A stretch of DNA of 64,000 bases from an uncultured Planctomycetaceae bacterium. GTDB lineage: Bacteria; Planctomycetota; Planctomycetia; Planctomycetales; Planctomycetaceae. The notes under the pieces were generated by a model that was given only the letters and a program-made list of their open reading frames with translations, was not told the origin of the DNA and did not search any database. Below, in pieces: positions 1-64,000 of the stretch; the stretch's first letter is position 1, and each line of letters opens with the position of its first letter. The translations under genes were made by a program, and so were the position numbers. The stretch is from the NCBI GenBank assembly GCA_963813715.1, contig CAWFAK010000017.1:96001-160000 (forward strand). Direction: 5' to 3'.

Positions 1-396
1 GTCGGCGTAGCCAAAGCCCAGATGATCGATGCCCGAGCCAACGCTGCCGGGCACGGGAACCTTCGTTTCCGTGGGATGAAATTCGAGTGTCGTCTTGCCG
101 AAGCGCACGACACGAACGCGGCCCCGGTCGTTTGAGGAGGCACCCGCCGCAGACGGCGTCGGACTCACGAGCGTGCCGCCCATGTGGTCGCAATACCACT
201 GAGCCGCTGCGGCCGGATCGGAGACGTTGAGCCGCACTCCCCGAAATTCGGCCGCTGCGTGCGCGACCACACCCACGGACAGCAGGACGCACGCAACTGT
301 CGAGCCGACGACAATCCTCCGCTGCCAAGCACGCGACGAGCGGTCTCCGATTCGGTTGGCGATTAGCTCGAACATCACGTTCCCCATTTTCGTCAT
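1..396 (-). CDS. Secreted VOC/glyoxalase-like protein, N-terminal part (runs off window edge)
   Basis: Manual translation from ATG 396: hydrophobic signal-like stretch (IVVGSTVACVLLSVGVVAHA), then VRLNVSDPAAAAQWYCDHMGG and GIDHLGFGYAD, typical VOC strand motifs; ATG overlaps upstream TGA (ATGA). Confidence 0.65.
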   Translation of the reverse strand, partial: MTKMGNVMFELIANRIGDRSSRAWQRRIVVGSTVACVLLSVGVVAHAAAEFRGVRLNVSDPAAAAQWYCDHMGGTLVSPTPSAAGASSNDRGRVRVVRFGKTTLEFHPTETKVPVPGSVGSGIDHLGFGYAD

Positions 397-1446
397 TGTT
401 TCCACGATGTCGGGATGCTCAGTGACCAGACGTCGTTGGACAGCGGTCGAGCGTGGCCTCCCGCGACCCAGAGGCGGTCGTGAAACACGAACGTCGAAAG
501 CTCGTGTCGGGCTTTCCAAATCACGTCCGAGTGCAATTGCGTCCAATCCTTGCCGTCGCGCGAGTACCAGACATCGCCGAGATTCTGCGACGGATTGATT
601 CGACCAGCCTCCCAGCACCCAGATGCGGTCGCGGTAGACGGCTGCGGAAAACCACAAGCGGGGCGGCCAGGGGGCGGTCTGCCGCACCTGCGTCCACGTC
701 ACGCCGTCGTCCGACGACCAGACGTCGTTGAGCGCCCGATACTCGGGCACGTAGTTGCCGCCGCCCAGCACCCACAGCTTGCCGTCCTGAACGACCGCCG
801 CATGATAGGCCCGCGGTGCCCAGCCGGCGTGCTCGGTCACCAGCGTCCACTTCGCGCCGTCCGGACTGGCCCAGACGTCGTTCTTCAAGCTCTTCTGGTC
901 GCCGAAGTAGTAGTTTTCGGTTCCGCCCAAAATCCACATGCGGCTCTTGAAGGAGACGACGCCGGCCGCCAACCGCGGGGACCAGCCGGCGGCGCGTGTC
1001 GCCGGCGTCCAATTGGCCCCGTCGACCGACGACCAGACTTCGTGGCTGGCTTCGTGGCCCGGAAGTCGACCGTTGTACCAGCCCCCCATCAGCCACATCT
1101 TGTCGTCGTGCACGACCGTCATCGCCAGGTCGCTGTGCTTCCACGGCGCACTTGCCGTGACGCGCGTCCAATTCTTGCCGTCGGGCGAGCTCCACACGTC
1201 GCGCGGCGGCGATTCGTACGAGTTGAACCAGCCGCCGAAAATCCAAAGTCGATCGTGGTACACGACTTCGCCCTGAGAATCGCGGGGCTGCCAGGCTGCT
1301 GCGGACGTCACCTGTTGCCAATTGAGTTTCTGGCGATTGGCGTCCGGCTGCACCGAGTTCAATTTCGGCTGCTCGTCCCAGGCTGCCGACGTGCCGACGA
1401 GCGAAAGCAGGAGCGTGACAGTTTGCACGAATTGACGTCGAAACAT
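393..1446 (-). CDS. Secreted Kelch-repeat (galactose-oxidase-like) beta-propeller protein; 1-nt frameshift near 598
   Basis: Manual translation from ATG 1446: signal peptide, then six repeats of LW(I/L/V)xGG...DVWSSxDG..W (RLWIFGGWFNS, KMWLMGGWYNG, RMWILGGTEN, KLWVLGGGNY, RIWVLGGWSN, RLWVAGGH); last repeat lies in the shifted frame ending TGA at 393. Missing from the ORF track. Confidence 0.85.
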
Positions 1447-1837
1447 GTTTTGATCGATCTCCGACAGTGGGGCGTTCGCGGCTGGATTGTACCGGCGGCC
1501 CCGCGCCGGATTCTCGGGAATCCGCACCAAACTTGTCCCGATTTTTGTGGAATTCGCGATGGCGGGCTGACTACGATTGGCGGCTAACCCGCGGCTTCTT
1601 GCTGCGGCCTGACTGCTGATGACTCGAAGGGTGCGGCGCGCTTTCCCATTCTTCCTGGCTCTCAGTTCATTGCTCCCAGTTTATTCTCGACTCAGCTCGC
1701 GTCCGATCATCTCGCCCACCTTTCTGATTGATACCGTTGCCTCGAGCCAGGGTCCGCGCTTGGCGGCCCGTGGATGAGGCATCCGTGTTGTCTGCGAACG
1801 TCCTTGTTCGAACCCGACAGCATCGGCGGGCCCAGCG

Positions 1838-3360
1838 GTGTCTCAGCGCGATCGTTTGCTCGCCCGGCTCTTTCGTATGCCGGGCGACGGGACTCAGCGA
1901 ACCGATCAAATCCTCGGCCACGCGGCTGAGGCCCATCGGCGGCTCTTGAGCTGCGCCGCAGCGGAGGCGACGACAACACGTCGGCCCGCCGGATGGCTGC
2001 CCGCGGCGATCGCCTCGCTCTTGGACCACTTCACCAGCGTGGCCGCCAATGCTCGGAGTGCGGCGTCATCGGGGAGAGCGTTTGCGCGGCGATTTCTGGT
2101 CGATCCGGCTTTTGTTGAAGGGCTGCATCGCGCAACGCTCCTGTCGCCGACGCTGGCCGACTGGCATCGGCGGGTCGCTGAACCGAGCATCGCGAATATC
2201 GCTCCGCCGGCCGATGCCGAGTCCGCGCACCGCTTGGGCAATTCGCTGCTGCCCCTGCTCTTGCGTGTCGACCCGCATTGGCGCGGAGAAGTCGCCCTGC
2301 GGACCGACGTTTATGGCCGGCTGCGATTTCCCCTCTGCGACTGGAGCATGGCGCTTTCGCGGACGGCGGACGGGCCCGGCTGTGTGCTGTCCGACGACCT
2401 CATCACCGCGTCGCTGACTCGCCGCGAGGTGCGACCTGGCGCTAGGCGACACTCCTGGAGGGGACTCTGCTCGTCATGCCGCGGGACGAGTGGCTGCGGA
2501 TGATCGTCGCGAACGACGCCCAACTTGACGGCGACCGCATTCGCTTGCAGACGGCCGACGTCACGGCGCGGCTGCAACACGCCGGTCCGCTGCCCGGTCG
2601 GCGCGTGCGGTACGAGCCGGTCCGCCTCGCCAACGGCAACGACCATTTCGCACTCACCGGTGGCATCATCGCCGCCCTGCTCGGTGCGCTCGGCCGGCAC
2701 TCGCCCGCGATCGCCCGCGAATTCGACACGCTGATGTCGACCGTGCGCGGCTGGGAGCTGCCGGCCGCCGCCTACGGCACGATCCAATCCTTCTCCGATC
2801 CGACCCTGCCGCGAGTGATGGGGATCAACGTCCCCTATGGGCCAGGCGACGAGCCGCGTCTCTGTCCGTTTTGCTTCACCTGGCTTGGACACGAGCTGGG
2901 GCACACCAAGAGCTACCTGATCGAGACGATCCTGCACGTTCGCGGCGAGGCCCTGACGACGAACCAGGCCGACTACACCGAGGTCATTCCCCGCTACGGC
3001 CGGGCCCTCTCGCTGCGGACCGTGCTGCAAGTCCCCTACACACACCTCTACGAATGGACGCTGTTGATGGATTTAGCGGAAGGAGCCTTCGCGGGCCTGC
3101 CCTGGGAGATCACCGACGACGCGCGGGAATTCGGCGAAAACATCCATCAGGAGATCGTCGAGGCGTTCGACCAGATCGAACGCGCCGCACGGCTCACTCC
3201 TTGCGGCCGCGAGGCCGTCGCCCGCCTGCACAGCCTGTGCAGCGAGGCCCAAGTCCGCTGGCAATCGCTAAGCCGGGGCGTCCCCCGTTCGCCGCCCAGT
3301 TGTGACCGCGATCGCGGGCCGTGTAGTTCGGAGTTCAACTCCGGAAAACTGAAAAACTGA
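1838..3360 (+). CDS. HExxH-motif protein resembling aKG-HExxH peptide-modifying enzymes; frameshifted near 2436-2465
   Basis: ORFs 1838..2503 and 2476..3360 join by removing two extra bases; C-terminal QSFSDP...WLGHELGHTKSYL...PRYGRALSLRTVLQVPYTH follows the HEXXH-domain layout. Confidence 0.6.
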
Positions 3361-3840
3361 TCTTGGCCGACTCGATGTTTTGTGGCTGAATAGAAGGAGT
3401 GGCCCTTTGCGCGAGCTTGTGCGCAGTTGACGGCGCGAAACGGAGCCGGAGTGAGCGAGGCCTGCTCGCTGCGAGCTGAAATCGACTAGGGGAAAACCCC
3501 GGGGGTTGGGTCACAATTTTTTACTGTATAGGTGACCCACAAATTGGTGACCCACCCTCACGAGGGGCCGCGCAGTTGGTGACCCACGGCGGGTGGCATG
3601 ACACGCGTCAGAGTGAGACCGACGGGAATCGACGCGATCGAGCAGCCCTCGCTGACGCTTCGGGTTAGTAAATGCGTTAGACCAACCGGAAGCGTGTGCG
3701 AGGACTCTTACTCGGTCGCAAGGGCGGGCCGCGGTCAGGAATTCGCCGGTGGGGAACGGATCCCCGGCGGGGACGAAAATTGGATCCCCGCCGGTGATGG
3801 GGATCCGATTTCACTAAGGGGGAACAAAGATCCCCGGCAG
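3354..3840. repeat. Intergenic mosaic of palindromic/REP-like modules
   Basis: GGTGACCCAC x3 (3531, 3546, 3578) with inverted GGGTCAC (3508); inverted pair CCTCGCTGACGCTTCGGGTT (3647-3666) / AACCGGAAGCGTGTGCGAGG (3684-3703); GGATCCCC..GGGGATCC hairpin; modules recur at 47860-47907 and 63054-63344. Confidence 0.8.
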
Positions 3841-3851
3841 TTCTTTGACCC

Positions 3852-5753
3852 TTACTGGCGACTGCAGGTGATCGCGGAAACCGAGAGCGCCGGCAGCGTC
3901 ACTTTGCCGCTAGTGAGCTTGTGGCTGACGGTTTGAACTCGGTTCGGCGTCTCCCAGTGATTCATCACGTCGGGCTGGCGTGAGTCGTGCGTGTCGCAGA
4001 CTGTCTCGATCGTTCGCGCCGTCATCGGGCCCGCGAGTTCGCCGAGGTCGAGCGACACGTTCGCCGGCTCGCGGTTGGAATTGACGGCAAAGACGCAGAC
4101 GCGCTGCCGCCGTTCGTCGGTGCAGGCCACGACGTCGATGCCGCGAGGCGTTTTGCCGACGGTCAGCGGGACGGGCAACGCGTGTTCGGCGTAGAGCCGC
4201 ATCACGTGGTAGCTCGGCCGTTTGAGCATGCCTGAGGCGTTGGTGCCGATGATGCCGCTGCAGAAGCTGTTGGTCATGTTCGAGCGGCAGGCGATGTCGA
4301 CGAGGTTCGAATTGCGGACGAGCAGGTTGAGGTAGCGAGCGTTCAAGAGCGCCCCTTCGAGCGTGAGCATCTTGCCTCGCAACAGGCCCCAGTCGCCGGC
4401 GGTGAAGTTCCACTCGGTGACGGCCAAGCGCAAGTGGCCGCAGCCGGGCGTGTGGGCGATCATCTGGGCCAGATGCTGAAAGTCGGCTTCGCAGGCGGCG
4501 CAGATCCCGCGTGTAGTGGTGCGGCGCGAGGAAGGCGAGGTCGCGGCCCAGCACGTTCAGCACCTTCTGGGACGGGAACGAGGAGACGATGGCGATCGAC
4601 GGGTCGACTTTTTTCATCGCTCGGATGAAATCGGTGCACTTCTTGATATACGCGTCGTCGTCGCCGCTGATCTCGTTGCCGAGCTGCCAGTATTTGACGG
4701 CGTAGGGGGCGGCGTGACCGTTGGCCGCCCGGCGTGCGCCCCACGTGCTCGTTGCCGGGCCGTTGCAATACTCGACCAGGTCGGCCGCGCTCTGGGGACC
4801 GTCGGAGAAGCTGACGCAGACGAGGGGCCGCGCGTCGACGAGCGCGCAAAACCGGCAGAACTCGTCGATGCCGACGTCGTTCGGATCGATCCGTCCCCAG
4901 TTGACGTTCTCGAACGGAACGCGCCGATCGCGGTCACCGATGCCGTTCTTCCAGCGGTAGCGGCCCGGATCGACGGCGCTGCCGCCCCAACGGATGAGAG
5001 CCGGACGCGCAGCGCGAATCGCGTCCACTACGTCCCGTCGCCAGCCGTTCAGCTCTCCCGTCGCGCTCTCCTCCGGCATCAGCGACAGCTTGTCGACCCA
5101 GACGGTGCCTTGGCCGACGACGCGCAGCGCGAACACGGCGTGGTCGGACGTGCCCTTCGGCTCGAGCCGGGCGGACGAACGGACCCAAGATGACGAACGG
5201 CGCGGACAAGTCGACCGCGGCCAGCTCGGCAAAGCGGCCGTCGGGCAGCTTCGATTGAAGGACGGCCTGCACGTTCACATCGCCGCCGTTGCTCCTCAAC
5301 CAGCCGGAGAAGCGATAGACGCGGCCCGTGATCACAGCCAGGCCCGATTGTGTGAGTTCGGCCGCGCGGCCGCCGTGGGCCGTGATGCGAGCGCATCGCG
5401 GTCCATTGAAGGGGTCCTTCGTTTCGATTTCCCAATCCGTCCCGCGGTCCCACTGGCGGTCGCAGAACGTCGGCGATCCGTCGTAATAGACCCAGTTGGC
5501 GGGCGGCCGGACTCCCTCGAAGCCGCGGTCGTTGAGCATTTCGGCATACATGCCCGGACACAGGTCGTCGAGCAGTTCGATGAAATTTCCGAAAAGCATG
5601 GGGTTGATCCGGCCGTCGTGCAGCGGCCGCGGCCGAAACTTTGAGCACAACATCGGCCGCCCGGCATCTCTTCCAACCGTCACAACCGGCCCACAGGACG
5701 AGCGCGATCAACAGCCAGCCAGTACCGATTCGACGGACGTTCGTCGCTCTCAT
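3852..5753 (-). CDS. Secreted alpha-L-arabinofuranosidase-like glycoside hydrolase (GH51) with carbohydrate-binding insert; about 3 frameshifts
   Basis: INPMLFGNFIELL, GWRRDVVDAI...IRWGG, YWQLGNEI (acid/base Glu), AVTEWN (nucleophile Glu), C-terminal TLPALSVSAI; pieces in ORFs 4934..5683, 3910..5232 and 3852..4463; signal peptide from ATG 5753. Confidence 0.85.
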
Positions 5754-5987
5754 CGCTCTAACCCTCAGGACCCGATCGTCGCAGACGGGAACTGCGCGGG
5801 CGGCTGCGGTGGCCACGCGCACGGCAGATACAACCGTTCGAGACGTTGCGACCCGCCGCGCGGGCCGGCCCGGCGAGGCGCTCGTTTGCCTGAATTTTTG
5901 GCGTCCCGAACCCGCGGAGCGACATAGATTTCTGTGGGTAATTTGGGCCGCTTTTGCCGCGCCCGCACGTTTGACGGTTTGCCGCTC

Positions 5988-7167
5988 ATGGGTGACGAAC
6001 GCAGGAAATACTATCGCTATCCGGTCACGACCGGGAGCGACGCCGTCGTGGTCCGTCATCACGGGATCGAACGGCCCGCGCGACTGGTCAACCTGTCGTC
6101 CGACGGCTTCCGCGTCGATCTCGACCAGCAGTCGATCGAGGTCGACGAAGAGTCGATCGTCGAAGTGGGCGACATTGTGCTGATGGCGACTTCGAACGGC
6201 TTTCATCGCGTCCGCGTCGTGAACGTGGCCCGAGGGGACGGCATGCTGCAGCTCGGATTGCAGCGTCTGCAGGATCTGCCCGCAAACGCGGTCGAAAAGC
6301 ACGAAGAGGCGGAAGGCCGTTCGCGGCCGAAACGGCGTCCCAAGGGGGGCGTTCACGCCACCTTCGCGCAGATCCTGGTGCCGGCGGCGCTCGGCATACT
6401 GATCCTGGGAACGATCGTCTGGACTTGGAACTCCGAGACCGATCCCGTGGGGACCGTCGTCGGCACGGACGGATTCGACACGCCGACCAGCGACTACGGG
6501 CGACGGCGGCGAGCGGCTTCCGAATCGAGCGAGACTGTGGCCGCCAACAACGACAAGCCAAAACGGCGGACGGCGGCCGGTGAAGGCCGCGACGTCGCCG
6601 GCTCGACCCCCTGGATTCATGGGAATAGCTCGAACGACGACTCGAAGATGTCGCGCGGCGAGCGTGCCAACGAAGCAGCGTCGTCGCCGGCCGACGCCTC
6701 GGTCGCCCGGTCAGACTCGCCCGCGGGCGAGAGCGTCCCCGCGGACGGCGCTGGCGGCGGCCCACCAAGCGAGTCGTTCAGCGGGACGACCCTGAGCTTC
6801 GATCCGCGCCGATGCGATGGCCAACATTGAAGTGGCCCTGCATACGGCCAGTCGCGAGAACAAGCACGTACTGGTCGAGTTCGGCGGCAGTGCGTGCGAC
6901 TCGTGCAGCCGGCTCAATAGCGCCATCGCCAAGGACTCGGAGATCGCGAACGCCTTTCAGAAGGCCTTCGTGCTGGTCCTCGTCGACATCGAGGCGAATG
7001 AAAAGCTCGCGGCCCGCTACGTGCGGGACGAGCTGCGAGAGCCGTTCCTGGCCCTGCTCAACAAAGAGGGCAAAGTCCTGAGACGGCGTCGGACGGCCGA
7101 GCTGCAGGAAGGTTCCAAGCTCAACGTCGGCAAGGTCAAAGAGTTCTTGCAACTCTCGGCCGGCTGA
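5988..7167 (+). CDS. PilZ domain - transmembrane helix - low-complexity linker - thioredoxin-like (CxxC) fusion; frameshift near 6808
   Basis: ERRKYYR (RxxxR) and NLSSDG (D/NxSxxG) PilZ motifs; TM ILVPAALGILILGTIVWTW; adding one base gives SFDPRADAMANIEVAL...VLVEFGGSACDSC, continuing into ORF 6817..7167. Confidence 0.7.
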
Positions 7168-7306
7168 CAGGCCGCGTCATCTGCTTAGGACGGGTTGCGA
7201 ATCCGAATCGTCGCGGTTTGACTGCGGCGGCATTCGCTTGGCGGCCTGTGCGCGAGGGCGATAGGATGGGGCCGCTTGGCGTTCGTTCCGGAAAGGACTT
7301 CCGACG

Positions 7307-8800
7307 ATGACACGGTTCTCCCCCGCTCGACCGCGTTTTTGGGCCTCCTGCGCCCGTCTTCTCACGGCGCTGTTCGTGCTCTTCGCATGGAGGACGACGG
7401 CGGTCGGCCAGCAGCGTCGCCCCGTCGAAACGAAGGCTCAAACGAAGCCACAGCCCAAGCCTGCATCCAAACATGCCGGCCCCAAAAAATTCTTCGTGAT
7501 CGCACCCGAGGCCTTTCATCCGGCCCTGGCCGAGTATCTCGAGTACAAGCGCTCGGTCCGTCCCACGGTGCTGATCTCGCTGGAAAAGGTGCTGAAGTCG
7601 AATGCCGGGCTCGACGATCCGGAACGCCTCAAGCACTTTCTCTACAACGCGTGGCACAAGCAGCGGCTGGGCTACGTGCTGCTCGTGGGCGACGTGGATG
7701 TGATGCCCGTGCGGTACATGGTGCTCGACCGCAAGACGCCGGCGGCGTTCGACTACGCCTTTTATCCGTCGGACCTGTATTACGCCGACCTCGCCCGGAA
7801 AGACGGCAGCTTCGACGATTGGAACGCGGTCAAGGAGGGCTTTCACCGCTTCTATATCGGCGAGGTCCGCGGCGAGAATTTCAAACGCGATCCGATCAAT
7901 TACGATCAGATCACTTACGAGCCCAAGATCGCCTTCGGCCGCTGGCCGGTCAGCACCGAACAGCAAGTTCGCACCGTTGCGACCAAGACGATCGCTTACG
8001 AGAAGAGCATTCGCGACGGGACGCATCCCGGGCTGCGGCGCGCCGATTTCTTTAACACGGCCGGCTACGTCGACGTCCGCGATCGGATGACCGCTTGGGC
8101 TCGCGAGCTACCACCCGGCTGGAGTGCGGGCCGCTATTTTTACACCGACGACAAAAAGCCTTACCACACGCCGCCGCCGGACGAGGCCCACGTGATGGAA
8201 GCGGCCGACCGAGGCTGCGCGCTCATCGCACACGTCGGCCATGGCAGCGACAATTCGTGGTTCAAATCGATTTCGACGCGCGGCCTTTCCAAGCTGAAGG
8301 ACGCCGATCGCCTCCCGGTGATGATTTCGGTCGGTTGCAGCACGGCGAACTTCGCCCCTTTGCCGCCGTACAGCGCTTACGTGGACGTCGACGGTAAGGA
8401 GCATGCGGGAACCAACGCCAAAGAAGTTTTCCGCGCGCCGCCTCCCCCGCCGTCGCCCTATCAAAAGGGCAAGTACAACCCGACGGGGCTCGGCGAGCAG
8501 CTGCTCAAGCATCCCGACACGGGCGCGGTGATCTATATCGGCTGCAACACCGGGGCCCAGCCCTGCGCGATCAGCCTCTTGGAAGGCTTCTTGACCGCAA
8601 TGCGCAAGCCCGAGCCGCCGCTGGTCGGAGACTGCTGGGTCAGCGCGATCCGCTACTACCATCAAAAGGAGCGGCTCGCTCAGCTGGTGCCGAACAACGA
8701 CTGGTATCCCCCCTCGATCTTCTTTCAAGGGGAGAAATTCATGTTCTTCGGCGACCCGACGCTGCCCTTCGCGCATTCGCCGCCCGTTGCGGCAAAGTGA
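7307..8800 (+). CDS. Peptidase C25 (gingipain-like) cysteine peptidase, secreted
   Basis: Signal peptide; YVLLVGDVDVMP, SDLYYADL, IAFGRWPV, HVGHGS (catalytic His), ISVGCST (catalytic Cys), FFGDPTL. Confidence 0.85.
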   Translation: MTRFSPARPRFWASCARLLTALFVLFAWRTTAVGQQRRPVETKAQTKPQPKPASKHAGPKKFFVIAPEAFHPALAEYLEYKRSVRPTVLISLEKVLKSNAGLDDPERLKHFLYNAWHKQRLGYVLLVGDVDVMPVRYMVLDRKTPAAFDYAFYPSDLYYADLARKDGSFDDWNAVKEGFHRFYIGEVRGENFKRDPINYDQITYEPKIAFGRWPVSTEQQVRTVATKTIAYEKSIRDGTHPGLRRADFFNTAGYVDVRDRMTAWARELPPGWSAGRYFYTDDKKPYHTPPPDEAHVMEAADRGCALIAHVGHGSDNSWFKSISTRGLSKLKDADRLPVMISVGCSTANFAPLPPYSAYVDVDGKEHAGTNAKEVFRAPPPPPSPYQKGKYNPTGLGEQLLKHPDTGAVIYIGCNTGAQPCAISLLEGFLTAMRKPEPPLVGDCWVSAIRYYHQKERLAQLVPNNDWYPPSIFFQGEKFMFFGDPTLPFAHSPPVAAK

Positions 8801-8842
8801 CGGAATGCGTTGCGGATCCCTCGCCTGCGCTCGACCCGCCGT

Positions 8843-10622
8843 TTAAGGACCAAAAAGGCCCCATTCGCTCCGCATCCACCGGCGCCAGGCGTCGAACCCG
8901 AAAACGCACGACAAGAACGCAAACGGCAACGCGATGCGCCAGTGACTCTCGTGGTCCAGCACAAGTCGACCAGCCATCGTCATCGCCGCGAACAACAGCA
9001 GCACCCCGCCGACGGCCAGAAAGCTCGCCAACATCCGGTGTCGCAGCGTCAGCAGCCACAGTCCGCCCGTGACGAGGAGCGCAGCTGCCAAGGCGATTGC
9101 CAGGCCGCCCAGCCTAATCACCGGCATTTCCAACCGCCAGCGCAGCGCAACGTCGCAGAATTTCAGCGTCACGAAAAGCACCGCCAGAATTCCCAGCACG
9201 TCGAAGACGTATGCGACGAAGGCCGCGCGGGCTAATTGGCCGCGCGTCCACGGATAGAGCAATTGAACGGAGAAGGTTTTTCGCCGTTGCCACCAGTTCG
9301 AGAAAATATGCGACAGGGAGATCAGCCAGCCGGCCGCGAGCAACAGGCCGACAAGCAGCGTCGAAAACAGGCGCGAGGGCCAAGGAAACAGGCTCGAGGG
9401 CCAAAAATGGTCGAGCAAGACGACCAAAACGATCGGAGCCACGATGCGAACGACGACGGGCATGAGCACGTCCGGGTTGCCCGCATGGATCGCCCGGATC
9501 TGCCAGAGCCACTGCGGCAGGCGACTCGGCCCGCGGAGCCGGTCCAGGCGACGCTCGAAGCGGATCGGCAGGACGCCGCGCGCGACGCGGCGTTTTTCCA
9601 CATCCTGCAGCGAGAGGATGGGGGTCGCACCCGCTTCGCTCGCCGCCACGCAATAGGCGGGCATCCGCATGGCCACCGCGACGCCAAGGATCGCCCCCGT
9701 GAGCAGGAACCCGGCTGCCAGCCACGGCAACTCTCCGAGCAGAAAGCTTTCCAGCACATAGGGCCGGACGATGAACATCCCGCAGCAGACGGTGGTCGCC
9801 CCGAGCAGAGACGGCCCCGCCGATTTGGTCCCCCGCGACCGGTACCCGAGCCCCCGATGGATCGACTTTGCTCCCCGCGGATTGCCGCGAACCGAATGGG
9901 GCGCCGGGGAGCGCAAGCACGCGGAATTCAAACGCGCTCCACGCGCCCCAGGCAAAAGCCTGGACGGCCGCCGCAGCAAAGAGATCGTCGCCATATTTCC
10001 CGGCGACCAGCGTCGCAACGAGAATCCCGAGGCCGGAAAGGATGCCCAGAAACAGCAGGTGGGGCGCGACGTACCGCGGGAATATCCGCGCTTGCGGCAG
10101 GGAAAAGAACGCCTGGCTCTGCTGCAGCACGGCGCCTCCCAGAGTCAACGTCGCCAAAAGCAAGAAGAGCGTCGACGCGAGTCGTCCCCCGTTGAGTTCC
10201 AAATGCCAGACGCGGATCCCCGGCAATCGGTCGCGGATCCGCCGAAATTGGACCGCGTCGTTGTAGCCGCCAATATAGATGCGTTCCAAATTGGGCAGAT
10301 TGTTGAGCGCTGCTCTCACGGCGTCGACGTTGTCCCGATGTGCGCTCCGCGGCAGGCGGTAGGCATAGGAACCGACGCCTGGTCGCACGATCAGGGCGGG
10401 GTTTTGGAAAGTGCGGGGTCGACCGTCCGACCCGAATACATCGGTCGCCAAGTCCGCCGTGTCCGACGGGAGCAAGAACTCCGGGCACTGGAAGTACGTG
10501 TCCTTCGGCGACACGGGCCACAGAAATGCGCTGGTGCAGACGCAGGCGTACGCGAATGTCCACAGCCACAGCAAGCGGCGCGTGGTCCAGGCCCGCGTGA
10601 CGGCTGCCAGGCGTCTAAGCAA
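8843..10622 (-). CDS. Multi-pass membrane protein, probable ABC permease; frameshift near 9830-9880
   Basis: Many hydrophobic helices across ORFs 9114..10622 and 8843..10018; start overlaps the stop of the ABC ATPase. Confidence 0.7.
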
Positions 10623-11505
10623 TTTGCATCTCCACGAAGATCTCTTCGAGGTTCAGATCCTCCACCGAGACGTCGGCATTCCAGCGGGTGCGCAACTCCT
10701 CCACGAGTCCGGCGTCCACCGAGGCCATCGCCACGAGCGCGTTGCGACCGTGCACCTCGGTCCGCAGGGCGCCGCCGATCGCGAACGTCCGTGGCAGATC
10801 CGCCCCAGCCGAGATGCGGAGCCGCTTCACGCGGTCCTTCAGGTGGTCGAGCTCGTCGCACAACACAATCTGCCCGTCCTTCAGCATGGCCAGGTGCGAG
10901 GCGATCCGTTCGAGGTCGGAGGTGATGTGGGTCGAAAACAGGATGGTGTTGTCGTCGCTCTCGGCCGTTTGCATCAGCGATTCGAGGAACTGCCGCCGCG
11001 CGACGGGATCAAGGCTGGCCACTGGCTCATCGAGGATCAAAAGTTTGGGCCGATGAGCCAGCGCCAGCACGATCGACACTTTTTGTTTCTGACCGAGCGA
11101 AAGCGGGCCGATCCGTTCGTTGGCCGGCAGCCGCCAGCGTTCGACCAGCTCCGCGGCGAAGGTCGCATCCCAGGTGGGAAAAAACGCCGCCGCGTAGGCC
11201 AGCTGCTGCCGCACCGTCATCCACGGCAGCAGCGCCGGCTCTTGCGGGACGTAGCCGATCTGGGCCTTGCTCGCGGCGCTCAGGTTCCAGGAATCCTCCC
11301 CGAAGACGCGAATTTCGCCCGACGTGATCCGCAGCAATCCCAGCAGGCACTTGATTAGAGTCGACTTTCCCTCCCCGTTGGTGCCGACGAGTCCCAGCAC
11401 CATCCCTCGGGAAACGGTGAGATCGACCCCGTTGAGCACGGGCTTCGCAGCGGACCGCCCGTACGATTTGTGCAGGTTGCGAACGTGGATGACGGCATCG
11501 GACAT
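10615..11505 (-). CDS. ABC transporter ATP-binding protein (YtrB-like)
   Basis: Walker A GTNGEGKST, signature LSLGQKQK, Walker B LLILDEP, H-loop STHI. Confidence 0.95.
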   Translation of the reverse strand: MSDAVIHVRNLHKSYGRSAAKPVLNGVDLTVSRGMVLGLVGTNGEGKSTLIKCLLGLLRITSGEIRVFGEDSWNLSAASKAQIGYVPQEPALLPWMTVRQQLAYAAAFFPTWDATFAAELVERWRLPANERIGPLSLGQKQKVSIVLALAHRPKLLILDEPVASLDPVARRQFLESLMQTAESDDNTILFSTHITSDLERIASHLAMLKDGQIVLCDELDHLKDRVKRLRISAGADLPRTFAIGGALRTEVHGRNALVAMASVDAGLVEELRTRWNADVSVEDLNLEEIFVEMQIA

Positions 11506-11538
11506 GCTGAACACCGCTTCCTCCTGGGCAACTTCCTC

Positions 11539-11947
11539 TCAGGCGCTGGCAGTTTCCCGCAAGTCGCGTTGCGAGCTTTTGACCACACTCAGCATTTGTT
11601 CGTCGGACAGCGACAGTTGGATCCCCCGCACGACCAATTGTTCGGCGAAGGGCTGCAATTCCTTGCGGCGATCGGCGACCGTGCCGCCGACATCGACCCG
11701 GTCGACGACCATCCCCTGCCCCCGGGACCGACTGACAACGCCCTCCGCCTCGAGCTTCGAATAGGCCTTGGAGACGGTCATCATGTTGATGCCCAACTCA
11801 GCCCCCATTTGTCGCACGCTGGGGAGCGTGTCGCCGGGGGCCAGTTTGCCCCCGGCGACGAGGGCCCGCACCTGATCCATGATCTGCCGGTAGATCGGGA
11901 CACCGGAGGAGGGATGAACTTCAAATTGGAGCGGGCGTCACTTGCAT
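11539..11947 (-). CDS. GntR family regulator, YtrA subfamily; extra base near 11933
   Basis: (MQVTP)LQFEVHPSSGVPIYRQIMDQVR...LPSVRQMGAELGINMMTVSKAYSKLEAEG; short C-terminus; precedes ABC genes. Confidence 0.9.
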
Positions 11948-11950
11948 AAG

Positions 11951-11989
11951 TGCATTACTACTGTAATACAGTCGCGGCCGTTCCGTCAA
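11951..11989 (-). promoter_or_regulatory. Sigma70-like promoter with overlapping palindromic GntR/YtrA-type operator
   Basis: Minus strand: TTGACG (11989-11984), then TGTATTAC-AGTA-GTAATGCA (11970-11951), an 8-bp inverted repeat with one mismatch, ending 3 nt upstream of the GntR start. Confidence 0.7.
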
Positions 11990-12082
11990 GCCGTTTGTTC
12001 GGAATTCGCGAAGATGCGATAATTTTCGCCGGTGCCATCAGGGCAAGGTTTTCCGCGACGGATTCGCTTTCGGGAGCATGGC

Positions 12083-12706
12083 ATGCGATCTCACGCGACG
12101 GTTGGGCGGATTCGGCAGAGCCTTCGCAATCAGTGGGCTTCGATCGCCGTCGTGTTCTCTTTGCTGACGATCGCCGTTCTCATGACGGACCGAGCCTGCG
12201 CGAGCAGCCGACGCCCGCCGTGCTCCATGCCCAGCCGCCCGAGCTGCCGGAACGGGCGCAGGACGACTGGTTCAACTCGCCGCCGCTCAAGCTGTCCGCG
12301 CTCCGCGGCCGGGTGGTCGTGCTTCACTTCTGGACTTTCGCCTGCATCAACTGCCGGCACAACGACGCGGCCTACAAAGCCTGGTTTCAAAAGTACGCGA
12401 CCAAGGGGGTCACCATGATCGGCGTCCACACGCCCGAGACCGCGCGAGCACGATCTCAAGCGGCTCAAAAAGAGCATCGAGGAGCGGGGACTCAAGTATC
12501 CGATCGTCGTCGACGCCGACGGCAAGACCTGGACGGCGTGGGGCAACCGCTGGTGGCCCTCGATCTACCTGATCGACAAACAGGGCTTCGTTCGCTACCG
12601 CTGGGATGGCGAACTCGGCTGGAAAGGGGCCAAGGGCAAAGCGATCATGGAAAAGAAGATCGACGAGTTGCTCGCCGAGGAAATTCCGGCGACAGCGAAT
12701 AACTAA
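12083..12706 (+). CDS. Exported redoxin (TlpA/DipZ-C-like thiol-disulfide oxidoreductase); 2 frameshifts
   Basis: WFNSPPLKLSALRGRVVVLHFWTFACINC, GVHTPE, then shifted frame KYPIVVDADGKTWTAWGNRWWPSIYLIDKQGFVRYRWDGE ending TAA 12706. Confidence 0.85.
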
Positions 12707-12765
12707 CCGTCTCAGCCTTGCCATCGTTGGGGGCGGGATCGGCCGCCGCTCGCGGAGAAATCGCC

Positions 12766-13599
12766 ATGTGCCAATGCCTGTCCCCGGGCGGGTTTCTGGG
12801 AAAGGTCGTCCGCCAGCAGGCTTGCGCCGGGCTGTCTTTGACGGAGACTCGCCACCCGGCGGGCGCCCGTTTGCCGCGGCATTGCCACGAACGGGCCTAC
12901 TTCTGCTTCATCCGCCGCGGCACCTATCGGGAGGAGTACGGGAACCGACAACGGTTTTGCGGCCCGCACATGCTGGCCTTCCATCCGCCCATGGAGGTTC
13001 ACGCGGAGCACGTCGACGCAGAGGAAGTCTGTTCATTCAATATCGAAATCACCTCGTTGTGGGTACGCGGATCCGCTGGCAGAGCCCTCCCTCTGAGCGA
13101 ACCCTTCGACTGCCACGCGGGACCGGCAGTGGGCCTCGCGGTGCGAATTCTTGACGAATTCAATTGTTTCGACGCGTCATCACCCTTGATCATCGAGGGG
13201 CTGACGCTCGAACTCTTGGGCGTTTGCGACCGGCAGGTGCGCTGTGAGACCGCCCCGCCCCGTTGGTTGCGGAGGGTCAGCGAGCTGCTCCGCGAGCGCT
13301 GCACCGACTCATGGAACCTGGCGGCTGTCGCGGCCGAAGCTGGCGTTCACCCGGGTTACCTCGCAACGTCATTCCGCCGCCATTTCGGCTGCACGATTGG
13401 GGACTTTGTGCGCCGCCAGCGGATTGCGCTGGCTTGCCGCGCCTTGACCGAGGACGACACGCCGCTGGCGGACGTCGCCTTGCGGGCTGGATTTGCCGAC
13501 CAGAGTCATTTCACCCGCGCGTTCAAACGCGAACTCGGACTGACTCCGGCCGCCTACCGGAAGGCGACGTCGCGCTCAGCAGACCGTTCCAAAAGCTGA
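12766..13599 (+). CDS. AraC family transcriptional regulator with cupin N-domain
   Basis: LPRHCHERAY cupin motif; AGVHPGYLATSFRR and AGFADQSHFTRAFKRELGLTPAAYR helix-turn-helix signature. Confidence 0.93.
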   Translation: MCQCLSPGGFLGKVVRQQACAGLSLTETRHPAGARLPRHCHERAYFCFIRRGTYREEYGNRQRFCGPHMLAFHPPMEVHAEHVDAEEVCSFNIEITSLWVRGSAGRALPLSEPFDCHAGPAVGLAVRILDEFNCFDASSPLIIEGLTLELLGVCDRQVRCETAPPRWLRRVSELLRERCTDSWNLAAVAAEAGVHPGYLATSFRRHFGCTIGDFVRRQRIALACRALTEDDTPLADVALRAGFADQSHFTRAFKRELGLTPAAYRKATSRSADRSKS

Positions 13600-13725
13600 A
13601 TCCCGTTCAAGAGCCCTCGCCTTCCGCTGCTTAGGATCGTCTTTGACGAAGTGGGCTGTCTCGCTCGTACTATTCTCTCCGAGCGCCCGTTTCGAAGTTC
13701 GAGTTTCTCCAAGGAGAATGGGTTC

Positions 13726-14858
13726 ATGAGAGGCAGTCGTGCGTGGCGGTGGGCCCTGCTTGCCGCACTGGCAGTATTCGTTCCGCAAACGTGCTCGCGC
13801 AGGTCCGATTCATGATCAGGCCGGACCAACCACCGTTGCCGATCGACGCGGAGACAGCCAACACGGTGATCGACGAGGCGCTGAAGCGGCTGGAGGCGGA
13901 GTACGTGTTTCCCGAAGTCGCCGCGCAAATGGTCCAGGCGATCCGCAAGCGTCAGGCTGACAAGGAATACGCCGCCATCAAAACCGGTCAGGCTCTGGCG
14001 GATCGGCTCACCAAGGACTTGCAGGCAGTCTCCAAGGACAAACATCTGCGGATCACCTGCAGCACCGATAAGTTGCCGAAATTGCCAGACGGGTCGGAAC
14101 AGGACAAGGGCCCGACGCCGCAAATGAAAGAAGAGATGCGGCAGATGGGCCAATGGATGAATGCCGGCTACCGCGAAGTGAAGCGTCTCAGTGGCAACGT
14201 TGGCTATCTGGCCGTCGATGGCTTCCTTCCGCCCGACGTCGCGGCCGAGCCGGCCGCTGCGGCCATGAACTTTCTCGCAAATACAGACGCACTGATCATC
14301 GACCTTCGCAAAAACGGCGGCGGTGACCCGGAAAGCGTCGCCCTCCTCTGTAGCTATTTCTTCGGGAGCCAACCGGTCCATTTGAACAGCCTCTACTCGC
14401 GCAAAGAAAACAAAACCGAGGAATATTGGACGCGCAAGGAGGTCGCCGGCAAACGTTATTTGAGCAAGGATGTCTACGTCTTGATCGCGCCACGGACGTT
14501 TTCGGGAGCGGAAGAATTCGCCTACGATTTGCAAACACAGAAACGCGCCGTGCTCGTGGGCCAAACGACCGGCGGCGGGGCGCACCCCGGCGGACTCGGC
14601 CCGCTTGGCGATCATTTCATGATGTTTGTGCCCACCGGCCGAGCCATCAACCCCATCACGAAAACCGATTGGGAAGGCGTCGGCGTAAAGCCGGACGTGG
14701 CCGTCCCCGCCGACGCGGCACTCGAGAAGGCTCACGAACTCGCAATCCAGACACTTTTGAAAAACGCCAAGGACGAGGAAGCGCGTGAACGGATTCAAAT
14801 GGACGTAAGGCGCTCCGGCGACCGACCGATGACCAAGGCGACGGCGAGGGTTCGGTGA
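13726..14858 (+). CDS. S41 family peptidase (IRBP-like), secreted; frameshift after signal peptide near 13785
   Basis: DKHLRI, LIIDLRKNGGG, TFSGAEEFAY (catalytic Ser), GQTTGGGAHP, WEGVGVKPDV. Confidence 0.92.
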
Positions 14859-14908
14859 TTCCCACTCGCGAATTTGGGCGGGCGACTTCGTCGACTGCGC
14901 CCTGTCGC

Positions 14909-16192
14909 TCAGCGCCGCTTCTTGCGGCGGACTGAAAACGGTTCGAGCGCCTTGAGCATGGCTCGCGCGGAGGGAAACCGGGCGGCCGGGTCTTTGGCGA
15001 GCGCGCGGTGCACGATCTCTTCCACGCCGGACGGAACCTGCGGGGCCCGCCGGCGGAGGGGGACCGGGTCATCTTCCAGCACCACCGCGAGCTTGTTCTT
15101 GTCGTCGAAGTCGAACGGAAATTCGTTGGCAAGATAGCGGTAAAGGGTTGCGCCGACCGCGTAGATGTCTCCGGCCGGCCGCGCCTGGCGGCAATCGATC
15201 ACCAGTTCCGGAGCGAGGTAGGCGATCGTGCCGCGGATGTCTCCGAGGCGCGAGATTTCGCTCAAGCCGGCATAGGCGTAATTCTTCGCCAGGCCGAAAT
15301 CGGCGAGCTTGGCGTTGAGTTTTCGCCCCTTGCGCCACAAGAGCACGTTCTCGGGCTTAATGTCGCGGTGCACGATCGACATCTCGTGCGCGTGGTCCAG
15401 GGCCAGCAGAATCTGACAGATGATCGCGCACGAGATCCGTGTGCGGGCGGACCCTTGTTCTTCGAGCACCGTTTCGTACGGGATCGCCGGAACGTACTCC
15501 ATGATCAGATGCAGCTGTCCGGAGTTGTAGCCGAAATCGAGACACTGCACGATGTGCGGGTGATTGAGCCGGCCCAACAGACTGGCTTCGCGCACGAAAA
15601 GCTGCATCGCCGCCTCGGAAGCCGATTGCCGCGGCGAAATCACCTTGATGGCGACCGGCTTGGCGGTCGCCGAATGGACGGCGCGGAACACCACGCCCAT
15701 CGAGCCGCTGCCGATCTCTTCTTGCAGCTCGTATCCGGGAATCTCGCGGACGGAGGCGAACTTCTTTTCGAGCCGCGTCTCGGTCGGCCTCTCGAAGGTG
15801 ATGGTCGACTTAAACGACCCCAGCACGGTGGGCGCGTCGACAGCGACGCGCGGCCGACCGGTGGTGACGCTCACCCGGATCTCGGTCTTGCCCCCCGAGA
15901 TCACGTCGCCGTCGCGGAGAAACGTGGCGTTGACGCGGTTCCCGTTGACGAACGTGCCGTTGCGGCTCCCCAAGTCGACCAGGTAGCAATCGGGGGGACG
16001 GATCTCGATCCGGAAGTGATGCCGCGAGAAGTGCAGGTCATCCTGCAAGCACAGATGGGACCACGACCCCCGGCCGACAAGAAACGTGTCGTACCGATCG
16101 AACTCGAAGTGCTTGCCTTGGTGCGGGCCGGAAGCGACTTCGAGGGCGACCCGCACGGTCTGCCGCTGCCGAAGCTCGGTGTCGCCAGGCAT
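14909..16192 (-). CDS. FHA-domain Ser/Thr protein kinase
   Basis: FHA motifs VGRG, SRHH, DLGSRNGTFVNG; kinase motifs IGSGSMGVV, VAIK, HRDIKPEN, DFG, APE. Confidence 0.95.
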   Translation of the reverse strand: MPGDTELRQRQTVRVALEVASGPHQGKHFEFDRYDTFLVGRGSWSHLCLQDDLHFSRHHFRIEIRPPDCYLVDLGSRNGTFVNGNRVNATFLRDGDVISGGKTEIRVSVTTGRPRVAVDAPTVLGSFKSTITFERPTETRLEKKFASVREIPGYELQEEIGSGSMGVVFRAVHSATAKPVAIKVISPRQSASEAAMQLFVREASLLGRLNHPHIVQCLDFGYNSGQLHLIMEYVPAIPYETVLEEQGSARTRISCAIICQILLALDHAHEMSIVHRDIKPENVLLWRKGRKLNAKLADFGLAKNYAYAGLSEISRLGDIRGTIAYLAPELVIDCRQARPAGDIYAVGATLYRYLANEFPFDFDDKNKLAVVLEDDPVPLRRRAPQVPSGVEEIVHRALAKDPAARFPSARAMLKALEPFSVRRKKRR

Positions 16193-16343
16193 CCGCCGGT
16201 CCCTGAGATGGATTCGGACATGCGGATTATCCCACGACCCAGTGGCGGCAACAAGAACCCTGATCGCGGGCAAGGGCAAGCTGAGGGTTAACCCCTAGAG
16301 GCGGTTTGCGAACCTTTTCGCCGCTATGCGGGGTCGCGCGCGA

Positions 16344-17823
16344 TCAGTCGAAGCGGGTTGATTCTGACAAGAGTTGCTTCTCGATCGCCAGGCCGAGCGA
16401 GCGCAACTTGCCGCGCAGCGTTGTCCGCGAAATCCCGAGAATCTCGCTGGCACGCAGCTGGTTTCCCTTGGCGTGGCGGAGCACCGTTTCAATGACCGTG
16501 CGATCGACGGCCGCGCAGACCTTGTCGTAAATATCGGACTGCTTGGATTGCAGCATGTCGGCGACGAGGGCCGCTACATCGAGCTCGCGCGGATCGGCAT
16601 CGGCCGCATGACGGACTCCGGGCGTTTCGAGGCGCATTGCGCTGCCGTCCCCTTGCAGGTGATCGGGAAGCGAATCGCGGGTGATGACTTCGCCGGCCGA
16701 TTGGATGTACGCGAAGCGGATGGCGCTTTGCAGCTCTCGAACGTTTCCCGGCCAGGGGTACGACTCCAGGATCCGCATCGCGTCGGGAGCAACCGAATTC
16801 ACACGCTTGCCGAACTGTCGGCTCAACTGAGTCAGGAAGTAGGAAATCAAAAGCGGCAGATCGTCCCGGCGATCGCGGAGCGGTGGGATTGTGATCGTAT
16901 AGACCCGGAGGCGGTACAACAGATCGCCCCGGAATCGGCCGGCGGCGACCAGTTCGTCCAGGTTCTGGTTGGTGGCGGCGATCACGCGGACGTCGGTGCG
17001 GATCGTTTCCTCGCCGCCGACCCGCTCAAACTGCTGCTCTTGCAACAGCCGCAGCACTTTGGGCTGCGTCGTCAGCGTCATGTCGCCGATTTCGTCGAGG
17101 AACAGCGTTCCGCGGTTGGCCTGCTCGAACTTGCCGATGCGGCGGCGGTCGGCCCCGGTAAACGCCCCCTTTTCGTGGCCGAACAGCTCGCTCTCGAGCA
17201 GTCCTTCGGGAATGGCGGCGCAGTTGATGGCCAGGAACGGCCCTTCGCTGCGGAGGCTGTGCTGGTAGATGGCGCGGGCGACCAGTTCTTTGCCCGTCCC
17301 GCTTTCACCCTGGATCAGCACCGGCACGTCGAGCGGCGCGACGCGGCCGATGCACTTATAAACTTCGCTCATGGCGGACGTGTCGCCCACGATGCGATCG
17401 ACGCGTTCGTCGTCGGCTGAACCTTCATCGGGAAAGACGGCCGGCACGTGCCGCAAACGGCTGAGCTCGACCGCCTTGGCCACGAGCGTGCGGAGCGACC
17501 GGAAGTCGACTGGCTTGAGCAAGTACTCGAACGCGCCGCGCTTCATCGCTTCGATCGCCGTGTCGGTGCTGCTGTAGGCGGTCATGATGATTACGGGCAA
17601 CCGCGGATCGAGCTGGCGGATGCGGTCGAACGCATCGAGCCCCGACATATCGGGCAAGCGGACGTCGAGCAGCACCGCGTCGGGCGGCTGGCGGCGGACC
17701 TGATCGATTCCCTGGCTGGCGTTCGCGGCGGTGACGACCTCGAGCGTCTCGGAGCGCAGGCTCTGCTCGAGCGAGTACGCGCAGGTTCGGCTCGTCGTCG
17801 ATGATGAGCAGGCGTGGACTCAT
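16344..17823 (-). CDS. Sigma54-dependent response regulator (NtrC/AtoC family); frameshift near 17780
   Basis: Receiver LLIIDDE...LLDVRLPD; AAA+ GESGTGKE, GAFTGA, FLDEIG, WPGNVREL; Fis-type HTH LGISRTTLR. Confidence 0.95.
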
Positions 17824-17895
17824 GTTTGTCTGCCGACTCGCGGCGACGCCCAACCGGCGTCCGGTCTGACCCCCTGGAGGCCAAGGGCTCGAAGG

Positions 17896-20800
17896 TCAGT
17901 GCGCCATGCTGCCGGCCGAAGCCGGCGGTTCTCGGTGTCCATAGAAGCTATAGAGCACGGGCATCAGGTAACGGGTTAGAAACAACGTGGTGATCATGCC
18001 GCCCACCACCACAATGGCCAGCGGCTTTTGCGTCTGTGAACCGATCTTGGTGGAAATGGCGGCCGGCATCAGGCCGAAAATCGCCGTGAGCGCGGTCATC
18101 ATCACGGGGCGGACTCGCTTTTCGGCACCGGTGAGGATGGCCTCCTCGACCGGCAGCCCCTGCAAGCGAAGCTGGTTGAAATAGGCCAACAGCAACAGAC
18201 CGTCCATGATGGCGACGCCGAAAATCGAGATGAAGCCGACGGCCGCCGAGATGTTGAAGTTCGTCCCCGTGAGCAAGAGGGCCCAAACGCCGCCGATCGA
18301 CAGGTCGATCACATTCGAGAAGACGATCACTGCGTCGAGCACGTTGCGGAAGGCGATATAGAGCAGCAGGATGATCATCCCCAGCGAGAGAGGCACGATG
18401 ACCATCAGCCGCGCCTCGGCGTCCTGCATTTCCTCGAATTCGCCGCTCCAGACGGAGTGATACGGCGCCTCGAACAGGTCCTTGGTTTTCGCCTGTGCCT
18501 CGTCGACGGCGCCGGCCAGGTCGCGGCCGCGGACGCTGAACTTGATCGCGATCAGCCGCTTGCCCTGTTCGCGATAGATCGTCGAAGCGCCGTGCTGCTG
18601 ATATTGGCCGTCCGGCAGCGGAGCTCCGTCCTCGCCGACCGGCGAAACCAGGTCGCGGAGCCGCAGCCGCGGCGTGTTGCTGATGATGTTCCCGGTGTTG
18701 GCCTGCGCTCCGACGTTGGACGGCGTCGCGTTGCCGGTGCCGATCGAGGTCGGGACCACGCCCGGGCCCGTGTTCTGCACGACGTTGTTGTTGATGATGT
18801 CGACCGGGATGTCGAGGATGTCGGCTTCGCTGTTCCGCAGCCGCTTGGGCCAGCGGACCGAGATGTCGAAAAGTTTTTCGCCTTCGACCATGCTCGACAG
18901 GGCCCGCGCCCGAGCGCGCTCGTCACCACATTGTTGACGTCGGCCGTCTGCACGCCCCAGCGCTGGCACTTGCTCGGATCGACGCGCCATTCGAGGTGTG
19001 ATTGGCCACGAATGTGAAAGATGCCGACGTTCTCGATGCCCCGCACCTGCTGCAGAACATTCTTGGCCTTGGCCGCCAGCAGCTCGAGGCGATCCAGGTC
19101 GGGCCCGAAGATCTTGACCGAGTTGTCCCCTTTGATGCCGGACAGGGCCTCCATCACGTTGTCGCGGATGTTCTGCGAAAAGTTCCAGGTGATGCCGGGG
19201 AGCTTTTCACCCAGCTCGGCGTTCATTGCGTCGACAATTTCATCCTTCGTCCGTGCCCGCTTGGCCCCCAACATCCAGCGCTGCCATTTGGGACGTTCGA
19301 CCAGCAGAGGCCAGTCTTTCTCCGGTCGCAGCGGGACGAAGTATTCGCTGTTGTAGTAGCCGTCGGTGTCGGTCGCGTCGTCGGGTCGGCCGAGCTGGTT
19401 GACGATCGACTCGACCTCGGGATAGGTGGCCATGATGGCCCGCGCCTGGGCCGAAAGCTGCGTATGCCTGGGAAGCGAGATATTGAGCGGAGCGGTCCCG
19501 CGAATCCACAGGTTGCCCTCTTCCAGCGCGGGCATGAATTCGCGGCCCAAGAGGGGCAAGAGTGCAGTCGTGCAGATCGTAAGCGCCGCCATCACGCCGA
19601 CCGTCGCGTAGGGGTGCCGCAGACAGAACCGCAGGTTTCGCAGGTAGCGGGCTTTCATGCCGCGGACGAGCCAGTTGTCCGGCGCCGCCTTCAGGTTCTT
19701 GAAGCACAACAGGCACATCACCGGGGCCATGGTCAGCGCCAAGAACAGCGCGCCGCAGAGGGCGAACGCGTAGGTATCGGCCATCGGCCCGAAGATTTGC
19801 CCTTCCGGTCCCTGCATCGTGAACAGCGGGACAAAGGCGCAGACCATGATGGCCGTCGTGAAGAACAGGCCCCGCTCGACCTCGTGCGTCGCCTTGAGGA
19901 TCCGTTCTCTCAAGCTGAGCTCGGGATATTCGCCCGAGCTCAGATGGCGATAGATATTTTCGACCATGATCACCGACGAGTCGACGATGATCCCGAAATC
20001 GACCGCCCCGATCGACAGCAGGTTGGCCGACATGCCTCGCATATAGAGGATGGAAAACGCGAAGCAGAGGGCCAGCGGCACGTTGATGGCGACGATCAGC
20101 GCGCTGCGGACGTTGCTCAGGAACATCAAGAGCACGATCGTCACCAGCCCCATCCCCAGGAGCAGGTTCTCCCGGACCGTTTCGGTCGTGACGCCCAGCA
20201 GTTCTCGGCGGTCGTAGTAGGTCTCGATCTTGACGCCGGGCAGCATCCGCCCGCCCTTGGGATCGTTCAGCTCAGCGACCTTGGCCTCGACGTCTTTGAG
20301 CGCCGGCAGCGTCTCTTCGTTCTTCCGCAACAGCACGATGCACTCGACGACGTCGGGCTCGTCGTGGCCGATTTGCGCCAGGCTCTGCGCCGATCGCGGC
20401 GGGCGTTCCTTGTCGGCCCTCCAGTAGCCGATCCGGCCCGAGCGCGTCTGATGGCTGACGACGACGCCGCGGTCGGTCATTTCGCCCGGCGATGCTCGTC
20501 CCCCCTCGACGACGTCTTCCACGCGGACCGGCTGGTTGTTGGTCGAGGTGATGACCAGCGAGCGGATGATCCTGCAAGCGGCGCTGCTCTTCGGCCCGCA
20601 GGATGGCCGAGGCTGCGACGGGCTCTTCAGTCCGAGCACTTTGACGGTCGGATCGGTGCCGCCGCCGAACAGGCCGACGCTGCGGACGGTCATCGCGACT
20701 TCGCCCTGGTCGACGTAGTCGCCCCCGACGGTCGCGTTGCTGTTGGAAATGGCGTTCTGCAGCTGGATCAGCGTGAGGCCGAATTTCCGCAACAGATCGG

Positions 20801-21395
20801 GATCGGGCTGAACTTCGTAGCGGCGGACCGTGCCGCCCCAGCCGCAGACGTCGACGATCCGCGGCACCGTGCGGAATTCGCGCTCGAGCACCCAGTCCTG
20901 CAGGGCCTTCAGGTCGTTCAGCGTGTAAATTTCGCGGCCGGCCGCATCCTTGGGCGAGTTGAGCACGTAGCGGTAAATTTCGCCGGTCGGCGACTCGGGA
21001 GAGATCTGCGGCGTGACGTTGGCGGGCAGCGGCTGCGAAATGGTGGCCAGCCGGTTGATGACTTCCTGGCGGCCGGCCTCGTAAGTGTAGTTGCGGCCGT
21101 AATTCCAGTTCATTTTGAGGTCGCTCAATCCGTAGAGCGACTTGCTGTGAATCGAATTGAGCCCGGGCATGCCGGCAAACGTGATCTCCAGCGGCACGGT
21201 GACCTGGCGCTCGACTTCTTCGGCCGACGCACCGGGGAACTGGGCGAAGACTTCGATGATCGCGGGCGCCGGGTCGGGATACGCCTCGACGTTGATGTTG
21301 AGAAACGAATACATCCCGACAATCGAGAGCGCGATCGAGAACAGAATGACGACGAGCGGGTTATGCAGAGCCCACTCGATCAGTTTGCGAACCAT
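17896..21395 (-). CDS. CzcA/CusA-family heavy-metal efflux RND permease; frameshifts near 18912 and a compensating pair near 20570-20605
   Basis: EAYPD, EEVERQVTVPLE, TM4 SIGAVDFGIIVDSSVIMVEN, REFMPALEEG, RVRPVMMTAL, QKPLAIVVVGG. Confidence 0.93.
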
Positions 21396-21550
21396 CGAAG
21401 ACGATCCAACCGAAATTCGGGTGTTGGTTGTTTGTTCGGGCGCTTCGGGGGAGTCGGCCCGTTACGTGGCCCATCTCCGTCGGGAGACACTCGGGGCCAG
21501 AGACTTCCTTGGGACTTGCTCTGCCGGACGTTCCCAGCTGCCGCAAGGCG

Positions 21551-23131
21551 TCATGGCGTGGCCGCCGCCTCATTTCGAGCCGGCGCGTCCGTATTTTTCT
21601 GGGACGCTGCGTCTTTCTGAGCCGCCGCGAGCTTCTGCGCAGGCGCGTCTTTCTGAGCCGATCCGTCTTTCTGAGGTTGAGACTCCATCTCCGTCAGGGC
21701 CGACTTCAGCTCGCCCACACCGGTGCCTAGAATTCGTTCGCCGGGCAACAGCGGCTGCTTGGGCTGCAGGCCCAGTTCCTGCTCCTCGACCGTGAGCTGC
21801 TCGTCCTTGGCGAACGGCCGGCTGCGGACGAAGACCGATTTTTCAAAGCGCCGCACCAGTTCCACCCGGTGCATCGTGTAGTACTGTTTTTGCGGATCCG
21901 TCTCGACAAAAACGATGCTTTGCTGGCCGTCATCGCCCACGGCCGAGGGCGGCACCTCGACAACGTCCTGTGGGGGCGGCAGCTGCACCTTGGCGGAAAT
22001 CATCTTCCCGGCCAAGAGGCGGCCTTCCTTATTGTCGATGTGTCCTTTGACCTTCGCCGTGTGATCGTTGGGGTCGATGATGTAACTGATGTCATCGATG
22101 AAGCCCTCCAGGGGCGTGCTGCCGACGGTGGTGATCGTCCAGCGCCGCGCCCGTTCGGGCAGGGCTTGCAGCGCCGGCAGATCGTCCTCGGGACAGTTGG
22201 CCACGACGGACAGCCGCGGGCCGCCGCCGTCCGGGTCCAGCTTGGCGATCTGAAACAGGTTGATGGTGTTGTCCGAGACGACCGTGTGGGCGGTGATGTT
22301 CTGCTCGACGATGATGCCGTCGTCCGGGGCCTTGATCTCCACGCGGGCCCAACGGTCGAAATTGGCTTTGTCGCGCTGCTTGAGCCGTTTTTCCGCGTCC
22401 TCTGGCTTGACCTTCTCGGCCTCCTCACGGACGGCCTGAACGTCTTCCTCGGGGATGCCCCACGTCCGCAACGTGCTGACAGCCCGATTGAGGGCGTTGA
22501 TATCCCCTTGGACCGCTTTTTTCTGTTGCCAGAGCAGGATGTCTGGAACGACGGCCGCCTTGGCCTGCCATCGATCCAAAATCTGGACGTCGAGCTTGAG
22601 CTGGTAGATGGCATCGATGAGGTCGTTTTTCTTGTTGCCCACGTCGACACTGTAAAAGACGGCCAGCAGATTGCCCTTGGTCACCTTGTCGCCCGAACGC
22701 AGCTCGCGGCGATGGCTCGTCGTTGCCCCGGTCTTGAGGCGATCTTCTTCGATCGTCCCGATCTCGACGCACTGGGCCGAGGACGGAGATGGCGCGAACA
22801 GCGCGCGAATGGGGATCAGCCGCGTCGGGTCGAGCATGGTGGTGCCCGGCATGGGCAAGTCGCGCGTGCGCGTCGGCTTGACGGCGGTGACGATGTTGTC
22901 GACGTTGTCTTTGCGAATGCCGAGCGTCGTCCGCACGTCGGGTGGCACGAACAGCGTGTGCGGTTGGCCTGGCACGAGCTCGACGCCCAAGCCGGACTTG
23001 GTTTCCGGATCCTCATTCCGCTCTTCGCGGTCGGCCGCCAGTTTTTGCAATCCGACTACCCCGCCCACCAGCAGGGCGGCGAAGAGAATCATGCCAATCG
23101 TCTTGACGGACTTCAGCTGTAACACCCGCAT
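21551..23131 (-). CDS. RND efflux periplasmic adaptor (membrane fusion protein)
   Basis: N-terminal anchor; lipoyl-like halves GDKVTKGNLL and IKAPDDGIIVE; IDPNDHTAKVKG; directly upstream of the RND permease. Confidence 0.88.
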   Translation of the reverse strand: MRVLQLKSVKTIGMILFAALLVGGVVGLQKLAADREERNEDPETKSGLGVELVPGQPHTLFVPPDVRTTLGIRKDNVDNIVTAVKPTRTRDLPMPGTTMLDPTRLIPIRALFAPSPSSAQCVEIGTIEEDRLKTGATTSHRRELRSGDKVTKGNLLAVFYSVDVGNKKNDLIDAIYQLKLDVQILDRWQAKAAVVPDILLWQQKKAVQGDINALNRAVSTLRTWGIPEEDVQAVREEAEKVKPEDAEKRLKQRDKANFDRWARVEIKAPDDGIIVEQNITAHTVVSDNTINLFQIAKLDPDGGGPRLSVVANCPEDDLPALQALPERARRWTITTVGSTPLEGFIDDISYIIDPNDHTAKVKGHIDNKEGRLLAGKMISAKVQLPPPQDVVEVPPSAVGDDGQQSIVFVETDPQKQYYTMHRVELVRRFEKSVFVRSRPFAKDEQLTVEEQELGLQPKQPLLPGERILGTGVGELKSALTEMESQPQKDGSAQKDAPAQKLAAAQKDAASQKNTDAPARNEAAATP

Positions 23132-23192
23132 GGGAATTCCTCAGGGCTCGAAACCGGACCGGGCTCGAAACCGGGCCGGCGGACTTAATGGT

Positions 23193-23666
23193 TCATCGAC
23201 GGGCGACGCGTGCTTGCGGCGAGGCGGCTTCCGTTGCCACCTCAGTTGCCTCGGACTCAACTAAGGCAGATTCGCGTAACGCGGCGTCGATCGTGCGGCG
23301 CAGTTCGGGCAGATCAATCGATTTCGTGACCAATCGTTCTCCGCGGCTGGGCAGGTCGGATTTTTCCAGGCGGTGCGTTGTAAGCAAGATCACCGGCACC
23401 CTGGCTTCCGTTGACCGGATCGTCTCCGCGAGTTTCAATCCCCTGCCATCCCGCAATCCGGCGTCGACCAGCACGAGCTGCGGGCGGCCGGCTTGCATCT
23501 GCTGCAGCGCCTCGGCTACCGTCCGCACGTGGAGGGCGATCCGCCCGTCGAACGTGAGGACCCGCGCCAGCACCTGGCCGAGGACCTCGTCATCCTCCAC
23601 GATCAGAATGGTGCGGGGACGAATCGTGGCGGGCAGGAGGGTGGCGGGAGTTGAGGAGACCGGCAT
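23193..23666 (-). CDS. Single-domain response regulator (receiver only)
   Basis: ILIVEDD, LVLVDAGL (phospho-Asp), ILLTT, VTKSID. Confidence 0.85.
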   Translation of the reverse strand: MPVSSTPATLLPATIRPRTILIVEDDEVLGQVLARVLTFDGRIALHVRTVAEALQQMQAGRPQLVLVDAGLRDGRGLKLAETIRSTEARVPVILLTTHRLEKSDLPSRGERLVTKSIDLPELRRTIDAALRESALVESEATEVATEAASPQARVARR

Positions 23667-23735
23667 GACAACCGCACACCATCCGAACCGTAACGGGGAT
23701 CGACGGTTCAAGCGCAAAACCGCCAAAGCGTCCTC

Positions 23736-23752
23736 AGCACTTCGGATGCCAA
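23736..23752 (-). promoter_or_regulatory. Predicted sigma54 (-24/-12) promoter
   Basis: Minus strand TTGGCATCCGAAGTGCT = GG-N10-GC in a TGGCA...TGC context, about 70 nt upstream of ATG 23666. Confidence 0.7.
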
Positions 23753-23930
23753 CGGCCGGAGTGTGTCGGCGGCTTCATCAAACGGGCATCAGTTGGGATG
23801 ATTTCGACGAATTGTGACTGGTTTTTAAGCGAGTCGACCATCAAGCTCTGGTCAACTCGACCAATTCCTTCTCTCGAATCTGTCCATCGAGACCAGAAAC
23901 TATACAGGGCTGCTAGGAACACGAGCCGTC

Positions 23931-24137
23931 ATGAATCAACACCACGACCATCCGGGCCATCACCATCACGATCACGCAGGTCATCACCCCGAGGAAAAGC
24001 CGGGTCGTCAGTTCCATAAAGACTGGCGCGTGTGGCTCGCGGTTGTCGTGATCCTGGCCGCGCTGGGGATCTACGTCCTCACCAATGGCGAAGTTCTCCG
24101 CCCAGCGCCGCCGCCGCAACCGCCCGCCGCGAAGTAA
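23931..24137 (+). CDS. His-rich single-TM small protein (68 aa)
   Basis: MNQHHDHPGHHHHDHAGHH..., TM WRVWLAVVVILAALGIYVL, Pro-rich tail; AGGAA upstream. Confidence 0.8.
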   Translation: MNQHHDHPGHHHHDHAGHHPEEKPGRQFHKDWRVWLAVVVILAALGIYVLTNGEVLRPAPPPQPPAAK

Positions 24138-24193
24138 GACTCGCTATGTGCCACCCACCTTCTGGCGGCGATCCGTCGGCACGCGCGATTCCT

Positions 24194-24886
24194 TCACACG
24201 GTGCGCGTGGGCTCGTGCTCACCGCCGATGGCTGGAGCCGGCACCGGGGCCGCTGTTACGTGATGCGCATGATGCCCATGCTCGCCGGCAACCGGCAAGT
24301 GCCAGCCGCGGCGGACAGCGATCAAGCGCAGGCTGAAGCACAAGGTCGCTCCGAGAAAGGCCGCGATCGCCGACGGAATTTGGATCTGGTTTCCCAGCAC
24401 GACAATCGTCGCTCCGCCTCGCGCGGCTACCGCGTACAGCTCGGCCCGCAACACGACGGGAACTTCCGCCAGCAAGATGTCCCGGGCCATGCCGCCGCCG
24501 ATGCCCGTCAGCATTCCCAAGACGGCCGCCGGCGCGGGATGCAGTCCAAAGGTCAGCGCTTTCTCCGCCCCCGCCACGGCGAACAGCGCAAGCCCGGCCG
24601 CATCGAAGATCAGCACCGGATGCTTCAATCGCTCCACAAATCCGTCGGCGAAAAAGACCACGATGCCAGCCAGCAGAGATACGACTCCGTACCGCCAATC
24701 CCGCACGGCGACCGGCGGCACGTCGCCGATCATCAAATCTCGCGCGATGCCCCCCGCGGTCGCCGCCGCGAACGACAACACCAGCACCCCGAATAAATCG
24801 AGCTTACGCCGCACCCCGGCGGCGGCGCCGCTGATGGCAAACACAAACGTCCCGCAGAAATCGAGCACGGACAAGAGCGTGATCAT
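24194..24886 (-). CDS. UPF0126/TRIC-like (YadS family) membrane protein with His-rich tail
   Basis: LDFCGTFVFAISGA, GGIARD, FDAAGLALFAVAGA, GGGMARD, ELYA duplicated-repeat pattern; tail EHGHHAHH. Confidence 0.9.
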   Translation of the reverse strand: MITLLSVLDFCGTFVFAISGAAAGVRRKLDLFGVLVLSFAAATAGGIARDLMIGDVPPVAVRDWRYGVVSLLAGIVVFFADGFVERLKHPVLIFDAAGLALFAVAGAEKALTFGLHPAPAAVLGMLTGIGGGMARDILLAEVPVVLRAELYAVAARGGATIVVLGNQIQIPSAIAAFLGATLCFSLRLIAVRRGWHLPVAGEHGHHAHHVTAAPVPAPAIGGEHEPTRTV

Positions 24887-24979
24887 GGACGGCTCCGAGG
24901 CGCGAGTCACTCGACCGAGCGCGCTGCTCGGCACGGACGGCATCTGCCGTAGAGGATAAAACTCGGTCCGCGCGGCCGT

Positions 24980-26249
24980 CTACTTGGCACTTTTCAACTT
25001 GAGAATCAGGCGGGTGCCTCGGCCGGCTATTGAATCGAACTGCAGAGTGCCGCCCATCAACTCGGCACGGTGCCGCATGATCCGCAGGCCCATCCCCGAG
25101 TTCCCGGCGGGATCTTTGGGCAGGCCGCGCCCGTTGTCTTCGACTGTGAGACGAAGGCCGTTGGTCTCTTCGAGCTTGATGAGGAGCTGGGTGGCGTTCG
25201 CGTGTCGGGCTGCATTGATTGTGGCTTCGCGGGCGATGAGGAACAGTTGGGTGGCCGTAAAGTTGCTTTCGATCGGTGGGGCGCTCTCGCATTCGCAGCG
25301 GCAAGAAATGCGGTAGATCGACGAGGTCTCTTTGGCAAGCTCCTCGAGAGCGATCCGCAGACCCTGCGAATCGACGTCGACCGGGAAGAGTCCCTTGGAG
25401 AGCGCGCGGATTTGCCTCTTGGCTTCCTCAATACTCGTCTCGAGCTTTTCGGACACTTCGGCGGACGTCCGCTCATTCTCCTGGTGATCCTTCAACGTCG
25501 CGGCCAGCACGCCGATCGCGGTCAGTTGCTGACCCAGCGTGTCGTGCAGCGCCCGGCCGAGCCGTTGGCGTTCTTGCTCGGTGAGGTCGGCCATTTCGTA
25601 CGCCAGCTGTTCCAACTGAGTCGTCCGTTGGGCGACGTCTTTTTCCAGCTGTACGCCGTAGTCCGTCAGGGCTTGTTCGCGCTCCCGACGATCGGTCACG
25701 TCCGTGATGATGATCACGACTCCGCCAATGTGACTATCGTCTGTGCGGTACGGAACGATTCGCTGCAAGTAGCTGCGGCCGGCGGTGTCTTGAATCTCCT
25801 TGGCGCGGGGCGTCAGGTCACGCAACACCCGCTGGGCATCCGGCAATAAGTCGTCGTCCGTGAAGTTTCTGGCAAGATCGCCGAGCGGTCGACCGATGTC
25901 GGATTGGATCACGCGGAAGAGTTTCGCGGTGGCATCCGTGAACCGCTTGATGCGCAGATCCGGGTCGAGCAGGATCGTGGCCACCTCGGTGATCGACAGT
26001 AGGTTGTCCAAGTCGCTATTAGTCGATTCCAGCTCGGCGACCTTTTGCGCGAGTTGGTGGTTGACGGTCTGCATCTCTTCGTTGAGTGACTGCAGGTCCT
26101 CATTGACCGAAGTGACCTCTTCCGCGATTCGCTGCGGCCAACCCGCGCGGGCCGTTCGACCGGCGCGGGGACGACCGTGGCCGGCGCTTCGCGGGCTTCG
26201 TTCGCCGGACGGACTTCTTGCCGCCCGGTGGCTTTTTTTTCTTCGCCAT
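24980..26249 (-). CDS. Soluble PAS-domain sensor histidine kinase (HisKA_3/NarX type); frameshift near 26125
   Basis: NEDLQSLNEEMQTVN coiled coil and PAS region (SDLDNLL...IKRFT...DIGRPLGDL), ERQRLGRALHDTLGQQL H-box, EATINAARHA, VEDNGRG, GMGLRIMRHRA; Lys-rich start MAKKKKPPGGKK at 26249. Confidence 0.88.
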
Positions 26250-26630
26250 GCTGCTGCCGCTCGCGGCACAGAGAGACGATTCGCCGAGCACGCGGCGAAC
26301 GGTCTGGTCCGCAGCCGGATCTTATCCCCGCCGAGCCGGGGGTTCAAAGAGACGCCACGCCGCCGGTCGCGACTCCGCCGGACAAGCCTTAGCCGTGCCG
26401 CCCGACCTGCGTCATTTCTCGTACGGCGGGGGGCTTTGGCGACGGCGCGGCTCCCCGCGGCCGACGGTCCCTCTCTCCCGGGGGTAGCTGCGGCCTTGCT
26501 GTTGACCAAATGAGCAAATTTGGCGAAACAGGCGACCGTTTCGAGCCTCCTTTGGCGTTTGCGAAACCGTTCGTCTGTCCGCTCCGTCGGGCTCCGCACC
26601 TGCGATCGCCCGAGGCCAATCCCGAGATCG

Positions 26631-27506
26631 CGATGAAGAACGAAGCCCTCAAAAGCCAGTCGCCTGTCCCTTCCGTCCCGACGGCCGATGCGGCGGCATC
26701 CGCCGGCGATCTGCGGCCTTCGCTGCGGCTGGCCGGCACGCCCCAGCTTTCGCAGGAAGAATACGAACGCGTGCTGCAGCAGGTGGCCTCCGAGCTGTTT
26801 CTCAATGACGAGCAATATCGCAAGTCCGTCGTGCTCCGCGAGGTCCGCAAGGTTGTGCTCGGCTGGGGGACGGCGATCGGCATCGGCAGCCTGATCGCCG
26901 TGATGACGCTCTATATCAACGCGCGTGACGCGCTCAAGCAGACCACGACGACGGAATTGTCGAAGGCGGTCAAGGACCACGTGGCGTCGCGGAGCGAGTT
27001 GCTCAACGACTCGATCAAGTCGCTTACCACAACGGCGATCGGACAGATCGTGCACGTGCAGAAGGAATTGGAAGGCGCCGAGAGCGCCCTCGACCGGTCC
27101 GAGCAGCAGCTGGCTCTCGCCAATCAGCAGAGCGCCGATTTGCAGCGACGCATCGCCAGCATCTCGGAGACGCTCAAGCTGGTCCAACAGAACGCGGCCT
27201 GGTTGGGAGACATTCAAAACGCCCAGCGCGTTGCCAGCTTCATCCGCACGCTGTCGCAGGAGCGGAATGCCAAGGCGGTCGGCGATCTGCTGGTGCGGAT
27301 CGATCGCGTCGAAGCCCTGCAGATTGAAAGTGAAATCGTCCGGACAGCCGCAAGCAACGAGGCGCAGCGCCGCCGCGATTGCCGCCGACATGACTCGCCT
27401 CATCTTGAACGCGCCGAAAGAGCAGCAGGGGAAAGTCGACCCGGTCAAGAGCCATGCCTTCGATAAGTGGGACGCCTACATCAAGACGGCCGATCCGCCG
27501 AAGTGA
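26631..27506 (+). CDS. Hypothetical single-TM coiled-coil protein; frameshift near 27370
   Basis: TM VVLGWGTAIGIGSLIAVMTLYI followed by a heptad-rich helix; C-terminus continues in ORF 26925..27506. Confidence 0.6.
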
Positions 27507-27623
27507 CCGGCGGACGCGAGGGGCGGTGGTCCGAATCGCCCGGCGACTGCTAAAGTTGGGTAATCGGGCCGCGAAATCGCGCGGTCCGAGCCGTGGAGGC
27601 ATCCCAGCATGACATCACCCAGC

Positions 27624-28719
27624 ATGGCAGCGACTGCTCGTCTTTCTTCGGTCAGTCCTGCGCGTACGGGCGGCCGCGTTCTGCGCGAAATATGGGATGC
27701 GCATGCCGATCCTGATGGCGCCGATGGCCGGCGCCTGCCCGGCGACTCTCGCTGCCGCGGTGGCCAACGCGGGCGGGATGGGAGCGATGGGAGCCCTCGT
27801 CAGCCCACCGGCCGCCATTCGCACGTGGGTTGAGCAATTTCGCTCGGCAGGTGGCGAGGCGTGCCAACTCAACACGTGGATTCCCGACCCTCCGCCGCGC
27901 CGTGATGCCGAGGCCGAAGCCCGCGTCCGCGAGTTCCTCGCCTCGTGGGGACCGCCTGTCGCCGCCAACGCGGGGGACGTCGCCCCGCCCGACATGAACG
28001 CGCAGGTCGAAGTCTTCCTTGAACTGAAGCCGACGATCGTCTCCTCGATCATGGGGCTTTACCCGCCCGAGTATGTCTCGCGACTCAAGCAAAACGGCAT
28101 CGCCTGGTTCGCCACGGCGACGACACTCGACGAAGCCCGCCAGGCCGAAGCCGCGGGGGCTGATGCCATCATCGCTCAAGGGGCAGAGGCTGGCGGCCAC
28201 CGCGGATCGTTTGACCAGGCGGCAGCCGAGCGACAACTCGTCGGGCTTTTTGCGTTGCTTCCGCGACTGGCCGATCACGTCGGCATTCCGATCATCGCGG
28301 CCGGCGGGATCGGCGACGGTCGCGGCGTGGCGGCGGCGCTCGTGCTTGGCGCGAGTGCGGCAATGGTCGGCACTGCCCTGCTCCGCTGCCCGGAAGCCAA
28401 AACGCATCCGGCTTGGGCCGCCGCGCTCGATCAGCTCGAGCCGGAAGGCACGACGCTGACCCGCGCGTTCACCGGACGTCTGGGCCGCGCGATCGCCACC
28501 AACTACGTCAAAGCGGCCGCCGCGCCGGGCGCTCCACCGCCCTCGCCCTACCCAGTGCAACGCGGATTGACGGGCGCGATGAAGGAAGCGGGCGCCGCCG
28601 CCAACGACGTGCACCGCATGCAGGCCTGGGCCGGCCAATCCGCGGCGCTGGCCAAACCAATCCCCGCCGGCGACCTCGTGCGACAAATCTGGGACGAAGC
28701 TCAAGCGCTCTTGGCGTGA
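27624..28719 (+). CDS. Nitronate monooxygenase family FMN oxidoreductase; probable frameshift near 27668
   Basis: [49 protein letters not shown]. Confidence 0.92.
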
Positions 28720-28738
28720 GCGCGATTGCTACGGCCGC

Positions 28739-30127
28739 TCACGGTTTCGGAAGCTGCTTCAGGTGATAGGACTTCACGCGCGTCAGCGTCGAATAGCCCA
28801 GGGCCGAGAGGGTGATGCCGCGGCCCGTTTCTTTGACGCCCGTCCACGCCAGTGCCGGATCGAGATAGTCGCAACGGTTCATGAAAACGGTGCCCGTCTC
28901 GATCTGTTCGCCGATGCGTTCGGCAGCGTCGACGTCCTGTGTCCAAATCGAGGCGGTCAGACCGTAGGGGCTGTCGTTCATCAGGCGGATGGCCTCTTCG
29001 TCTGAGTCAACGGGCATCACGCCGACCACCGGGCCGAACGTCTCGTCGCGCATCACGGCCATCTCGTGGTTCACATTTACTAGAACCTTCGGTGCGAGAT
29101 ACGGGGAACCGGGCTTATCAGGGGGAAACGTATTGGGCGGCACGAGACGCCGGGCCCCCTGTGCGACGGCCTCGTCAATTTGCTTTCGCACAAAGTCGGC
29201 GGCCGTCCCGCGAACCATCGGGCCGAGCGTGGTTTCCGGATCGAGCGGATTGCCGAGCACGTATTTCGACGCGAATTCGACGATGCCGGCGACCACGCGA
29301 TCGAAGTGCCGTTTGTGCACGTAGACTCGTTCGACCGCGCAGCACGACTGCCCCGAGTTGAAAAACGCCCCGTCGGCGATGTTCTCGATCGCGTAGGGCA
29401 AGTCGGCGTCGGCCCGCACGTACGCCGGGTCCTTTCCGCCCAATTCGAGACCTGTGCCGATGAACGTGCCGGCGGCCGCCGTTTCGATCTGGCGGCCGCC
29501 CGCGACCGAGCCGGTGAAATTCACCTGGTGCACGCGGCCCGAGCGGATGATCTGCCCCGTTTGCTCATGATCGAGCACCAGGTTACGAAACAGCCCCGGC
29601 GGCAACTCGGCCCGATCGAAGGCGACCTGAAACCGCTCGCCCACGAGCAACGTCTGCGCCGCGTGTTTCAGCAGCACGGCATTCCCCGCCATTAGCGCCG
29701 GCACGACAGAATTGACCGCCGACAAATATGGATAATTCCAAGGCGCGATCACGAACACAGTGCCGAGCGGCTCGCGTCGCACAAAGCGGCGAAAACCGTC
29801 GACGGGCACGGGACAATGATCGGCCAGCGCGCTCGGCGCGATCTCGATCATGTGCCGGGCCCGCTCCGCCGTCCGCAACACTTCGTTGCGACCATACCGC
29901 ACGGGTCGACCCATCTGCCGCGCCAGCTCCGCGGCGATTTCGTCGGCCATTGCCACGAGCGCATCGACGGCCCGCAGACAGAACCGCGCCCGCTCGGCGA
30001 CGGGGGTGGCGCTCCACTGCCGCTGCGCCGTTTGCGCGACCTTGAGTGCAGCATCAACCTCGGACTGCGTGGCCAAGGACCGTTCGGCGACAACCGAGCC
30101 ATCGATCGGCGAGATGATTTTGACCAT
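28739..30127 (-). CDS. Aldehyde dehydrogenase
   Basis: PWNYP, FTGSVAGG, LELGGKDP (Glu), NSGQSCCA (Cys), ETFGPV. Confidence 0.95.
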   Translation of the reverse strand: MVKIISPIDGSVVAERSLATQSEVDAALKVAQTAQRQWSATPVAERARFCLRAVDALVAMADEIAAELARQMGRPVRYGRNEVLRTAERARHMIEIAPSALADHCPVPVDGFRRFVRREPLGTVFVIAPWNYPYLSAVNSVVPALMAGNAVLLKHAAQTLLVGERFQVAFDRAELPPGLFRNLVLDHEQTGQIIRSGRVHQVNFTGSVAGGRQIETAAAGTFIGTGLELGGKDPAYVRADADLPYAIENIADGAFFNSGQSCCAVERVYVHKRHFDRVVAGIVEFASKYVLGNPLDPETTLGPMVRGTAADFVRKQIDEAVAQGARRLVPPNTFPPDKPGSPYLAPKVLVNVNHEMAVMRDETFGPVVGVMPVDSDEEAIRLMNDSPYGLTASIWTQDVDAAERIGEQIETGTVFMNRCDYLDPALAWTGVKETGRGITLSALGYSTLTRVKSYHLKQLPKP

Positions 30128-30261
30128 AATTCCTGTGTGAATTCCGTAAGCGATCCGGGTGACTCGCGAAGATTATAGCGAATGGCAAAGTCGATCGAGC
30201 CCGTCCGGTCGAACCGCGGACTCTACGAACGGTCGCGGCTGGAAGAGACGAAAGCCGTGAG

Positions 30262-31305
30262 CTAAGAGTGCGCTTTCACGGGAACCGCCGGTGGAGCGAA
30301 TGTTTTCAGCGTAATCATGCCCAGGTCGACCGGCCGCCGCTCGAGTTTTTCGCTGATCGGCGGCACCTCAAATGCGTAACCCATAACGAATAGCTTGCCG
30401 CCAATAAGAGGTACGCTTAGGTAGTATTTACCGGCCGGCACATCGTCGATGGAGAATTCTCCCCGATCGTCAACGGTGGCCAGAAAACTCAGCTCCCCCA
30501 ATCCGCCTCTTCGATCGCGGTGAATATCAATGTTAGCGTCACCCCACCGCGGCTCGGGCCCGCCTTCGGGCGCCTTCAGTCGTCCGATGACCGTGCGCCC
30601 TGCGTTGCCGAAGTCGATGCGGGTGGTCTTTCCCGCAAAAAAGTGGGCAGTCATCCGGCAGGTGGACGTCATTTCGCGGGGCTCGCTCGGTTTGCGATTG
30701 CGAATACTCCTAATGTAGCTCAGGCCGGGTAACACGTGCTCGAAGGCGTAGCGGCCGTGGGCGTCGGTTTTTTGTTGATTCGATGTTGTCAGGTGGGCGA
30801 CACCTTCGCCGATCCACAGGTTGGTGTGCCCTTCGATTCCCAGTTGCAGATTTGCACACGGTTGACGCGCGACCATGTACGTCCCTTCGGCTCTCGCCCA
30901 CGGCGACAGTGAGATCGTTTTCGGAGGAGACGTTCGCGTGCCCTTCACTTGGGCCCAGCCCGAAGGATGCACGGCGACCAACCAAAACTCGTCCGCGTCG
31001 GTCGTGAAATGCCAGTGACCGCTCTGGTCGGGCTTTGTCGGCAGCGGCAGGGGTGACTGGACGAGTTCGCCGTTAAAGACCGCGGCCGATTCACCGAGTT
31101 CGAGCAGAACGACCTTGGCATCGGTCACTGCCTTCCCGTCGCTGCCGACAACGGCAACCGTAACGTCCAACGATTTTCCGGACCCGGAAAAGACTCCGGT
31201 CGCATGCAATGCCTCAAAGCATAAGAGCACTCCGGCGACGACGATCACGATGCGGAATTTTGTCCTGCCCAACGATCGCCGAATTGAAATGTCCCGGTCG
31301 CTCAT
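30262..31305 (-). CDS. Secreted carboxypeptidase-regulatory-like domain protein, short form (array member C', 347 aa)
   Basis: Signal peptide; WLVAVHPSG, PWARAEGTY, TDAHGRYAFEHVLPG, FSIDDVPAGKY, RPVDLGMITL. Confidence 0.85.
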   Translation of the reverse strand: MSDRDISIRRSLGRTKFRIVIVVAGVLLCFEALHATGVFSGSGKSLDVTVAVVGSDGKAVTDAKVVLLELGESAAVFNGELVQSPLPLPTKPDQSGHWHFTTDADEFWLVAVHPSGWAQVKGTRTSPPKTISLSPWARAEGTYMVARQPCANLQLGIEGHTNLWIGEGVAHLTTSNQQKTDAHGRYAFEHVLPGLSYIRSIRNRKPSEPREMTSTCRMTAHFFAGKTTRIDFGNAGRTVIGRLKAPEGGPEPRWGDANIDIHRDRRGGLGELSFLATVDDRGEFSIDDVPAGKYYLSVPLIGGKLFVMGYAFEVPPISEKLERRPVDLGMITLKTFAPPAVPVKAHS

Positions 31306-31314
31306 GCGTCTCTT

Positions 31315-33774
31315 CTAACGCCGCACTTTCGCAGGCCCGGCGAACGGTTCGGGTGCCTTCAGCGTGAGCACCCCGAGGTCGACCGGGCGCTGCGACAGCT
31401 TTGCGTTGACCCGCGGCACGGTGAAATGGTGTGACTGCAGCAGCAGGGGCGGCGGGCCGGGAACAAAGGCGTGCAGGAGGTAGTCGCCGGGTGGGATCTC
31501 ATCGAGTGAGAAGTTGCCGTCGCTGTCGGGCTTGGCGGAAAATGTCGGGACGCTTTCGATATCAAACCAATCAATATCCGGCATGACCATAATCGAGGCC
31601 GAGCTCATCGAAACGTCGGATTTCGATTCGGGCGGCCGCCGTAACTGACCGATTACCGGCCGCCCCGCGCCGCCGACGTCGACGTGCATGATCTGGCCGG
31701 CGGGACAGTCGACCGGCACGGTGGCCGTGAAGGTGGTTTCGGACTTGCCCTTGCCGGTGACGCGTTTGACGATGATCCAATGCAGTCCGGAAATGGCACG
31801 ATCGAACGCGAATCGGCCGCTTGAATCCGTCGTCTGTGTATCTTGATCGCGGGGAGGAGCATTGCGCGGCGGCGCGTTCGAGGCGGACGAGGGGCTGGTG
31901 AGCAAAACTTCGACGTCGGACTGCGGTCGCCGGGCGACTTGGACCGTCCCTTCGACCCGCGCCCACGGCGTCAACTTGAGTTGCCGGGGATTGCCGCTCG
32001 GGAGCCCGCTTTGGTCGAGGTATCCCGAAGGATGCGTGATCACCAGCCGAAAGTTGTTGTTCTTCGCGGCAATCTGCACCCGGCCGGTTTGATCCGCGTC
32101 ATGAACGTCGCGCTGGTTTTCCAACTCGCCCCGGTTGAGAGAGACGACTTCGTTCGGGCCCAAAACCGTCACTTTTGCTCCCGCGGCAGGCCGGCCGGCG
32201 GGCGTGAGCACGGTCGCCGCGAAGTCTTTGGCTTTGAGCAACTCGAAATCGATCGTGGTGTTCCCCGCGTCCGATTTAATCTCGCGCGAGACGCTGTGCC
32301 AATATCCGTCGGCATCGATTCGCACTAGGTATGCGAGCTGCAGGTAGGTCTGACGAATCTGATAGGTGCCATCCGCGGCGGCCGGCTTGGTCTCGTTCGT
32401 AACGACTTGCCGCCCACTCGTGCGATATCCGCTCGTGAAGCGAAAGTTGTGGATCGGCTGTTTGGTATCGGCGTCGACGACTCGTCCCGTGATCACCAGC
32501 TCCGAGGGAACGCGAAACACATACTCGGCCTGCCGGGCTGTAACCCTCTGCCAGCCGAGCGTCATCCCGTTGGAGCGATGAATGCTGAGCAGCATTCTTT
32601 CCCCGGGCAGGTCGTGCCATTCCCAGGCTCCGTCCAAGTCCGTCTTCAGGGGGGCCTGATCGACTTCAAAGGCATCGAAGCCGAACTCGCCCCAAAGTGA
32701 GACTTGCGCTTTCGGCACAGGGCGCCCGGCCTCGTCGAGCACGCGCAGGCGGAGCGTCTTGCCCGGTTTGAGCTGAAAGTCAACCGACGCCTCGAGCGTG
32801 CCGAGCTCGATCTCTCGGAGCTGTGCGGCGCACCCCTTGGCCGCGGCCACGAGCTTGAGTTGCGGTGTGCAGCCTTCGAGCCGGTAGCTGCCGTTTTTGT
32901 CCGAGAAGGCGGTCCGCGTATCTTCGCCAACCCGCGCGCGGACGAGCGCTTTGGCGATCGGCTTGCCAGCCTCGTCGGTGACCTTGCCCATCACCGTGAC
33001 CCCTCCTTCGAGTACGATTTTTCCAGTCGGTTCGTGTCCCGGCTCGATCGCAAATTTCTCGCGACTCAAACTCGCCTTGTGCGCCGGGTATTTGGGCTCG
33101 CTGACCTCCGCGCTGACGAGCTGCATCGACTCCGGGACGCTCTCGAACTTCCAGACGCCTTTGCTGTTGGTCCACAGACGATCGGAATAGCCCAGCTGGC
33201 CCGTCCCCTCGAAACGAATCTGCAGCACGACCCGCGCGTTCGGCACGGGCTGGCCTTTGCCGTCGACCACGATGCCACCGATCGTCCAGGCCTTCTGCAG
33301 CTTGATCGTCAGCGGCTTGTCATAGCGAAAGATGTAAGTCGAGGAGTAGAAGGCGTAGCCGGGTTTGTGGACGCGGAAGTTGAGTGACTCCAAGTGCGAC
33401 GGCTGCTCGACAATGATGCGTCCGTCCGCGTCGGACTGCAGGTTGACTCCGTAGCGCGGCTTATTGAGCAACCTCCCTGCGCGGAGTCGAACTTTTTCCA
33501 ACGGCGGCTGCGTCGCCAAATTGACCTTCGCCCCCGCAATCGGCTGACCTTCCGGCCCGACGATCTGCAGCTCGAACACGGGGGGCGCGGACGCGGTCGT
33601 GTTGGCAGCCTTGTCAGTTGCCGCCGCGGATTTTGTCTGGCCGTCGTCGGCTGGCACCTGCGCCAGCAGCAGGGCGATGAGAATCGCCGCGCAAATCAAG
33701 GATGACACCGGCCGAGAAGCCGGTCGCCTCGACTTCTTCGACTCTCGCCGGAGCTCGGTCTGCTCGTAGTCCAT
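31315..33774 (-). CDS. Secreted carboxypeptidase-regulatory-like repeat protein, long form (array member B', 819 aa)
   Basis: Signal then ADDG; repeated G.V.D..GKP...A.V units; ends SQRPVDLGVLTL. Confidence 0.9.
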   Translation of the reverse strand: MDYEQTELRRESKKSRRPASRPVSSLICAAILIALLLAQVPADDGQTKSAAATDKAANTTASAPPVFELQIVGPEGQPIAGAKVNLATQPPLEKVRLRAGRLLNKPRYGVNLQSDADGRIIVEQPSHLESLNFRVHKPGYAFYSSTYIFRYDKPLTIKLQKAWTIGGIVVDGKGQPVPNARVVLQIRFEGTGQLGYSDRLWTNSKGVWKFESVPESMQLVSAEVSEPKYPAHKASLSREKFAIEPGHEPTGKIVLEGGVTVMGKVTDEAGKPIAKALVRARVGEDTRTAFSDKNGSYRLEGCTPQLKLVAAAKGCAAQLREIELGTLEASVDFQLKPGKTLRLRVLDEAGRPVPKAQVSLWGEFGFDAFEVDQAPLKTDLDGAWEWHDLPGERMLLSIHRSNGMTLGWQRVTARQAEYVFRVPSELVITGRVVDADTKQPIHNFRFTSGYRTSGRQVVTNETKPAAADGTYQIRQTYLQLAYLVRIDADGYWHSVSREIKSDAGNTTIDFELLKAKDFAATVLTPAGRPAAGAKVTVLGPNEVVSLNRGELENQRDVHDADQTGRVQIAAKNNNFRLVITHPSGYLDQSGLPSGNPRQLKLTPWARVEGTVQVARRPQSDVEVLLTSPSSASNAPPRNAPPRDQDTQTTDSSGRFAFDRAISGLHWIIVKRVTGKGKSETTFTATVPVDCPAGQIMHVDVGGAGRPVIGQLRRPPESKSDVSMSSASIMVMPDIDWFDIESVPTFSAKPDSDGNFSLDEIPPGDYLLHAFVPGPPPLLLQSHHFTVPRVNAKLSQRPVDLGVLTLKAPEPFAGPAKVRR

Positions 33775-33838
33775 AGCAGCTCCCTTTACGGAGCATTCAC
33801 TCGGGACTCAGTCTCAGGAGTCCTGAGTCCTGGGTTCA

Positions 33839-36299
33839 CTACTTACCGGGTTCTAAGGTCAACACTCCGACGTCGACCGGCCGCGCCGACAACTTCTCGT
33901 TCACGGCCATTACGGTAAAACGGTGTGGATTGAATTGAGATCGAACAGGCTTGAGAAACTGAAGGCTGAGCGAATACTCGCCCGGCGGGACGTCGTCGAT
34001 GCAGAAGTTGCCTTCGGGATCGACCGTTGCTTGGAAGTCCCGACCATTTCCTGTGGCTTGGACCAGAACGAAGTTCCAGCCAATCGTCGGCTTTTCACCG
34101 TTTGCCGCTCGCAGCTGTCCGGTCACGGGCCGCCCCGAGACTCCAAGATCGATGTGCGTGGTCTGGCCCGCGATGAACTTGACCGGCACCATCGTGCTCG
34201 ACGTCGTCTCGCTCGTTCCCGTGTCCACCATGATCAGGATGTACCGGCCGATCGATCCCTGGCCTGGAATCACGTGCTCGAAGGCGAAATGTCCGTTGGC
34301 GTCGGTTGTCTGGTTGTAGTCGAGGTAGATCGATGCGCCGTTTTGAGCGCGGAGTTGGGCGTTGGCCTGGTGATCGATCGAGATCTTGGCATTGGCCTGC
34401 GGTTTTCGCGCGACTCGATAGCTCCCTTCAACTCGGGCCCAGCGTGTCAGGGGGAGCGTCTTGGGGACCGACTTCAGTGAACACCACTGCTGGGCGTAAC
34501 CCGACGGATGAATGGCCACCAGCCAGAACTCCGACGTTTGCGGGCCGAAGTGAACGCGGCCGGCCTCGTCAGCGTCCTGGCTGGGGCAGTTCACCTGGCC
34601 CGGGGCAAAGTCGCCATTTTCGAGCATGACGTGCGCGCCGGCGTTGAGGAGCGCCACTTTCGCCCGCGAGGCGGGCGCTCCAGCGGCCGTCACCACGGTC
34701 GTGACGATGTCGTGGCCTTTTTCCAGCGCCAGATCGATCGTGACATTCCCCTCGTCGCTTTTGATCTGGCGTGAGACGCCCGGCAAATGGCCGTCCGCTT
34801 CGACCCGCACCTGGTAGGCGTGCTGCTCGCGGTTCTCGCGAAATTGGTAGTGGCCGTCGATCGCGTTAAAAGCGTGGTCGGTGTTCCAAAAGACATTTGC
34901 ATTCGACCATTGGATGCCCGGAATGACGCGAAACGACTTGATCGGCTGTTTCGTTTCGGCGTCGATCACTTTTCCCGAAATCACGAGAGCCGGCGGCACG
35001 CGGAACACCTGTTCTTTCTCGCCAGGGACAAGCGTCCGATTGCCGAGTTGCATGCCATCCGGGCGGCAGATGTCGGCTTGGATGGGGTCTACGGGCGCGC
35101 TCCTTCCATTCCCACAGTCCTTGCTCGTCCGTGAGCCGCGGCACGTTCTCGAACTCGAAGTACTGGATGCGACCATGCCATTGTTGAAAAAAAATCGTCG
35201 CCTTGGGGATCGGCTTGCCGTGTTCGTCGAGAACGCGGACGCGTAGCGTTGCGGCGGGCTGCATTTGAAAGTCGACGGGCGTATTGCGCGGACCGAGTTG
35301 CACCTCTTCTAGCGCTCGAGCGTGCCCCTTCGCCGCCACGACAATTCGGACCGGTCCTGGCTCGCAACCCTCCAGCCGATACACACCCGTCGCATCGGTG
35401 ACGGCCGAGTGCTCGTTGTTGCCGTATTTGGTCCAGACGTTGGCTTTGGCGATCGGTCTCCCGATTTCGTCGGTGACCCGACCCGTGATGATCAGGCCGC
35501 GATTCAGAAGAATTTTGGCGGTAGGCCGGTGTCCCCGCTCGACCTGGAAAAGTGCGCGCGACAGGGTCAGCCGCTGCGCCATGAAGGTGGGATCGTAGAT
35601 TTCGACGGGTACGGCATTGAGAGAGCTGGGGACGCTCTCGAAGGTCCACTCCCCTTTGTTGTTGGTCCGCACTCGGTCGCCGGTCCCCATTTGCCTCGAA
35701 TCGCCGGGGCGTTTGGTGAATTCGATCCGGAGTCCCACGCGCGCGTTGGGAATGGGTTTGCCGTCGCTGTCGACGACAACGCCCCCCACCGTCCACGCGG
35801 GTTCCAGCTTGATCGTGAGCGAGGCGGGGATCGGCTCGGAATTCGAGGTGAGAGACCATCCAGCCCAGTACGGGGCGTAGCCAGGAATCGTGACGTAGAG
35901 ATCGAAACGTTTCGGTTCGGCCGGCCGCTCGAAGGAAAGCCGGCCATCGGCATCCGCCGTGGCAGTCGCGGCGTAGCGCATTCGGCGGAGGAATTTTCCG
36001 CGGTGGATTTGTTTGGCCTGGATAACCGGCGTCGTCCGCAGTTCGATTTTGGCCTCGGGCACCGACTTCCCGTCGGGCCCGACGATCCGCAAGTCGAACA
36101 CGGGCGTCGCCGATTCGGGCGCGCTGGCAGGCTTGGATTTGACCCCTGCCGCATTTGGTTTGCCATCGTCGGCTTGCACCGCAGGCAGTGCCAGGACTGT
36201 GAGGAGTATCGCGGCGCAGGCGACGACACTACCTCTCGGATTGACCGCTTGCCGTGACGCAGCCGGTCGCGGCTGATGCTTGTTGAATTTATGGTTCAT
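33839..36299 (-). CDS. Long-form array member A'; frameshift near 35095
   Basis: ORFs 34866..36329 and 33839..35176; signal then QADDG; ends ARPVDVGVLTL. Confidence 0.88.
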
Positions 36300-36322
36300 G
36301 GACAACTCCAATCCGCGCGCTC

Positions 36323-37383
36323 TTACCATCGGCCGCCGACATTGAGTTGGAGCACGCCTAAGTCCACCGGCCTTTGCGACAGCTTTTCGTTAATCGTGGG
36401 CACCTCGAACGGATGATTCAGGATGTATTGTCGGCCTTTGTAGAAAAACACACTCAGAACGTGCTTGCCGGTGGGAACGTCATCAACGCAGAAGTTGCCG
36501 GCCGGATCTAAGGTCGCCGAAAAGTTGAGGTCTAGGGCGCCGGCCAGGGGGTGATCGGACGAGACTGCGACGAACGCGAATTTCCACGGAACTTCGTTCG
36601 TCGCACCCGTGGGACGCCGAAGCTGACCGATGACCGGCCGGCCTGTGGTGCCGAGGTCGACCTGCCTCGTTTGACCGGCCGTAAGACTGATTGGCACAAA
36701 ACCTCCAGAAGCGATTTCACTCGCGCCGTCGGTCGCCGAAAACGCGAGCGTGTGGCCAATCCGCAGCGCGCCTGGGACGACGCGTTCGAACACGAATCGC
36801 CCGTTCGTGTCGGTCCTCTGCTCTGATCGGAAGAAGGCTCGCGGCGGGGCGTTGAACGCGCCGAACACGGAGTTGGGATAAATCTCGATTTTGACATGGG
36901 GTCGCGGCTTCGCGCGACTCGGTATGTTCCTTCAACCCGCGCCCATGAGGTGAGTCGAATCGGCTGGGGAATGGAGACGGGGGAACATTTGACCTCTGCG
37001 AAGCCAGAGGAGTGCGTGACCACGAGAAGGCTGTTGCCGGTCACTAGCGGAAAATCAAAGCGGCCAGCGGCATCCGCCTGGCGTCGCTCGATCCCCGTCA
37101 ATTCGAAAATGTCGTCGCCATTGAGAATGTTGAGTTGCGCTCCTTGGATGGCCAGCGCAACTTTGGCCCGACCAGCCGGGTTGCCGTCCGGGGTGAGTAT
37201 TGTCGTGCCGCTCGCGGCGCTCTTGGAAGGACCGTTCTTCGGCGAGTTGGCAGGCGGATCTGCGTCGGCGTGCGGAGACGCCAGCGCGACGACACCGAAG
37301 AGTAACGCTGCCCTCGCGCTGCGCTGCGTCGCCGCGATCTGTCGCCACATGCCGGTAGGCAACCTTTTCTCCGAGAAGCTCAT
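36323..37383 (-). CDS. Short-form array member C; frameshift near 36905
   Basis: ORFs 36532..37383 and 36323..36868; only the C-terminal module; ends SQRPVDLGVLQL; ATG overlaps upstream TAA. Confidence 0.85.
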
Positions 37384-39995
37384 TATCGAGCGGCTCTCAC
37401 TCGCGCGGCTCGGGCTGCTTCAGGGCTCGACATCGTGAGCACACCCAGATCGACGGGCCGCTGCCACAACTTCCCCTTGGCTTTCGGCACGACGAAACGG
37501 TGCTGCTGCATTTGAAGATTCTGCCCCTGAGCGTTGGGGATGTAGGCGTTCAACCAGTAATTGCCTGGCGGAATGTCGTCGATGGCAAAGTTTCCGTCAC
37601 GGTCGGTCGTCGCATTGAACTGCAGCTCCGACTCGCCCCACATCTGGCCACCCTCCTGGCTGACCCAGATCTGAGCCGAACCCAATTGGTCGGCCTTAGC
37701 CTCCGGCGGCTTGCGCAATTGCCCGATGACCGGACGTCCCTCGGCTCCCAAGTTGACGTGCGTGGTCTCGCCGGGGGGACAGGTCGCGGTCATCGTCATG
37801 CTCGACGTCATCTGGCCGTCGCCCGAGCCGTTCGGCCGCGCCCAACTGATCTGCTGTCGGCCCGGCACGACCCGATCGAAGACGAACCGGCCCTGCGCAT
37901 CGGTTGCTCGCAGCGATTGCGCCATGATTTGCGGAGAATTCTGGCCGAAAAAATATTGGGCTCTAGAACCAGAGATCCAAGTGTTTGCCTTGGGCTGTCG
38001 AGCGACTTGAAACGTTCCCTCGATCCGCGCCCACGCCTTGAGCTTGACGATTCGCGGATTGGAACTGGGCATGCCCGGTAGCTCGGCGTAGCCAGTGGGG
38101 TGCGTGACCACGATCCAGCAGTTCGTGTTCTTCGCCTCCGCACGAAGCTTGCCGTCCTTGTCGGTTTCGTGCACGGCGGTCAGCCGTCGGCGCGGCTGGC
38201 GAAATTGACGGATCAGTCCGACGATAAGTCCCCCCATGTTACCGTTGCCGCCGCCCTGCTCCTGCAGTTCACCCCCAGAGACCACCACTTGCTCCCCGGG
38301 GCCGGGGATCGCGACTTTCGCTCGCGCGGCCGGGGCTCCGTCGGGCGTCAAGAACCGTTACCGCGACGGTTTTCCCTTTGAGCAGCTCGAAATCGATCGT
38401 GACCTTCGCCTCGTCACTTTTGATCTCGCGAGATACGGCCGGCATGTATCCGTCCGCTTCAACGCGCACCAGATTCGCGCCCGTATCGTCCGTCTTTTTT
38501 ATTTCGTAGGTGCTTCCGGTTGACGGCTTGCCGTTCTGATCCTCCCAGACGACCTGCTGCCCCATCCAGACGTATCCGGACGTCAGCCGAAAACCTTTGA
38601 TCGGCTGATGCGTTTCGGCGTCGACCACCTTGCCCGAGATGACGAGTGCCTTGGGGACGCGGAACACGTACTCTTCCTTGCGCGGCGAGAGGGCTCGATT
38701 GCTCAGGGTCATCCCGTTGGGACGACCGATGTTGGCCAGAACTTCTTCCGGGGGCGCCTCCTTCCATTCCCAGAGACCGTCGACGTCCGTCTGCCGCGGG
38801 GCATTGTCGACCTCGAAGAAATCGAACCCTGGCCGCCACTGCTGGAAATAGACTGTGGCTTTCGGAACCGGGTGCCCCTCTTCGTCGAGGACCCGCACGC
38901 GGATCGTGTTGCCCGGTTTCAGCCGAAAGTCAATTGGGCCCAGCCCCGGGCCGATTTCGATTTCTTGCAAGGCGGGGGCGCCGCCCCTTCGCCGATGCCA
39001 CGATCCGCGCTGCCAGGCCCGCAGCCCTCCAGGCGGTAGACCCCCTTTTTGTCGGTGAAAGCGCTGCGGGTGTCGTTGTTAGCCCTCGTCCGCACGAGCG
39101 CTTTGGCGATTGGCTTCCCGCCGTCATCGGTAACCGTGCCGGTGACGGAGAAGCCGCCCTTGAGGGTGATTTTTGCCGTCGGATCATGCCCGGGATTAAC
39201 CGCGAATTCCGCGCGGTCGAGCGTCGGGTTTTCCGGCACGAATTTCGGGTCGTTGATCTGGGCGGTGACGGCGTTCATCGATTCGGGCACGCTCTCGAAC
39301 TTCCAGATGCCCTTGCCGTTGGACCAGATGCGGTCCGAGAAGGTGATTTGTCCGCCGGTCATTTGAAGCTGAAGGATAATCCGCACGTTCGGGATGGGTT
39401 TTCCGTCGTTGTCGACGATGATGCCGCCGATCGTCCAGGCCCGCTGCAATCGGGCCGTCCGTGGAGCGAGCACGGCGTCGGCCTTGTTCTGGAAATTGAC
39501 CCAGTTCAGGTAGTAGCCATAACCGGGCTTACGAATTTGATAGTTGAGATAGTCCAAATGAGCCGGCCGCTCGAAGGCCACGCGCCCGTCCGCATCCGAC
39601 TTCACCACCAGGCTGTTGCGCAATTTCGTGACTAACGTCCCCGCGCGGAGCCGGACGTCCTTGGGCCGCGGGTTTATGAACAGACTGACCCTGGCATCCG
39701 GAACCGGCTTGTCATCGGGCCCAACGATCCGCAGCTCGAACGCCGGCGCTCGAGGCGCGGGCGCGGTGGTTGCCTGCGGAGCGGGTGCCTGGGGAGTGGG
39801 AGCCGGCGCGATCGTCTTGTGGTCGTCGGCTTTGGCTTTGCTCGCGGCGCCTGGGCCGTCATCGCCCGCGGCCAGGACGGGCATCGGCCGTCCGTCCGAC
39901 CCAAGCAGCGCGCCGAGCGCGAGCAGGAGCGTGACGACTCTCCAGCACTTCGATCGCACTCGCCCGCCCGGAGTCGTGATCGGTCGATGAGTCAT
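37383..39995 (-). CDS. Long-form array member B; frameshifts near 38985 and 38345
   Basis: ORFs 38919..39995, 38269..38970 and 37383..38351; ends WQRPVDLGVLTM. Confidence 0.87.
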
Positions 39996-40007
39996 GGCAT
40001 CCTCTGC

Positions 40008-42481
40008 TTACGGGTTGCGAGCGGGCACGGCCTTGGGCTCGTTCAGGTTGAGCACGCCCAGGTCGATCGGGCGTGTGCAAGCTTCTCATCAATCTTTGGG
40101 ACTTCCACGCGGCGGTTGAACCGGATTCCATTGTCGTTCGTAAAACGCACGCTCAGCGAGTAAAAGCCCGCCGGCACGTCGTCGATGCAGAAGTTCCCGT
40201 GAGGATCCGCCGTGGCGGCGAAGTGCAGGCCGTTGCCATCGACCTCGATGAGCGCGAAACTCCAGTGGACTTCTTCCTTCGACTCCGCCGGCGTCTGCAG
40301 TTGCCCGACCACCGGCCGACCGGAGGTTCCCAGGTCGACGTGCGTCGTGGTGCCCGCTGTCAGCTTGATCGGGACCATCGCGGACGAAGTCATCGCGTTC
40401 GACCCGGTGAAGGCCATGAGTTGAAGATTCCGGCCGATCAGACCATCACCCGGCGCCACGTGCTCGAACAGGAACCGGCCGCTCGCGGCGGTGGTTTGCC
40501 CATAGTTGAAGAGAATGCTGGGTGCATCGCCTGCCATCACATTGTGCGACCACTGGTTAATCCAGATTGGAACGTTGGCCTGCAGCTTGCGAGCGACGCG
40601 AAACGTCCCTTCGACGCGGGCCCACGCGGTCAAGCGAATCTCCTTCGGCAGGTGCGCAGCCTGGCACTTCAGCACGGCGAAACCGGCCGGATGCGTGACG
40701 ACGAGCCAGAAATCCTTGACTTGCGGTGTGAAGTGAAAGCGCCCCTGCGGATCGGCCATCTCGCGGAGGGAATAAGTTTGGTTCTCGTCGATGTGGCCGT
40801 TGGTGACCATGATCTGCGCACCGTGGACGCCCAGGGCGAGTTTGGCACCGGCGGCCGGTGCGCCGTCGGGACTGTCGACCGTCCCGACGAAGTCTTCCCC
40901 GCGCTTCATGTCGAAATCGACGGTGACGTTCCCTGAGTCAGTCGGAATGTCGCGGGAATCGGCGGGGAAGTAGCCGTCCGCTTCGATCCGCACGCCGAAC
41001 AATCCCTGCGCATACGTTTCTCGGAGGCGGTATTGGCCGTCGGCCGCAGTAAAGCCCTCGAACGTGTTCCGAGAGGTCCGGTCTCCTGGGACGACGTGAA
41101 ACGTTTTGAGTGGTTGCTTCGTTTTCGCGTCGACAACTTTGCCTGAGATCACGAGCGCCGGAGGCACACGAAATGTGTACTCCTCCTTCCCATCGCCCAA
41201 CGGCTGATAGCTCAGCTGCATGCCGCCGGGGCGACAGATATCGGCGGCAAACGTGTCGACCGGCGCTTCGTGCCATTCCCACACGCCGTCTTTGTTCGCG
41301 TATTGAGTCACCGAGTCGAACTCGAAGTATTGAATCGGTCCCCGCCATCTTTGGAAGAAGATGCGTGCGCGGGGGAGCGGATGCCCCTTCTCGTCCAGCA
41401 CGCGCACGCGGACGGTCCGGCCGGGCTGCAGGATAAAGTCGACGTTGGTGCCGCGGGCGATCGCTACATGTTTCATTTCGAGTGCGCGGCCTTTGGCGGA
41501 GACGACGATGCGGGCCTCGCCCGGCTCCGCTCCGGTGACCCGGTATGTGCCGTCGGCACTCGTGACGTCTTTGCGGACGTTGTTGCCGAACTTCGTCCTT
41601 ACGACGGCGCCCGCGATCGGCTTGCCGGTCTCGTCGGTCACTCTGCCCGTGACGATCAGCCCCGCTTGCAGGGTCACTCGGGCGGCTGGCTTGTCACCCC
41701 GCTTGATGCCGAACTTGGTGCGCGGCAAATTCGTCCGCAGGGTCATGAAGTCGTGCTTGCTGATTTCGACCTGGACCGCCTGCACCGAATCGGGGGCGCA
41801 GTCGAAGCTCCAGCGGCCGTTGGAATCGGTGCGGAGGTGAGTGCCAGTCACGAGCTGTCGCGTTTTGCCCGGACCTTTCGCGTATTCAATGACGGGCCAA
41901 ATCTCCGCCCCGACGATCGGTTGCCCGTCGCCATCGACGACAACGCTGCCGACCGTCCACGCGCTCTGGAGCTTGATGGTCAACGCCGCCGGAATTGGCT
42001 CGGAGTTGACATCCGGAACCCAACCGGTCCAGTAAGGCGCGTACCCGGGCATTTCCAACAGGAAGTCCAAGTACTTCAATCCGGCCGGCCGAGTGAACAC
42101 CAGCCGCCCATCCGCATCGGCCGTGATGCCCACTCCATAAGTCGCTCGCCGCTGGTATTTGCCGACGCGCACCTGGTCCCCTTGAAGCCGGGGCGTGCTC
42201 CGTACGTCGACCTTCGCGTGAGGAACGGGCTTCCCATCCGGCCCGACGACGTGCACCTCGAAGGTCTTTGAATCAGCAGCGGGCGCGGTGTTTTGGGCCG
42301 CGGGCGGCGCCGCCGTTGAAGCCGTCGACTTATTCTCAGGCTTGCCATCGTCGGCGTGTAGGAGTGACATCCCCAACAACGCCAAAAGGAGGCTCGCGCA
42401 AACTGAGCGATAAGGTCGTTCAATTAACCCGGAGTTCGACCGCTTCGACACTCGTTGGCGCCCAATTTTGTTGTCGTCCAT
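40008..42481 (-). CDS. Long-form array member A; frameshift near 40073
   Basis: ORF 40043..42481; restoring one base gives EKLAxRPIDLGVLNLNEPKAVPARNP, TAA at 40008. Confidence 0.88.
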
Positions 42482-42493
42482 GGCACCCTCACT

Positions 42494-44947
42494 TTAACGC
42501 GAGTCGCCGGTTTTCAGTGTCAGCACCCCCAGGTCGACCGGACGTTGCGACAGCCTTTTGTCGATCTGGGGGACACTGAAGCGGTGCTTGAGTGGGATTC
42601 CCTTGAAGGTCTGTACCTGAACGCTCAATTCGTAGTCGCCGGACGGAACCGCATCGATGGAAAAATTCCCTTCTGCGTCCAGCGCGGCGACGAAACTCGG
42701 CTTCAATTCGGCGAGGCGAGGATCCCGGCTATCAACTCTCAGGAGAACGCGGTTCCACGGAAATGTCTGCTTCGTCTCAGGTGGCCAGCGGAGCTGGCCG
42801 ATGACGGGCCGTCCGGAACCTCCCAGGTCAAAATGCGTGGTTTTGCCAGGCTCGAGTCGGACGGGCATCGAGCCCGTTGAGGCCATTCCGTGGGTCCCGT
42901 TCTCGTCGAACAGCTCAATCTGAGGTGCGATCGTTCCCTGCCCCGGCAGCAATCGGTCGAAGACGTAGCGCCCGTCGGCATCGGTTGTCTCAGAGAATGA
43001 CCAGATAATCCGCGGCCTTTTGGGATCGAACCGACCCCTCGGGCGTGACAGTGATAACGAGGCCGCCGGTTGCGGTTTTCCCACTACCAGGTACGTTCCC
43101 TCCAACCGGGCCCAGGGCGTCAGCTGAATGTTGCCGGGATCCGACTGGGGAGAACACTTCGCCTCCGCATAACCGGACGAGTGTGTGATCACGAGCCAAT
43201 AGTCGGCCTTTTCGCGCGGGAAACGAAAGTGGCCGGCTTCGTCGGTGATCCTCCGTGCCACTGTTTGGGAATCGCCCTGGTCGCCGTTCTCGATTCTGAA
43301 TATCGCGCCGGCGGTCAAGAGCGCCATTTTCGCATTGCGGGCCGGCTTGCCGTCGGCCGTCAGAACGGTGCCGACGATGTCTTCGCCCTTCGTGAGTGCA
43401 AAATCGGCTGTCGCATCTCCGTGGTTCTGCTTGATTGGGTCGGATTCGGCAGGCAAGTAGCCGCCGGCCTCGACGCGCACGCGGAAGGCCGGTTGCCCGT
43501 TTGTGTGCCGAAGCCAATAGGTGCCACCGGTTGCCTCAAAGCCGTCGGCCCAGAGCCATCGCGACGCAGACATGCTTCCTTGGGGCACGACACGAAACCG
43601 CTCAATCGGTCGCTTCGTTTGGGCGTCGACGACTTTGCCTGAAACGCGCAGGTCGGGCTGTTGTCGCAACACGAACTCCTGTTCGCGGGCTCCCAAATTG
43701 TTCCCTCCATTGAGCCAGCTGCCATCGGAAAGCCTGACCCCCACGACGCAACCGGACGCCGGCGCATCGTTCCATTCCCAAGCGCCGTCGTGATCCGTGA
43801 GTTGATTCGTGTCGCTCGTGTCGTAATCGGCGAAAGGGTACACAAATACCTTCGCACTCGGGATGGGCTTTCCCTGCACGTCGAGCACGCGGAGCCGGAA
43901 CTTTCCGCCCCTCGTCAACTGAAAATCGACGGGCGCGTTTTCGGCCGCCCTGGAAACCGGCTGGGAGGCAGGTGCGAACCCCTTCGCCCGCGCCGTAAAC
44001 ATCACCGGCTCGGGGGGGCAACCAACCATCCGGTAAAAACCGTCGGCATCCGTGACGGCCTTAAGGAAAGTATTTCGATAGAAGGTTAGAACGACGGCCC
44101 CGACGATGGGCTCGCCCGATTTATTGGTGACGCGGCCGGTCACGGTCAGCCCGGGGCCGAGGATGATCTTGCCAGCGGACTTCTTGTTCGTCGCGATGCC
44201 GAACTCCGCCGCACTTGAGCCTCGCGCCTGCGGCATGAAAAGGGGATGGGCGATTTGAACGGTAACTGGATCACTCGAAAGCGGGACGCAGTCAAAGTGC
44301 CATTTCCCATCGGCATCGCTCTTTAGCCGCTCGTCCCGGAGCCATTGCAAGGCTTCCGGGCAGCCGTAGGCGAAATCGACGGGCGGCAAGATCGTCGCGC
44401 CGGCGATGGGCTTCCCGTTGACATCGACGAACGTGCCTCCCATCGACCAACCGGGCTCGAGCTTCACCGTCAACTTCGCTTGGATTGGCTCGGAGCGCAA
44501 AGAGGGCGACCAGGATGACCAATAGCGCGCGTATCCCGGAGCTTCGATATAGAGGGCCAGTCGCTTCCACTCGACCTGCGGCTTCAAAGCAATTCGGCCC
44601 TCGCCGTCGGCTTGGAGCGTCGCTCGAGAGCTCGAACTCCGCACGAGCTTGCCGCGTTGCAGTTGCCCGATCTGAACAAGCGGTTCGCTGAAGACCTCGA
44701 TCTTGACGTCGGCGACCGGCTTACCGTCAGGCCCGACGACGTGCAAATCAAAGGGGGCGGTTGCCGACGGGGGCGCAGCAGCGGACTTTGAGTTTGCGGC
44801 ACCGGGCTGGCCGTCGTCGCCAACCAATAATCCGCGCGTCATGAACGTGATGAGCACTCCCAAGCAAACTGCGGCGCGATCCGGATGGTGCGGCCGCGCG
44901 CGGCATCGTGTCGTCACATTTCGGCCGCCGATCTGGTCGTTGCCCAT
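42494..44947 (-). CDS. Long-form array member D' (817 aa)
   Basis: Intact ORF; signal then GDDG; ends SQRPVDLGVLTL. Confidence 0.9.
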   Translation of the reverse strand: MGNDQIGGRNVTTRCRARPHHPDRAAVCLGVLITFMTRGLLVGDDGQPGAANSKSAAAPPSATAPFDLHVVGPDGKPVADVKIEVFSEPLVQIGQLQRGKLVRSSSSRATLQADGEGRIALKPQVEWKRLALYIEAPGYARYWSSWSPSLRSEPIQAKLTVKLEPGWSMGGTFVDVNGKPIAGATILPPVDFAYGCPEALQWLRDERLKSDADGKWHFDCVPLSSDPVTVQIAHPLFMPQARGSSAAEFGIATNKKSAGKIILGPGLTVTGRVTNKSGEPIVGAVVLTFYRNTFLKAVTDADGFYRMVGCPPEPVMFTARAKGFAPASQPVSRAAENAPVDFQLTRGGKFRLRVLDVQGKPIPSAKVFVYPFADYDTSDTNQLTDHDGAWEWNDAPASGCVVGVRLSDGSWLNGGNNLGAREQEFVLRQQPDLRVSGKVVDAQTKRPIERFRVVPQGSMSASRWLWADGFEATGGTYWLRHTNGQPAFRVRVEAGGYLPAESDPIKQNHGDATADFALTKGEDIVGTVLTADGKPARNAKMALLTAGAIFRIENGDQGDSQTVARRITDEAGHFRFPREKADYWLVITHSSGYAEAKCSPQSDPGNIQLTPWARLEGTYLVVGKPQPAASLSLSRPRGRFDPKRPRIIWSFSETTDADGRYVFDRLLPGQGTIAPQIELFDENGTHGMASTGSMPVRLEPGKTTHFDLGGSGRPVIGQLRWPPETKQTFPWNRVLLRVDSRDPRLAELKPSFVAALDAEGNFSIDAVPSGDYELSVQVQTFKGIPLKHRFSVPQIDKRLSQRPVDLGVLTLKTGDSR

Positions 44948-44959
44948 CGGATGCTTCCC

Positions 44960-47365
44960 TTACGGTGCTTTCAATGTCAGCACGCCCAAATCGACGGGTC
45001 TTTGCCATAGTTTTTTGTCGATCGCGGGCACGTTGAAGTGGTGCTCCAGCTGGGGCGCTGCGATCCAGGCGACCCGAACCGTCAGGACATACTTGCCGGC
45101 CGGAACGCCGTCGATGCAGAAGTTGCCGTCAGGGGCCAACGTGGCACCGAAACTGGGACTCGATTCCCTGAGTTGCGGGTTGTGGGCCTGGACAAGGATG
45201 ACAGCGTGGCTCCACGGACCTTTCTCCTTCGAATCGGGAGCTCGCCGCAACTGGCCGATCACCGGCCGGCCGGAGGCCCCCAGGTCGAAGTGCACCGTCT
45301 CTCCGGGCTGAAACTGAAGGGGCTGCTCGCCGTACGATGCCATCCCCAACTCCAGGACCTCCTCCATGAGCAACAACGGCCGCCCGATGGTTCCCGCTCC
45401 CGGCATGAGCCGATCGAACTCGTACCGTCCTCGGGAGTCGGTTGTCTGGGAGAACGACGAGAAGATGGACGGCGCGTTCTTGCCGCCCAAGTCATTGCTG
45501 TGGCGCATGACCGAAAGCGAAATATACGGCTGCGGCTTTCCTGCGACGTAGTAGGTCCCCTCGAGCCTCGACCAGGCAGTCAGGCGAATGGGCTTGGGGT
45601 CCGAGTCAGGCGAACATTCGACCTTCGCGTAGCCGCCTCGATGCGTGATCACAAGCCAATACTTCGCTTTCTCGCGCGGGAAACGAAAGCGACCCGCGTC
45701 GTCGGTCAGGCGTTGCTGCGCACCGAATGGGTGATCGGGAAGTTCGCCATTGGTGATGGTGATATGGGATCCGACATGTCCCATCGCCACTTTTGCGTGG
45801 GCGGCAGGACGGCCGTCGGCGGTCAGAAACAATCCCGGCGATGTCTTCGGCGGGTGTCAGCGCGAAATCGACTGTCACGTTGCCCTCGTCCTTCTTGATC
45901 CGGCCCGACTCAGCCGGCAGATAGCCGTCGGCTTCGATCCGGATTTGATTGACAGCCGTCTGGTTCTTGGCACGAAACCAGTAGCTGCCGCCACTCGCGA
46001 GGAAGTTCTCGTTCCAGACCCACGAGGACGCTCCCGGGACGACTCGAAATTTCTTGATCGGCTGCTTGGTCCGGGCGTCGATCACTCTGCCCGAGAAGGT
46101 GACGGCGGGTGGCGCCGAAAAAGGATCTCCCTTGGGCCGGCGACAAGCGGCTGACTGTTGAGCCCTCTGCCATCGGGAAGATTGATCCACGCGCTGAATT
46201 GGTCCGCAGGCGCCTGGCTCCATGCCCACGCTCCCTGGCTGTCGGTGTATTCGCTGGGCCGTTCCAACTCGTAATCGGCGAATGGCCAGAGAAGGAGCCG
46301 CGCCTTTGGAATCGGCTTCCCGTGCTCGTCAAGCAGCCGGAGGCGGACCGTCCCTCCGCGTTTCATCTGAAAGTCGACGGGCTTCATCCCGGATTGAATC
46401 CAAACCGGACGCCAGGCCGGCGCGAGTCCCTTGGCCGCAGCCAGCACCGTCGTCCCCAACGGCTTACAGCCAACCAGGCGGTAAGCGCCCTCCGCATCCG
46501 TGACGGTTTTGCGCTTGCAAAGCTGCAAGTTGGCTTGGACCAGTGCGCCGGCGACGGGCTCGCCCTCCGCATCGGTGACCTTGCCCACGACTGTCAGGCC
46601 AGGGTCCAGGACAATCTTGGCGGAAGGCGTTTGTCCCCGCCTGACGTCAAAATCCGCGCGATTGAACGTAACGGACTTCGGCATGAAATTCGGATGGTCG
46701 ACCTCGACTGTGACGGGATCCCGCCAAATCGGCACGCAATCAAAGTGCCATTTTCCTGCGGCGTCGCTCTGCGGCCGCTTGTCGAGGCAGCGTTCCGTGG
46801 CCTCCTGATCGAATGGCAAATCGACTGGGGGCAGAATCCTCGCGCCGGCGATCGGTTTCCCCTGATCATCGACGATCGTTCCGCCGACGGACCAGCCGGG
46901 TTCGAGTTTGGCGATGTATTCCGCGGGGATCGGCTCGGAGCGAACTTGGGGGCGCCACGACGCACAATATCGGGCGTAACCCGGAGCTTCGATAAAAAGA
47001 TCGAGACGGTTCCACTGGGCCGGCCGCACAAGAACGATTCGGCCTTCGCCATCAGACTCGAGCGTCTCCCCGTAGCTTGATTCGCTCACGAATTTGCCGC
47101 GCCGGACCTCAGCCGCGTGAATGGCCGGCTCGCTCAGGAAGTCGACTTGAACGCGCGGAATCGCTTTCCCGTCGGAAGCGACGATGCGGAGGTCGAACGT
47201 CGAGGCGACCTGCGTGGGCGCGACCGCGGCTCGGGAGGTCGGCGGCTCAGCGGCCACCTCGCCCGTCGCGGCTTGCAAGACGGCCCCGGCCACGACAGCG
47301 CAGCGCATCGCCGGCGATAACAAGAAACATGCTGCCGTGTTTGTGCACCAAGGCGCGAAGTGCAT
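44960..47365 (-). CDS. Long-form array member D; frameshifts near 46115 and 45830
   Basis: ORFs 46082..47374, 45606..46229 and 44960..45832; ends WQRPVDLGVLTL. Confidence 0.87.
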
Positions 47366-47589
47366 GGCAAACAACCCGCTGAGATATCTAATGCTGAGGT
47401 ATCTAATTCTGCCGACCGGCCGAGTTGATTTTCAATTTCTTTCTCGCAAATGCGTTTTCGAGCTGAAGATAGTCTGTGTGCCGCTGACAGGATTGGACGG
47501 CCTGAAGGCCGAGATTCGTTTAACGCTCCGCCGTCGTGATCCACGTGCGCGGCAACGCGCCGCCAATGCCCGTCGCGGCGATCTTTTTG

Positions 47590-47839
47590 CTCTTCTGAGC
47601 GTCGTCGGCGGTTTGTCGCGGGGCCGCGGGGGCGACTGCCGCCGCCTTCTTCGTGGAGATGCGCGGCCCGTCGTCGGCCTGCAGGCTCGACAAGCAGCTC
47701 GCAACGGCGACAAGGACGAGGACGCGCGTGCGTCCGGCGATCCGCGTCCATCATGCGAACTCCGAGACTTGGGTCGAGCGGCCACCGTCACGATACCCAA
47801 ATCGAGCGGGCGCTGCGACAAGTTTTCGTCGATCGCCGG
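47590..47839 (-). pseudogene. Relics of two further array paralogues (a C-terminus followed by a signal-peptide fragment)
   Basis: PAIDENLSQRPLDLGIVTV (47839 to about 47783), then ATG 47754 and a shifted-frame VLVLVAVASCLSSLQADDGP. Confidence 0.75.
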
Positions 47840-47859
47840 CCGGCTGAATTGGCAGCGTC

Positions 47860-47907
47860 CGGGAACCCGATGCGATCGAAGAGCCCTCGCTCACGCTTCG
47901 GGTTGGT
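47860..47907. repeat. REP-like element homologous to 3623-3669
   Basis: cgggaacccgatgcgatcgaagagccctcgctcacgcttcgggttggt vs cgggaatcgacgcgatcgagcagccctcgctgacgcttcgggttagt. Confidence 0.75.
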
Positions 47908-47930
47908 GGGTTGACGCCCGGCCGCGCGAG

Positions 47931-48146
47931 CTAGCGCTGGCCGTATGGCGGCTGCTGGCCTGGGTGCGCGTCCGGGTCGATGCCCATGCCGATTTTGGCC
48001 ATCCGCTCGCGGTGATTGATGATCGATTTCACGATCACGGTGAGCGAGCCGAACACGATCGCCGAAATCGGAATCAAGAGCGCAAACACGCCCGCATCGA
48101 TGACGATGGGCGAATCGGCAATCAGCGAGAGGCAGGTAGAGGACAT
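47931..48146 (-). CDS. Small single-TM protein, paralogue 3 (DUF6249-like HRERM motif)
   Basis: TM then KSIINHRERMAKIGMGIDPD; 71 aa. Confidence 0.85.
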   Translation of the reverse strand: MSSTCLSLIADSPIVIDAGVFALLIPISAIVFGSLTVIVKSIINHRERMAKIGMGIDPDAHPGQQPPYGQR

Positions 48147-48188
48147 CGCGGTCTCGCGAACGGGGTCGCCGTTATCCAGAGGCGAAGA

Positions 48189-48422
48189 TCAATACCCGGC
48201 GGGCGCTTGCGGATGATTGGGATCGTACTTGTGGGGGTCGTAGTCCGGATCGATGCCCATGCCGATCTTGGCCATCCGCTCCCGGTGCTTGATGACCGAT
48301 TTCACAATCATGACGACCGATCCGCAAACGATCGCCACGACGGGGATGCACAGGGCGATCAGGCCCGCATCCGGCGGAGGCCCATTGGAAGTTGCCAGGG
48401 CGGACATCAGGTGGAATGCCAT
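48189..48422 (-). CDS. Small single-TM protein, paralogue 2
   Basis: TM then KSVIKHRERMAKIGMGIDPDYDP; GAGGAG RBS; 77 aa. Confidence 0.87.
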   Translation of the reverse strand: MAFHLMSALATSNGPPPDAGLIALCIPVVAIVCGSVVMIVKSVIKHRERMAKIGMGIDPDYDPHKYDPNHPQAPAGY

Positions 48423-48431
48423 GTTTGCTCC

Positions 48432-48683
48432 TCAGCCACCCACTTGCGAAGTCGGGTCGTGTGGGCGTCGGTACGGCCCGGCACTCGCGTGTGGGTTATT
48501 CGGGTCGACGTCGGCTGGGTCGTAGTCGGGGTCGATGCCCATGCCGATCTTGGCCATCCGCTCGCGATGCTTGATGACCGACTTCACGATCACGATCACC
48601 ATCACGATTGCCGCGAGCGGGATCAGCACCCAGATCCCCTCATCCGATGCCAGGACCGGGACCGCCAACGAATCGAAAGACAT
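48432..48683 (-). CDS. Small single-TM protein, paralogue 1
   Basis: MSFDSLAV..., TM then KSVIKHRERMAKIGMGIDPDYDP; GAGGA RBS; 83 aa. Confidence 0.85.
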   Translation of the reverse strand: MSFDSLAVPVLASDEGIWVLIPLAAIVMVIVIVKSVIKHRERMAKIGMGIDPDYDPADVDPNNPHASAGPYRRPHDPTSQVGG

Positions 48684-49288
48684 AACTGCGTTCCTCAACC
48701 CGTTACCACGACCCATTCCACGCGGCCGCACGGGACATTCGACCGAGCCTTCCCTTTGGACGTCTTCCGGCGATTCTAAACGGCTGTTCGCTCGAACGCA
48801 CGAAATCTTGGGGCAATTCGGGGAAAAGCGGCCTGGAATCGCCCCCGATTCAGTTTCACTGGATTGCGTCGTCGCGGCCATTGTGAAGCTTTCTTGAATT
48901 CTCGGGCATCGATGACTGCCGTCCTGACTTCTAACCGCCGACACGCGATGATTTGGTCCAGATGTCCAGCGCCGCGCTTAGGATTTGGTTCCAGATGGCC
49001 AGATCTTCGGCTGGTTCCGGAACCGACAGCAAGCTGTCGGCTGGGAAAGGTGGACGCCGCCCCAGAGTCCACGATCGCTCGGTGCCGCTCGGCTCGCGCG
49101 CCAGGAGCCGGAAGCCGATGTGTCCTTCCGGAAATCGACGTTTTCGCTGACGGAGCGTGCTTTGGAAAAATCGCGGGGCCGGCTCACTGGCTCTTTGGGG
49201 CCGGTCGCGGGAAACTACTGGCCAGCGGCCCGAGTTTGCATCACCCCCGGACCAGCCCGTCCGGCAGTCACCTCGCGAGGATTCAGTC

Positions 49289-51391
49289 ATGACCGTCACG
49301 GTTGGTCTTACGGTGGCCGGCGAAACGGCTCCGATCGAAAAGCTGGCCGTCAACACGATCCGCACGCTCTGCATGGACGCCGTCCAGGCGGCCAACTCCG
49401 GGCATCCCGGCTCGCCGATGGACATGGCCCCCACGGCCTACGTCCTCTGGCAGCGGTTTCTGCGGTTTGACCCGGACGATCCGATCTGGCCCAATCGCGA
49501 CCGCTTCGTGCTATCCTCCGGGCACGCGTCGATGCTCCTTTATTCTCTGCTGCATTTGACCGGCGTGAAGGCGGTCAATTGCAAGTACGAACGGGAGGGC
49601 GGGCTGTCGGTGCCGTTGGAGGAAATCAAGCGCTTCCGGCAGCTCGGCAGCAAGTGCCCCGGTCACCCGGAATATCGCTGGACGAGCGGCGTCGAGACTT
49701 CGACCGGTCCGCTCGGCCAGGGGCTGGCCAATAGCGTGGGCATGGCCGTCGCGTCGCGGTGGCTGGCGTCGCGCTACAACACGCCCGGCTTCACGATGTT
49801 CGATTTCAACGTCTACGCTCTCTGCGGCGACGGCTGCATGATGGAAGGGATCAGCAGCGAGGCCGCGTCGCTGGCCGCCCACTGGAAGCTGTCGAACCTC
49901 TGTTGGATCTACGACAGCAACCGCATCACGATCGAGGGGCACACCGCGCTCGCCTTCAGCGAGGACGTTGCCACGCGGTTTTTGGGTTACGGCTGGAACG
50001 TGACCCGCGTCGGCGACGCGAACGACCTCGCCATGGTTGAGCGCGCGTTCAAGGACTTTCAGGACACGCAGGATCGTCCGACGTTGATCATCGTCGACAG
50101 CCACATCGCCTGGGGTGCGCCGAACAAGCAGGACACGAGCGCCGCTCACGGCGAGCCGCTGGGCGAGGAAGAAATCCGCCTCACCAAGCGGAACTACGGC
50201 TGGCCCGAAGACGCCAAGTTCCTGGTGCCGGACGGCGTCTACCAGCATTTTCAGAGACGGGATCGGAAAGCGCGGCAAAGGACTCCGCGACGCCTGGTTC
50301 AAGCAGTTGGAGGAATATACGAAGAAGTCGCCCCAGCTGGCCGATGAGCTCACAAAAATCCAGCACCGCGGATTGCCCGCGGGCTGGGACAAAGAGCTGC
50401 CGACATTCCCGCCCGACCCCAAGGGGATGGGCACGCGCGAATCGTCGGGCAAGGTGCTCAACGCAGTCGCCAAAAATGTGCCCTGGCTGATCGGCGGCGC
50501 GGCGGACCTGGCCCCCTCGACCAAGACCCGCCTGACGTTCGAAGGAGCCGGAGACTTCGAGGCCGTCAGTTACGGCGGACGCAACTTCCACTTCGGCATT
50601 CGCGAGCACGCGATGGCCGCCATCATCAACGGCCTTTCGGTCTCCAAGGTGCGGCCGTTCGGCTCGACGTTTTTCGTCTTCAGCGATTACCTGCGTCCCG
50701 CGCTGCGGCTGTCGGCCCTGATGGAGATTCCGACGATTTACGTCTTCACGCACGACTCGATCGGCGTCGGCGAGGACGGGCCGACTCACCAGCCGGTCGA
50801 ACATCTGGCCTCGCTGCGCGCGATCCCGGATTGATCACGCTCCGTCCGGCCGACGCCAACGAAGTGGTCGAAGCGTGGAAATTCATCATGCACCGGCAGC
50901 ACGAGCCGGTCGCTCTCGTTCTCTCGCGTCAGGCGCTGCCCACAGTCGACCGGAAGAAGTATGCGTCGGCCGAGGGACTCCAGCGCGGCGCGTACGTCCT
51001 GGCGGATGCGCCCGACGGAAAGCCGCAGGTGCTGCTGCTGGCGACCGGCAGCGAGGTGTCGCTTGCGGTTGATTGTTACGAGAAACTCGCCGCGGAAGGC
51101 ATCGGCGCACGGGTCGTGAGCATGCCGTCGTGGGAGGTCTTTGAATACCACTGCCGGCACAACCCGAGTTATCGGGAGACCGTGCTGCCGTCCGCCGTCA
51201 GCGCCCGCGTGTCGATCGAGTTTGCCAGCACGCTGGGATGGTGTCAGTACGTGGGCACCGGCGGCGAAAGCGTGGGCATGCACACCTTCGGCGCGTCGGC
51301 CCCCCTCAAAGAACTGCAAACAAAGTATGGCTTCACGCCCGACGCGATGGTTGCCATCGCCAAACAGCAAATCAAGAAGTGGTCGAAGTGA
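49289..51391 (+). CDS. tkt: Transketolase; frameshifts near 50255 and 50828
   Basis: ANSGHPG, RDRFVLSSGH, GDGCMMEG ThDP motif, FGIREHAM, THDSIGVGEDGPTHQPVE, FGASAP. Confidence 0.96.
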
Positions 51392-51633
51392 CCTGCGCCT
51401 TCTCCGCGCGAGATGATCGGCACCAATCGATGCTGGAATCCTGGAAACCATCCACCTTTCCCAAGCCGACGGCTCGCCGTCGGCTCCGGATTCCGACCGC
51501 AGACCGTCGGCTGGGGAAATGTCGGACCTGCTTGAACGATTCACAGCGCAACGTTCAACCGACGTCGCTCGTCCTAGAAAATGCGTGAGATTGCCTCGGT
51601 CGCCCTGAGCAGCCAGCAGCAGGAGCAACGAAC

Positions 51634-53994
51634 ATGACGGAGCCCCTCTCTCCCGAAAAACTGCGGAAGATCGACGCGTACTGGCGGGCCGCCAACTATC
51701 TTTCCGTCGGGCAGATTTACCTGCTCGACAACCCGCTGATGAAGGAGCCGTTGCAGCTCAAGCACGTGAAGGCGCGCTTGTTGGGCCACTGGGGCACGAC
51801 GCCGGGCCAGAACTTCGTCTACGTGCATGTGAATCGGATCATTCAGGAATACGACCTCGACATGATCTATATCTCGGGTCCCGGACACGGCGGGCCCGCG
51901 GTCGTCGCCAACACTTATCTCGAGGGAACGTACAGCGAACTTTATCCGGCCATCACGCAGGACGAAGGCGGCTTGCGACGGCTGTTCAAGCAGTTCTCCT
52001 TCCCCGGCGGCATTCCGAGCCATGCGGCGCCCGAAACGCCGGGCTCGATCCATGAAGGGGGCGAGCTCGGTTACAGCCTGAGTCACGCGTTCGGCGCCGC
52101 GTTCGACAATCCCGACCTGATCGTCGCCTGCGTCGTCGGCGACGGCGAGGCCGAGACCGGGCCGCTCGCCACCGGCTGGCACGGCAACAAGTTTCTCAAT
52201 CCGATCCACGACGGTGCCGTGCTGCCGATTTTGCATCTCAACGGATACAAAATCGCCAACCCGACGATCCTCGCGCGGATCGGACGCGAAGAACTCGAGC
52301 AACTGCTCCGCGGCTACGGCTACGAGCCCCACTTCGTCGAGGGGCATGATCCGGCCAAGATGCATCCGCTGATGGCCGAAACGCTCGACGCGTGCGTCGC
52401 CGATATCAAGCGAATCCAATCCGACGCGCGCAAATCCGGCAAGTTCACGCGGCCCCGCTGGCCGATGATCGTGCTGAACAGCCCCAAGGGATGGACGGGT
52501 CCGAAAGTCGTCGACGGACAAAAGGTCGAAGGAACCTATCGCGCGCACCAGGTGCCCCTCTCCGAACCCTCGAAGAATCCCGAACACCTGAAGATCCTCG
52601 AAAGCTGGATGCGCGGCTACAAGCCCGAAGAACTCTTCGACAAGAAGGGCACGCTGATTCCCGAGTTGGCCGCGCTCGCGCCGAAGGGCAATCGGCGGAT
52701 GGGGGCCAATCCGCATGCCAACGGCGGCATTCTGCTCCGCGATCTGCGTCTGCCCGACTTCCGCGCGTACGCCGTGGAAATCCCCAAGCCCGGATCGGTC
52801 AACGGTGAAGACACGCGGGTGCTGGGAAAATTCCTCGGCGACGTCATCAAACAGAACGCCGACCAGAGGAACTTCCGCGTCTTCGGTCCGGACGAAACGG
52901 CCTCCAATCGCCTGTTCGGTGTCTTGGACGCGACCAACAAGCAGTGGGAGGCCGAGGTCATCGAGAGCGACGATCACCTCGCCCCCGAAGGCCGCCTGAT
53001 CGAGGTGCTGAGCGAGCACCAGTGCGAGGGCTGGCTCGAAGGCTACCTGCTCACCGGCCGTCACGGCTTGTTCAACTGCTACGAGGCGTTCATTCACATC
53101 ATCGACTCGATGTTCAATCAGCACGCCAAGTGGCTCAAGGTGACGAAGGGAATCGAGTGGCGGCGGCAGATCGCCTCGCTCAATATCCTGCTTTCCTCGC
53201 ACGTCTGGCGGCAGGACCACAACGGCTTCACGCACCAGGACCCCGGCTTCATCGATCTCGTTCTCAATAAAAAGGCCGAGATCGTGCGGGTCTACCTGCC
53301 GCCCGACGCCAACTGCCTGCTTTCGGTGGCCGACCACTGCCTCCGCAGCCGGCATTACGTGAATGTTGTCGTGGCCGGCAAACATCCGGCTCCGCAATGG
53401 CTGAACATGGACCAGGCGGTCAAGCATTGCACCGCGGGCATCGGCCTGTGGGAATGGGCCAGTAACGACGCCGATTGCGAGCCGGACGTGATCATGGCGG
53501 CCGCCGGCGACGTGCCCACGCTCGAAATCCTGGCGGCGATTCAGCTGCTGCGGGAACATTTGCCCGAGCTGAAAATCCGCATGATTAATGTCGTCGACCT
53601 GATGCGACTGCAACCCGCCAGCGAGCATCCGCACGGCCTGGACGACAACGACTTCGACACACTCTTCACGAAGAACAAGCCGGTGATCTTCGCTTACCAC
53701 GGCTATCCGTGGCTGATTCACCGCCTCACGTATCGGCGGCACAACCACGATAACCTGCACGTCCGCGGCTACAAGGAAGAGGGAACGATCACCACGCCGT
53801 TCGACATGACGGTGCTCAACCAGATGGACCGCTTCAACCTGGTGATGGACGCCGTCGATCGTCTCCCGCAACTCGGCGGCAAGGCGGCCTACATCAAGCA
53901 GGCCTGCCGCGACAAATTGATCGAGCACAAAGAGTACATCCGGCAGTTCGGCGAAGACATGCCTGAAATTCGCAACTGGAAGTGGCACGTCTGA
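51634..53994 (+). CDS. xfp: Xylulose-5-phosphate/fructose-6-phosphate phosphoketolase
   Basis: [75 protein letters not shown]. Confidence 0.97.
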
Positions 53995-54020
53995 CGCCGC
54001 GCCCCGTCGAGGAGTTCTTG

Positions 54021-56606
54021 ATGCCTCGCAAATCTGACACTCCCGCCGTACCTCCGGCTTCGGCTGCGCCCTCGGCCGCGTAGCTCCGCCCCCCCGTCGA
54101 CGGTCAGCCGGCCGCGGCTCCGACGCGGCGAATCGCCCAAGCTCTGGAGCAGTACGAGTGCGGGCCCGTTCGCTTCTCCGGCGACGAGAATGCCTCGTAC
54201 GAGCGGCACCTGGTCTACGATAACGTCGTCGATCCCGAGGACGCCGAGCCGCGGCAAAAATTCGAGGCGGTGGCCCGTTCGCTGCGCGACCTGTTGTCGC
54301 AGCGATGGATCAAAACGTCCGACACGTACGATCGGGCGAACCCCAAGCGCGTCTATTACCTGTCGATGGAGTTCTTGATCGGCCGCTCGCTCACCAACAA
54401 CATTCACAACTTGCTGGTCGAGCCGATCGCACAGGAGGCGATGAAGCGGGAGAAACTGGACCTGATGGAGCTGGCCGAAAGCGAGCCCGACGCCGGCTTG
54501 GGCAACGGCGGCCTGGGTCGCCTCGCCGCGTGCTATCTCGATTCCATGGCGACGCTGCAGCTGCCGGCAATCGGCTACGGTCTGCGTTACGAGTACGGCA
54601 TCTTTCGCCAGGAAATTCGCGACGGCTTTCAGGTCGAGAGCCCCGACAACTGGCTGCGTCAGCCCGATCCGTGGGAGGTCCCCCGCCCCTCCGAGCAGGT
54701 GGAAGTCTGGTCGAACGCCCGGCTCCGCATTCAAAACGGCGTCGCGAAGATCGTCGGCGACGCGCCGCATTCGCTCTTTGCCATTCCCTACGATCGCCCG
54801 GTCGTCGGCTACGGCGGCAAGACGATCAACACTCTCCGCTTGTGGCAAGCCGTCCACCCCGACTACTTCGACCTTCGCGAGTTCGATCGAGGCGACTTCT
54901 TCGCCGCCGTGCACGACAAGGTGGCGGCCGAGAACCTCACCCGCGTCCTCTATCCGGACGATTCCACCTCCGCCGGCCGACGCCTGCGGTTCGCTCAGGA
55001 GTATTTTCTCGTCGCGGCGTCGCTGGCCGACATCATCCGCCGCTTCCGCCGCTTCAACAGCGACTGGCATGCCCTGCCCGACAAAGTGGCGATCCAGCTC
55101 AACGACACGCACCCGTCGCTGGCCGTCGCCGAACTGATGCGAATCCTCCTCGACGTCGCCCGCCTGGGTTGGGACGAGTCGTGGGATCTCACCGTGCGGA
55201 CCCTCGCCTACACCAATCACACGCTCTTGCCCGAGGCGCTCGAAAAGTGGCCCGTCGAGGTGTTCGAGCTGATCGTGCCGCGGCATCTGGAGATCGTCTA
55301 CGAGATCAATCGGCGATTCCTCGACGATGTCGCCGCTCAGCACCCCAACGACGACGATCGCGTCCGCCGCATGAGCCTGATCGAAGAAACGCCCGTCCGG
55401 CAGGTCCGCATGGCCCACCTGGCGATCCTCGGCAGCCACAGCACGAACGGCGTCGCGGCGCTCCACTCGGAACTTCTGCGCACGCACACTGTCCGCGACT
55501 TCGCCGAGATGTTCCCCGAGCGGTTCAACAACAAGACCAACGGCGTCACGCCCCGCCGTTGGCTCGAGCTGGCCAACCCGGCGCTCGCCGCCGTGATTAA
55601 AGAGGCGATCGGCGATGGCTGGGTCGGCGACCTCTCGCAGCTCACCAAGCTCGCGCCGCTGGGCAATGACAAGGCGTTTCGCGACCGAGTCCGGCAGGCC
55701 AAGCGAACGGCGAAAGCCAACTTCGCCAAGTGGCTGCAAACTTCGACGGGCCAGGTCGTCGATCCCGACACGATCTTCGACAGCCAGATCAAGCGGATTC
55801 ACGAGTACAAGCGGCAGCTGCTGAACGCGCTGCACGTGATCGTGCTCTACAACCGCCTTCGCCACGATCCCAAGTTCGATCCGCCGCCGCGGACCGTGTT
55901 TTTCGCCGGCAAGGCGGCACCCGCCTACGCGCTGGCCAAGCTGATCATCAAGTTCATCAACAACGTGGCCGCGACGATCGACGGCGACCCGGCCGCCCGC
56001 GGCAAACTTCGCGTCGTCTTCATTCCCGATTACAACGTCAGCATTGCCGAGCGGCTGATCCCCGCCAGCGACATCTCCGAACAAATCTCGACGGCCGGCT
56101 ACGAGGCCAGCGGCACCAGCAACATGAAATTCATGATGAACGGTGCGCTCACCGTCGGCACCCGCGACGGCGCCACGATCGAAATGGCCCAGGCGGCCGG
56201 CGAGGACAACTTCTTCCTCTTCGGACTGACGGCCGAAGAGGTCGCCGCGCGGCGGGGCCACTACGATCCGCACTGGCACTACGACAACGAGCCCGAGACG
56301 CGAGAGGCCCTCGACCTGATTTCTTCCGATCACTTCAGCCGCTACGAGCCGGGAATCTTCGCCCCCATCCACGAAACGCTGCTGGAGCACGGCGACTTTT
56401 ACATGCACCTGGCCGACCTCACCGCCTACGTGAAGACGCAGACGGCGGCCGGTGCCCTGTATGCCGACGCGGACGCCTGGTTCCGCAAAGTTGTGGCCAA
56501 CATCGCCAACTCGGGCCGCTTCTCCAGCGACCGGGCCATTCAAGAATACGCCGCGGAAATCTGGCACGCACACCCCTGCGCGGTGCCGGCCGCTCCGCCG
56601 TCATAA
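54021..56606 (+). CDS. glgP: Glycogen/starch/alpha-glucan phosphorylase (N-terminus disturbed by indels near 54080-54140)
   Basis: YYLSMEFLIGR, GLGNGGLGRLAAC, QLNDTHP, YTNHTLLPEALE, KRIHEYKRQLLN, EASGTSNMK (PLP Lys). Confidence 0.97.
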
Positions 56607-56658
56607 GAGCGAGTCTGTCGCCAGCGGACCCGTGACGCACCTTTAAGAAGGACACATC

Positions 56659-57186
56659 ATGAGACGGTTGACTGCCTTGCTGGCTCTCGTGGGGCTGATT
56701 TCCGGCGTGGTTGCCTGGATGACGCCGGCGTCGGGACTGGCCGAGGGGGAGGCCGCCCCGATTTTCGTAGACAAGGTCCCCGAAGGATATCGCGACTGGA
56801 AGTTGATTTCTGTCGCCCACGAAGAAGGGAATCTTCACAGTTTCGCCGCCGTGTTGGGTAACGACGTCGCGCTCAAGGCAGCTCGCGAGGGGACGCTGCC
56901 GTATCCCGATGGCGCGATCGTTGCTGCCTTGCACTGGCATCACGTTCCGTCAGAGGAAAACAACAAGATCTTTGGACGTTCCCAATCGTTCGTTGCCGGC
57001 GCTCCCACGAGCGTTCAGTTCATGGTCAAGGACTCGAAAAAGTACGCCGCGACGGGAGGCTGGGGTTTCGGTCATTTCAATGGCCGCGAGGAGAAACCTG
57101 CCGCAGTGGCGCTGCTTCAAACGTGCTTTCCTTGCCATCAGAAGATCAAATCTCGCGACTTGGTCTTCACCCGGTACGCGCCTTGA
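56659..57186 (+). CDS. Cytochrome P460-family periplasmic c-type cytochrome
   Basis: Signal peptide; [38 protein letters not shown]-terminal CFPCH, DLVFTRY. Confidence 0.88.
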
Positions 57187-57206
57187 CGGCTGCGTCAGGA
57201 GGACAC

Positions 57207-58847
57207 GTGTCTCTTTCGCCTCTGGCCGGCAAAGCGGCCCCGCAAAGCTTGCTCATCGACGTCGCCGCGCTCGAGCGCGAATACGCCACTCGCACTCCCG
57301 ATCTCGCCGACCCGAATCAAAAGGTGAGCTTCGGCACGAGCGGCCACCGCGGCACGCCGCGCAACGGCTCTTTCACCGACGCGCACATCGCCGCCATCAC
57401 GCAAGCCATTTGCGAATACCGCCACGAGCAGAAGATCGACGGCCCCGTTTACATGGGGAAGGACACGCACGCCCTCTCCGGCCCCGCCCAGCGCACGGCG
57501 CTCGAAGTGCTGGCCGCGAACGACGTCGAGACGATCATCCAGCGCGACGACGGCGTCACGCCGACCCCCGTCATCTCGCGGGCGATCATTGTCTACAACC
57601 GCGGCAGGAAAGAGCGCCTGGCCGACGGCATCATCATCACCCCCTCGCACAATCCGCCTGAGGACGGCGGCTTTAAGTACAACCCGCCCAACGGCGGCCC
57701 GGCCGACACCGACGTCACCAGCTGGATCGAGAACCGCGCCAACGCCCTCTTGCGTGAGAGAAACGCGGGCGTCAAACGCGTTCCGTTTTCCTCCGCGATC
57801 AAAGCCGCCACGACGCATCAGGAAGATTTTTGCCTCCCGTACGTGCAGGATCTCAAGAACGTCGTCGACATGGCGGCGATCAAGAGCGCCGGCCTGAAGC
57901 TGGGCGTCGATCCGCTCGGCGGCGCGGCCGTCCATTACTGGGGACCGATCTGCGAAATCTACGGCCTCGACGTCACCGTCACGAACCCGGCCGTCGATCC
58001 GACGTTCTCCTTCATGACGGTCGACCACGACGGCAAGATCCGGATGGATTGCTCCAGCCCTTACGCAATGGCCCGGCTCGTCGGCCTCAAGGACAAATTC
58101 CGCGTCGCTTTTGCCAACGACCCCGATTCCGATCGCCACGGCATCGTCAGCCCGTCGGTCGGCCTGCTCAATCCGAACCACTTCCTGGCGGTCGCCATCG
58201 ACTACCTGCTCGCGCATCGCCCCAATTGGCCACAGGCCGCGGCCGTCGGCAAAACGCTCGTCAGCAGCAGCCTGATCGATCGCGTCGTCGCTCGACAGCA
58301 GCGCCGCCTCAACGAAGTCCCCGTCGGCTTTAAATGGTTCGCCCCGGGACTTTTCGACGGCACCTGCTGCTTCGGCGGCGAGGAGAGCGCCGGCGCGAGC
58401 TTTCTGCGGCTCGACGGCACGGTCTGGACCACCGACAAGGACGGCCCGATCATGGATCTCCTGGCGGCCGAGATCACCGCCGTCACCGGCAAAGACCCCG
58501 GCGAACACGTGACGCGGCTCACAGCCGAGTTCGGCACCCCCTACTACACCCGCATCGACGCCCCGGCCACGCCCGAGCAAAAGGCAAAACTCAAGAACCT
58601 CTCGCCCGAAGCAGTTCGCACCGAGACGCTGGCCGGCGAACCGATCGTCGCTCGCCTGACGCGGGCGCCTGGCAACAACGCGCCGATCGGCGGCCTCAAG
58701 GTCACCACCAAAACCGGCTGGTTCGCCGCCCGCCCCTCCGGCACCGAAAACGTCTACAAGATCTACGCCGAAAGTTTCACGAGCCAGAGCAGGCTCGACC
58801 AGATCGTCGCCGAAGCCCAACAAATCGTGAACGCCGCCCTCGCGTGA
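57207..58847 (+). CDS. pgm: Phosphoglucomutase (glucose-1,6-bisphosphate-dependent)
   Basis: AGGAGG then GTG 57207; [15 protein letters not shown] (phospho-Ser), [20 protein letters not shown]. Confidence 0.96.
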
Positions 58848-58912
58848 CCGCTCCGCGGTTTGGCATTTTGAACATATAGCCGGCTCCAATCGCACCTTCC
58901 GCGAGACGCCGA

Positions 58913-59576
58913 ATGGCACGAGAAAAAGTCGTCTTCCTCGTCGACATCGACAACACGCTCCTGGACAACGACCGCATCCAGGCCGACCTCAAGGAGCACA
59001 TCGAACGCGAATTCGGCCCCGGCCCGCGCGACCGCTATTGGGCGATTCTGGAACGCCTGTTCGACACGCTCGGCTACCGCGACTACCTGGGCGCCCTGCA
59101 GCAATACCGCGTCGAAAACCCGCACGAAGTGAAGCTCTTGGCCCTGTCGTTCTGGCTGGTCGACTACCCGTTCGCCAAAGTTCTCTACCCCGGAGCGCTC
59201 GAAGTCCTGACAGCGCCTCAAGTCCCACGCACCGACGGTGATACTCTCCGACGGCGACGTCGTCTTCCAGCCCCGCAAAGCCCAGCAAGCGGGCATCTGG
59301 GCCACCGTCGACGGCCACGTGCTGATCTACATCCACAAGGAACAAGAGCTGGAAGACGTCGAACGCCGCTACCCGGCCGACCACTACGTCCTGATCGACG
59401 ACAAGCCGCGGATCCTCACCGCCGTCAAAAAAATCTGGGGCCCCCGCGTGACCACCGTCTTCCCCAAGCAGGGAATGTACGCCCACGATGCCGAGGCGCT
59501 CGCCGCCAATCCGTCGCCCGATGTCACGATCGACCACCTCGGCGACCTACTCTCGCTCAATCTGGCGAGGCTGTGA
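58913..59576 (+). CDS. HAD-superfamily hydrolase; frameshift near 59220
   Basis: FLVDIDNTLLD motif I, ILSDGD motif II, YIHKE, VLIDDK motif IV (ORF 59238..59576). Confidence 0.88.
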
Positions 59577-59620
59577 GGCCGGCGACAATCTCTGCCCGAC
59601 CGAGCGCGCGAGCGGCGAGA

Positions 59621-60775
59621 TCAGATTCCCGTCGAAGTGCCGGCCGGGGCCTTCGTCGGCGCGGGGCCGTGGGACGGCGTGGAGGAGGGAGGTTGAGGCT
59701 TGCAAGCCGCTTCAAACTTCTCCAGCGACCGCTGCAATATCGACCCCAGCCCTCGTTGAAACGGGGCATTCTCTTGTGTCTGCTCCAGGGCCTCCTTTTC
59801 GAGCGTCACGGCTTCCTGGGGATTGCCGGTTTGGAAATGCGCTTCTGCCGCCGTGTCCAGAAACTCAGCCGAGCGACGCAGTGTGATGGCGTGTGTCGCC
59901 AATTCGAAGCCACGCTGGGGATTGTGGACGGCAGGGTCCTTCGTCGTCAGATAGAGCCACGCCAAATTGTTCAGCGTCAGCGCATCCTCCGGCTGATACG
60001 CCAGAAGCAGTTCGTAGGCCAGGCTGGCTTTTTGATCGTTCTGCAAGCGCGCTTCCGACACAGCCCAATTGCGGAGGAGTGCCTCTTTCGGCGGTTGACT
60101 TTCTACGACTCTGGGCTTCTCCCGCGCCGCTTGCTCGGGGCTGACGTCCTTGCGCGGGGGGCTGACGTCCTTGCCATTACGCTGGACGAACTTCTCGACC
60201 GGGCTGTAAGACGCGTAACCGGCAAAGAAGAGCGCAACTGCGGCAAAAATCTCGAGAGTCAGGCGGCGTCCGCGGCGCGAGTTCGAGTCGGCTGGCTGGA
60301 CAGCCACCGACAGAAACGGCCCCTCGTCCGCAAATTCGTTCGCCAACGGTTCCGCATCCCAGAGCCCATCCGCCGCGGCAAGAGGCGGTGCCTCCCACGC
60401 CGGGTCGGCGGCGATCGGCACCTTCGTGATCGTCGAGCGAGCCACGTTCTCCGAGATGGTCCGCAGGTCGCGCTGGACCTGCTCGGACAATTCGAGCCGC
60501 GCCTCGACTGGCATCGCAGCCAGCCGGCTGGTCACGTCTTCCAGCCGCACAATCGTCTCGCGGACGCCCACGTCCTCGCTATTCGGATCGCCATAACGGG
60601 CGGCGTAAAATCCAATGCTCAACTGCTCGGCGGTTGCGGCGTCGATGACCCCTCGAGCCACGAGGACCGTCACGTACTCGCTGAAGAGCACGTTCGCGGG
60701 ACGGCCCAGACCGAAGGCCGCCAATTCCGAAAGACGCATTTCCAGTGCGTTCGACGCTCCAACACTTGCTGCCAT
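59621..60775 (-). CDS. Membrane-anchored TPR-containing protein
   Basis: TM LEIFAAVALFFAGY; PEDALTLNNLAWLYLT and FLDTAAEAHFQTG TPR-like helices. Confidence 0.75.
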   Translation of the reverse strand: MAASVGASNALEMRLSELAAFGLGRPANVLFSEYVTVLVARGVIDAATAEQLSIGFYAARYGDPNSEDVGVRETIVRLEDVTSRLAAMPVEARLELSEQVQRDLRTISENVARSTITKVPIAADPAWEAPPLAAADGLWDAEPLANEFADEGPFLSVAVQPADSNSRRGRRLTLEIFAAVALFFAGYASYSPVEKFVQRNGKDVSPPRKDVSPEQAAREKPRVVESQPPKEALLRNWAVSEARLQNDQKASLAYELLLAYQPEDALTLNNLAWLYLTTKDPAVHNPQRGFELATHAITLRRSAEFLDTAAEAHFQTGNPQEAVTLEKEALEQTQENAPFQRGLGSILQRSLEKFEAACKPQPPSSTPSHGPAPTKAPAGTSTGI

Positions 60776-61323
60776 GCACGCGACTCCCGATTGTGCGGTC
60801 GAAATCGTGTTGCGCTGGTTTTAGCTTCGCGGCCGAAAAAAATCGACCACCAGAGGGTCAAGCGCGTTGCCGAAGCCCAGACAAATATTTTGCCATCTCC
60901 CGGGTCGTAAACCACGCCAAGGGCTCAATGTTTTGCGTTTCTGCGGCACTTTCTGAGCTGTCCTGTGAGTCTGCTCACAATTTCGCAGCGCTGGGGCTTC
61001 GCTGCGCACTTAAGGAAATCTGGATTCAGCGTCATCCGGCAGAGCGACCCGAGTGTCCCGCACCGGCTTGAAATGCCCAGCGCGTCTTGCGATGCTGCCG
61101 GCGCTACTCTCGAAGCAATCCAGCAGGAACGCTCGTGCGAGAACTGAATCAACTGCGAATGCCGTCGTCGATCAGGCTGGGGGAGGACGCCTGAGCCAGC
61201 CGCAAGAGGCGGCCGACGGCGAGAATCTCGTTCGCTCTTGAACCTCTTGTCGCGGCGCGAGACAGAGCGAAAGATCGACGCCCGAAACGTGGCAACGGCG
61301 CTGGGCGGCGGAGATTTTGATCG

Positions 61324-61743
61324 ATGGATGTTCCTGCACGGCACCTGTTGTTGCATGCGGTGATCGTCTACCTCGTCGGCCTCCTCGCGGGGTTCCCGTA
61401 CGGTGCCGCGATCAATCGCGGCGACTCTGAGGAGCGGATCCGAGCGTGGCGACTGGCGCATGGGAGCCTGGTCGTTGGGGCGACAATGATGGTCGCGATC
61501 GCCGCCGTTCTTTCGCAGCTCAGCGTCGGGTCTCTCGCCCGCTGGTTGATCGCCGGTTCCTCGATCGCATCAGGCTATGGATTCGCCCTCGCCCTGCCAG
61601 TCGCCGCCTGGGTAGGCCAGCGTGGTCTTACGGCCTCCGGGCCGCTGTCGAACCGATTCGTCTTCGCGGGCAACAGCCTGGGAGTCTTGGCCTCCTTGCT
61701 CAGTGCCGTCGTTTTGCTCTATGCGTGCTGGATGTCCCTCTGA
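61324..61743 (+). CDS. Four-TM membrane protein, styrene-oxide-isomerase (StyC)-like
   Basis: LLHAVIVYLVGLLAG...AWRLAHGSL...QRGLT motif order recalls StyC-type proteins (from memory, not searched); GGAG RBS. Confidence 0.55.
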   Translation: MDVPARHLLLHAVIVYLVGLLAGFPYGAAINRGDSEERIRAWRLAHGSLVVGATMMVAIAAVLSQLSVGSLARWLIAGSSIASGYGFALALPVAAWVGQRGLTASGPLSNRFVFAGNSLGVLASLLSAVVLLYACWMSL

Positions 61744-61780
61744 CATCGAGGACCAGTCGAGCCTGCTGCGCCGCTCGCGC

Positions 61781-62580
61781 TTAAACCGTCGCCAGCTCGT
61801 GCGCCCCGGCGCCGCCGGAATATGCTGACGCAGCGCTTCCTCCAATTGCTCCCGCGCGCTTTCCGACAGCGACGGCAGGTCGTACGACATGCGCTGGGCA
61901 ACCGGCGTATTCGGGTACCGCACGTTCAAGTGCAGCGTCGACCCATTGTCGCGATCGCTGATGTGAAACCGCTCGATCTGGTCCCAGACGTAAATCCGCA
62001 TGGTGCGCAGCCGTGAATTTGGCTCGCGCACGTCACTCTTCGTCACCCAGGGACGCGTCGGATCGGTGAGGCGGAACAGTCCCTCGCCGGCGATCAGCAG
62101 ACGCCACGTCGAGTTCTTAAAGCCCACCCATTTCAAGGCGACGTATCCCAGCAACTCGAGAAAATGCCGGCTGATCTGCCAGACCGCCGCCGCTCTCGTG
62201 CCCGGCTCGGTATCGTCGAGGGTCGCGTAGGCGTAGGCACCGAACCCAATCAGAAGCACGCCACCCGCAAACTGGTACACCCTGCGGGTCCACCGGGGTG
62301 AAATGCTGCCGCTGTAACCGCACCCCACCAGCACCATGTCGATCGGCCCAATCTCGGACAGCCGCCACAGCCGAGTGCGAACGTGACCCAAGTGGACCAG
62401 GCCCGCCGCGCCTGCGCTGAGCGGCAAGGCGGCGAGTGCTCCCCACCACCCGAAAAACTCGGCCAAGATCGCTGCAACGAACAGGCTCAGCAGGAGCCAC
62501 ACCGCCCAATCGGCCGGATGTTCGTCAACGGCGGCAGTAGATTGCGGCGTCGCCATTTCGCGGCTCGTGCTCGTTCCCAT
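61781..62580 (-). CDS. Hypothetical membrane protein with about 4 TMs and a soluble C-domain; probable frameshift near 61805
   Basis: ORF 61570..62580 overlaps the convergent gene; a shifted frame gives AHELATV-TAA at 61781. Confidence 0.6.
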
Positions 62581-62763
62581 TCGTCAGACGCGTCGTTGAT
62601 TATAGCCAGCAGAGCGAGTGTCCTATCAAATCGAAGACATGCCCACGCGGAGCCGTGAGACTGTCGGGGATTCAGAGGGACGATTTTGCCCTCGTTCCCG
62701 AGCGGAGAACTATGGCACCCCGCTCTTAGTCTTGAGGCCCAACGGGCTGAGATCTTCTTTCCT

Positions 62764-62983
62764 GAGCCCCAGCGGGGCGACAGAGAATCGCCCAGGGTTA
62801 ACCCTGGGATCCTGGACGGCGGATTCCGTCCTGCGAGGGGCGGCAGTCTGTTAGCCCGACTCTCGCTGGCTCGTGGGAAAAAACTCTGTCGCCCCTGCCG
62901 GGGCTCGAAGATCTTTTGCAGGAAGGCTCGTGTTACCCAGGGTTGAAAACCCTGGGCTATTCTCTGTCGCCCCTTGGCGGGGC
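62764..62983. repeat. REP-like nested palindromes
   Basis: GAGCCCCAGCGGGGCGACAGAG (62764) inverted against CTCTGTCGCCCCTGCCGGGGCTC (62884) and CTCTGTCGCCCCTTGGCGGGGC (62962); CCCAGGGTT..AACCCTGGG x2. Confidence 0.8.
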
Positions 62984-63053
62984 GTAGATTCAGAATCGAT
63001 ACGCCAGCCCAGTCGCTGCCGACGCCGCGGGCGTCAGATCCTGGATTCCGCGG

Positions 63054-64000
63054 AAACTGATCTTGGACGAATCTCATTTTTGTGGCTGAATGGAGAGAGC
63101 GGATCTCGACGCGAGCGGTTTTGTGCGCGCGGATGGCGCCCGCTGGGACGAAAAAGGATCCCCGACGGGGTGGGGATCCTTTTTTCACACACATGGAGAA
63201 AAAGATCCCCGTCAGCGTCGGCGAGCCGAGCGGACCGGTCGAAATCCGGTCCGGACACTTTCGCCGACAGGGGCTAAGTACTTTCACGGGGGGTTGGGTC
63301 ACAATTGTTTTCTCTGTAGATGACACACGAGATTCGTGACCCACCGCCGATCGCACGTCGGGACGGGACACGCGGGAGTCCAAGGTCCAAAGTCCAAGTC
63401 CAAGGTCGAAGATCAGAGGCTCGCAATCCTGACTTTGGACTTTGGACCGGGGGACTTTGGACCAACACCGGGACGGGACACGTTGTTTCACCGAGAAATG
63501 CCCGAGGAATTGGCCCTCACCCCGGCCCTCTCCGGCTCGACTGGGCTCGCCGAAGTCCATCCGAGGCGGACGGGCGAGGGGATGGCTCGGAGCGAGACAG
63601 GACACGTCCGCGATCGGGTCCCAACGATCAATTCACTGACGGATTTGAACCACCAAGCCACTAGGATCACCAAGGCAGACAGAATCCGTTGGGGGTCACG
63701 TACTCCTTGGTGGCTTGGTGGTTAGAGATCCGGATTCAGTCCAGACGGGACGGGACACGTTGTTTCACCGAGAAATGCCCGAAGAAAACGGCCCTCACCC
63801 CAACCCTCTCCCACCCGAAGCGGGCGGGCGAGGGGGAAGACTGGGACGGGACACGGGACCGGGACGGGACACTTTCGATCGAGTCCAAGGTCCAAGGTCG
63901 AAGATCAGAGGCTCGCAATCCTGACTTTGGGCTTTGGACCGCGGGACTTTGGACCAACACCGGGACGGGACACGTTGTTTCACCGAGAAAATCCCGGCGA
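63054..64000. repeat. Dense mosaic of direct and inverted repeats
   Basis: 30-bp CGGGACGGGACACGTTGTTTCACCGAGAAA exact x3 (63469, 63746, 63961); about 100-bp unit x2 (63398, 63890); GTCCAAG/CTTTGGAC heptamers; CCCTCACCCC..CCCTCTCC...GGGCGAGGG x2; AACCACCAAGCCAC / GTGGCTTGGTGGTT inverted pair. Confidence 0.9.

What the first reader, a model, noticed from the sequence alone, without database searches (positions are those of the whole stretch)
30262..47365. 17-kb operon of eight secreted beta-sandwich repeat paralogues: candidate unknown surface or envelope assembly
Seen: eight co-oriented genes with gaps from a 1-nt overlap to about 65 nt. Each has an N-terminal signal-like peptide (five followed by A/G-DDG), a body of G.V.D..G.P...A.V repeats, shared blocks (W..V.HP.G, W.R.EGT..V, GRPVIGQLR, GNF.IDDVP.G.Y) and a near-invariant C-terminal RP(V/I)D(L/V)G(V/M)(L/I)xL/M. 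Six are about 810-870 aa; two are about 350 aa and contain only the C-terminal module. Known: such carboxypeptidase-regulatory-like (prealbumin-fold) repeats in planctomycetes are often fused to BlaR1/M56, ECF sigma or redoxin domains. No such domain or catalytic motif is visible here. Inference: these could be non-enzymatic subunits of a heteromeric fibre, adhesin or envelope scaffold, with the conserved terminal strand acting as a polymerisation or sorting element.
Basis: partly seen in the sequence, partly recalled or inferred. Interest (0 to 1): 0.85.

Follow-up and report, generated by a model that had tools for sequence, protein, structure and literature searches.

The report
Headless receptor ectodomains amplified into array
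Eight side-by-side genes in a soil planctomycete encode copies of the outer part of a BlaR-type membrane receptor without its signalling protease, and they likely act as a varied set of exported, non-enzymatic binding proteins rather than as subunits of a strand-swapped fibre.

Summary
In detail: eight co-oriented paralogues, six long and two short. All frame breaks disappear in independent short-read assemblies, and orthologues are under purifying selection. The body is not an orphan. It is a string of eight transthyretin/CnaB-like sandwiches (short genes keep domains 6-8), collinear with the extracytoplasmic tip of planctomycete BlaI-BlaR1(M56) receptors: 49 of 77 related loci are M56 fusions, 46 of them directly behind blaI. 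The headless genes of this genus form one clade whose sister is a congener's M56 fusion, and several signal peptides still resemble the receptor's last membrane helix. So the array most likely arose by head loss, then tandem duplication, truncation and recombination. The terminal strand folds inside domain 8 in both models and also ends the receptors, so strand-swap polymerisation is not supported. But the loop before it (KLxQRP) is array-specific and conserved at protein level, which I cannot explain. Most likely function: exported, monomeric, non-catalytic binding proteins with diversified loops; ligand unknown, expression not shown. New variant of a known but uncharacterised kind; moderate interest.

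The parts
44960..47365 (-). Gene A, long paralogue (801 aa; signal-like peptide + domains 1-8); two assembly indels
42494..44947 (-). Gene B, long paralogue (817 aa); open, with a compensating indel pair in the assembly
40008..42481 (-). Gene C, long paralogue (824 aa); the copy closest to M56-fused receptors (60% mean identity in domain 4); one assembly indel near the 3' end
37383..39995 (-). Gene D, long paralogue (870 aa); three assembly indels
36323..37383 (-). Gene E, short paralogue (353 aa; signal-like peptide + domains 6-8); one assembly indel; overlaps the stop of D by 1 nt
33839..36329 (-). Gene F, long paralogue (829 aa, or 819 from the ATG at 36299); one assembly indel
33775..33838 (-). 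64-nt F-G gap with an 8-bp hairpin, kept in G002; possible mRNA stability or processing element (inferred)
   Evidence: (z -2.36; 3 of 200 shuffles as stable)
31315..33774 (-). Gene G, long paralogue (819 aa, open); modelled: eight complete transthyretin/CnaB-like domains
30262..31305 (-). Gene H, short paralogue (347 aa, open); modelled: three-domain unit, domains 6-8
47520..47754 (-). Relic: 5' end (signal-like peptide and linker) of a short paralogue whose body survives in G002
47755..47845 (-). Relic: 3' end of a lost paralogue carrying the terminal motif

Best explanation
The array encodes eight copies of the extracytoplasmic module of planctomycete BlaR1/M56 receptors without the protease head; they likely arose by head loss and tandem duplication, and likely work as Sec-exported, monomeric, non-catalytic binding proteins. 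Steps. (1) Shown: same module, collinear, as in blaI-M56 fusions; no M56 domain, sigma domain or blaI at this locus. (2) Strongly inferred: an ancestor in this genus lost blaI and the M56 domain and kept the last membrane helix, which now serves as signal peptide. (3) Shown by comparison: the copies were duplicated, cut from the N-terminal side, recombined and lost; copy number at this site is 2 to 8. (4) Predicted: each chain folds alone into eight (or three) complete beta-sandwiches; domains 6-8 form a rigid unit, are kept in every complete gene seen and are the likely working end. (5) Inferred, untested: after cleavage at an AxA-type site the proteins sit in the periplasm or at the surface and bind an envelope or external ligand without passing a signal; loss of the receptor's conserved loops, a variable domain 7 and a shift to net positive charge would widen the range of partners, perhaps anionic polymers.
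For: Homology: 33-38% identity over 90-98% of G with M56 and ECF fusions; C is 44-47% identical to eight M56 fusions; 30 of 32 longer homologues carry PF05569. Context: of 77 loci, 49 M56, 2 ECF, 24 headless, 2 truncated; blaI (PF03965) lies directly upstream in 46 of 49 M56 loci and 0 of 24 headless ones. Trees: 17 headless N-modules of the genus form one clade (SH-aLRT 90) whose sister is the M56 fusion of congener G001 (98); 28 C-modules including all eight window genes form a clade (100 and 99); headless forms recur elsewhere (at least 6-8 forced changes). Signal peptide: a profile of the receptors' last helix scores C, F and G in the top 2% of 357 other hydrophobic N-termini of the genome (all eight, p=0.006), and one G009 array gene above all controls; L108 still carries the tail of the M56 domain in frame. 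Structure: G pLDDT 86, pTM 0.66; H pLDDT 85, pTM 0.79; domain 8 aligns over 91 of 95 residues to a CnaB2 domain (Z 8.5, rmsd 2.8) and 89 of 111 to EMC7 (Z 7.7, rmsd 2.3). Selection: dN/dS 0.19-0.37 for five orthologue pairs with G002. Divergence: receptor loop motifs drop from 32/38 to 2/25 and 25/38 to 6/25; the long insert in domain 8 from 31/38 to 0/25; net charge positive in 25/25 versus 6/38; mosaic paralogues, with domain 7 the least conserved domain in the five rows that match one window gene best.
Against: No ligand, location or expression is shown. Signal-peptide cleavage rests on patterns, not on SignalP; an uncleaved anchor is possible. A, B, D and H (and E, top 10% only) do not stand out from the controls in the helix profile. 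Trees are quick searches with SH-aLRT only and a midpoint root; the whole-genus clade had support 78; G001 is a fragmented, 65%-complete bin. No positive selection was seen (dN/dS below 1 in every domain). The 25 'array' rows are 6 window genes plus 19 database proteins picked by similarity, without known context, and are not independent. Tight operon-like spacing and the array-specific conserved KLxQRP loop (21/25 versus 0/38; 70% amino-acid identity with ordinary synonymous divergence, 0.41 versus 0.38) fit a shared partner or an assembly as well.
Confidence: 0.55

Rival explanations
1. The proteins are envelope struts or a lattice: long rigid rods that dock through domains 6-8 and the KLxQRP loop on a common envelope partner or on each other without strand exchange (NOMO-like spacer, chaperone or S-layer-like role).
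For: Operon-like spacing; array-specific conserved loop and often basic tails; fold shared with NOMO2 (profile E 1.1e-6; Z 7.2) and with S-layer and adhesin stalk domains; in a distant paralogue in this genome the module carries a C-terminal redoxin, as a stalk would.
Against: Copy number and composition vary freely between close relatives (2-8 at this site), unlike a fixed-stoichiometry structure; no membrane anchor other than the N-terminal helix; shared fold shows no function.
Confidence: 0.17
2. The N-terminal helix is not cut; the proteins are membrane-anchored decoys or co-receptors that tune BlaIR or ECF receptors encoded elsewhere in the genome.
For: The helix resembles a receptor membrane helix; the genome keeps 20 blaI-like hits and 23 M56-bearing frames, two loci with a distant version of the same module; S. 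aureus BlaR1 is a dimer (PMC9834060, passages).
Against: Uncharged spans in the array genes are short (median 14 versus 20 in receptors) and 7 of 8 have an AxA-type site. No close M56-fused partner was found in G000 with P0030 as query (genome 83% complete). The loops conserved in receptors are the ones the array has lost.
Confidence: 0.15
3. One reading: subunits of a heteromeric fibre polymerised by donation of the terminal strand to the next subunit.
For: The terminal segment is the most conserved part among the eight; CnaB-like folds occur in pilins; a monomer model cannot show a strand that swings out after processing.
Against: All domains are complete in the models, so no acceptor groove is apparent; the same strand ends single-copy receptors (61 of 63 modules end within 20 aa of the stop) and is followed by another module in polyproteins L077, L087 and P0155; no LPxTG, pilin motif or correctly placed lipobox; the genes flanking the array are metabolic or small membrane proteins.
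Confidence: 0.08
4. A decaying pile of duplicated pseudogenes with no current function.
For: Breaks in five of eight genes as assembled; two relics upstream; loss of receptor motifs.
Against: Every break is absent from short-read contigs of other runs; a housekeeping neighbour is broken the same way; dN/dS 0.19-0.37; G has a 98%-identical intact cluster of 22 database sequences and H a 99%-identical one of 27.
Confidence: 0.03

Closest known systems
Non-canonical BlaI-BlaR (M56) systems (CenIR preprint 10.64898/2026.04.08.717257; S. aureus BlaR1, PMC9834060)
   Same: The module is the C-terminal extracytoplasmic part of planctomycete blaI-M56 fusions (for example 'Regulatory protein BlaR1' of Gimesia maris). 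The preprint reports 254 M56 architectures, only about 6% with a penicillin-binding domain, and lists a CarbopepD_reg_2 architecture.
   Different: The window genes lack the M56 domain, HExxH and blaI, so they cannot signal alone; no penicillin-binding domain; eight diverged tandem copies.
Planctomycete ECF sigma factors with long C-terminal extensions (ECF57-type; PMC7671368, PMC7826278)
   Same: The same module is fused to sigma2/sigma4 heads in P0043, L092 and L093; PMC7671368 proposes that duplicated sigma heads capture existing genes as extensions.
   Different: No sigma domain here. In the trees the ECF fusions sit among M56 fusions, not at the base of the array.
Carboxypeptidase regulatory-like / transthyretin-like domain proteins (PF13620; CnaB stalks; NOMO, EMC7)
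   Same: Fold of every domain (best Z 12.5 to duck carboxypeptidase D, rmsd 1.5 over 78 residues).
   Different: A fixed eight-domain order with long inserted loops and hairpins; no solved structure matched more than two or three domains in register.
Sortase, chaperone-usher and type V pili
   Same: Beta-sandwich subunits in a gene cluster; conserved terminal strand.
   Different: No sorting signal, lipobox, incomplete domain or adjacent assembly gene was found (definitions recalled).

Membership tests
BlaI-BlaR (M56) system | M56 metalloprotease domain with HExxH | tested here: not met
   No PF05569 hit; no HExxH/D in the eight read-through proteins; no M56 profile hit at this locus
BlaI-BlaR (M56) system | Adjacent blaI repressor gene | tested here: not met
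   20 blaI-like hits in the genome, none near C17:126-144 kb
BlaI-BlaR (M56) system | Extracytoplasmic module homologous to that of M56 fusions | tested here: met
   Collinear over domains 1-8, 33-47% identity
ECF sigma with C-terminal extension | sigma2 and sigma4 domains | tested here: not met
   No sigma hit in the array frames
PF13620 CarboxypepD_reg-like proteins | Transthyretin-like repeats above the Pfam cut-off | tested here: met
   B 154, G 147, C 144 bits against 32.3; H alone scores 30.0, just under; folds
Sortase-assembled pili | C-terminal LPxTG plus membrane anchor; pilin motif | tested here: not met
   No LPxTG or YPK pattern; no second hydrophobic stretch; definition recalled
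Sortase-assembled pili | Intramolecular isopeptide Lys-Asn/Asp triads | tested here: inconclusive
Type V pili (Bacteroidota) | Lipoprotein precursor (lipobox Cys after the hydrophobic stretch) | tested here: not met
   One pattern match, in F, at the start of the hydrophobic stretch; none in the other seven; definition recalled
Type V or chaperone-usher pili | Incomplete sandwich with a groove for a donor strand | tested here: inconclusive
   Models show complete domains with the last strand in place; a processed form cannot be excluded by monomer models
NOMO / BOS-type luminal rods | Long string of prealbumin-like domains with a C-terminal membrane anchor | tested here: not met
   Fold similar but no C-terminal hydrophobic helix
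Intradiol dioxygenases (automatic database names of homologues) | Full catalytic domain | tested here: not met
   TIGR02422 20 bits against cut-off 296; TIGR02439 15-18 against 392. PF00775 passes its whole-protein cut-off in B, G and two fragments but with no single passing stretch; iron ligands not checked one by one
Sec / signal peptidase I substrates | Cleavable signal peptide | tested here: inconclusive
   7 of 8 match an AxA-type pattern of my own; SignalP not available

The most novel reading that the evidence does not exclude
The module is a secreted effector in its own right, not just a sensor: in planctomycete blaI-M56 cassettes the last membrane helix doubles as a cleavable signal peptide, so the switch induces and sheds its own payload (blaI is the only conserved neighbour). 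This genus freed the payload from the switch and built a recombining repertoire whose new KLxQRP loop docks every member on one common envelope partner, giving a mixed periplasmic or surface coat.
Probability: 0.2. Interest if true: 0.75.

Novelty: new variant of a known kind. Interest (0 to 1): 0.42.

Why it matters
Most BlaR-like receptors sense unknown signals. Here the outer module of one widespread planctomycete receptor subfamily (profile hits in 2,603 clusters at E up to 1e-30, a count that includes distant relatives) survives without its head many times over and, in one soil genus, has radiated into a gene array under purifying selection. That argues that the module does something useful without signalling, and it supplies small soluble versions (347-353 aa) that are easy to express and to screen for ligands. 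If the receptor's last helix is a cleavable signal peptide, the usual reading of these proteins as sensor-transducers would need revision.

Tried and rejected
Complex prediction of two copies of domains 6-8 of G gave no answer (score 0.00); it is not evidence either way. Expression: two runs labelled RNA cover the array, but they also cover intergenic DNA and hold contigs of 29-40 kb, so I make no expression claim. Promoter and terminator scans gave no more than shuffles (3 against 2.7; 9 against 20.8). DNA-level homogenisation of the 3' ends was tested and rejected. Positive selection was not seen in any domain. A cleavage-site pattern after the receptors' last helix was found in 26 of 35 against 19.4 +/- 2.7 in shuffles (maximum 27 in 1000): weak. 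No conserved neighbour other than blaI turned up in the 77 loci; most other top clusters looked like alternative-frame ORFs, and a few real families recurred in 4-13 loci at varying positions. Foldseek hits to multi-domain proteins had TM-scores of 0.05-0.23; no catalytic fold was listed, which does not exclude one. The atlas search only returned PF13620 clusters. The short-protein search with alignment A4 returned only 7 close relatives of H. The three small upstream genes matched nothing in Pfam or NCBIfam and are separated from the array by 3-14 kb of other genes in G003, G009 and G010, so I left them out of the system. Rows dropped: loci duplicating congener stretches before trees; two contig-truncated loci wrongly labelled headless, and two long branches, were removed; L085, counted as headless, begins with the first helices of an M56 protein; one congener row was read in a wrong frame. 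Eight literature searches found no paper on this module or array; the library lacks most subscription papers, and no supplements were read. Cluster membership and source names of six proteins could not be looked up.
Full report
Setting. The window is G000:C17:96001-160000 of a 7.49-Mb, 18-contig, 83%-complete genome. Its close relatives are titled Planctomycetaceae, and near-identical DNA occurs in soil and rhizosphere runs. The array sits between an aldehyde dehydrogenase and a nitronate monooxygenase gene (Pfam) on one side and three small membrane-protein genes plus transketolase- and phosphoketolase-like genes (these two names recalled from the sequence) on the other.

Observation. Eight co-oriented genes A-H are present. 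Five are broken as assembled, as is the transketolase-like neighbour. Short-read contigs from four other runs show one indel at each break, and a compensating pair inside B. With these, all eight frames are open: 801, 817, 824, 870, 353, 829/819, 819 and 347 aa, gaps of -7 to 64 nt, 31-51% pairwise identity, one N-terminal hydrophobic stretch each, and the terminal motif in 8 of 8. The motif occurs 10 times in the genome's six frames, 9 of them here. The ninth belongs to a relic 3' end upstream of A, next to a relic 5' end whose body survives in G002.

Anatomy. Pfam gives only transthyretin-like families. The model of G (pLDDT 86, pTM 0.66) has eight beta-sandwiches, about residues 63-159, 160-256, 257-336, 337-423, 424-514, 515-602, 603-702 and 703-806, after a disordered linker. 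H (pLDDT 85, pTM 0.79) is domains 6-8. Domains match carboxypeptidase D's transthyretin domain, the SusC N-terminal extension, CnaB domains and EMC7. Domain 8 aligns over 91 of the 95 residues of a CnaB2 domain, across the terminal strand, so that strand is the domain's own last strand in the model. No LPxTG, pilin motif, correctly placed lipobox or C-terminal anchor is present.

What the module is. G is 33-38% identical over 90-98% of its length to proteins with an N-terminal M56 or ECF sigma head, and C is 44-47% identical to eight M56 fusions. Of 77 loci from species-representative genomes, nearly all titled Planctomycetota, 49 are M56 fusions, 2 ECF fusions, 24 headless and 2 truncated; blaI lies directly upstream of 46 of the 49 and of none of the 24 (3 of which had no room). 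No other neighbour is conserved. In 61 of 63 complete cases the module ends within 20 residues of the stop, even with up to about 1,900 residues of other domains between it and the protease. It can repeat within one chain: three whole modules in L077, three C-modules in L087. This scan used motifs from an alignment of C and fusions and kept the best 80 matches, so the proportions are not a census. The CenIR preprint (10.64898/2026.04.08.717257; first fifth and passages read) reports that M56 proteins have 254 architectures, about 6% with a penicillin-binding domain and about 96% near blaI. PMC7671368 (passages and part 1 of section 12) argues that planctomycete sigma heads capture existing genes as extensions. 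PMC7826278 (passages) gives 5.3 ECF57 copies per planctomycete genome. PMC9834060 (passages) shows BlaR1 as a dimer. None describes this module.

Origin of the array. All 11 other genomes of the genus have a match. Multi-gene headless arrays were seen only in this genus: 7 genes in G002, 3 in G003, 2 in G009, at least 2 in G007 and several in G010 at the same site, and about eight members at a second site in each of G004 and G005. In the N-module tree the 17 headless genus rows form a clade (SH-aLRT 90) with congener G001's M56 fusion as sister (98); in the C-module trees the eight window genes fall in a 28-row genus clade (100, 99). Headless singletons are scattered among fusions, needing at least 6-8 changes. 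The N-termini of C, F and G score in the top 2% of 357 controls against a profile of the receptors' last helix; A, B, D and H do not stand out. L108 keeps the end of the M56 domain in frame before its signal-like peptide. Head loss with the last helix turned signal peptide is the simplest reading; the trees are quick searches with a midpoint root.

Evolution since. Orthologues in G002 give dN/dS 0.19-0.37, against 0.04-0.15 for four metabolic neighbours and 0.29 for a fifth neighbour: purifying but looser. Related proteins are mosaics, for example G-like domains 1-2 on a D-like body, or a G-like signal peptide on a D-like body; domain 7 is the least conserved in the closest pairs. A strain in run X3 lacks A and B at this site. 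Shortened members keep domains 6-8 or 5-8. Compared with fusions, array-type proteins have lost conserved loops in domains 4, 6 and 7 and a roughly 40-residue insert in domain 8, have become net basic, and have gained a conserved KLxQRP loop before the last strand. That segment is 70% identical among the eight with ordinary synonymous divergence, so the constraint is on the protein.

How it most likely works. Shown: exported-type N-terminus, no signalling head, no catalytic domain detected, complete folds in models, purifying selection, turnover and recombination. Inferred: Sec export and cleavage; action as monomers; binding through domains 6-8; paralogues differing in partner. I put this at 0.55, against a strut or coat (0.17), anchored decoys (0.15), a strand-exchange fibre (0.08) and decay (0.03). 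The evolutionary origin alone I would put near 0.9. An earlier AI note on another genome (e1-9926582) describes a BlaR1-WD40 sensor followed by protease-less copies; I did not check it, but it suggests that the pattern is not limited to this module.

Verdict. Real, intact and explained in origin: a genus-specific radiation of a headless BlaR-type ectodomain. It is not a member of any pilus class tested and not a BlaIR system, though derived from one. New variant of a known kind; interest 0.42.

Noticed in passing
window 47930-48683 (-): Three tandem paralogous genes of 71-83 aa, each a hydrophobic stretch followed by a near-invariant HRERMAKIGMGIDP block; the only three in the genome; two or three copies in G002, G003 and G009, one seen in G010; no Pfam or NCBIfam hit (resembles DUF6249 from memory).
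   Followed up: partly
window 47882-47905: Short repeat with 11-12 copies in the genome and many loose contig ends in all four runs laid; looks like a REP-type element at the 5' edge of the array.
   Followed up: partly
G000:C8:569604-577486 (+) and G000:C17:183898-187902 (+): Two blaI-M56 loci with a distant (24-30%) version of the same eight-domain module; at C8 two consecutive modules each run on into a redoxin-type domain (CxxC seen in the second).
   Followed up: partly
G000, whole genome: 20 blaI-like hits and 23 M56-bearing frames with very different outer domains; the last helix is often followed by an AxA-like site.
   Followed up: partly
L077:754-9825 and L087:7763-14500: Single-chain equivalents of the array: M56 plus three whole modules (3,014 aa), and M56 plus one N-module and three C-modules.
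   Followed up: partly
L056:13527-16031 and L068:12368-14737: Gimesia loci with blaI, an M56 fusion and one headless copy downstream: a possible early stage of array formation.
   Followed up: no
L085:9722-12401: A module whose frame starts with the first helices of an M56 protein but lacks the catalytic part.
   Followed up: no
L028-L029 (G005) and L026-L027 (G004): A second array of the same family at a different chromosomal site, next to a kinase-like gene, with members cut to domains 5-8 or 6-8 and without the KLxQRP loop.
   Followed up: partly
window 40073 and L021:17226: The same one-base frame break near the end of gene C occurs in both this assembly and G002, yet short-read contigs of two runs lack it: probably a systematic long-read error.
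   Followed up: yes
window 26510-27466 (+): 318-aa gene with one hydrophobic stretch and a long predicted coiled region, kept near the array in G002, G003 and G009; no family above cut-off.
   Followed up: no
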